DNA of 63,852 bases, the filler included, from Cystobasidiomycetes sp. EMM_F5 (taxonomy: Eukaryota), in assembly GCA_051047955.1 (NCBI GenBank). It is 12 parts of 12 records of this genome, joined end to end, with 100 filler letters (N's around TTAATTAATTAA, not from the genome) between each part and the next. Parts side by side here need not be neighbours in the genome. Positions count along the whole stretch, not along the records: positions 24,778 to 29,960 come from JBPGPT010000090.1; 11 more parts are not named here. The stretch is one strand, 5' to 3'. The notes under the pieces are model-generated. The model was given only the letters and a program-made list of their open reading frames with translations. It was not told where the DNA came from and searched no databases. The translations under genes were made by a program, and so were the position numbers. Below, one piece after another: positions 1-63,852 of the stretch (positions within the stretch are counted from its first letter, which is position 1; each line of letters starts with the position of its first letter).

Positions 1-167
1 TTGATCCTACTGGTCATTACGGACGCCCAGATGTATTTCAGCTCTTCTTCGATAACCGACCGCGTCAGCATGTGATGCCCGGTGCGCACGGGAAGCCCTT
101 TGGATCCGCGTGCATTGTTCGCAGGACGGGCACCGAGCTGTGGACGCCGGCTAGTGACACTTCCTAG
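1..167 (+). CDS. Nitrilase (carbon-nitrogen hydrolase) C-terminal fragment, 5'-truncated
   Basis: Frame from nt 3 reads DPTGHYGRPDVFQLFFDNRPRQHV... to TAG at 165-167; DPxGHYxRPD is the characteristic C-terminal motif of nitrilases/cyanide hydratases. Confidence 0.75.
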   Translation, partial: DPTGHYGRPDVFQLFFDNRPRQHVMPGAHGKPFGSACIVRRTGTELWTPASDTS

Positions 168-645
168 TCAGAGCGTGTTCGACACGTCTGTCTCCTTCTG
201 CGCGAGGAAGATTATCTAGAGGCATTCGCGTGCCACGCTATGAGGGCCAGTTGCTGTGTGCGCAAGTGATTTGGTAAGTCTGTGGGGACTCACCTTCCTT
301 GTCATGGCGGGTGTACACGCAATAGCCTGACGGGCAGATCGGAAGCAGATTTGCCGCAAATTACGTGTGTGTAGACGCGTATGTGCGAACATCATGTCTT
401 TACTTTACTTTACAAAGTTCGCATCGTTCCGGCGTGAAGTTGCTCTCGTTTCTTTGCTGTGGCTGGTACTATCTTCGAGACACGGATTTGTTTATCTATG
501 CGGCTTTTCCTTACATTGCCTCGCCCGAGACGTACAGCGCATACCGCTCATCTGGCGACTTGCTACAGTATACGGAGACAATGCGCGCAGCTCAGTCCTG
601 AATCTCGCCAATACTGTCATCTGCCTCTGACACCTACTGGCCGGA

Positions 646-3208
646 ATGGCGAGAACAGCGTGCGTGCAAGCAGTCGAAGCTTGAATCGACGGCATGGGCA
701 TTGCCGTCGAGCTGACAATTGGGTCATTCGCTCGCAACCTTGCGAATCCCGCTGCATCTCTGGCCTCATTCATGCCGCAGTTGTACGAATTGCCGAACGA
801 GCAAGGCGTGTCCCGCTCTCTGGCTTGAGAAACAGGCGCAACATCGCGCTGACGCCTTCTACACAGCTCAAATGTCTACCTCTGCCAGGCTCAGAAAATT
901 GTGATCGCAGCGCACTAGCTCAAGAAGCCTGTCTCCGATGCGTCAGATTTCACCTTCAGTGCCACTATGTCCCGAAGGAGAAGCCTGCCAGGTCAATGGG
1001 CCGGCCGTACGACCGGTAGGAGAGGTTATCAGAAGGCAGCAGAATACGTCGTAGGGCTAATACCCTACTGCGTTGCCACAGACTCGGACGCGCCAAACCT
1101 GGTAAGTAAATTACAAGAATGGCGCTGCACAACAAATGCCTTGCACTAAACAGCTGTATTATCTGCAGAGTCAGCACTCCAAGTTCAGCGCTCCGCATCG
1201 TTCGTGCCCAATCTGCCTGCCGAGATGCCGATGGCATCGATCCAAGCCACGCAAGGCGTTCCTGTTGACGTCGAAAGTAAGACTACCACCAGTCCGCAAG
1301 CTGATCACGTCCCAGTCGCCGTTCCGCCGACGGACATTGTGTCAGTAATGGCCGAGCTTCGGCGTGACATACGTACCAGCGGAGAGAGCCTCATCGGAGA
1401 AACGCGAGGCGTTGACGCATACCCCTACACCAACGGACCCAGTCTGGCATCGCTGTCTCGTTTCGACCCAATAAGAAACAATATTGTTACAATACAAGAG
1501 GGGGATGCCCTCCATCAAACGTATGTTTGGCGACTTCTTTCACAAACAGCCAGTCAAACTTACTTTCGCCTCCGCAGCTTCCTGACCCTGCACAATAGCT
1601 ACATTGCTTTATTAGATGAGCAATTACATACTTATGAGTATGTTCGATACAGATGCCCGAGTCTGCACATCGCTATTTTGACAGCCGTCGCCAAAACTGA
1701 GCATTTGCTCGCGTACGAGCGACTCCGAGATTTGAGAAATCTGCTATTCGGTCATGCCTTTACCGTCGGACAGGTCTCTGTCGAGCTCGCCCAGGCGCTA
1801 AGCATCGCATGCACTTGGCGAGATCCCGGTGACAGAATCTCTTGTCTATGGCTTGGTCATGCGATTCGGTACGTTCATATCAATACCGTCTGACTATTGG
1901 CACGAATAACTAGTTGATTGCCGGCAGCATTGGATACGAACTCGGTTTGCATCGCAAGCCATCAAGACCTTTACCTAGTGATGCCATTTGCGCAAGACAG
2001 GTGATAGTATATGTCTTTTTGCTCATTCTCGAGGAGCGCCTGTCTGATAGTCTGATATGCCAGAACGAGGAAAGAACGTGGCTCCAGTTATGCACATTTG
2101 AAAGGACGTAAGTCGATTGAAAACCCGCCTGTCGTAGAGCGGACGGTAATCTATGGCCGATCCTAGACTACAACACATGTTCAATCGTCCACAATCAACA
2201 GCTTCGCATGAAGTTTTTGACGCTGAAAATTGGCTGAACGATCATCAAAATGTCATCAGTAGCGCGGACGTCATGCTCACTGCCTCGCGAGGCGGAGGCC
2301 AGATTATGACCGATACGCGACTTGCTATTGGACATGCAAAAAATTGCAACTCCGATATGGTATTCTTTGAGGTGGCTCTGAAAAATATTCAGTCTGCTAT
2401 GGCCAAATGGGAGCAGGCTTGGATTGACGTTGAAAGTACGTGCAATCAGATCCGTACAAACTTTTGGTCTAAAGCAGGCTCTTGTCCGCACAGCTGACGA
2501 CCTACTGCTGCCACACTCTCGAGTCATGCTCCTTTTCTATGCTAAGGCCAATCGTTATCGGATAGAGGAATTGAGGTACATTCTAAGGCCGACGCCAACG
2601 TATGGCGATACGAATCTTCCCAATATGGTCAGCTTGGGCCATGATGTTCTTCGTTATGTTCTGGACAAGATCATGCCCTCTCGTTTGGTTTCGATCGCTC
2701 CGGACTTGCTATCGCTGCAATGCGCTGCTGTCGGATCGTGGCTAATTCAGGTGTGTGAAGGGGTATGGCATGTACGGACACTGCTGACTTCCGCAACAAA
2801 AGCACTGGCCTCTACTGCCGCATCTCGTGCGTTCGGAGACTATCACTCTCTTGACTCGGCTTCAAACGTTCTGCAAGCAACTCGCAGACGAGAGGGATGC
2901 TTTGTACCATCTGGGCTTTTTCCTTGCAGAGCTCTTGAGGATCGCCCAGGATCGATCCGTAGCGCCTTCAAGGGCTGCATCTCCGATCAATTGGCAGTCT
3001 GTCTCCATCCCGGCCGCAACTGACGAAATCCCAGATTACAATAAAGAAATTGAGGATCTCCTCCGTGTAACAAACGGGTGGTAAGCATAGCGTGTAAACG
3101 GAATATGAGCCGTCGCTAATTAGACGGATTCTCACTCCTCGCAGGTTTTCTGGCGAAATGACCTTATATCACAACAGCAGCAGCAGCGCATGGGATCCCT
3201 TCAGCTGA
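646..3208 (+). CDS. Zn(II)2Cys6 fungal transcription factor, multi-exon
   Basis: Spliced N-terminus MARTACTNCRTSKLKC-x18-CLRCVRFHLQC (introns 660-780 and 806-866). ORFs 1204-1893, 1914-2111, 2153-2497, 2424-3023 and 2827-3084 resemble a fungal TF middle homology region. Last exon ends at TGA 3206-3208. Confidence 0.75.
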
Positions 3209-3480
3209 CTACTACGATCAATCAATGCCTAGCCTTTCACGCACTGTTGGGTGGCGAGATTCGTTTGCATACGTTGCAGTCGACATTAGCGATTTTGTAC
3301 CGTACATAAAGCCGTCATCTGTTTCAGCGAATACCACTGGATCGCTACTGGTTATGGGAGCGTCTTCTCACGCCGTCCCTGAGATACAACGATCTGTTGG
3401 CAACAACTTGAGATGTGTCGCATGGCAAGCACATATGCCAGTACTAGTATTTACCGCGGCCTCGACGGGCTTAGCTGAAC

Positions 3481-5637
3481 CTAGAGAGTGTACCTGAACG
3501 CCGGCGATTGCTCGGCCATCTCCCTACCTGCTTCAATTTCCTCGGCTGTCAGGGGCCGACCACGCTGCTCAGCAGCCCTAGCCTTTGCACGGTTTTGCGC
3601 AGCGAAATACAACCATGCAAACCCGGCAATGGTCACCATAAGGACAAGGAATCCCATGGTTACGGCATGCCCCTTGACGAAGTTCGGACCGTCGGCTTTC
3701 GGATACAGAAAGGATGAACAGATACCACCAATATTGCCAAAGGAGATCATGATGGCGACCGCTACTGCCTGCTTTGTTGAGCCCACGGTGTTATTGCTGA
3801 TCCAGACAATGATCATTGGAATTGACCCGTACACTCCAGCGCAAGACAGAAAGACACCGAAATATTTGACACCGGGTTGAGACGCCCCCAGTAGCATGGC
3901 GTAGCCAATAATAGCTGCACTGCCGGAGTACATGATGAAAGGAGCTCGACGGCCGAACCTGTCCGAGAAGACACCATTCCCGATCACGATGAAGCACGCA
4001 AAGATGTCTTTCAAGTGTCGTTGTCAGTGCAGCTCAATATGTTTGAAAGAGACCGGCTCTCACACGGCGGTACGGTCAAGAGCTGAGCATTAGCAGCGCT
4101 GTAACCTAATTGGGTGATGATTGTTGGGGTGAAAACAGCTATACAATACCCCGGGGTGATTGCGCAAATATACACTGGTAAAAGTAGTCTAGTCAGTCTA
4201 GTCAATGTTGCACAGCAAGTTGGGAACTTGCTGCAGGAGTACATCCAGACTTTCCAGTCGAGGAAGGTGTAGTGAACATATCTTGCACCGGACGCCTGCG
4301 TTGCGACACTCCGTTCGATAGCCAGGTTGGCTAAGACGTGTTGACGCTCATCCTCCTTCAAAAACTTGGCTTTGGCAGGATAATCGTACATCACCCAGTA
4401 TGACCCGAGGCCGGCGACCACAGTGATCAGACCCTCAACGATAAAAATCCACCGCCTGTGAGTAGACCATCAAACACTGACTGCTCCGTTCCGCATAATT
4501 TAATAGTGTGCATACTCACCATCCAGCCTGACCAGCGGCCCCGTCCATGAGATTTATCAATCGTGCAAGCAATCCTATAGGACAAATTAGAGAATTGCTC
4601 TGACTCGACGAACATGTGCGGCACCTCCAAAAGCGCCTGCTGACGTCGTTGCGCAAAAGAAGACTGTGAAACGGCTGCCCATTTGCCTTTTTGTGTACCA
4701 TTGTTGCATATAGACTTTTCGTGTATTGCATCAGCATTTATCATTTTTGATGTCAATTGAAGTGTCCCCACACGTAGCTCCAGGGAGGTATCCTGCCTGT
4801 ACACACATTAAGTCAGTGGCATCTAAGTCGGTAACTTTGGTATGCAATACCTCGAAAACTCCAAGAAGCAAGCGTACAGGAATGAATCCCTCAAAGTTTT
4901 GCACCACGCCGTTGAAAATCACGACAATTCCCCACGCTACCACTATCCCACTGAGCCATATTCTGGGACTTGTTGCTTTGAGGAGGAGCTGTTGTGCAGC
5001 GTCGGCAAGAGTCAGACCAAAGCCGCTTTCAAGGATATGTGCAGGTAGGCCTCACGTTCGCGGGTACTTCGAAGAGTATCTGGATACGTGACCGACGAAG
5101 ACGAGCAAGAACTTTAGCCAAGACCGACTATGACTTCAAACGGAACGGACGTATCTGTTGAGAGATTTTGGAAAAAAGACGTTAGCTATGCGTGCAATAC
5201 GTACATGGTACGTTGAAGGCCTACGTAATGTAGAACATGGACAGAGCGATAGAGTACTGGGTATCTGTAAGCTTGAGCTGTGTCTGCAGACCGAAAATGT
5301 TTGCATTGCCAACGTTGGTGCGCTGTGATAGAGCCATTTAGAAACGGGCGCGAGGTATGGTTGTCCTGCAACGCACGTCAAGCTAGGTGTCCATTACTTC
5401 ATCAGCATATTCTCCATTATAACTACTCAGGTGCAATGCACTCACAAAGGACAAGAGATACAGGAATGCGAGCCACGGTACGATCCGGAGGTCAATCTTA
5501 CGGTACAGTGCTTTGCTGTTGACGACGTCCCCATGCGAATTATCGATGTCGTCGCTAAGAACGTGCGTACCGTTCTCGAGGTGGTCAGTACTCTGCTTTG
5601 AATCGCTCATAGGGTACTGCTGTTCGTGAGCCTCCAT
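3481..5637 (-). CDS. MFS transporter, Dal5/Tna1 (anion:cation symporter) family, multi-exon
   Basis: Exon ORFs contain LYRKIDLRIVPWLAFLYLLSF, FIPVRLLLGVFE, DYPAKAKFL, SDRFGRR, WISNNTVGSTKQAVA and terminal FRYTL. Confidence 0.9.
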
Positions 5638-6697
5638 ATTGCCAATTGGTCCGTGGTAGCGATACTCAAGGTATCAAGCGGTCAGTAGTATACGGATGAT
5701 ACCGATGTTACCAAGGATGGAAGCGAAGTGGAGTGGCCGCCTGATAGCCTACCCTGCTACATCTGAGCCGTCACCGGAAGACCATTTATGCGACTACTCC
5801 ATTGCATAGCTGCACCTGGGCAGCTGGGCACGGAGCTTTCTATGAGCGTAATAGTCCGGTGCTGTGGTTCCGGCGGGGCTGCGAAGATCCCCAAATCATG
5901 AGGGAGCCAGGGTTTCTGGAGAAAGTGCCTGCGGCAATTCGCCTGTGGGAATACGGCGAATTCGGGTTTGCGAATGCACCGGGTCCGGTACCGGTGGTTC
6001 AAATGCGCTGAGGAGCCGGATCGCGAACAGGCAACAATTAGCTCGGACGTCTGCGGACCGTAGTTTAGCGTGTGTCTGCGGATGTTGCGGCCGCGTTCCA
6101 GCACAGACCATCTAGTCAACTTACGCATGTCTAGCCTCGGTCTCGGCCCTTGCAAGCGGTGAGGCAAGTGCAATGCGCCAGCGCAAAATCCCGATGCAGC
6201 ATGATACAGTATGAGGTTGTCGAGCAGAGGTTCCTTCGATGCTTTGCCGTTCATGCGCGCTGAAGTCGAATCCGCATCCGACAGCAGAATAATGCGACCT
6301 GTCACTTGAGGGGCGACCAGCGCTGGCAGCAGCCAGCACTCTTGTGACGCGATTCTGCTGAAGCACTGTCTCATTCGCAGTCGCATTTGCATCCGAGGCC
6401 GAGCGCACCCCCACTCGAGGCCAAAAATGCGATGGTCGGTCAGCTGTGGTGCACTGGCCGTGAGCGTCAGCACTTCATACGAGATGGCACGGGAGCTCTG
6501 TGCATGCTGTTGCAAGCACGCTCGTTTTGCTCGCCTCCGTTGCAGATTGAAACTGACGATACTGACGTGTTGGGTCACCATGAGTGGCCGCTGCATTGTG
6601 GCCTCACGAGTCACTAAGGATCACGTAGTCGCTCGCGCGCACTTGCTGATGTTCATGCGCCAGGACGGCTTACATCGCTGTATACCTCATTGCAAAC

Positions 6698-6797
6698 NNN
6701 NNNNNNNNNNNNNNNNNNNNNNNNNNNNNNNNNNNNNNNNNTTAATTAATTAANNNNNNNNNNNNNNNNNNNNNNNNNNNNNNNNNNNNNNNNNNNN
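6698..6797. other. Artificial contig spacer (N44-TTAATTAATTAA-N44). Others at 13084-13183, 19234-19333, 24678-24777, 29961-30060, 35201-35300, 40424-40523, 45541-45640, 50402-50501, 55188-55287 and 59706-59805
   Basis: Identical 100-nt six-frame-stop linkers; composition changes abruptly at each; contigs are ordered by decreasing size. Confidence 0.99.
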
Positions 6798-7898
6798 ATG
6801 TTTCGATTATTTCTCCTGAGAAGGAATCGAAATGAATCTAAAAAGGAGAGATGATCGGAACGAATCTTTAAAAGATTCACCCGACCCATTTCATTTTCAG
6901 AGGCATTTCGATCCATTTAATTTTCAGAGGCATTTCGATTCCTTTGGGGACAAAATAATGAAAATAATCAAAACGAATCTTTCCTATAAAGCAGATTGTT
7001 TAACTTATTGCTGCTTTATCAAGCTTCTGAATCTTTATAAAATAAAGATTCAGGCGCTTGATAACTGTCTGAGGTTAATCCTTGATTTTAACCAATAAAA
7101 TAAGCTGCGAACTTGAGGAAAAAATCCTTTTTAGAAACATAAAAAGGAACTGGCAAAGGAAAATAGATTAGATTAATTTAAATGTAACAAGGATAACTAG
7201 AGCTGTAGAGATTTATCTCTAAGGAAGGTCTAAGATGAAACACAGCAGAACAGACTCTCAGAAGAACGGTAATATTACAGTAAATTAAAATCATAAGCTC
7301 CTTATTAGTCGAGATTAGGTCCATTGCGGAGGTTTTTAATGTGCATTCGCAAACGCGGTGAAGACGTCTATTTATTATTTGATTATATTTTTATATATTA
7401 AGATTTCTTCTAAATCTTCAGCTGATTCATTTCATTTTCATGTTTCGATTTCTTATTACTTTTTATGTTTCGATTATTTCTCCTGAGAAGAAATCGAAAT
7501 GAATCTGAAAAAGTAAATCGAAACATAAAGCACATTCTTTTTATTGGTTGAAATTGTGGCTGAGTTTGTGGAAGTTGTTGCTTTATCAAGCGTGTGAATC
7601 TTTATTTTATAAAGATTCAGAAGCTTGATAAAGCAACAATGTAATCTAAAATAGAACGGGCAATCAAAAAGGATCCGAATAAACGGAAAAAAAAGGGCTG
7701 TGAATGGCGCTTCTGGTTTTACGGAGCAAAAATTAAAGCAAGGGGACCGTATTAGGAATTACGATAAAATTAATAAGGCAAAGGATTCGAACATTACTCC
7801 TCTGCACATCAATAACCCTATTTACGTGTAGATTGAAAAATCAGGAGTTACAGTGAAGACCCCTTCTGATCCCTTCTCAAGCTCTGCTTGAGAAGGGA

Positions 7899-8090
7899 TC
7901 AGCTGAAGATTTAGAATAAATCTTCATATATAAGAATACATTTTCAGGGCCTTTTTCAGGGGCATTCTTTATTATTAATAAAGAACGGGCCCCTTTGTTG
8001 AATTTGCTGAGGTTATTGTTGAAGTTTATTCAACAAACTCAGCAACATATTCAACAAACTCAGCAACGAAAAACTAGAGCCCTGAAAACT
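7899..8090. repeat. ~190-bp mitochondrial repeat, inverted copy at 10693-10884; its 3' part recurs at the start of contig 55288
   Basis: tcagctgaagatttag...gagccctgaaaact is the near-perfect reverse complement of 10693-10884. Confidence 0.9.
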
Positions 8091-9360
8091 TGTATCTAAA
8101 ATGTGAATATTTACAATATTCAAGGTCCTGATTTTTTTTCAAATAATCACAACTTCTGCTGAGCCTCGCTCAGCAAGCACATGCTTTTTAGTTTGCATCC
8201 CCTTTATGATTATTTTTAAAATCCTCTTCATAAACTTGCAAATACAGTGAAGATACACCCGAATGATTATTTTTCGCATCTTGTTTAACAATCTGCTTTA
8301 TCAAAAATAGTTTGGTGTCTTCACTGTAGGTGTTTTTAACTTGTAGCAAAGATTTTTTTATAAAGCGTTAACTTTAGGTTTATAATTAATAGCACCCTGT
8401 ATATAGGACATCAGAATCTCAACCGTAAAAAGAGGATAAAAAGAGGATAAAAAAGCCTAAAGCGAGTGATTTACCAATACATTACGGTGAAAACTCTTGA
8501 ATATTTTTATAAAGCTTTAGAATAAATATTCACCCGATCCTTTTCATTCGCTGCTTGTTTTCATATTCATTTTTATTGGTTTGTGATTAACCTTTAGGTT
8601 AATCAGGTTGTTGCTGAGTTTGTTGGTGATTAATCTAAAGGTTAATCACAAGTTATCAAGCATCTTCGCAGCTCCGCTGCGAACGAATATTTATAAAATA
8701 AATCTTCGTTCGCTTTAATATTGACCATTGCTGAGGCCTTATCAAGCTCTGCTTGATAAGGCAGCAAGGGTCAATATTCTTGCGAATACGCAAGAATAAC
8801 CTTGATAACTTGTTGAAGTCCCTTCAACAAACTCAGCAAGTTATCAAGCGCCTGAATCTTTATTTTATAAAGATCCAGAAGCTTTATAAAGCAACCATTA
8901 AATCTAAAAAGTAATAAGAATCCGGCGATGCGAATGAAAATAATCGGAACCTATAATCAAATAACAAATATACGTCCTTAAAATTGTCTAATTTTCACAA
9001 CCTGGCACTTTTAAAGGTAAAACATTAAAATTAAATTCACTGTAAATCAGGCAATCGCTACTCGTGAAAAACGGTCTAGAGTATAATACACACAATTTGA
9101 CCTATAGTAATCTTGTTCCCCTAAACGGTATTTAGTAACAATAATCACTCATGTTTCGATTTACTTTTTCATATTCATTTCGATTTACTTTTTCATATTC
9201 ATTTCGATTTATTCTCAAGCTCTGCTTGAGAAGGAATCGAAACATGAAAATAATCGGAACATATAATAAAATAATAAATAGACGTCCTGAAAATTATCCT
9301 CTTTTCACAACCGGTGTTCGCTTTAATATTTACCATTGCTGAGGTCATTGTTTAAGTTAT

Positions 9361-9411
9361 TGCTTTATCAAGCTTATTCGCAGCGGAGCTGCGAATAAGC
9401 TTGATAAAGCA
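9361..9411. repeat. Representative dispersed mitochondrial palindrome (24-bp arms, GGA loop)
   Basis: tgctttatcaagcttattcgcagc-gga-gctgcgaataagcttgataaagca; related TTATCAAGC...GCTTGATAA elements occur throughout both mt contigs. Confidence 0.95.
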
Positions 9412-9587
9412 GCAAAGGTAAAAAGTATTGCGAATGCACATAAAAATCTAGTATTTACGTTGTTTTCTTTATTTTTTTTTTTAATAAAATAAAAAAAGGC
9501 GTCCAGAGATCAACTATTATTAGATAAAGCTGAATTTTTTAGAATTCCATTAATGTAATCTTTTCACAGTACAGCTTAAAATTAAAA

Positions 9588-9659
9588 GCCGATGTCGAAT
9601 ATTGGTTATTTCGTTACTCTCATAAAGTGAATAAAAAGGTTCGATTCCTTTCATCGGCT
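9588..9659 (+). tRNA. trnM: Mitochondrial tRNA, anticodon CAU (Met; could be a modified Ile2)
   Basis: Acceptor gccgatg/catcggc, anticodon arm ttact-ctCATaa-agtga, T arm aaagg-ttcgatt-ccttt. Confidence 0.9.
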
Positions 9660-11062
9660 TGTGTATAACCCAGCATGCTTATAATAACGGTTAATTCCTA
9701 ACTTTTTATTATTATTTATAAAGCATGTTGTTGACGCTTATTGCTTTATCAAGCGGAGCTTGATAAAGCAGCAAAGTCAACAACCTGATTAACATTAAGA
9801 TTAATCACAAACAATGTAATCGGAATAAAAGGAGCTGCGAATGGTTTCGTGGTTGAAATTTTTTCAACAAATAAAAATTATCCTGAGCTGCAAAATAAAG
9901 ACGCCATCAGTAATGTATAGGTAACGGGCGTATTTTTACACTTACAAATGACCAAAGAACCGTAAATATAAAGAGCAGATTGGTCTTTTTATCTGTTCCG
10001 CACTTCTATTATTTAGGCTAAATGATAGAAACCAGCGTGAGGGATTTAAAACCTTTTTTTTATTTGTATTTTTTTTGATTTTTTCTTATTTTTTCTTTTT
10101 TTCCTTAACATACCTATGTTGAAGTATTTCAGTACTGCATTTTTATGTTTTGAGTCATTATTTGGTTCTCAAAATAATCCCTCCAAAATAATCGCAAAAA
10201 GGGCATTGTTGGATGTTGTAGAAGTTATTGCTGGGGCTTTATCAAGCTTATTCGCAGCTCCGCTGCGAATAAGCTTGATAATGCCGCAATAACTTAAACA
10301 ATACCAACCACAAATCTTCATATATAAAAAAACATTAGACTTTAGAAACAACGTTCTGAAGATTGTTTTTATGTTTAGATTTATTAATTATTGATAATGA
10401 ATAAATCGAGTTATAAAGCTTCTGAATATTTATAAAATAAATATTCACATGCTTTATAAGTAAATCTAAATATGCCAAATTTTACCACTTCTGCTGAGCA
10501 AGCACATTAAAAGATCTAAGTAATAATGTTTTTAGATAATCTAAATATGCAAATTTTCACAAATTCTGCTGAGCAAGCACATTAAAAGATCTTTGTAATA
10601 ATGTTTTAGTGTGCATTCCTTTTTTAGGTACCCTAAAAACGGAACCCGGTTGTGAAAATTAGACAAGATTAAGTACGTATATTTATTGTTTGAGTTTTCA
10701 GGGCTCTAGTTTTTCGTTGCTGAGTTTGTTGAATATGTTGCTGAGTTTGTTGAATAAACTTCAACAATAACCTCAGCAAATTCAACAAAGGGGCCCGTTC
10801 TTTATTAATAATAAAGAATGCCCCTGAAAAAGGCCCTGAAAAGGGATTCTTATATATGAAGATTTCTTCTAAATCTTCAGCTGATTCATTTCATTTTCAT
10901 GTTTCGATTTCTTATTACTTTTTAGATTCCTTATCAAGCTTATTCGCTTTAATATTGACCTTTGGTCAATATTCTGGCGAATAAGCTTGATAAGGAGTCT
11001 GAAAATGAAATGGATCAGAAGGGGATGAATTTTGTGAATTCAACTTACCGTAATCCCTTTTT

Positions 11063-12160
11063 TTGTTAACAATAAGTAGAATTAAAAATGAGCAGCAACA
11101 AGTATATGGTATAGCCAATAACATAAACAACACTAAAAATAAAAATTTTAACCCTGATCACCTCGGTATTTTTAGGGATACCTTAAACCAGGCTGTGTTT
11201 ATGAATAAAAAATTTAATTTGTTCGATGCCTCTAAAAGCAAAACCATGCCGTGATTAGCTTACTTTAAAGCATATTTATCTCCATTTAAAGCACTGGTGG
11301 GAACACCAAAAACCAAAATATTACCTAACAAATTTATTGTAATAGTTCCTTATTATAAACCAGAAAGCATAGGGGCACTAACTAATCAAAATATTGTGAT
11401 GCTAGGTAAATCTCTGCATCAGATGACCGGACTTATAACTAAAATAAGTTATAAAGATAATGACCCTTTTATTGAAGATTTTTTTATAAATATTCACGTT
11501 CGCACGAAGAACCTTGATAAAGCAGCAAACGGAATGCGAAAGGGATTTATTGGCCATAAAAAGATTGAGGTGCGGTTGGTTCGACTACGTTATCCTTATT
11601 TAGATAGTTTAATTTTAGCTCAGTACCTAGCATTTAATGCTAATAAATACAATTTTACTCGTGTGCAAGAAACTTTGTTTAATCGTGTATCCATGGTACA
11701 AAGCGGATTTTCCTTAAATGACTTACCTGAATCGTCTTTAGTCGTTGATGTTTCTGATCGCAATCAGAAAGGGACTTTTGGTCCGGATTTAGATAAAAAC
11801 CCAGCTCTTCCCGGCAATAATGGGCAAGAGTCGGATAATAAATTACCGGTAAAACTACTGCCCTCTCTGTTAACGGGAGTAAGATTAGAGTTAGCAGGAC
11901 GGTTAGCCACAGAACGAAGTGTTCCTCGAAAAACGGTTAAAAATAGCTATACAGGTTCTTTAACTGTAAGCAATACTTTGAACTCGTGATTAGACAAAAA
12001 TAAATACGCATCTAAAAATAAAAAGGGTGCTTTTACAGTCAAAGTTTCGCTTGGTAATACGTGCACCCCTCAAAATTTTGACCCTAAAAAGTCTAAGTAC
12101 ATTAAAAACCCCTTATGATCCTTTTTGATTGAAAATCAAAAGGATCAGAACTTAAAATAA
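11063..12160 (+). CDS. rps3: Mitochondrial ribosomal protein S3 (code 4), start uncertain
   Basis: ORFs 11063-11254 and 11297-11989 are in one frame, joined if TGA=Trp, and continue to TAA 12158-12160. Motifs IEVRLVRLRYPYLDSLILAQYLA, LTGVRLELAGRL and KNKKGAFTVKV. Confidence 0.88.
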
Positions 12161-12589
12161 TCGATTTTTATCCGTTAGTATTAAGCTGGATCATAAACAA
12201 TAATAATCAGGCGCTTGTTTTTAGATTTATCTGAAAATAAGCTGCAAATGTGCTTGATGTTTCGATTTACTTTTTCAGATTCCTTATCAAGCATGTGAAT
12301 ATTTTTTTTATAAATATTCAGAAGCTTTATAACTCGATTCCTTATTTCTCCTTTTTAGATTATCTAAAAAAGATAAGGAATCGGAATGAGTATTCACTCT
12401 AGTTTGTGTTATTTTAACCCCCCTCACTTAACTTCACCAACGTTTTTTGTAGCTTATTATTATTATTTATGATCAGCTTTAAAATATTTTGGTTAGATTA
12501 AAACACATTAAATAAAAAATAAATAAAAAATAAAAATAATCGGATCTTTGAATGTATAAGTATCGATGTCAATATATAATATATTATAA

Positions 12590-24777: not shown

Positions 24778-25553
24778 ACCCTAGCAGTGATCCGAACACT
24801 TCTAGTCGCCTCCCCGTACTCTGTTATCCGAAGACAGAGTACTCCTCCCCTTCGTACTTGTATTCACGACACAACTACGAAGGTCTCCTACGCTGATCCG
24901 AACATCGTAGAACCCTGATAGTGATCAGAACACCATCAGCCGACATCCCCGTACTATATCATCCGAAGATATTGTACTTCTTCATCTTCCGTCGTCTTAG
25001 TACTTCTAAGTACGAAGAAACTACGAAAGACTTCTGCTGTGATCCGAACACTGCAGAGCACCGCTAGTAATCCTAATACTATCGGCCGACACCCGAGCAA
25101 GTGATCAGAACACTTGCTTACGTCCAACACCCCTTAGTACTTTGCTTCGTACTACTACTCGTACTACGAAGAAGTACTAAGATACCTTTACTCCTACATC
25201 GATCCTACTCTTCCACCCCAGCTATCCGCCTACGCCTACGCCCATTACCTTCAGCCTACTCTTTTACCCTTGGCTTCGTCAGTACTCCTCAACTTCTAAG
25301 GAGGCATCGTACTACGAAGACAAGTACTAAGCAAAGTACGAAGCTCGTACTTAGGACTTAGCCGCCAGTAGCACTTCCCACACTTCCCTCGACAAGTAGT
25401 CAAGCCTCGTCTGGACATTTGTATAGGAATCAACCGATCCTACGCGTCCCTATCACAAGTACGAAGGCTTAGTACTTTCGTAAGCAAGTACTAAGGCCCT
25501 ACTAAGGCTTACTACGAAGCCGTTAGTAGCTTGTATTTAGGTACCCGCTCACA
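24778..25553. mobile_element. LTR-like segment of an unrelated element inserted into the start of pol
   Basis: The pol frame of the adjacent element breaks at minus-strand TGTGAGCGGG (25553); internal repeats gtgatc(c/a)gaacac and agtactaag; runs to the contig end. Confidence 0.65.
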
Positions 25554-25650
25554 GATGGGAGGAACGAGGATGCAGAAAGAGCTGCGGATATAATGGTGTT
25601 GCAGCGCCCTGAATAGAGGTCTAGCAGATGGCGCTTGATCGCCAGACCCT

Positions 25651-26646
25651 CTAGTTTTCCGAGTCGGAGGCTAAGGCAATTTGGTTGTCACTTGTCAGAG
25701 TCGCCCGAATTTGCTGACCGCGAGACTTGTTGGCGGACCGCGCGGGACATTCTCCGACTTTGTGACCAGAGTTGCCGCAATAGAGACAGAGATTGTTCTC
25801 CATGCGACGCTTGCGTTCTTCAGGCGTAAGGGGTTGGAATCTGCGTTGACGGGTACCGTCGACTTCCATGCTGTCGGAGTTGCCGGCGGGACGAGTCGCG
25901 GTCGTGGCAGAAGGCTGGGTTTGGTGATGCGTGCGGCCGGTGTTGCGGTTGCCTTGAGTCGGTTGGGAGGTGTGACGTTTCTTCTCCTCAGACCTCGCGT
26001 GCACTCGGTTGTCGATGCGCACAGCGACGGCCTGCAAGTCATGGAGGGTAGCGGGGTCTTCATCTCGCAGGGCTAAGGCGTCTTTGACTTCGGACTTGAG
26101 GCCATCGTAGAAGCGGTCGCGGAGAGCGTCATCATTCCAGGCCAAGAAGGAGGCGTACTGGTCGAAGATAGTCTTGTAAGCCGCCGTTGACCCGGTTTGA
26201 TGAAGGTTTTGAAGCTTGGTCGTGTAGGTCCGATGGATGTCCGAGTCGCCTAGTGCTGCGACGAACTCAGTGACGAAGGTGTTGTAGTTGACCATAGATG
26301 CTGGTGCCGGGTTCTGGTTGATGAGGGGTTCTGCCCACGCAAAAGCTCGGCCACGGAGGTAGGAGCATGCGAACATGATGCGTCGCACATCGTCGGTGAA
26401 TGCTTCGGGGTTGGCGCGCATATAGAGATTGACCTGTGAAAGCCACTGGGAGGCAGAGGCGCGGTCCTTGCCGTCAAATTCGGAAGGCTTGCTGATGTGC
26501 TTGAAGAGGCTTCCAGTGTGAACTTGGGCAGTTGCCGGTTGAGTTTGCATGTTGGTAATCATGCCTTGGAGTTGGGCAATTTGGAATTGCAGGTTGTTGT
26601 ACTCTGCCATAGAGATATTGGCGGGAGTGCTGTTCGGGGTATCCAT
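25651..26646 (-). CDS. gag: Ty3/gypsy Gag (sushi/PEG10-like capsid plus CCHC knuckle), element 1 family
   Basis: [44 protein letters not shown]; ends GAA AAC TAG. Confidence 0.93.
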   Translation of the reverse strand: MDTPNSTPANISMAEYNNLQFQIAQLQGMITNMQTQPATAQVHTGSLFKHISKPSEFDGKDRASASQWLSQVNLYMRANPEAFTDDVRRIMFACSYLRGRAFAWAEPLINQNPAPASMVNYNTFVTEFVAALGDSDIHRTYTTKLQNLHQTGSTAAYKTIFDQYASFLAWNDDALRDRFYDGLKSEVKDALALRDEDPATLHDLQAVAVRIDNRVHARSEEKKRHTSQPTQGNRNTGRTHHQTQPSATTATRPAGNSDSMEVDGTRQRRFQPLTPEERKRRMENNLCLYCGNSGHKVGECPARSANKSRGQQIRATLTSDNQIALASDSEN

Positions 26647-27345
26647 CTTGCGATGCTGAGTGCTTAGATTGCCTTTGCTTAGGTTGTACGCTGAGAGTCT
26701 TGGGTTCTGAGGTTGATTGTTGGAGCAGAGCCAAGAGCAGGAGGGTGGAAACGCTGCTTTTTATGCTTAGAGGCGTTGTTCTCGTAGTTTCGAAGACTTG
26801 GGTGGCGAGATTCCAGAAGGTTCGACGGTGGCGAGGTGTGGAAGGTTTTGGAAGGTCGTGGAATGTTCTGGAACTTGTAGGGTGGCGAAAGTTCCCGAAG
26901 ATTCCAGAGGGTTCTATGGTGTTCCAGAGGGTTCTATGAGGGTCCAGAGGGTTTAATGAGGGTCCAGAGGTCGGATTGAGTATTCAGGTTCGCCCCTGAG
27001 TGCTTCTCTACTGAAGCAGGTGCACTTAGTGCGGCCGACCAGGCTACCACGAAGGTAGTTGTATAGTCTCCCTGCCAGTGTGGGGCGAAAAGCGGAGGAA
27101 CGAAGACACTGCAGAGGCTGGAGCGTTTTGCGGCTGGTCTGCCCTAGGAACAGGGCCGCGGAGCACTTCAAGGCCAACACTACTTGATTCGCCTTGCGAA
27201 GAAGAGCTCTGTGCAGTCGGCTGGCTAGGGTACCACTAGCTTTATAACGCCCGCGTCAAGAGATACTCCGAAGGGAGGTGGGAAGTGGCAGGTTGGATAG
27301 GCCGGGAAGGAGGTAGTCGGGTGTCGGAGTGAGTTCAGATCTTAC

Positions 27346-27704
27346 TGTCGGAAGGTGGAATAGAAGGAGGAGCTGAGTAGGCGACAGGCGACTACCAGGC
27401 TGGGGTATAAAGAGGAAGAGGAATGTATTACTGAACTAGACCACCACTAGGGGTTGACTAGGCAAGATCTGAACTGAAGAAAGGAAAGGAGAGATACAAC
27501 AGAAGAGTTATCTTTTATATTACAGGTAGGTGGCGGTGGCTGTGCAGCCTGGAACTTTCCAGAAGCTTCTATGTGGCAAAAGTTCCAGAATGTTCCACAA
27601 GGTTCCACCGGGTTCCAGAACATTCTATGATGACGTAATGTTCTCGAATGTTCCAGAACGTGCCAGAGACTGACGTGAGGGCTCCTTGAGCTCAGTTCGT
27701 GACA
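27346..27704 (-). mobile_element. LTR (359 bp) lying between the pol end of one copy and the gag of the next
   Basis: TGTCACG start directly after the PPT-like CCGGGGGTAC; ends CCGACA; TATAAAA at 27513-27519; followed by PBS 27332-27343. Confidence 0.85.
27552..27658. promoter_or_regulatory. Cluster of perfect heat-shock elements (nGAAn inverted repeats) plus a CRE-like TGACGTAA in U3
   Basis: GAActTTCcaGAAgcTTC 27552-27569; TTCcaGAAtgTTC 27583-27595; TTCcaGAAcaTTC 27613-27625; TTCtcGAAtgTTCcaGAA 27641-27658; TGACGTAA 27631-27638. Confidence 0.75.
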
Positions 27705-27716
27705 GTACCCCCGGTG

Positions 27717-29960
27717 TTAAGCTCGAAGTCCCTGAGAGCGGATGTGCCTTGAGATTCTGCGGTAGCCAGGTTTATTAGGGTAGCGTGTATGGAAATCTAT
27801 GACTATGTCGTCGAAGGATTGAAGGTCGGAGGCAAGAATCCAAGATCTGTCGGCGACAGGGTAGCCTTGCCAGTGGACGAAGTATTCGAGGTGCTGAGGT
27901 CGTCCACGCATCTTAGAATCGAGTATTTCTTCGACAATGTACGCGGTACGGCCATCTTCCGTGATGATTGGATCAGGCGGAGGGTCGACTTGTCGCTCGA
28001 GGTGTCGGTTTGGAACGTATCGCTCAAGAAGGGATACATGGAAGACATTGTGGATCCGCATGGAGGCTGGGATGTCCAATCTGTAGGCGGACTGTCCGAT
28101 CTTCTTGAGAATCTTGAACGGCCCGAGTTTCTTGAAGTCCAACTTGGTGGAGGGTCGTGTAGTCTTCACAAATCGCCTGAGTAGCCACACTTGCTCGTCC
28201 TCCTGGAAGATAGGTGCCTGAGTTCGCTTGCGGTTTGCATAGAAGGCATGTTGCTGGACATTTCGGCTGATGTTGTCTTTGCAAAGCTGGTGCACCTCTT
28301 GTATGCGCCTGAGGCGGGCTTGAGTATCGGGCGTGTCGCTATCTTGGAGCGTTATAGAGAGCCGAGGGTTATAGGCTTGATTGGCGTGGAAGGGTGTCAT
28401 ACCAATGGTAGAATGATGGGTACAGTTGTAACTGAATTCGGCAAGGGGTAGTAGCTGGGACCAATCGTCCTGGAGGTAGTCGCAGAAGATACGGAGATGA
28501 GTCTCGAGGATTTGATTGATCCGTTCTGTCTGACCATCGGACTCTGGATGGAAAGCTGTTGAGAGGTTTGGCTTGACTTGAAGCATGGTGAGGAAGTCGT
28601 GCCACCATTTAGAAGCGAAGGTTGTGCCTCGGTCTGAGACAATGTCGTTTGGAAGACCATGGAGGCGGAATATGTTTTCCATGAACTGGCGAGCGAGGGT
28701 CCCAGCTGTGTCGTTCTTGTTTGCGCGAATGAAGTGTGCTTGCTGGGTGAGTCGATCTACGACCACAAGAACAGCGTCGTAACCTTCGTACGGAGGGAGA
28801 TCAACGATGTGATCCATCGAGAGCGAAAGCCAGGGGCCAGTGGGGACTGGTAGTGGTTGGAGGTAGCCGTATTTGGAATGATGCACGGATTTGCTTCGCT
28901 GACACAAGTCACAGGACTGTATGTACTCATTGATGAAGTCGCGCATCTTGGGCCACCAGAAGTTTCGCTGAACAATCTCGATCGTCTTGGCTTGGCCAGG
29001 GTGTCCAGTCTCGGGGGAGTCATGAGCTTGCTGCAGGATTTTGACTTTGAGGGTTTCGTAGTCGGGGATATAGATAAGGTTCTTGTAGTACAGGAGGTCG
29101 TTGCGCAGGCTGTACGCTTCGATGTCTGCAGGAGCGTCGTCACGATGGTTGTCCGGATCTTGCAGAGCATACAAAACGCCGTGTATGCTGGGGTCAAGGG
29201 GAAGGTGGCGGACAATGATGTCTTTGATGTCGGAGGTAGGCGTATACTGAATGATTGCAGCGAGTATGGGGCGCAGCATGATCTCGGGCTGCGCTTGTGA
29301 TGCTTCTCCCCCCTCTGCATAATCGGGGCGACGCGATAAGGCGTCAGGCTTGCCGCTCTCTTTGCCTGGGCGGTATTTGATTTTATACTGATGGTGATTG
29401 ATTACTTCTGACCATCTCGCTTGGCGCCTGGTGAGCACCTTGCCGGTTTTGAAGTATTCCAGGGCTTGATGGTCGGTAAGGATGGTAAACGGGCGGGGAA
29501 GTCTTCGAGGTAATGTCGCCATATTTTAATAGCTGACACCACTGCAAGGAGTTCTTTATCGTGGATTTCGTAGTTGAGTTCCGCCGGGTTCATCTTGCGT
29601 GACATGAAAGCTACGGGGTGTAGCATTTTGTCGTGGTATTGGGATAGGACGGCGGAGATTGCAAAGTCGGAGGAGTCCGTCTCGATGACAGTCTCTTTGT
29701 CGGGATCGAAATGGCGAAGGATATCAGCGCCTGTGAAGGCGGATTTGATGTGGTTAAATGCTTGACGGGCTGCATCGTCAAATTGATAAGTGGTGTTTTT
29801 CTTGAGGAGGCGTGTCATGGGGACTATGATCCTTGAGTAGCCTTTGATGAAGCGTCGGTAGAAGTTCGCGAAGCCTAAGAATTGTTGTAGTTCGCGAACT
29901 GATGCCGGCTCGGGCCAGGATGTAACAGAGTCGACCTTGTCTTGTGCCATAGCGACACCG
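27717..29960 (-). pseudogene. pol: Ty3/gypsy pol 3' half (RT connection, RNase H, integrase, chromodomain) with a 1-bp frameshift near 29503
   Basis: ORFs 29402-29950 ([18 protein letters not shown]) and 27717-29522 (HHCC, DDE, GPF, chromodomain YIVEEILD...YFVHWQGY) join at HYLE/GLP if one G is restored. Confidence 0.9.
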
Positions 29961-30321
29961 NNNNNNNNNNNNNNNNNNNNNNNNNNNNNNNNNNNNNNNN
30001 NNNNTTAATTAATTAANNNNNNNNNNNNNNNNNNNNNNNNNNNNNNNNNNNNNNNNNNNNGACTGCTGGCGTCGCCTTTTGGGGAAGTAGGGGAAGAGGG
30101 CAATGATGAGGGAATATGGGGCGTGGGGCGTGGGGGCAGGGAGCGTGGGTATATAGAGAATGTGTGGGTATAGGGAGGGGTAGCCTGCTATCGGCATCCC
30201 CTTGGTAGAAAGCAGTCCTATTTATTGTCCGTTAGATGGCTCATCTGCCAAATGATCGAACTTTGCGTGGCGGTCGTGACAGTACCCCCGGGTTCAAGCC
30301 GAACTCCTGAGAGGGGTAGTT

Positions 30322-33300
30322 TTATATTGCTGGTCGAGGTCGCCTGAGATCGGCGAGGGTGTACCTCTGATTACTGGGAAGATGTATGCGGCCATAGCCA
30401 GGTTTGTCGGGGTATTTACGGTGGAAGCTTAGTACTAAAGCATCGTCATTTTTAAGATCCTCTGCGGCTCCCCAGCTATTGTCCTGTGAAGAGTATCCCT
30501 TCCATTTGTAGAAGTACTCCAGAACATCACCGCGTCGCATACGTGAATCCAGGATGGCTTCCGGGATGTATCGTTCCTCGAAGAAGTCCGCGACAGGATC
30601 TGGTCGTACAGGTGTCATTCGTTCAGGATGCACGTTGTGACGATACTTCTCCAAAAGAGAGACGTGGAAAACAGGATGACACTTCATAGTGTTCGGAAGC
30701 TTGAGGCGGAAACTTGATATTCCCACTGGTCGCTCGATTTCGAACGGTCCCAGCTTCTTTGCATCAAGCTTGTCCATTGGGCGATCCGTCCGGATTTGCA
30801 GTTTGCCGGAACGTGGATTATATCTTCGCAAAAGTACCATGTCTCCGATCTTAAAAGGTGGAGGCGGCATGCGATGTTTGTTTGCCCAGAGGACGTGTTG
30901 TTGCAAGGAGTGATTTATCATTTCACTTGCATTTTCATGTGCTCGATGTATCTTGGCGAGTCTTCGATCTACGTCCGGTACTCTGGAGTCTTCAGCGGTA
31001 AGAGTCATGCGAGGGTGGTAGCCAAAGTTGGCGTAGAAGGGAGACATCCCGATGGAAGAGTGGTATGTCGAGTTGTATGCGAATTCTGCTATGGGTAATA
31101 GCTCAGACCAGTCGGTCATGAGGTAATCACAGTAGTTCCGCAGGAACAGCTCGACACTCTGGTTGACTCTTTCCGTTTGCCCATCGGTTTCAGGATGAAA
31201 TGCGGTAGACAGGGCTGGCTTGACTTTCAAGAGTCCAAGTAGTTCGGTCCACCATTGTGAAGCGAAGGTCTGACCACGATCGGACACAATATCATTCGGC
31301 AGACCGTGTAGTCGCCAGATGTTATCCAGATACTGACGAGCTAGAGTAGCAGCGGTGTCCGTTGTCTTTGCGCTGATGAAATGAGCCATCTTTGTTAAGC
31401 GATCGACTACTACTAGTATAGCGTCGTATCCGCTCGAGCGAGGTAGGTTAATGATGTGATCCATCGACAGGGACAGCCAAGGTCCTTCTGGCACTGGTAG
31501 AGGTTGGAGTAGGCCGTAGGGACGATGGTGATCGGATTTGTTGCGCTGACAAGTATCACACGAACGTATGTACTCATTTATGAACTCTCGCATGTTGGGC
31601 CAATAGTAATTGCGCTGAACGTATTCCAATGTCTTTGCTTGGCCAGGATGGTTGACGTCCATTACATCGTGAGCATTCTGCAAGATGCGTACTTTGATTG
31701 TCTCGTAATTGGGAACGTAGATGAGGCCGCGAATAAGCAGGACACCCTGAACTACGCCTGTTCCCATCGTAAAGTAATTTGGAACGGAGTCACGATTGGC
31801 ACCTTCAGTCTCCAGTATATCGATGTAATCGTCTACAGCTGGATCGTGTCGCTGAAATCGTTTCAGGTCTGGGATGAGTTCGGATGTGGAGTTGCGAACC
31901 CGAAAAGTTGCAGAGAGCGCTTGTGGGCGGAGTAGGATGAGCGGTTCTTCCTCACTGGCTTTACCCCCCGCGGCAAAATCGGGACGACGACTGAGTGCGT
32001 CTGGTTTTCCAGCTTTATCGCCGGATCGGTATTTGATTATGTACTTGTGATGATTTATTACTTCCGACCAACGAGCTTGTCGCCTGGTCAACGTTTTCGA
32101 CGTTTGGAAGTACTGTAATGCCTGATGGTCTGACAGGATTATGAAAGGCTCTTTGAGTCCTTCGAGGTAATGTCGCCATATTTTAATGGATTCGACTATT
32201 GCCAGTAATTCTTTATCGTGTATTTCGTAATTCCTTTCTGCGGGATTCATCTTGCGAGACATGAAAGCCACTGGATACAGCGTTTTGTCGTGGTACTGAG
32301 ACAGTACACCGGATATTGCATAGTCTGAGGCATCGGTTTCTATGACAGTGGACAGAGAAGGATCGAAGTGTCGGAGGAAGTCGGCTGTAGTGAAAGCCGC
32401 TTTTATACTATTGAACGCTTCTCTGGCCGATACGTCGAAGATAGATTTGGTGTCTTTCTTAAGTAGTCTCGTCAAGGGTGAGATGATGCGTGAATATCCT
32501 TGGATGAACCTTCGATAGAAGTTGGCGAAGCCTGAGAATTGCTGTAGCTCGCGCACTCTTGTTGGTTCAGGCCAGGATAATACGGCATCGACCTTATTCT
32601 GGGCCATACTAACGCCATCAGAGGCGATAATGAAGCCTAAGAATTCTGTCTTGGTAACTGAGAATTCGCATTTCTCGGCTTTTGCATACAAGTTGTTGTT
32701 GGTGAGGCGTTGCAAGACTTTGCGAACGTCTTCTATATGCGAGTCAGGAGAGTCGGAGAATATGAGTATATCATCCAGATATACCAAGACGGTGTGGTCC
32801 AGCATGTCACGGAAGACATCATTCATGAAATGCTGAAACACAGCTGGAGCATTGGTGAGTCCAAACGGCATGACCATGCATTCGAAATGGCCGTATCTCG
32901 TGCGAAAGGCTGTCTTCCATTCGTCGCCTTCTTTCACACGGACCAAATTGTAGGCCCCTCGAAGATCGAGCTTAGTGAACATCTTGGCTCTTCTAAGTCG
33001 ATCCAGAGCTTCAGGGATCAGGGGTAACGGATACCGATTCTTTATCGTGATATTATTCAATGCACGATAATCCACACAGAGACGTAAGGATCCGTCTTTC
33101 TTCTTGACAAAGAGAATAGGCGATCCGGCAGGAGAGCGCGAAGCTCGTATGAAGCCTTTGGACAGGTTGTCCTCTAGCCATTCCGATAGAGCCTTGAGTT
33201 CAAGCTCTGACAGGGAGTAAAGAGGTCCATAAGGAGGCGTCTTGCCTTCCTCGAGCTCGATACTCAGATCATATGGTCTATGGGGAGGCAGAGCATCTGC

Positions 33301-34080
33301 TTTCGTTTTAGAGAACGCGGGGAGCAGATCATGATACTCCGAAGGTACAGTCGTTTTGAGAGTGGTGATGTAATCTTCGGGGTCTGGGAGTTCTTCTTCA
33401 GAGGATGGTGGCTGAAAAGCTCCATCTGTGACTGCACCGAGCTGCATGCGAGCAGCAGTCTGATAGAACAGAGTGCCCATGGAAGAGCCAGGTTCATTTG
33501 CAGCTTCGGCTATGGCTGCAGAGTCCAGGAAAGCAATATCATGCATTGATGACATGGGAACGAATGGAAGTCCGCGTATCTCCACAGGACGATCGTCGGT
33601 GTCGCGAGACCTGATGGTGAGGACTTTCCGTTTCCAGTCGATATCAGGATTGTGAGCACGCAGCCAAGGCATGCCCAGCACAACAGGATAGATTCCAAGC
33701 TGAGTGACGTCCAAATTGATCAGGTAAGGGCGTCCACCCGTCTGAATCTTCAGAGAACAGGAGTGGGTAATGTTCCCAGAGGCGATGGGTCTGCCATCGA
33801 TGACGTAGAGAGCCGAAGGCGCGTCCTTCTGGACTGCGTGAAGACCATAACGCTCGACGAAGCGTTGGTCAATGAAATCAGATGATGCGCCGCTATCTAG
33901 CAGGGCATAAGCAGGGAGTGCGACAACGGAGTTGTCAGGCAGGATTTGATGCATCTTGAGTGCTATCACGAAGTGTGTTGTATCAGGAGCAGTGGCAGCA
34001 CTGGCGTGAAGGGTTTGCAGGCGCCACTCAGGCTTGGTGTCCGACGCAGGGCGCATGGCGTTCGGACATTCTAGTTTTCC
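30322..34080 (-). CDS. pol: Pol (protease LLDSGA, RT YLDD, RNase H, integrase, chromodomain), in -1 frame relative to gag
   Basis: Uninterrupted 1294-codon ORF with PR-RT-RH-IN-CHD order. Confidence 0.97.
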
Positions 34081-35099
34081 GAGGTGTTTTTGCGAACAGG
34101 TTTGCCAACCGGCGCGGACAATGTTGCCTGCAACCGTTGACCTGGCTTCTGACGCTTTGCCGGACAGTCGTTTGCGCGATGACCAGCCTTGCCGCAGTAG
34201 AGGCACAAGTTATTGGTCATGCGATGCTGACGTTCAGCAGGCGTGAGAGGCTTATAACGACGCTCGGAAGTTGCATCTATGTCCATGGTCATTGGCATGG
34301 ACATCGAGACCTGTCGGGTGTAGTTCTGAGAGCGGGGTTCCGGACGAGATGGTTTACGATGCGCATGGGACGACGAGTGACGCGAGCCGGTGTTTGTAGG
34401 CTTGATAAAGCCTCCTCGCGACTCTTGCTTACGTTCATAGAGACGGTTGTCGATTCGTACGCATAAGTCCTGGAACTCGCGGAAGTCTTGAGGCTCTTCG
34501 ACGACCAAGGCAAGAGCATCCTTGACGTCTGCCTTGAGACCATCGTAGAAGTAGGTCTTGAGACCGGCTTCGTTGATTGACAAGTACTGAGCGATACTAT
34601 CGAACTCAGTGCGGAAGTTGGTGCAGGAAGTGGTTTGACGAAGAGACTTGAGCCGCTTTGTCATAGTGTGCGAACGGTCTGGGTCTCCCAAAGCTCTTTC
34701 CATTTGGTTCGAGAAGTACTCGAAGTCCAACATGAGTCGCTCATTGGGTCTTGCAAGATACGGTTCGATCCATGCGAAGGCTCGTCCCCTGAGATAGGTG
34801 GCCACAAAAGAAATTTTGGCGGTGTCCGAGGCAAACAGGTGTATATTCCCAGCGATGAACAGTCGAACCTGGGATAGGAAGTCCGAGCAACCATTCTTGT
34901 CCTTGCCATCATATTCGTCTGGTCTCTTGAATAATTTGCCCAACCCAGATGAAGACGTAAAAGCAGCAGCTGCGTTGGCAGTGGCTGCGGCTGTTCTTGC
35001 GTCTTGTAATGCTGCTTCAGCAATTTGATGTGCTTGTAGAGCATGATTGGCGATGACTTCGGGACTTGGTTGACTCTGCGGGACTTGCTGAGTGTCCAT
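34071..35099 (-). CDS. gag: Gag with CCHC zinc knuckle
   Basis: 342 aa; [33 protein letters not shown]. Confidence 0.96.
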
Positions 35100-35730
35100 G
35101 TTTTAGGACTTGCTTGCGAGGACGAAGTCCGAGTTCTGTTCTAGTTGTCGGGCTACACGCCCACCCGGGGGAAAAGTACTAAGAGTACTTAGAGATTTAC
35201 NNNNNNNNNNNNNNNNNNNNNNNNNNNNNNNNNNNNNNNNNNNNTTAATTAATTAANNNNNNNNNNNNNNNNNNNNNNNNNNNNNNNNNNNNNNNNNNNN
35301 GGCGAGTCGCTACGGACGAGTTGCAGTTGCACGACTTGCAAAAGGCAGTCGCAGCTCGTCCAGTGCACGCTCCGAGCAGCCCGCCGACGCAGCTCAGCCC
35401 GGCGCCTGGGTGTCCAATACCAGATATCGAACATCAAACATCAAACATCAGCCCCGACATGGCTTCATACCCACCGCAACTGGCGCCCACTAGCCAGCAT
35501 GCTCCCAGCGCCTCCGAGCAGCGGTATCGACAGCAGTGCGCCCATGTCTTAATGAATCTAATTAATAGCAGCACCACACCGAGTACAGTGCTTCAATGAA
35601 GTTCAAAATGGAAACACTAATTCATGAACGATAGGACATTCTGGATAATTCAGACCGATGCCGTATAGCAACCTGGTTATAGCGCGTACCAGCAGGCTTC
35701 ACAGTCCGCCTGTCGTGTTCTTGCAGGGTT

Positions 35731-36852
35731 TCAGCAATTCCAGGGCCTCATGCAGAAATAGAGCCACCCCACTGTGTAAAGACTAGTTAACATTGAAGTA
35801 AGCCAGTCTCGCTCCAGGAATGGCTGGGCGGGATCCCGTGGTACCGTAGAGCTTGATGTACATGTGATGGTCGTCAAAATAAAAAACCTCCCGCAACCCC
35901 TGAAGGCCTTTCCCGCTTTCTGCGGTATGCTATTCCAAAATCTCGTTATATAATAAAATGTACCGCTTGAGGCGTCCACATTACGTCTAGCGGGCGTTTC
36001 AGAGGCCGTTTCAGAGGCCGTTTCAGAGGCCGTTGCAGGGACGACACCCGATTCTATATCGGCTGCACGGGCTTCACCGGCTGGGACTGAGTAATTGAAG
36101 TATTTTTAGGTATCGACTGATGGAGGCCGAGCCACTGACTTACCGGCCGGTGCAGGATTAATGCGAGGCAATTCTTGTGGTGTCGACGTGGAAGCCTGCC
36201 TTGACGTTTCTTGCGTCGGATGCTGTTTACCATAAAAGGCGGCTTGATGCAGCATTTGTTGCGTTCCCAGCCAGATCAAGATTACGTGAACAATCATCCA
36301 TATGCAGAAGCCAATCAAATCATCCTTGTTTGCTTGCTCCTTCTTCGCCTTGGCAGTCTGCTGACTCCTGTGTTGTGAAAAATGCGCACGCAATGATGCG
36401 TTATTCGCAGAAGGACCCAATAATTCCGTATTTGCTTTACCGTCTCAGTGCGTATTCTTATTTGCGGCTTGCGCGTACGGTACGTACCATGCGAACCAAC
36501 ATGCTACTGTCATTAGCGCGAATACCGAGATACAATAAATGGTTTTCTCGAGCGTCGATTCTTGCCAATAATTGTATAAATTTCGGAAGGCATCTCGATC
36601 TTCTTTATTGCCGACACGGTCGTGTCCGGTCGTCGTCGTTGTGTTATACTTCCAACAATCTATAGCTTCAGCGTGAATATCTTCGCGTCCAGTAATTACA
36701 GCACTTACGTAGTGCATCAGTACTGCTTGACGAAACAGCAGAATGACCGTTAAAGAAAATCCCATGAGTGCAGCGACCAGGAAGTAAGTGGGAGTTACTA
36801 AGTCCTCAAGGGGTGGGAGGCTCTCATCCCCATCGGCTATCTTCGTACGCAT
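35731..36852 (-). pseudogene. Intronless orphan membrane-protein frame broken by two in-frame stops
   Basis: ORFs 36445-36852, 36106-36420 and 35731-35979 share one frame, with only TGA 36445-36447 and TAA 36106-36108 between them; several hydrophobic segments; in-frame TASE x3 repeat. Confidence 0.55.
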
Positions 36853-37389
36853 GGAGATGATGCAAGAGCGGCAGCTGCCGCGTCGGACTTCTGCTACGCG
36901 TCAAGAAGGACTTTGACGCTGAAGGAACAACCGGCATAGGGCGGTTGACCGCCACACATGAGAAGAAGCGGCAGCGGAGCGGAGCGGAGCGGGCCTGAAA
37001 CTCCCGAATATGGTATCTTGATCTATCTTATCACCTGCATGGTCACTTTGAGAATTCTCAGATTCATTTAGAGTGACATTGTAACAGCCAGCTGCAAAGA
37101 TTGTAGGTGAACGTAGTTATGATAGGTACAAGCGAGCAGGATGATGGGAGCCTGACATCGAGATCGGCAGTACTGTACATTCACGTTTGTGATGATGCTG
37201 TATGTACATGCGCCTATCAATGCCTAGTAACGGTGCACTTCACGATGCCTTGCCTTGCTATCTCGACATGGTCGATGTCGACTTATTACCGTAATGTGTT
37301 GTTATGCGTTGTTACTCCTATATTAGCGGATTGTATGCACCAGCCACCCTTTTGTTTAGTTGGCATTTATTTGCTTGAATTAAGAGGCA

Positions 37390-37932
37390 ATGTCGGCTCA
37401 GCTACAAGGACAAAGTACCCTGTCATATATAACTAGCTTTTCGCGCATGATGGCGGTTCGACCACAACCTCCATCGCTCCAGAAGCAGCCAGGACGGCCC
37501 AACTTTTCCGAAACTGAAACCGAGATATTCAGACAGGGTAACATCGAATGGGATGATTGGTCAAGACGGGTCATCTACTCCAAGTCTGCGGATGGCGAGA
37601 AGTGTGTTCTGGCGGTACAGACCCCTAAAAACGCAAGGGTCGGGGTCGCGTGGGAGTGCGAGCTGCTATCCACAAAAGGCCTGGCAAAGAGAGGCTATCA
37701 AGCCCATTTCATCCCTCTGCAGGACGTGGTGCACGTCAACGTTCGCGAGATCCTGAGATGCTTCGCCTATTCCCAGCTAGCTAATCCACACTCAGACGAT
37801 CCCGCCAAAGCACTTAAGACCTTCGACTACTACAACGACCTCTGCGAACGAAGCTGGGAAGCTGTCAATGCGGCAATTGACCGTCTCGACTCTGAACAGC
37901 TCAAGGACTCCACGTCTTCACATATTACGTAA
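37390..37932 (+). CDS. Hypothetical protein (may continue after an intron at ~37929)
   Basis: 180-aa ORF of globular-looking composition ending at a GTAAGC donor-like site; no family recognised. Confidence 0.4.
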   Translation: MSAQLQGQSTLSYITSFSRMMAVRPQPPSLQKQPGRPNFSETETEIFRQGNIEWDDWSRRVIYSKSADGEKCVLAVQTPKNARVGVAWECELLSTKGLAKRGYQAHFIPLQDVVHVNVREILRCFAYSQLANPHSDDPAKALKTFDYYNDLCERSWEAVNAAIDRLDSEQLKDSTSSHIT

Positions 37933-38391
37933 GCCATCGAAGGCGTCTCCAAAGAGTTTAAGCTTGGCTTGATGTTGACTATCCGATGGGATCTATCGAC
38001 AGTCCCGTGGATATACTCAGGCGTGGTCTGCTGGCCCCTTTAGAAGCCACTAAGAATCGGACGCAAGGTAAATATTCAAGGCAAAGACCGTCATTTGGCC
38101 AATGCGCTAATCGAACATTGGACTGCACGTTGAATCTTCAGATGCTTTACGCAAAGCTTCTACTTTGACGCCTCACGGTCTATGGCTGAGCGTTCGCTGG
38201 TTCTTTGCCACCCCTGGCGCTCTGGAAGGCCTTGTCACTCCGCTTGGCTGAGCAGAGCGGCAGCCATACGATTGGACAATGGAGATGCACGGCACGGATC
38301 ATTGCGGCAGCGGTGACGGTCCGGAGATAAATCATCGTCTCTGATGAACGAGCTTGTAGCAGCGTGTCAGGCGAATTGTATGGCAAATACA

Positions 38392-39947
38392 TCATTGCGA
38401 CCAGCCGGACTGAGGCGGGTGCGACCACATCCACGTATGTCTTGTCATTATCCTTCTGTACGACAATGTTAGCAAACACATCGCACAAGCCATGTAGAGA
38501 GCCCACCACACGAATCTGAGCATAAGCTTCTTCATGCGCGGCTGCGAGATCTCATTGTTTGACATTCTGGCAATATCTCTATCGCTTCCCTGTAGATCCA
38601 GGATGTCGCATTCTGTCTGCTTGAACTTACCTTGCTCCATCAACTCGACGAGGTCTTTGCTCATCTTCATGCGTTCGGCCCTGCTGGCTCTAGCATACCA
38701 GGTAGTCATCCAGAACCCCACGCTATTTAAACCTCTGAAGATGAGGAGTGAGGAAGGGAGTGACAGTGGCTGCTTGCTCATTGCGCCGTATGTCACGAGT
38801 GTAGCATCCTTGCCGAGCAGTTTCGCCATGGCTGTTGTTGTAGGGCCTCCGACGCAGTTCAGCGCAAGACGCATTGGAGAAGATGAGATTTGTTCTGCTG
38901 GTCGCTTCTTGAAGGATTTGTCCTCCAATTCGGAATATGGATAAACAAGATCAGCACCGAGGGACTCGAGGTTCGTCCGCAGTCCGGCCATGTCGTTCCT
39001 GTCGACACCAGTCAGGCAGGTTGTAAGGCGGGTTTTCACGCACACACCTATCGCGAACAAAGTTTATCGTCTTCAGCCCCCATTGTTTCGCTAGTTGGAT
39101 GACGGCTAATCCGACTTGAGAATTCGCGCCATTCTGCAGGATCCATTCGCCTTGCTGCAAGTCTGTTACTGGGTCTTTGAGCATTCGATAAGCTGTGCAA
39201 GGGTTAATGGCAAGTGTGGCAGCTTGTATATCGGTAAGCGAGGATGACGCATCGCGGGGTACCGGAAAGAGGGCATTTGCCGATATGTTGGCGTGGCTTG
39301 TCCATGTCCCTACATGAATTCCCTCAGAGTGCATCGAGTTCCGCAGTGCACGAATGCATACCTAGCTGTGGCTTGCCCATGATCACTGTATAGACGAGCT
39401 GTCAGCGCCATGCAATTATGCATATTGCATTTGACCAACCCCAGTCGCCTTCCTTATAATCTACATCCACTCCTTCCGGTATGTGTTCTACTATCGCTAA
39501 ACCTTCGTTACCTCCAATGTACAGCGGTTCAGAGTCTGGCAAGAGATTCTCGCGCGGTTTTGGTCGTTCCGGATAAACACCCTGAATGACATTGAGATCT
39601 GCTGGGTCTGAGGAAACAAGAAAGTATCAGAGGGAGTGACGAGGGCATCTGAAAAGCTACGCGGCCGACTTTGCGGAGACAGTTTGAAGCGGACACGGAC
39701 TTGGTCATTTGTCGGTTTGGGGAGTTTGTAAGTGATGGCTCTCAAGACCTGGCGTCATCCATCAGTGATAGTATACGGGAGACGCAGTATTTCTGCATCA
39801 GACCTCATTCGGCTCGCCGTGCTTGCTGTAAACCAGTGCCCGGGCAGTCACTTCTGCTACAGACGACGCAAACCGCCGTCGAGACGTCTGGCTGTAGTTG
39901 TGCATGATCTGGCAGCATATCCTGCATGTTATACTGGCTTTGAGCAT
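38392..39947 (-). CDS. ETR1: Mitochondrial trans-2-enoyl thioester reductase (ETR1/MECR-like), multi-exon; ends approximate
   Basis: ARALVYSKHGEP, AATLAINPCTAYRML, WILQNGANSQVGLAVIQLA, LALNCVGG, LVTYGAMSKQPL. Confidence 0.88.
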
Positions 39948-40045
39948 GTTTCGGTCATATGGAAAGCAAAGATGTTATGAAACACGCAAACGACGAAACG
40001 GCTTGCTTTCGACCATTTGGACAGTAGCTGCGAGATACAAAGACC

Positions 40046-40423
40046 ATGGCAGATTTGGAGAAGCACTACAGAGCATACATCGACACCATCAACGCCCGCG
40101 GCGCCCAGCTCAGCGGTAACGATTTGGAGATATTTGTGCACAACCAAGTCACCCATAACAAGAGAAGCCTGTCGCGCAAAGAGTACGCTACTCTGTGTAG
40201 CGACGCCTTTAGAGCTATTCCCGATATTCACTTCAGCTTGAAGCTGGTCATGAAAGACGGCGACCGTATAGCAGCCATAATCAATTTTGACAACTGTCAC
40301 CCCGTCGCCGAGCTGGCTGGGATGCGCGCAAGACAGAAGCAAGTCTCCTTCTCCGAACACGTCTTTTGTGATTTTGTCGACGGGAGAATATCCAACGTCA
40401 CAAGCATCGTCGACTGGGCAGCT
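40046..40423 (+). CDS. SnoaL-like/ester cyclase (NTF2 fold) protein, 3'-truncated
   Basis: YRAYIDTIN...FVHNQVTHN...AIPDIHF...VSFSEHVF...DGRISNVTSIVD pattern. Confidence 0.8.
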
Positions 40424-40644
40424 NNNNNNNNNNNNNNNNNNNNNNNNNNNNNNNNNNNNNNNNNNNNTTAATTAATTAANNNNNNNNNNNNNNNNNNNNN
40501 NNNNNNNNNNNNNNNNNNNNNNNCTTGCACCGACCTCGTCCGTAAACCCCTAAGTACTCCTACGTACTTTCCCCCGGGGGGGCCGGTAGCCCGACAACTA
40601 GAACAGAACTCGGACTTTGTCCTCGCAAGTCCTTAAAGAAAACC

Positions 40645-41694
40645 ATGGACACTCAGCAACCTCAAGTACCTCAAGCCAGTCCGGAATAAGTCATCGCCAA
40701 CCATGCTATGGAAGCACATCAAATTGCTGAAGCAGCACTACAAGACGCAAGAACAGCCGCAGCCACTGCCAACGCAGCTGCAGCTTTTACGACTTCATCT
40801 GGCTTGGGCCGACTCTTCAAGAAACCAGATGAATATGATGGCAAAGACAAGAATGCCTGCTCGGACTTTCTTTCGCAAGTCCGACTATTCATCGCAGGGA
40901 ATTCACACCTATTCCCTTCCGACACCGCCAAAATCACCTTCGTGGCCACCTATCTCCGAGGACGAGCCTTCGCATGGATCGAACCGTACCTCAACAAACC
41001 TGGCGAGCAGCTCATGCTCGATTTCGACTACTTCGCTCAGCAAATGGAAAGAGCTCTGGGCGACCCGGACCGCACGCACACCATGACCAAACGCCTTAAG
41101 TCACTCCGCCAAACCGCCTCGTGCACCAACTTCCGCACGGAATTCGATAGCATCGCTCAGTACCTATCGATCAACGAAGCTGGACTCAAGACATACTTCT
41201 ACGATGGACTCAAGCCAGAAGTCAAAGATGCTCTCGCTTTGGTCGTCGAAGAACCTCAAGACTTCAAGGAATTTCAAGATCTCTGCGTCCGGATCGACAA
41301 CCGGCTCTACGAGCGCAAGCAAGAATCTCGTGGAGGTTTTATCAAGCCTGGATTCTCTTCTGGGTCCAAACCATCCCACTCCTCCTCCACTTCCCACCGT
41401 AAACCGTCAAGACCCGAATATCGACCATCAACATACACTCGTCAAGTCTCCATGCCGATGACAATGGACATCGATGCTACTTCCACGCGTCGATTCAAGC
41501 CATTGACACCCGCCGAACGTCAGCATAGGATGGCAAACAATCTATGCCTCTATTGCGGTAAAGCAGGTCATCGAGCGACCGATTGCCCAGCCAAGAGGGC
41601 AAAACCGGGTCAACCATCTGGTCAACGACTCCAAGCAACACTTTCTGCTCCTCTGGACAAGAACAACCGGAACAAGACGAAGCCGGAAAACTAG
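40645..41694 (+). CDS. gag: Gag with an in-frame TAA at codon 15 (40687-40689); open from ATG 40708
   Basis: [21 protein letters not shown] aligns to element 2 MDTQQ...[28 protein letters not shown]. Confidence 0.92.
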
Positions 41695-44600
41695 AATGTC
41701 CGACTGCAACGCGCCTCGCGTCGGACCTGGAACCTCAGTGGCGCCTATCAACTCTCCAAGCCAGTGCTGCCACTGCCTCAAGAAACACCACACACTTCGT
41801 CATTGCACTCAAGATGCATCAAATCCTGCCTGACAACAACGCCGTTGCCCTTCCCGCCTATGCCCTAATCGATAGTGGGGCATCTTCCGACTTCATCGAC
41901 CGACGCTTCGTGGAGCGTTACGGTCTTCAAGCTGTCTTAAAGGATAATCCCTCAGCACTCTACGTCATCGATGGACGACCCATCGCTTCTGGAAACATCA
42001 CCCACTCCTGCAATGTCAAGATCACAACTGGTGGACGCCCCTACCCCATCAATCTGGACGTCACCCAACTTGGAATCTATCCTGTCGTTCTGGGCATGCC
42101 ATGGCTGCGTGCTCACAACCCCAAGATCGATTGGAAAAGGAAGATCCTTACAATCGAATCATCCGACTCAGAAGGAACGCCTATCGAAATCCGAGCACTC
42201 CCTTTCGTTCCTACTTCTACCTCTGCACCTCTGGACATTGCATTCCTGGACTCAGCCGCCCTCGAAGCCGCTGCAAGTCAATCTGGCTCTACCGTGGGCA
42301 CCCTGTTCTATCATGCTTCCGACTGCATGGAATTTGGTGCTGTCACCGATGGTGCTTTCCAACCACCATCCTCCGAAGAAGACCTCCCCGATCCCGAAGA
42401 CTACATCACAACCCTCAAGACGACTGTACCGTCGGAATATCACGACATGCTATCCGCATTCTCCAAGACCAAGGCCGACACTCTTCCGCCTCATCGTCCC
42501 TACGATTTGAGCATCGAACTGGAGGAAGGCAAATCTCCACCCTATGGACCTCTCTACTCTCTCTCGGAACTGGAACTCAAGGCTCTCTCGGAATGGCTAG
42601 AAGACAATCTATCCAAAGGCTTCATCCGAGATTCTCCTGCTGGTTCACCCATCCTTTTCGTCAAAAAGAAGGATGGATCCCTCCGCCTCTGTGTGGATTA
42701 TCGCGCTCTCAACAACATCACCATCAAGAATCGATATCCACTCCCCCTCATCCCTGAAGCCCTCGACCGCTTGCGACGAGCAAAAATGTTCACCAAGCTG
42801 GATCTTCGCGGCGCTTACAATCTGGTCCGCGTCAAGGAAGGCGACGAATGGAAAACCGCTTTCCGCACACGATACGGACACTTCGAGTGCCTGGTCATGC
42901 CGTTTGGCCTTACAAATGCCCCGGCAGTGTTCCAACACTTCATGAACGATGTGTTCCGCGACATGCTAGACCATACGGTACTAGTCTACCTGGACGACAT
43001 CCTCATCTTCTCGGACTCCCCGGAACAACATCCCGAAGACGTTCGCAAAGTCTTGCAACGCCTCTCCGACAACAATCTCTACGCCAAAGCGGAGAAATGC
43101 GAATTCTCCGTCACCAAGACCGAGTTCTTGGGCTTCATCATTGCCGCCGATGGCGTCAGTATGGCTCAGAACAAAGTCGACTCTGTCTTATCCTGGCCTG
43201 AACCGACGAGAGTTCGCGAGCTACAACAATTTCTCGGCTTCGCCAACTTCTACCGTCGCTTCATCCAAGGATACTCCCGGATCATCTCTCCTCTTACAAG
43301 ACTCCTTAAGAAGGACACCAAATACCATTTCGATGAACCTGCAAGAGAAGCGTTCAATCGTATTAAAGCGGCTTTCACGACAGCCGACTTCCTCCGACAC
43401 TTCGACCCTTCTCTTCCAACCGTCATCGAAACCGACGCTTCGGACTACGCTATATCTGGCGTCCTATCACAATATCACGATAAAACCCTGCATCCCGTTG
43501 CGTTCATGTCTCGCAAGATGAACCCCGCCGAACGCAATTACGAAATTCACGACAAGGAACTTCTCGCTATCGTGGAATCTATCAAGATCTGGCGACACTA
43601 TCTGGAAGGTCTCAAAGAACCTTTCGTCATTCTATCGGATCATCAAGCACTTCAATATTTCCAAACCTCGAAAACCTTGACCAGACGCCAAGCAAGATGG
43701 TCTGAGGTCATCAATCACCACAAATACATCATCAAATACCGATCTGGCGAAAAATCTGGCAAACCGGATGCTCTCAGTCGTCGTCCCGATTTTGCAGCGG
43801 GGAGTAAAGCTAGCGAAGAAGAACCACTCGTACTTTTGCGCCCGCAAAGCCTCTCTGCAACATTCAGGGTACGAAATTCGACATCAGAGCTCATCCCGGA
43901 CATCAAGACATTCCAGCGGCTGGATCCCGCTGTCGACGAATACATAGAAACTCTGGAGACCGAAGGAGCCAATCGTGACGACGTACCAGAAGCCTTCACA
44001 ATGGGGACTGGAGTCGTCAAAGGCATACTACTCATTCGTGGACTCATTTACGTCCCAAACTATGAAACCATCAAAGTTCGCGTCCTGCAAAACGCACACG
44101 ATGCTATGGACGTCAATCACCCTGGACAGGCCAAGACTCTGGAATACGTTCAACGGAACTACTACTGGCCACACATGCGAGAGTTCATCAACGAGTACAT
44201 CCGCTCGTGTGATGTCTGCCAACGCAACAAAGCCGACCATCATCGACCCTACGGACTACTGCAACCTCTCCCAGTACCCGAAGGTCCCTGGCTTTCACTT
44301 TCTATGGATCACATCATCGGACTCCCACGCTCCCACGGCTATGATGCTATCCTAGTTGTCGTGGATCGCCTCACCAAAATGGCACACTTCATTCCCGCCA
44401 AAACTACCGACACCGCCAACACACTTGCACGCCAATACCTGGATCACATCTGGCGCGCACATGGACTCCCAAACGACATCGTCTCCGATCGAGGCCCAAC
44501 CTTTGCCTCCGAGTGGTGGACCGAATTCCTCAAGCTCCTCAAAGTCAAACCGGCACTCTCCACTTCCTTCCATCCCGAAACCGACGGTCAGACAGAGAGA

Positions 44601-45446
44601 GTCAACCAAACTGTTGAATTCTTCCTGCGCAACTACTGTGAATATTTGATGACCGATTGGTCGGAACTCCTCCCCATCGCCGAGTTCTCCTACAACTCTA
44701 CCCACCACTCCACCATCGGCATGTCACCCTTCTACGCCAACTACGGATACCACCCTCGCATGACCCTCACCGCTGAGGACTCATCCGTACCCGACGTGGA
44801 TCGACGCCTGGCAAAAATCCGTCGCGCTCACGAGAACGCTGGCGAGATGATACACCACGCACATCAACAACACATCCTCTGGGCGAACAAGCATCGAATG
44901 CCAGCCCCACCCTTCAAGACTGGCGACCTCGTACTTCTCAGAAGGTACAATCCCCGTTCTGGCAAGCTTCAAATCCGCACGGACCGCCCAATGGACAAAC
45001 TGGACGCGAAGAAACTTGGTCCCTTCGAAATCACCCGACCTGTTGGACAATCAAGTTTCCGCCTGGATCTACCACCCACTATGAAGATCCATCCGGTCTT
45101 CCACGTATCTCTTCTCGAGAAATATCGGCCGAACGTACATCCTGAAAGGATGGTACCTCTTCGCCCTGATCCTGTCGCAGAACTCCCTGAAGGTACATAC
45201 CTCGTCGAAGGGATAATGGATTCTCGAATCCACCATGGCGAACTGGAATATCTCTACAAATGGAAAGACTACCCATCATCCGACAACTCCTGGGGTCTCG
45301 CTTCCGACCTCCGCAACAACGACTCTCTGGTCATCGACTTCCATCGCCGACATCCGGATCGCCCTGGCTACGAACGTATCCATCTACCCGCCAAGCAACG
45401 CTTCAATCTGGCTCAACTCCCTCGTGTCGCAAGACGTGCCGTCTGA
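41685..45446 (+). CDS. pol: Pol (PR-RT-RH-IN-chromodomain), -1 frame relative to gag
   Basis: LIDSGA, YLDD, ETDASD, HHCC/DDE, GPF and YLVEGIMD...YLYKWKDY; 2-aa deletion (IRDSP vs IRASRSP) relative to element 2. Confidence 0.97.
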
Positions 45447-46308
45447 CCTACCCCTCTCAGGAGTTCGGTTTGAACCCGGGGGTACTGTCACGCACACCAA
45501 AAACTCGATCACTTGCAAAGGGTCAAGCCGGCCGTCTCTCNNNNNNNNNNNNNNNNNNNNNNNNNNNNNNNNNNNNNNNNNNNNTTAATTAATTAANNNN
45601 NNNNNNNNNNNNNNNNNNNNNNNNNNNNNNNNNNNNNNNNAACGCCCACTGACATAACATTCGGCGCAGGGCGATGAAGTGTAATTTAGTGCTCAAGGCT
45701 GTCAAAGAGTAACGCATGACAAGGTGTACTATTTTCTAGATTTCGGCACTGGACAAACGCATCGAAGACTTGTGATCATCGTCATTATGCCTTTTCACTG
45801 ACCGCAAGTCCGAATGGCGCAAACGTCAGAGCTTGAGCACACTTCCAGGCCACTGCAACATTTTCACCGTCAGATGGCTGATTGCCGAAACGCTATTGTG
45901 GAGCAGCGAGTGTGTTTGTGATGCCTGTACCCTTGCTCAATACTTGTACATTCCGGCACGCAAATGGTTAGTAAACAGCCTTAGAGAACGTTGTCAGACA
46001 ATCTGGGTAAGCTCTCGCTCGCATTGAAACGGCAATTAAGGATTCAGAAACGAGCTACATTTTCAACGATGTCTCAGCCCAGGCCATCTTCAACTGAATT
46101 GACCCAGTCCGATGTGGACGGCGCTGAACCTGCGCTTAACCGAACATACTTGACTCAGCAATACGACGGTCAGATGGCCCTGACCTTGCTGGATCCGCTC
46201 CACATTCTTGCGCGGCTGTCATACATGTGTGCCTCTCGGTACAGCTCACAACGTTTCACTTCCCTAGATTTTCTCTTCAGCCTTTCAGTTTGTCACAGCC
46301 GATTTGCC

Positions 46309-48374
46309 CTATACACCCTTTACATCGTTGTCGTTGCTGTTCGGATTCCACGAACCTGTTGAATGGCCATGACGGTGTAGGTCTTCCAGTGGAGCATCAA
46401 CCCCGTAGTGCATTGTAGCAGCTGTGTCGCCGATGAAGAAGCAGAGGACAAGCGCAACCACTCCAAAGGGGACGGCAATGATATAAACAATGCGGAAGCT
46501 GTCGGCAAGAGCCTGCAGCAGTCCACTGGCACTGGCTAGCAGCACTTGTATTGATGCACCCGGAATATTGTTCGTGCTCTGCTTGCCGAGAAATGCAGGT
46601 ACAAAGGCAGGAAGAGACGACGGCGGCAGGCCAGCAGCTACGGCAGCAGAGGCAACGTACTCGGGAAGCTTCACATTGAGCTGATTGGTCAGCGCCGCGC
46701 CATAGACAGCTGTGAAAGCAGAAGCTGCTACGGCCGGTGAACTGGTAACGACTGCCGTTGCAGTGGCGATAAGGTGATGAGGCGTCGAAAGCTGCACGCC
46801 TGTCACGACCAACACCAGCGCACCAGCATAGCCTATGCCAGAAAGGCCATCAAAGACAATGGCACGCGTCGAATCTTGAGGCTGAATAGTAGTCATTCCA
46901 ACTACTCCTGCAAGGAGGCATATGAAAGCAGCAAACAGAGGAGAGCGTATGGTTCGCCGCTTGCTGGACCAATACCCGTAGAACAGCGTCGCGAGGAAGC
47001 CGGCTATCCAGAAGGGTGTACCTCTGGCCGTAACCAAGAAGGCATCCTCCTCGAAGAGTGCTGCAGTCTGTACGGGGTAGAAGACAACGTATGGGAAGAG
47101 CAGAATCGCTTCGATGAAGATCAACCCGATGCAAATGGGGAATGTTCGACCACCCGAGAAGAGATCGTGGTGAAGCATGCCCGTATGAGTCACTTTCCAT
47201 TCGTAGAGTCCGTAGCATACTAGAAGTCCGAAGCCCGTCACTAGGGTCGCTACTACACGGGCATCAGACCAAACCCAGGGATTGCCACCGAGTGAGAGGC
47301 CAACGAGCAGCAGTGTCAGGCCTGCCGTGAGCTAAACCAAGATGCTTTAATCCTGTCCACTCCTGTGTATAGGCGTCATGTTTCACTTACTAAGAACATG
47401 CCAGGTAGATCGAGTCTGCCCAATTTCTGCCACAATGATAATCCATCCAACTTGGTGTGCCTCTTTGGTGGTTTATAGCCAATTGCGATAGCGATTAGTG
47501 TGATTCCCCAAAAGCCCATCTGCACCCAATAGAACTTGCGCCAACCCCCTAGTCCAAAATTCCTGACTAGAGCGCCGGCAGTTCTGCGTATCCATAAGAT
47601 CAGTTCGGGGCTTACCAGGCTGAGGTAGCAGTGCACTCACAGGGGACCTATGATTGCTCCAAGTGACGCAGCTGCATTCATTACCGATTGCGCAAGGGGT
47701 CGCCATCGACGAGGTAAAACTTCGGAGGGTATAGAGTATGCCAGAGGTACGCATGCGAACCCGAAGCCGATGAGCATTTGCGCAACGATAATGCGGTAGA
47801 TGGAGCTGGCTCCCGGTGCGATAGCACAACCAATGACGGAGATTGCGCAGGGTACGAGTAGAAGCACTTTGCGAGCTTGAAAGGTGTCTGAAGCAAAAGC
47901 CTGCATATACGCGCCGCTGGTCAACCGCCCACTCAAGGCGAGTGATGAAGAGCGGCTGTGACACTTACAATTACAGGGCCCATGACGGCTTGAACAAGTG
48001 AAAGAGCATTGGGGATCCAGTTTTGATCTCGTACACCGTCCAGGTCGGTTGCTATATAGGTTGCCTAAACGTTGAAGCCACGCCGTAGAGATGTATAGCG
48101 CGCCGAAATTAGCCTCTTGCAGTCCGCGGATCAAGTCAGAACGCACCACTGCGGGCGGACCGTTGAGGGCGACCAGCATGCTCAAGTTGAGCATAAATAT
48201 AGCCGCGAGGGCAACGTAAGTACGCCAATGGAGTACGGGCTCCTCGTCTTTCTCATCGTATTGCTCTACTTTGGGCGAGGCATAGGTCTCGCTGGCCTTC
48301 TGCAAGGTCGTCAGCTCGATGTGATCAGCTGTAGGCTTTGGCTCGGCCTCGCGACCATGGAGCTGGTCTGACAT
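46309..48374 (-). CDS. MFS transporter, TRI12/siderophore-type 14-TM family, multi-exon
   Basis: EPVLHWRTYVAL, ASDTFQARK, IPSEVLPRRWRP, WRKFYW, YKPPKRHT, QLSTPHHLIATAT. Confidence 0.9.
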
Positions 48375-48643
48375 TGCGACTGATCAGCGGCGAGGGAGAA
48401 GGAGAGGGAGGGGTTTGGTGCAGTCACTCAGCAGGCGGAGCGCAGCTTCCCCCCGCTCGTCCCTGTGCAGATATGTTACAAGCCCCGCACACACTGTAAA
48501 CGTCCCCGCTCGCGACCTGATTTTCCGAAAAAGCGGGCACACTCGGCAGCCCAGCTGCAGCTGCGGTAGGTTACTGATGGTCCTCACCTTGTAAACCCCA
48601 GCTGCCCCGCTGCTCCAGCTGGCGGGTTGTCAACAAGAGCGGT

Positions 48644-50401
48644 ATGAGCTCGGTCAGAGAGGACGGTTTCGACGCCGACGCCGCCGCAACCGCAGCCCCG
48701 CCGCTGCGACCAGAGCCGTCAGGATCAGTATCAGCTGGAGCATCGTCAGCAGCGTCAGTAGTGTCGGCGCTGTCGTCAGCTGGCAGCGCCGTTGAGGGTC
48801 ACACGGCGACGAGCACCGGCAGCCGTGCAAAGAGGCAGCGAGCCTGCCGCTACTGCTCCCGGAGCTTTGCAAAGACAGAGCACCTCGTGCGTCACGAAAG
48901 GGTCCACACGGCCGAGCAGCCGTACACCTGGTACGCGCGCAGTCTGTGTGATGGCTGCGCTGGCTGGCTGACTTTGCAGACTTGTCCGTGCAGCCAAGTC
49001 TGCCGAGCTGCCTTCACCAGGAAGGACTCGCTGCTCCGACACGCCCGCAAGAGTCACAAGGCTGCCAGCATCGTCCATTCCAGCAGCACACAGTCACATT
49101 TCCAACCGACTGCTAACGCGACTGACTCTGCCTCGCCGGGATCCTGCCATGACAGTCCCCGCAACAGCAGCGACGGACAGGTAGCGACGGCTGACCGTGT
49201 GGCCGGAGTACACCTGGACGACGGTTCGTTGCTGCACGGCGGTCACTGCCTCATCCCGCCTGGCAATGCGCCCAGCACGGCCCAGCCGACAAACATATAC
49301 GCCACGACCACCGGAGATTTGTCCCCTTCAGCCGCCGTTGAAGCACTTTTGGCGAGCGATAACGATGCATTCTTCTTTGGCGTCGCTACCGAAAACCTAG
49401 CCCACAATGAGGCAGTGTGGCCTGTGCAGGCTTTGGATAACCAGACCATTTATGACCAAGCCGGAGCTTTCAACCTTTGGCCGTACGATGACTTTCCGTT
49501 CGAGTCACTTCTACAGCCAATTCTGGCGCCCCAGACTTCCGACTCTTACGTGTCAACTGCTGCTTTTGCATGTATGGTCGCCTCACGGTCCAGCTCGCCC
49601 TCACTGCGACGACCTCAGGGTCTTCATTCTGACATTGCCGAACATTTTCCCGCGCACGGCATGCAAACACACTTTGGCACGAGTAATATGGACGATGCTC
49701 ACAACCTCGTTGAGCTGTCACGTCCCAATACTTTCGAGCCTCACATTCCTCCCTCAACCAATACAGTCGTTAATGCGCAGAACAGTGATACTCTTCACTG
49801 CCTCTCTCCCGGCGACAGAAACGCTGTGGTCCTACAAGCACAGACTTTGATCAGCGACTTGGTGAGTCACGGTGCGGTTCAGACCTGTCAAACGTTTGCC
49901 TTACGCTCATCGATGTAGAGTAAATTTCCTGCCAGAAACCTCAGTTTTGCATCTGTCGAATTCTTCAATGTCTGTCTAACTCTATTTTGGGATAATTTCA
50001 ACGAAAGCTTTCCAGTAAGTTCAGATCTGACGAGTCTGATCGCATTCTTTCCAAGGAATCTGGCTCACACCGAATGACTGCAACGCAGATTCTACACAGG
50101 CCGACTTTTGACACGCGTGCAATCATAGCTCCGCTCCTAATGGCACTCGTCGCATTAGGCTCGCTATATTGCGAGAGCAGCGTCGGCGTGGCAAAAGGAG
50201 AAGCCTTCTGGCAATTAGCACATAAGGGCGTGGCTTCATCGGTGAGTGGTATCGCTTCAACAGGTATCAATTCTCCGTCTAACAAGGCCCTATCAGTGGG
50301 AGCAACTTCTATTGCATAAAGGCACATGTGATTCGCAACGAGGTGTGCAGTTGGTGCTCACAGCGCTTTTAGGTCAGTGCTATGCATCGTTGTCGGGCAA
50401 T
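48644..50401 (+). CDS. C2H2 zinc-finger transcription factor with fungal TF domain, 3'-truncated
   Basis: CRYCSRSFAKTEHLVRHERVHTAEQPY and C.VCRAAFTRKDSLLRHARKSH; later FWDNFNESF/ILHRPTFD...LLMALVALGSLY. Confidence 0.88.
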
Positions 50402-51627
50402 NNNNNNNNNNNNNNNNNNNNNNNNNNNNNNNNNNNNNNNNNNNNTTAATTAATTAANNNNNNNNNNNNNNNNNNNNNNNNNNNNNNNNNNNNNNNNNNN
50501 NTACTCGAACAGACCTTTGATACACGCTCCTCGTTCTTACGTTCCTGCAGAGCACATAATGTGTAGACGATATCGGTAATTCGTATACCAGCGAGGGGAG
50601 CCCGAAGAAGGCGCACTTGCTCGACAAGGCCATTAAATAGGCAGCACAGACAGAACAGCGAGTCTGATTCAGTGACATGGCTGAGGAGCACGAACATTCG
50701 TGAGCGTATGAATATTATGTCTGTTGCAGCGGAAATACTCTGTTCGTTAAGCGGGTCATACACGCATGGTGGGCAGCTGGACCGCCTCACAGATCGCCAG
50801 CACGTTCTGACAGATACACGCATCCTCCTGTAAGGCCAGTGCAAACACGTCAGATATGCTCGCAGTTTCAACCTCTTCTCCGCAGACCGTTGCTATTTCA
50901 GCATAGGCGCTAAACGTATGACTCTCGAATCCCTCGAAATATTAGCATGAGCCATAACAAGCAACGTGATGTTGCGACTCTGGACAAAAGTAAGGTACGT
51001 ATTGAGGATGCTTGGTTTGTTTTGAAGGATTTATACGAGTGCTATCGGGGGAAAAGCATAACGATATCGTGGCCACACATACTCGACAATGGGAAGTTAG
51101 CTTTGGTGCGTCAGGGTGAGGGGATAAGCAAGATTCATTGACTGCTTTTGAAGGTCGAAGTCAAAGGCCAGCTGCAGTACTAGTCAAACAAGAAAATGAG
51201 CCTAAGACATACTGCTTATTCCCGCTAAATCCGAACACCTCTACACGTGCGGCACCAAAGCAGAACCAAGCGAACAACGCCAAGAAGCTCGAGTAGTATG
51301 CGGATTTCAATGTACGCATGCGGTTCTACCCGATGAGAGCTGTACAGCTGGCGACGGCTTCTCCATCGATCGCGCAAGACTCCATCGATGATGTATTCGG
51401 CTCCATAAGGCAATCGGTTCTCGACGGGATGTCTGCAAATCGGTCTAGAGCGAGATTATACGATCAAAATACGCGTTAAAGGCGAGCTTACCCCGAGTGT
51501 GGTCTCCACCGTCCCGTTTGCCATAAAAGGTCTAGGAATTCGACACACTGCTTCTTGCTTTCGTCCATCCCGCCAGAATCTCTCATCAAAGTTTACTTCT
51601 GCGTACGCATACCACAAGCTGCATATC

Positions 51628-52863
51628 ATGAAATTCACCAGCACCTTCCTTGCGGCAGCTTCGCTCGTCGGCAGCGTCGTCTCCCAAAACTCGACAAACT
51701 CGTCGACCTATGTCACCGGCTTGACGACAGCACTCAACAGCGCCAACTTGACCATTCTGGCTCAGCTGCTTGCCGGTCAGCCAGCTCTGGCGACTGCTCT
51801 GCAGACTGGTAATTATTCCGTATGTTTAGCGATTTCTTTTGCCACCACGTGGTGCCCCACAAGGAAACTTGTCTGACCGTCCGTTGCCACTCTATACAGG
51901 TCTTCGCTCCAAGCAACGCTGCTTTGACAGCCTTTGTTGGAAATGCGTCTCTCTCTTCCATCAATGCGAGCGTGATTACTCAGATTCTCAGTTACCACGT
52001 TACGCCTGCAGCCGTCAGATTGTCTGCGTTGAGCACTGCCCACACCATCGTCCCCTCGCTTCTCCAGGAGAACTTGACCGGCGCACCAGCAGTAAGCGCT
52101 GGTTTGAGGACATCTCCGTAGGATTGGCTAATGATTTTCGTGTAGCCAATTGTCGCATACAATAGCGCGAGCGGCCCAGTCATCCTCACCGCTGCGCGAG
52201 ACGTTTCTATTGGGGCCAACACTACCGTGAGTATTGTGTGCTATATGTCAATAGCTTTAAGCTGACGGTTAGCGTGCATGTAGTACCAAAACCTCCTCGT
52301 ACACATTGTCAATGGCGTCCTTACTCCGCCCCTCGCCCTGACCTCGACTTTGGCCGCTGCTAACTTGACGACACTGGCTACTGCCCTTACCGGCGTCAAT
52401 GCCACGATTCCAGCCACTCTGGATCGCACTCCACGAGTCACAGTGTTTGCACCGAACAACGCTGCATTCACCAGCCTCGGTGCTACTATTGCTCAGCTGA
52501 ATGCCACTCAGATCAGCAACGTGCTCTTCAACCACGTCATTACCGTAGGCGCAAAATTCTCACTTACATCGCATGGAGATCTAACATTGAATCAATCTTT
52601 CCAGGGCGCTGTTGTCTACAGCACCAACATTACCAACGCGACTACTGCATCCTCCGCCCGTGGTCAGCCATTCCGCTTCACCATTAACAACGGAAGCGTA
52701 TTCGTGCAGTCCGGTAATGCCACCGCTGTTCGCATTGTTCGCCCAGACATCCCAAGTGAGTTCCCATACAGCGATTATTCGAGCGCAGCATCGCTGACGC
52801 GCTACTCTAGCCACTAATGGTGTCGTCCATATCATTGACGGTGTCCTCGCAAACCCTTTGTAA
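51628..52863 (+). CDS. Secreted fasciclin (two FAS1 domains), multi-exon
   Basis: Signal peptide MKFTSTFLAAASLVGSVVS; VFAPSNAA/ILSYHV and TVFAPNNAAF/VLFNHVI; terminal NGVVHIIDGVL. Confidence 0.9.
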
Positions 52864-53154
52864 GGAGCCGTGTTTTGGACATGGAAGTGCAAAAGCAATA
52901 TTTGGATCATCGCTCAGTTAAGCAAGCAAAATACCTGTTCTCTCCGTCAAGACTTGGCGATCCTGGACACTCGTTGTAGCGGAGTTCTAAAAAATAACGT
53001 CGTACCCTTAATAAGATTTGATTGATTGACTGCGCGCTAAGCGGATTTGGTAGTGCGCTTGCGCCCTCTTTGTCATCATCTGACTCTTTACAATTACTTG
53101 TGGCGTCTGGTATTTTGGATCATATTGTATCTAACATCGCACAACGCTATACTC

Positions 53155-54993
53155 TTACAGGCCTGCTAGCAACTCGCCTTGCTTGTCGTCTGTCCCACCA
53201 ATCACAAATTCTTGCTCTACTTCCCTGAAACCGCAGAGGCTGTCTTCGGGGTCAAACACCATTGCATTTCCAATCCAGGGAGTCCTAGGCTCCTTCACAG
53301 CAGGATGCCTCAACACCGAGGGGTCACTTTCTTGTAACGCAACAAGCCATTCGATAACAGGTTGAGTGACCCATCGTCGCTTTGTTGAGAAACTGAGGAA
53401 CCCATCGAACCATCCAAGATGCCCGCCATGCTTTGTAGTCGCGAAGATCAAGTTCGGATTGTCTGCGACAGCATCGAAGGGAATTGCTGTGCAAGTAGCG
53501 ATAGGATCGTCTCGAGCGTTCATCGAAAGGAACGGGACCACGATGCCACTGACGAAATTATTGGGCGATTGTGTTCTGTAGTAGTGTTCTGCGGACTCAA
53601 ATCCGCCTGCTACACGGGTGACTAGGGTGTCGAATTCGTATAGAGTCATGTTTGGATTGGCTAAAACAGCCTCCGAGTCCAGTTTGGGATGCTTTGACAA
53701 TACCGCAACGTGTCGCTTAAATAGGGTTCTGGGGATATATTCAGCCCAAGCAAGTGAGCGAGAGTCCAGGCTTCGTACTGCAAGTTTCGTCCCATGGCCC
53801 TGCTATAGTAGACTGAAAGTGGGGTATATCAGCACATATTGCATGAGGGCGAGCAGCTACGCACGACCGCGTATATCGGACTGCAATGCGATGTGCCCCC
53901 TATTGCAGGCATACGCATTGTTTCAGCCATCAAATCGACTGGCGCATTGAACCTACTTCATAAGATCCCATGGAGTGCCGAGTACTATCCCCGCTTTCAT
54001 TGTAGTGCGATGAGATTCTGTACCTGCTCATCGCCCTTAGTATTCATTTGCGATTCAGTCCAGCACCCGAACTCACCTAGATATTTGGTCATCATTCCTG
54101 CACCTAGAGAGAAGCCAATGCCATAAGTTGGAGCATCGGGAAACATGTGCGCAATGTAGAGCATGGCATTCTTAAGATCCCACGTTGCTCCACAGCTGCG
54201 ATACATATTTTAGTACGTTTCGAACGAACGGTCGGTCGATGACGGTACTTACTGATATAGCTTTGGTGTAAGAAGTGGTCCATTTGAGCAACCACGACTG
54301 TTCACGACCACGGCTCGCCAGCCATGTCCTCCCGCATCCACGGGGCGGGTAAGCGGATCCAATACCGCCCGGACATACTGCGGACGGCATCAGAGGCTTA
54401 GAAGTAAGAAAGCTAATCTTCACGCACTGACTCATGACTGCCGCCCGTCAGACCGTGTGTGCACACAAGGATAGGCCGGTGGTCTGCAGGGACTTTGGAC
54501 AACGGTGGCGTTATGTCCAAGCAGATGCGTCCTCCATCGGGTACGTCTAAGTACTTTGAGAAAGTAAACTTGAGCCATCAAATTTACCGAGTCACGTACT
54601 TTGCGTTCATATTCGATGCGAAAAACCTTTGAAAAGTCGCCTATAGCGCTGTAAGCAGTCTGCGATAAATGCGATTAATTCGGCTCAAGGCTTGAACAAA
54701 GCTGAAAATACCTGGAAGTGACCGCTTCCAAACAACCACATGGACGGCGTATACCATGCTCGTTTCCCGGCGAGATGCGGGCATTTGGCATGCAGCAGGC
54801 CATTTAATGTAGATTTCGGGTTAATTGCTAGAACAACCGGATACGATAGGCCAAGTGGATGTAAGAGGAATCGACGGATGATGTGATGGGAGTGATGGAG
54901 GGTATCAACAACGCTTGAAGCCGGTAAAAAGTGGAAAAGGAGCCAGATGGAGCATGAAATGACCACCGCCGTTATTGCTGAGATTTCAAACAT
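53155..54993 (-). CDS. Alpha/beta hydrolase, EHT1/EEB1/ABHD1-3 family, multi-exon
   Basis: WLFGSGHFQ, GIGFSLGA nucleophile elbow, YEFDTLVT...GFESAEHYY, NARDDPI, HGGHLGWF. Confidence 0.88.
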
Positions 54994-55618
54994 GGCGGTG
55001 AGGAATCTAGAGGCACTGCACATGATATTGAAGACGTAACTTCTGATGCGGAAACCGGCCGTTTGTTTGGATGGGCAACATCCAAATCTTCATGAAAGAA
55101 TTTGGCCAGGGTCAAAAAAGAAATATGAAAGAACGCAGGGAAGAGAGGAAAACATGTTGCTCAACCAAAAGGACAGGTCTGTTCGGGNNNNNNNNNNNNN
55201 NNNNNNNNNNNNNNNNNNNNNNNNNNNNNNNTTAATTAATTAANNNNNNNNNNNNNNNNNNNNNNNNNNNNNNNNNNNNNNNNNNNNTCAGCAACATATT
55301 CAACAAACTCAGCAACGAAAAACTAGAGCCCTGAAAACTCAAGTAATACAGTGAAGACCCTGTATAAGAATATTCTTGTTTCTAAAAGCAGGGTCCTGAT
55401 TATGTTTCAAATAATCACAACTTCTGCTGAGCCTCGCTCAGCAAGCACATTAAAAACTCTTTATAAGAATATATCTAATATATTCTTATAAAGAGTTTTT
55501 AATGTAAATATCCGTCTTGAAAATAGCTCAATTTTCACAAATGCACATTAATTTTTTTAATGTAAACTCAAAAGGGTTTTTTGCTGTAGTACAAAGGGAG
55601 CTAATCTAGAAAATAGCC

Positions 55619-55765
55619 ATGCCCCAACTGTTACCTTTTTACTTTGTAAATCAATTAACCTTTGCCTTTTTTGGTTTATTTGCAATGATCTATGTTTTTT
55701 CTAAATATGTTTTACCTATGTTTACTGAACTCTTTTTAACCCGAATGTTTATTTCAAAATTATAA
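55619..55765 (+). CDS. atp8: ATP synthase subunit 8 (mitochondrial)
   Basis: [33 protein letters not shown]...RMFISKL*, 48 aa. Confidence 0.97.
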
Positions 55766-56383
55766 GTTTTTAATGTGCATTCGCAAACCCGGGTGTGAAA
55801 ATAAGGGTATTTTCAGGACGCAGGTTTATTCTTTGATGATATTTTTATATATGAAGATTTATTCTAAATCTTCAGCTGATCCCTTCTCAAGCGGAGCTTG
55901 AGAAAGGATCCGAAGGAGTCTTCACCGTATCCCATTGCTGAGTTTGTTGAATTTGCGGAGGTCTTATCAAGCTCTGCTTGATAAGACCTCCGCAAATTCA
56001 ACCAGGACCTACCTTTAAAATCTTATGTACTTTGTATCTAACCTTATTTAAGGACTATGATTCAGAAGATAGATTTAAAAAAGACGTTACGATTTTATGA
56101 TTATATTCTTATACCTGAATCTAAAAAGTAATAAAAAATCTAAACATCAGGATAAGGAATCGAGTTATAAAGGTTATTCGCTTTAATATTGACCATTGCT
56201 GAGGCCTTATCAAGCAGAGCTTGATAAGGCAGCAAGGGTCAATATTCTTGCGTGTGAATATTTTTTTTATAAGTATTCAGAAGCTTGATAAGGAATCTAA
56301 AAACAAGCTAATAAAAAGGGGGTCTTTACTGTATTCAATAATCTTAATTAACTTATAAGTTAGATGATATAAAAAAATCCATT

Positions 56384-57193
56384 ATGATAAATCTTGAAGC
56401 AACAACCTCTACCGTGTATAACCATTCCGTAATCACGGTTTTATCTCCATTAGAACAGTTTGAAACAACTAACTTTATTAGTTTTACTGCCCCTATTATG
56501 GGTGACTTTGTTTTATCTCTAACAAATGTAGGATTTTATACACTATTGGTCCTAGGGTTAGGTATTGGGTATCATGCATTAGCTGCTAACCAATCATCCG
56601 CTTTGGTGCCAAGTAAGTGAAGCCTTTCTTTAGAGTCATCCTACGCAACCTTACACAACATGGTTAAAGAGCAAGTGGGAAGTGCAAACGAAATTTACGT
56701 GCCCTTTATCTACTCCATTTTTTGATTTTTATTATTAGCTAATTTAGCGGGTAATGTGCCTTACTCATTTGCATTTACATCTAGCGTTATTGTAGCAATG
56801 GGGCTTAGCCTAACCATTTTTATTGGTGTCACTATTTTAGGTTTAATGCAACACGGTATCCACTTTTTTAGCTTTTTTGTTCCAGCCGGAACTCCTTTAG
56901 CATTAGTGCCTTTACTAGCTTTAATTGAATTAATTTCATACATTGCTCGAGCCTTTAGTTTAGGTGTACGATTATTTGCCAATATTGTCGCAGGTCACAC
57001 ACTTCTAAAAATTCTAAGCGGTTTCTTATACCCTGCTCTAACCAGCGGTGTTTTACTATTCCTTGTCACATTATTACCAATGGCCATTTTTGTAGCCTTA
57101 GTAGGACTAGAAATTGCGGTTTCCTTTATCCAAGCATACGTATTTACTATTTTATGCTGTAGCTATCTAAAAGACGCTATTGAGTTACACTAA
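56384..57193 (+). CDS. atp6: ATP synthase subunit 6 (mitochondrial, TGA=Trp)
   Basis: SPLEQF, FVPAGTPLAL, RAFSLGVRLFANIVAGH, IQAYVF, YLKDAIELH; the two ORF pieces are in one frame. Confidence 0.98.
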
Positions 57194-58031
57194 GTATTTC
57201 CGGGCTGCGTCCGGAAATATTTTACTTAAAAATCAGATCTTAAGATGTTACAAAGCAAGGGGATGAATTTTGTGAATTCAACTTACCGTAACCTTAAACT
57301 TAATAAAATTTATTCCTTAATGTAAAAAGTCTTACAGTATACCCCCTTTTTTTTTGTTCATAGCTGCTTATTTATATACATTAAAAACCTTGTTCTTAAA
57401 ATAGCTGAAGATTTAGAATAAATCTTCATATATTCTTATATGTGAATATTTACAATATTAAAGGTTTTCACTGTATAATCTAATACATAACTTGCCGAAC
57501 AAAAAAAAATCAACCTTAGCCTATTTCCTATTTTATCTCTACATTAAATTTCAAATGTGCATGTGAAGATTGGAAAATATTTCCTGATGTACATTGATTA
57601 TTTAAGGCTATTTTTATAAGTTTTGATCCTAAATAAAATTCATTATAAAGCGTGTTTGGTGTAGTTGGTGATTAATCTTTATAAAATAAAGATTCGTTCG
57701 CAAGAATATTGACCCTTGCTGCCTTATCAAGCTTATTCGCAGCTCCGCTGCGAACGTGCTTGATAACTTGTTGAAGAAACTTCCACAAATTATCAAGGGT
57801 CAATATTAAAGCGAATAAGCTTTATAACTTTATTGCCGGATTATTTTTTCCCCCAAATAATCCGGCTCTGCAAACTTAAATTCTAAGATCACTGTCTTTT
57901 TTAGATTCATTTCGATTACTTCTCAGGAGAAATAATCGAAACATATAAAGTTAAGGTGATATACAAATCCCCAAAAACATGAGGGTAAAAAAACCCGCTG
58001 GACCCCCCAAAACCCCTCATGACCAAAAAAA

Positions 58032-58102
58032 AAGAGATTAGCTTAGTGGTAAAGCACCTATCTTACACGTAGGCTACCGGTGTTCGATTCACCGATTTCT
58101 TA
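58032..58102 (+). tRNA. trnV: Mitochondrial tRNA-Val(UAC)
   Basis: Acceptor aagagat/atttctt, anticodon arm cctat-ctTACac-gtagg, T arm cggtg-ttcgatt-caccg. Confidence 0.95.
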
Positions 58103-58367
58103 TTTTATCTTAGATTAGCCCTAGTCATACTGTTTAAGTTAGGATCTTATGATTATCGTTTGTTTTATATCCCTTTCGATTCCTTATTTTTTTTAGATTC
58201 ATTTCGATTACTTCTCAGGAGAAATAATCGAAACATAAAAAGGAGAAATAATAGAAACATGAAAAGTAAATGAATAGGAGTGATGATGGTTATTTTTATT
58301 TTTGGAAATTCGGATAATCATTCGAAATAACTATTTAAAGTTAAGTAGGACATTATACGTATATTAC

Positions 58368-59174
58368 ATGCTAAATTATTTATTTTTTTCTATCTTATTT
58401 GCAGCTTATTTTTTCGCAAACCCCGTTTGCGAACTTGCGAAAAATATTCATAACGATGCTTCGTACCCCTGACAAATTGGATTCCAAGACGGAGCAACCC
58501 CTAGTTTTGAAGGGATCGTAGAGTTACACGACTCCATCTTTTTTTACTTAATTGTAATTTCTGTTTTAGTCTTTTGAATGTTAGGATCCGTACTAATTAA
58601 TTTTAATAGTAACAAAGCTCAAATTGTTCACAAATATCACAACCACGGTACTCTAATTGAACTTGTTTGAACTATTACGCCTGCGTTGTTATTAATTGCG
58701 ATTGCTTTTCCCAGCTTTAAACTATTATATCTAATGGATGAAGTAATCTCACCATCTATGACTATTAAAGTTGCCGGTCACCAGTGATACTGATCATATG
58801 AATACTCTGATTTCATTAATGAAGATGGGGAATCAATTGAATTTGACTCCTATATGGTACCTGATTCAGACTTAGAAATAGGGCAATTCCGACTCCTTGA
58901 TGTTGATAACCGGGTAGTAGTACCGGTCGATACACATATTCGCTTTATTGTTACAGGACAGGATGTTATTCATGATTTTGCTTGCCCTTCTTTAGGATTA
59001 AAGATTGACGCTGTGCCAGGAAGATTAAACCAAACATCCGTGTTAATTCAGCGAGAAGGAGTATACTATGGACAGTGTTCTGAAATCTGTGGTGTTTACC
59101 ATGGGTTCATGCCTATTGCTATTGAAGCAGTCTCTTTAGAAAAATATTTATCTTGATTAGATTCCCAAGTATAA
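58368..59174 (+). CDS. cox2: Cytochrome c oxidase subunit 2 (mitochondrial, intronless, TGA=Trp)
   Basis: NDASYPWQIGFQD, GHQWYWSYEY (TGA Trp codons), CuA motif [12 protein letters not shown]. Confidence 0.98.
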
Positions 59175-59805
59175 ACCCCCTTTAATGTGCATTCGCTCTA
59201 GTCCCTGCTATTTATTTGCTCAATACATAAAAAGGATGTATATTCGTTGATATCTGGTCCCAGGTTAGTTCCACTAACCAGCCCCTTTTTATTCCTTCTC
59301 AAGCATGTGAATATTTATTTTATAAATATTCAGAAGCTTTAGAACTTTATGCTTCGATTCATTTCCTTTTCATGTTTCGATTTTTTCTTACTATTTAGAT
59401 TCCTTATTTTATTTAGATTCCTTATTTTATTTAGATTCATTTCGATTACTTCTCAGGAGAAATAATCGAAACATAAAAAGGAGAAATAATCGAAATGAAT
59501 CTGAACCAGTAAATCGAAACATCAGGAGAAGTAATCTAAAAACAACCTAATAATAGGACCAAAAGGTCCATTGTTGAAACAATTTGCTTTATAACAAATA
59601 CGGTCCTCCCTTGATTTTTAAGTAAAAATCAAGAATGTCGGGAGGAGAGGTGTTGCTGAGTTTGTTGAAGTTGTTGCTGAGTTTGTTGAAGTTGTTGCTG
59701 AGGGANNNNNNNNNNNNNNNNNNNNNNNNNNNNNNNNNNNNNNNNNNNNTTAATTAATTAANNNNNNNNNNNNNNNNNNNNNNNNNNNNNNNNNNNNNNN
59801 NNNNN

Positions 59806-60210
<405 letters not shown>

Positions 60211-60534
60211 GGAATCCTTTCATAGCTTCTCGTCGCTCTTGGAAGTCGTTAGTGGTATTTGTTATTTGTGCTGAATGCAAGCAGTATCGTGTTTGAGGCA
60301 GTTTGGTGTCCGTCATCGACTTTTAACGACGAGAGCACAAAGATCCGTCATTTGGCGACGACCATTGCGAACGCGTTGACCAGTCTACGACTGTCGCTTC
60401 CAGGCCGTCATTGGCAGCACCTGTTGTACCGGAACAGGTCTGCTTGGCGTCCCGCGTTCTGAAATCGATATCAATCGAAAGCCAGCGTAGGCTACAGTCA
60501 GTTGGCCTTGAGCCGAATTGGCTGGTGCAACAGT

Positions 60535-62145
60535 ATGGCTCCAACAACGGTTCCATGCGCGTACAAGGTGCTTAGAATTCGCCATACGATGCGGAGCATG
60601 CCGACAAAAGCTGAATTGCTATGCATCCGTTCTTGCGTCGGACTGGACCTGATGATATGGTTCCGCTTGGAATAGACTGGCAAGACGCTAGGTGAGCATC
60701 ATGATCGCAACGTTGTCCTGCACGCTGACGCGATGTCTACTGTGCAGGCCAGGGGACATATGCTGTACGGCGTTGCTCAAGACAACCTATGCATAACATC
60801 TAGCTAAATGGTCACGTCGAACAGGTCGTGAAAGAATGCGTACACATCGACACTGGCAAGTTCTACGCGTGCAAAGTGATCAGCAAGCGTCTCATGGCTG
60901 GCCGGGAGCACATGGTCCGTAACGAAATCGCCGTTCTGAAGCGGATATCTCAAGGGCATCCAAATGTCCTTACTCTTGTCGACTATTTCGAGACGACAAA
61001 CAATCTATACCTCGTTACTGATCTTTGCACGGGCGGAGAGCTCTTTGACCGGATATGTGCTAAAGGATGTAAGTTTCTCATAGCTAAGCCGCAGCGTATA
61101 CGCGAGACGCGCTAAGAAGGGGTCATCAACATAGCTTACTATGAACGCGATGCGTGTCATTTGGTCAACATTATCTGCGGCGCCGTCGCCTACCTCCACG
61201 AGCAAGGTATTGTACATAGAGGTACGGCTGTAAGGGGATGTGCAGCTTCTGCAAATGGACTAACGCAATTGCGGCTGGCGACTTTCCCAGATCTTAAGCC
61301 CGAGAATCTTCTCTTCAGGACACAAGACGAGAATGCGGATCTGATGATTGCCGATTTCGGTTTGTCGCGGGTGTGAGTGCTGCTGCTATACAACATTAGG
61401 CCTATCGACTGACACTTCGTCCGTCAGGGTGAACGATGACGCAATGAGCTTATTGACCACTACTTGCGGGACACCAGGTCAGTCCCTATGATCATGTAGG
61501 TGATTTGGCTGAAAACTCACAAGCGAATGTCTTCTTCTCCAGGCTACATGGCACCCGAAGTCTTCCGCAAGACCGGACACGGCAAGCCTGTAGATGTGTG
61601 GGCGATAGGTGTTATTGCATACTTTCTGTGTGCGGGCTACACGCCGTTCGACCGTGAAAGCCAAGTCGAAGAGGTGCAAGCCATCTGTAGTGCAAACTAT
61701 TCCTACACGCCTACAGAATACTGGTCTGCTATTTCGGACACTGCACGCGACTTTATCGACAAATGTCTGGTTGTTGATCCGGCAAAACGCCTTACTGCAA
61801 AACAGTGCATGCAGCATGAATGGCTCGTCAGCGATGCTTCGGCTTCACATGAGGGCCAAGAAGATCTTCTCAGCAAGGGTCTCAAGGCTAAGTTCGATGC
61901 CAAGAAGGTGTGTCCGACTTGCGCACTGTTTAATTTGTATATTGATCGTGTCGTGTTTTTGCTATATTCAGGCGTGGCGCAAAGCAGTTTTTGCTACACG
62001 GTTCATCAACGCAGCTGGCAATGCAGCCAAGATGCACAAGTGGGGAACCCTTACTCCCGATCAACACGCTTTCGTGGACGACTTGCAAAAGGACAAGGAA
62101 CGCGCCGCCAAGGAGGAGAAGGTTACGGAAGTGTTAAGCTATTGA
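60535..62145 (+). CDS. Ca2+/calmodulin-dependent protein kinase (CMK1/CaMKI-like), multi-exon; 3' end uncertain
   Basis: MAPTTVPCAYK/TGKTLG/QGTYA/VVKEC, GGELFDRI, HRDLKPEN, IADFGLS, GYMAPE, WRKAVFATRFIN calmodulin-binding segment. Confidence 0.93.
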
Positions 62146-62253
62146 TGATAGTGATCTGCTAGCTTCAGGTGTCTGCTGGAATGCTTATATGTGCCTCAGT
62201 CCACCGGCCTGTTGTAACTTTCAAGAGTGGACGTCAACCAGTAGGTTGCGGGA

Positions 62254-62895
62254 TTACACAGGCGTGTCTGCTGCGGTGGTCTGTTGACTGCCGTTTACGA
62301 CAGCTCGCGCACCGCTATAGACTGCTCGAAGAATGTGGAGACGTGGCATGAGGTGCTGAAGGAAGTCCTCAGTCTTGATTGCACCCTCAGGCAGTATTAC
62401 ATCGGAACGTACTGGAAATGCCACATGTATTTGCATGCTGCCGCCAATCTCTTGAACGATGGCAAGATAGAAGACGACCGACCAGCCGCGTATCCCTTCA
62501 AGCATAAGTATGTCTTTTACGCTCTCTAGCGGGATGAAGACTGTCGAGCTGGATACGGGTATCTTGAACAGGGATCCCACAGCTATGTATTTCCTGTGCG
62601 ATAATTGGATTCCCAGGTATCGAATCGCGAGCAAAGTGTCTTGAGGGACATCTCTCGTCAGTGTGCAATCGGAGTGCGATGAGTGAGACCTTTCACCTTC
62701 TGTTTGCGTAGACATGGCCGTCAACCATGCACATGCGCTCAGCAGTAACAGCACCAGGAAGACAGCATGCCGAGTATTTTCCAACGAACTGAACCATGTA
62801 ATTGACTGTTTGCTATTGATTCTTGCCTTGAAACATACTTTCAATTCATTTGCGAGTCTCTTTCGCATCTGCAACCTCAACTCACAACTTGCCAA
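62254..62895 (-). CDS. GPI-GlcNAc transferase subunit PIG-H/Gpi15-like; start uncertain
   Basis: DTLLAIRYLGIQLS...FIPLESVKDILMLEGIRGWSVVFYLAIV...VAFP...LMPR pattern. Confidence 0.75.
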   Translation of the reverse strand: MASCELRLQMRKRLANELKVCFKARINSKQSITWFSSLENTRHAVFLVLLLLSACAWLTAMSTQTEGERSHSSHSDCTLTRDVPQDTLLAIRYLGIQLSHRKYIAVGSLFKIPVSSSTVFIPLESVKDILMLEGIRGWSVVFYLAIVQEIGGSMQIHVAFPVRSDVILPEGAIKTEDFLQHLMPRLHILRAVYSGARAVVNGSQQTTAADTPV

Positions 62896-63852
62896 TATCG
62901 AGCTGCGACTGCGACTACGAGGCCTAAGACACCGGCATATGTTGCGACCAAGATTTTGGACGGCGGCGCCGAGGACACAGTGAATGCTGCGACATCATGT
63001 GCTTGCTTTGCGATGTGCAGCCGTGGCCATTTCTGAGCAGCAGGCATTCATTGCGTTCGAGCAGAAAGTCGTCGACACAATATTTTCAGCAATATGTGCG
63101 ATGAACGACGAGAATATCGACCAGCTTTTCGCTCGGAGTTGGCTGCTCGGAGTTGGCTGAAGCCAAAACCGAACAATTAGAAGCGGTCATGGCTCGGTAT
63201 CCGATTGACCAATGCAGATGCAATGCTGATACTACACTGACTATGGACTCAGCGCAAGATATCGACACTGACAAGCGGACTGCCGCTTTCGCCGCGTGGT
63301 TGCAGGCCGTCCATCCAGACGACAGCTCGGAAGCTGCGGAAGCGTACTATGATTCAGACAAACTCAGACAGCTCGTCAATGGGATGTGAGGATTGTGACA
63401 TGATTGACGCACATAAAACATTGGGTAGAGGCTGATAGAACTGGACACGGCATTGTTCTAGAGACCCATCAATCCTGCACGAGCCTCACGTGTCAGGCAC
63501 TGACAACGCTGTCAGCGATATCCAACACATTTACAATGGCGTTCTAGCTGCATTCAGGTCGGCTTATGCATTTCGCCAGGCTCTTGGACTGACGTTTGGC
63601 TTCATTTAGGCAAGAATTGCGATTGAATACTTCTGCGCTCACTCCTGTGAACGTTGATGGCATCAACGACAAGACGGATGTATCAGCATTACTATCCTTA
63701 CTCAGTCTCATTCTTGCTCTGGCAGTGATGCTCCCTACTTCGGTGGGCAACGGCTTGTTTATTGTTTGATAGGTTGCAAAAAACAACGTATCGGATTATT
63801 GTAAACAGGTTTGCTGCCGTAAGGGCGACGCAAGAGCGTTGTCTAGATGTAC

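What the first reader, a model, noticed from the sequence alone, without database searches (positions are those of the whole stretch)
26758..27678. Chromovirus with two separate heat-shock-element clusters: LTR promoter plus a probable internal promoter in front of gag
Seen: U3 of LTR 27346-27704 has four perfect 3-4 unit nGAAn arrays (27552-27569, 27583-27595, 27613-27625, 27641-27658) and TGACGT motifs (27631, 27671) upstream of TATAAAA. About 700 nt further on, inside the ~690-nt leader, a second cluster appears: GAAagTTCccGAAgaTTC 26887-26904, GAAtgTTCtgGAA 26861-26873 and TTCcaGAAggTTC 26811-26823. It is interleaved with three GGTGGCGA motifs and followed by CATAAAAA (26758-26765, minus) about 110 nt before the gag ATG. 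Elements 2 and 3 have leaders under 50 nt with no such module, and the solo LTR has no HSEs. Established: Hsf1 binds three or more inverted nGAAn units; HSE-driven LTRs are known (Arabidopsis ONSEN). Inference: a stress-induced element with two transcripts, an LTR-initiated self-priming genomic RNA and an internally initiated PBS-less mRNA for Gag/Gag-Pol. I do not know of this arrangement being described in fungal chromoviruses.
Basis: partly seen in the sequence, partly recalled or inferred. Interest (0 to 1): 0.8.

Follow-up and report, generated by a model that had tools for sequence, protein, structure and literature searches.

The report
Yeast retrotransposon with duplicated heat-shock promoter
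A jumping gene in a yeast-like fungus carries a strong heat-shock switch in its normal promoter and what looks like an old second copy of that promoter just before its capsid gene, which may let it make protein-coding RNA separately from the RNA it copies.

Summary
The motifs are real. All 10 perfect three-unit heat-shock elements (HSEs) in the window lie in two clusters: U3 of a self-priming chromovirus LTR (27704-27346) and its 699-nt leader. The leader cluster resembles the element's own U3 (45 of 58 bases). Its CATAAAA box sits 44 nt before a C|A step, the same spacing as TATA to start in the LTR. The box and downstream bases are kept in a sister element with only 35 of 89 synonymous sites identical. 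Both clusters copy an HSE+GCCAC pairing found in host HSP70 and HSP90 promoters. Best reading: a heat-inducible LTR plus an old, retained internal promoter giving a primer-less gag(-pol) mRNA (about 0.55). No RNA evidence exists. Against it, the long RNA has no upstream ATG, and the sister's perfect HSEs were not seen. A downstream primer-less start is already known for Tf2 (PMC5341516), and HSE-driven LTRs are known in plants and flatworms. A dedicated second HSE promoter in the leader was not found in print. This copy is broken.

The parts
27717..29960 (-). 3' part of pol: end of RT, RNase H (reading frame broken near 29500), integrase, SH3-like module, chromodomain
   Evidence: Pfam RT_RNaseH split over two ORFs; Integrase_H2C2, rve, SH3_Tf2-1, Chromo; RT continues on contig C63
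27705..27712 (-). short purine tract and spacer before the LTR
   Evidence: GGGGGTAC then TG at 27704
27346..27704 (-). LTR, 359 nt, TGTCA...CGACA
   Evidence: solo copy on C220 differing at 6 of 359 bases, with 5-nt target duplication; C252 and C67 carry its two ends flanked by one 5-nt duplication
27552..27658 (-). U3 heat-shock cluster: four perfect arrays, five GAA units in 10-nt phase, two TGACGT (27631, 27671)
27529..27545 (-). GCACAGCCAC (matches Cryptococcus Crz1 motif 1) followed by a second GCCAC
   Evidence: motif from PMC5380312 passages
27513..27519 (-). LTR TATA box, 44 nt before the inferred start
27462..27475 (-). self-primer; 27475 is the inferred start of the genomic RNA
   Evidence: pairs over 14 nt (one G-U) with 27345-27332; fold z -2.9, 1 of 200 shuffles as stable
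27332..27345 (-). primer-binding site of self-priming type, directly after the LTR
26647..27345 (-). 699-nt leader with no ATG, no canonical branch point and no LTR termini
26902..26970 (-). 20-nt tandem repeat (3.5 copies) carrying step-type GAA units; one more unit in run X1
26801..26939 (-). leader heat-shock cluster: three perfect arrays and three GCCACC; 26939-26882 matches U3 27630-27573 at 45 of 58 bases without gaps
26758..26769 (-). TATA-like box TAAGCATAAAAA; 11 nt identical in sister element L076
26719..26737 (-). pyrimidine stretch and predicted internal start at about 26721
   Evidence: conserved in L076; 44 nt from the box here, 45 in L076; the start itself is inferred
25651..26646 (-). 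gag, 331 aa, open, with a CCHC knuckle; GGAAAAC at 25660-25654 is a probable -1 frameshift site into pol
   Evidence: Pfam Retrotrans_gag, Ty3_capsid; alignment; overlapping open frame; the frameshift is inferred
24778..25553 (+). insert of another repeat family that interrupts the start of pol; cut by the contig end
   Evidence: its end is shared with C117; run X7 continues differently at 25562

Best explanation
This is a self-priming, chromodomain-bearing Ty3/gypsy retrotransposon of a basidiomycete yeast whose U3 has become a strong Hsf1-type promoter. In its lineage the usually short leader grew to about 700 nt by taking in a copy of the U3 enhancer with a TATA-like box, and that module has been kept. 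Shown: the motifs, the self-priming duplex, the likeness of the two clusters, and conservation of the box. Inferred: on heat or proteotoxic stress Hsf1, with a GCCAC-binding partner, fires both promoters. The LTR start (27475) gives the full-length RNA, whose first 14 nt fold back to prime reverse transcription. The internal start (about 26721) gives a short-leader RNA without primer or binding site, which cannot be copied and supplies Gag and, by frameshift, Gag-Pol.
For: HSE clusters are far beyond chance, and the host encodes HSF-type DNA-binding domains. HSE and GCCAC lie within 35 nt in 3 of 9 chaperone-family upstream regions (cytosolic HSP70, mitochondrial HSP70, HSP90), in 0 of 14 proteasome and in 0 of 8 CCT upstream regions. 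The composite pattern has 8 genome matches: 5 in this family, 1 at HSP90, 2 elsewhere; control 5. Sister element L076 (gag 183 of 320 aa, fourfold sites 35 of 89 identical) keeps the box and downstream bases: score 53, against a maximum of 42 in 2000 shuffles and 34 among 69 other loci. Box-to-initiator spacing is 44 in the LTR, 44 in the leader, 45 in L076 and 47 in the sister LTR on C216. In run X1, 0 of 10 changes hit 60 leader motif bases (P 0.07). In the LTR, 0 of 16 listed changes hit 76 motif bases (P 0.02). Of 22 relatives with a detectable self-primer, 0 have an HSE or TATA in the leader (22-284 nt), so the module is derived. Tf2 provides a precedent for a downstream start.
Against: No transcript or binding data. 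There is no ATG in the 829 nt between the LTR start and gag (dinucleotide shuffles P 0.011; 710 nt above the box P 0.021), as expected if the long RNA is itself scanned and translated, so a second mRNA is not required. L076 has no perfect three-unit HSE in the 227 nt held, only one two-unit site and four GCCAC, so heat control of the internal module is not shown to be conserved. Conservation rests on a single relative. The more diverged run X7 laid nothing on the leader (a hole proves nothing either way). HSE units alone are not significantly spared by changes (P 0.13 in the LTR, 0.29 in the leader). HSP60 and HSP110 lack the GCCAC pairing. CATAAAA is a weak TATA variant. In Tf2, heat favours the LTR start rather than the downstream one.
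Confidence: 0.55

Rival explanations
1. The leader cluster is a downstream enhancer that boosts the one LTR promoter; only full-length RNA is made, and it serves as both mRNA and genome.
For: There is no upstream ATG in 829 nt. The cluster is a copy of U3 enhancer sequence with a variable tandem repeat. Leader enhancers are known in other LTR elements (recalled: Drosophila copia, Ty1).
Against: It does not explain why a TATA-like box, a pyrimidine stretch and a C|A step are kept at LTR spacing in a relative near synonymous saturation.
Confidence: 0.22
2. The internal start is real but is a basal or restraining one, as in Tf2: it yields primer-less RNA without stress, and heat shifts initiation to the LTR. 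The leader HSEs matter little.
For: Tf2 behaves this way (PMC5341516). The box and GCCAC are conserved in L076, but perfect HSEs were not seen there.
Against: Three perfect arrays lie 46 nt above the box, and all are intact in run X1.
Confidence: 0.13
3. The cluster is a functionless relic of a partial U3 duplication or of a nested LTR. The conserved bases near gag are an RNA signal (packaging) rather than a promoter.
For: It is similar to own U3. The short leader of sister C216 shows a faint likeness to the stretch after the box (P 0.04-0.1). This copy is broken and under no current selection.
Against: There are no LTR termini, purine tract or second self-primer in the leader. The 11-nt box is conserved at 39% synonymous identity. 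The pre-gag RNA does not fold better than shuffles (z +1.0).
Confidence: 0.08
4. The leader is an intron: GTAAG right after the LTR is a splice donor, and splicing removes the primer-binding site.
For: GTAAG at 27345 and several CAG before the ATG.
Against: There is no CTRAY branch point in the leader. GTAAG is part of the self-priming duplex. Sister C216 has GC at this place.
Confidence: 0.02

Closest known systems
Schizosaccharomyces pombe Tf2 alternative start sites (PMC5341516; abstract, passages and first part of the Discussion read)
   Same: Self-priming fungal Ty3/gypsy element with an LTR start and a downstream start just before the ATG that gives RNA unable to prime reverse transcription; responds to heat.
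   Different: In Tf2 the choice is set by a nucleosome placed by Fun30 remodellers, the downstream starts are dispersed, and heat favours the LTR start. Here a 699-nt leader holds its own HSE arrays and TATA-like box, apparently copied from U3.
HSE-driven LTRs: Arabidopsis ONSEN; Macrostomum Mag, CsRN1 and Gmr1 families (PMC12801592; abstract and passages read)
   Same: One to four canonical HSEs in the LTR promoter; heat induction shown there by RNA-seq and HSE mutation.
   Different: These hosts are plants and animals, and the HSEs reported lie in the LTR. Here induction is untested and a second cluster lies outside the LTR.
Cryptococcus TCN3 and TCN12 (PMC12810828, PMC9942834; passages read)
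   Same: Basidiomycete LTR elements that move at 37 C and have putative HSEs in the LTR.
   Different: TCN12 has one imperfect step-type site and TCN3 two putative sites. The 2026 paper says activation through the host heat-shock machinery remains undescribed in fungi. This LTR has four perfect arrays plus step arrays.
Subgenomic RNAs of LTR elements: Ty1i/p22 (PMC8458377) and spliced gag RNA of plant Ty1/copia (PMC5580714); search listing and abstract starts only
   Same: A second, shorter RNA beside the genomic RNA.
   Different: Ty1i starts inside GAG and makes a restriction factor; copia uses splicing (title and recall). Here the predicted start is upstream of an intact gag.

Membership tests
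Chromovirus (Ty3/gypsy, Metaviridae) | pol order RT-RNase H-integrase, with a separate gag | tested here: met
   Pfam domains in that order; RT on overlapping contig C63
Chromovirus (Ty3/gypsy, Metaviridae) | chromodomain at the integrase C-terminus | tested here: met
   PF00385 E 2e-9 at residues 529-581, after SH3_Tf2-1
Chromovirus (Ty3/gypsy, Metaviridae) | TG...CA LTR, purine tract, 5-nt target duplication | tested here: met
   duplications read from other copies of the LTR
Chromovirus (Ty3/gypsy, Metaviridae) | placement in a named clade (Tcn1, Tf1, Maggy) by RT phylogeny | not tested
   no reference RT set fetched; nearest named integrase hits are Microbotryum
Tf1-type self-priming elements | primer-binding site complementary to the RNA 5' end inside the LTR | tested here: met
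   14-nt duplex 27475-27462 with 27345-27332
Tf1-type self-priming elements | cleavage of the self-primer and priming of cDNA | not testable with these tools
   needs RNA or cDNA data
HSE-driven LTR retrotransposons (ONSEN-like) | canonical HSEs upstream of the LTR TATA | tested here: met
HSE-driven LTR retrotransposons (ONSEN-like) | heat induction that depends on HSF and the HSEs | not testable with these tools
   no RNA of this organism could be laid
Tf2-type alternative start sites | capped start between the primer-binding site and the ATG | tested here: inconclusive
   sequence signature and conservation only
Rpn4/PACE regulon (motif recalled) | GGTGGC motif upstream of host proteasome genes | tested here: not met
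   motif present in 3 of 14 proteasome upstream regions, two of them over 1400 nt away; not enriched
Cryptococcus Crz1 response element | [G/A]CACAGC[C/A]AC | tested here: inconclusive
   one exact match in U3 (27545-27536), none in the leader; host Crz1 targets not examined
Nested or relic second LTR | LTR termini, purine tract, own self-primer | tested here: not met
   none in the leader beyond one CGACA at 27326

The most novel reading that the evidence does not exclude
A lineage of self-priming fungal chromoviruses duplicated its heat-shock promoter into the leader and now runs two Hsf1-driven promoters in tandem. One makes the genome, whose capped end is tied up in the priming duplex; the other makes a dedicated Gag/Gag-Pol mRNA. 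Both copy the host's own HSE+GCCAC chaperone-promoter grammar. This would be an element-encoded division of genome and mRNA roles, and direct use of the heat-shock factor by a fungal transposon.
Probability: 0.4. Interest if true: 0.72.

Novelty: new variant of a known kind. Interest (0 to 1): 0.55.

Why it matters
A 2026 paper (PMC12810828, passage read) states that heat activation of transposons through host heat-shock machinery remains undescribed in fungi, and the Cryptococcus candidates have only weak sites. This 359-nt LTR has four perfect arrays and the same motif pairing as the host's HSP70 and HSP90 promoters, so it is a direct reporter test of that question. If the internal start is real, it also shows one way a self-priming element can separate translation from the RNA whose 5' end is consumed as primer. 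It would be a strong compact heat-inducible promoter for basidiomycete yeasts as well.

Tried and rejected
RNA evidence: no RNA holder listed. The one RNA run laid (X11, another organism, about 6% read) gave 0 reads, which is no test.

Viral contigs: the gag search found no relative. The box pattern gave 10 matches, none with gag in the locus, taken as chance.

Rpn4/PACE reading of GGTGGCGA: dropped, because host proteasome upstream regions lack it.

Intron reading: dropped. A structured RNA element in the leader: no support (z +0.98 and +1.02). A nested LTR remnant: no termini; the first 341 nt after the primer-binding site match nothing else fetched. Likeness of the short C216 leader to the pre-gag stretch is too weak to use.

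HSP20 search: no match. The sigma-70 scan does not apply to a eukaryote. Earlier findings of the scan: none returned. The gag tree is the quick tree only. The whole genome was not available as a file, so genome-wide counts come from pattern searches.

Full report
Setting. The window is 12 short contigs joined by N-linkers, from an 18.3-Mb genome in 253 contigs. It includes rDNA and mitochondrial pieces. The host is probably a Pucciniomycotina yeast: the nearest named integrase hits are Microbotryum, and the ITS resembles Cystobasidiomycetes by my recall only. The finding lies on contig 24778-29960 (C244). On the minus strand it reads: end of pol with chromodomain, purine tract, LTR, leader, gag, about 100 nt of pol, then a foreign insert. 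Pol before the LTR means a collapsed repeat or a tandem. C252 and C67 carry the two LTR ends, flanked by one 5-nt duplication inside another element's RT. The LTR-leader join is independently seen in runs X1 and X2. No laid contig bridges the leader to gag, but relative L076 does so by homology. This copy is broken by the insert at the start of pol and by a frame break in RNase H.

Observation. All quoted motifs are where stated. The two clusters hold 10 of 10 perfect three-unit HSE matches in the window, and 0 of 2000 shuffles reach the counts. The genome has 136 such matches (control 188). The four-unit TTC-first pattern occurs at 3 places in the genome, all copies of this LTR (control 4). 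The LTR is 359 nt. Its start site is fixed at 27475 by a 14-nt duplex with the bases right after the LTR, the mark of Tf1-type self-priming.

The leader cluster looks like a copy of U3. U3 27630-27573 and leader 26939-26882 agree at 45 of 58 bases without gaps, in the same orientation, each with five GAA units at 10-nt phase followed by GCCAC. The alignment score is 75. With all GAA, TTC and GCCAC held fixed and the rest shuffled, the best of 1000 is 65, and 8 other HSE-rich U3 regions score at most 48 against the leader. One unrelated U3 (L122) reaches 68 against this U3, so motif content alone can come close. I put duplication at about 0.65 and convergence at the rest. The leader has no LTR termini, purine tract or second self-primer. 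Its 20-nt repeat has one more unit in run X1.

The pre-gag box is old and conserved. The metagenome scan kept the best 80 of 499 confirmed loci. The nearest, L076, is sister to this element in a quick gag tree (SH-aLRT 99), with 183 of 320 residues and 35 of 89 fourfold sites identical. It keeps TAAGCATAAAA and the pyrimidine stretch after it: score 53, against a maximum of 42 in 2000 shuffles and 34 among 69 other loci. The distance from box to C|A step is 44 nt here and 45 in L076. From TATA to the self-primer start it is 44 in this LTR and 47 in the sister LTR on C216, whereas seven distant AT-rich LTRs show 32-33. This predicts an internal start near 26721. The choice of that C|A step is mine and is not measured. 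L076 holds only 227 nt upstream of the ATG, with four GCCAC and one two-unit HSE but no perfect array.

The module is derived. One search examined 67 of the 80 metagenome loci (13 with little upstream DNA left out) and 8 own-genome loci. 7 metagenome loci had no in-frame ATG and gave no row. A self-primer was called in 22 relatives. Their leaders are 22-284 nt, 0 of 22 have an HSE or TATA in the leader, and 7 of 22 have perfect HSEs in U3. Some U3 regions are cut short, a few calls may be chance, and many loci are near-duplicates, so these are not independent counts. HSE-bearing LTRs therefore recur in this group, but a second cluster in the leader was seen only here.

Host grammar. The host encodes HSF-type domains. 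In 1500-nt windows upstream of the most 5' Pfam match, an HSE pair lies within 35 nt of GCCAC in 3 of 9 chaperone-family genes (cytosolic HSP70, mitochondrial HSP70, HSP90), in 0 of 14 proteasome genes and in 0 of 8 CCT genes. The gene labels are my reading of the translations. One Cpn60-domain hit on C2 and the second HSP90 hit on C68, whose promoter lay outside the locus, were left out. The composite pattern has 8 genome matches: 5 in this family, 1 at HSP90, 2 elsewhere (control 5). The GCCAC factor is unknown. The Rpn4 idea failed. U3 has one exact match to the Cryptococcus Crz1 motif 1, and the leader has none.

Variation among copies. In X1, 0 of 10 changes in 26729-26990 hit 60 motif bases (P 0.07). 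In the LTR, 0 of 16 distinct listed changes (C220 and X7; 7 of X7's 19 were not shown) hit 76 motif bases (P 0.02). For HSE units alone, P is 0.29 and 0.13. This is suggestive only.

Against a dedicated mRNA. The 829 nt from the LTR start to the gag ATG hold no ATG (P 0.011 in dinucleotide shuffles). That fits a long RNA that is scanned and translated, so the internal RNA may add to Gag supply rather than being the only source. Nothing here shows a transcript, heat induction or binding.

Comparison. Tf2 of S. pombe already has a downstream, primer-less start just before the ATG, and heat shifts initiation to the LTR (PMC5341516: abstract, passages, first part of the Discussion). HSE-driven LTRs are validated in ONSEN and Macrostomum (PMC12801592: abstract and passages). 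They are only putative in Cryptococcus TCN3 and TCN12 (PMC12810828, PMC9942834: passages). PMC2864245 (passages) describes Tcn1-like elements, and the passages returned do not mention an internal promoter. I found no report of a second HSE promoter in a retrotransposon leader in the searches. These cover only open-licence PMC papers and bioRxiv, and no supplements were read.

Verdict. The feature is real. It is a chromovirus with a strongly HSE-laden LTR and a derived, conserved promoter-like module before gag. An active internal promoter under heat control is my best reading (0.55); a downstream enhancer (0.22), a basal Tf2-like start (0.13), a relic (0.08) and an intron (0.02) are the rivals. 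It is a new variant of known kinds; interest 0.55.

Noticed in passing
window linkers at 6698, 13084, 19234, 24678, 29961, 35201, 40424, 45541, 50402, 55188, 59706: The 113-nt 'repeat' family is the N-linker joining 12 unrelated contigs; neighbours across linkers are not genomic neighbours.
   Followed up: yes
L156, L061, L075 (G000 C243, C79, C221): Host HSP90, cytosolic HSP70 and mitochondrial HSP70 upstream regions pair an HSE with GCCAC within 25 nt; HSP60 and HSP110 have an HSE pair only. Possibly an undescribed co-motif of the heat-shock regulon in this lineage.
   Followed up: partly
L083, L091, L092, L094, L096, L108, L122, L129: Distant AT-rich self-priming elements from metagenomes also carry perfect HSE arrays just above the LTR TATA (32-33 nt from the start in the seven measured); HSE gain looks recurrent in this group.
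   Followed up: partly
L003 and L004 (G000 C252, C67): An LTR of this family, or the whole element, sits inside the RT gene of another chromovirus, with a 5-nt target duplication.
   Followed up: partly
L212 and L025 (G000 C216): A sister family shares the first 11 nt of the self-primer and the core promoter layout, but has no HSEs and a 67-nt leader.
   Followed up: partly
window 30061-35200 and 40524-45540: Elements 2 and 3 are related chromoviruses with open 1295- and 1294-codon pol frames; element 3 has a stop 14 codons after its first gag ATG.
   Followed up: no
L027 (G000 C2:552811-553668): A gag-like open frame of 421 codons (31% identity) on a large contig, with no LTR signal noticed upstream; possibly a domesticated gag.
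   Followed up: no
window 6798-13083 and 55288-59705: AT-rich, probably mitochondrial contigs with many palindromic repeats, two tRNAs and a VAR1-type ribosomal protein ORF (11255-11989).
   Followed up: no
window 13184-19233: rDNA unit with 5S rRNA in the spacer on the same strand as 18S, and 54-nt and 21-nt spacer repeats.
   Followed up: no
proteasome upstream regions, L034-L060: ACTGTAC occurs in 7 of 14 proteasome-gene upstream windows; may be a regulon motif or an intron signal.
   Followed up: no
window 46309-47331 and 48578-49918: A TRI12-like MFS transporter fragment and a C2H2 zinc-finger ORF lie on one contig.
   Followed up: no
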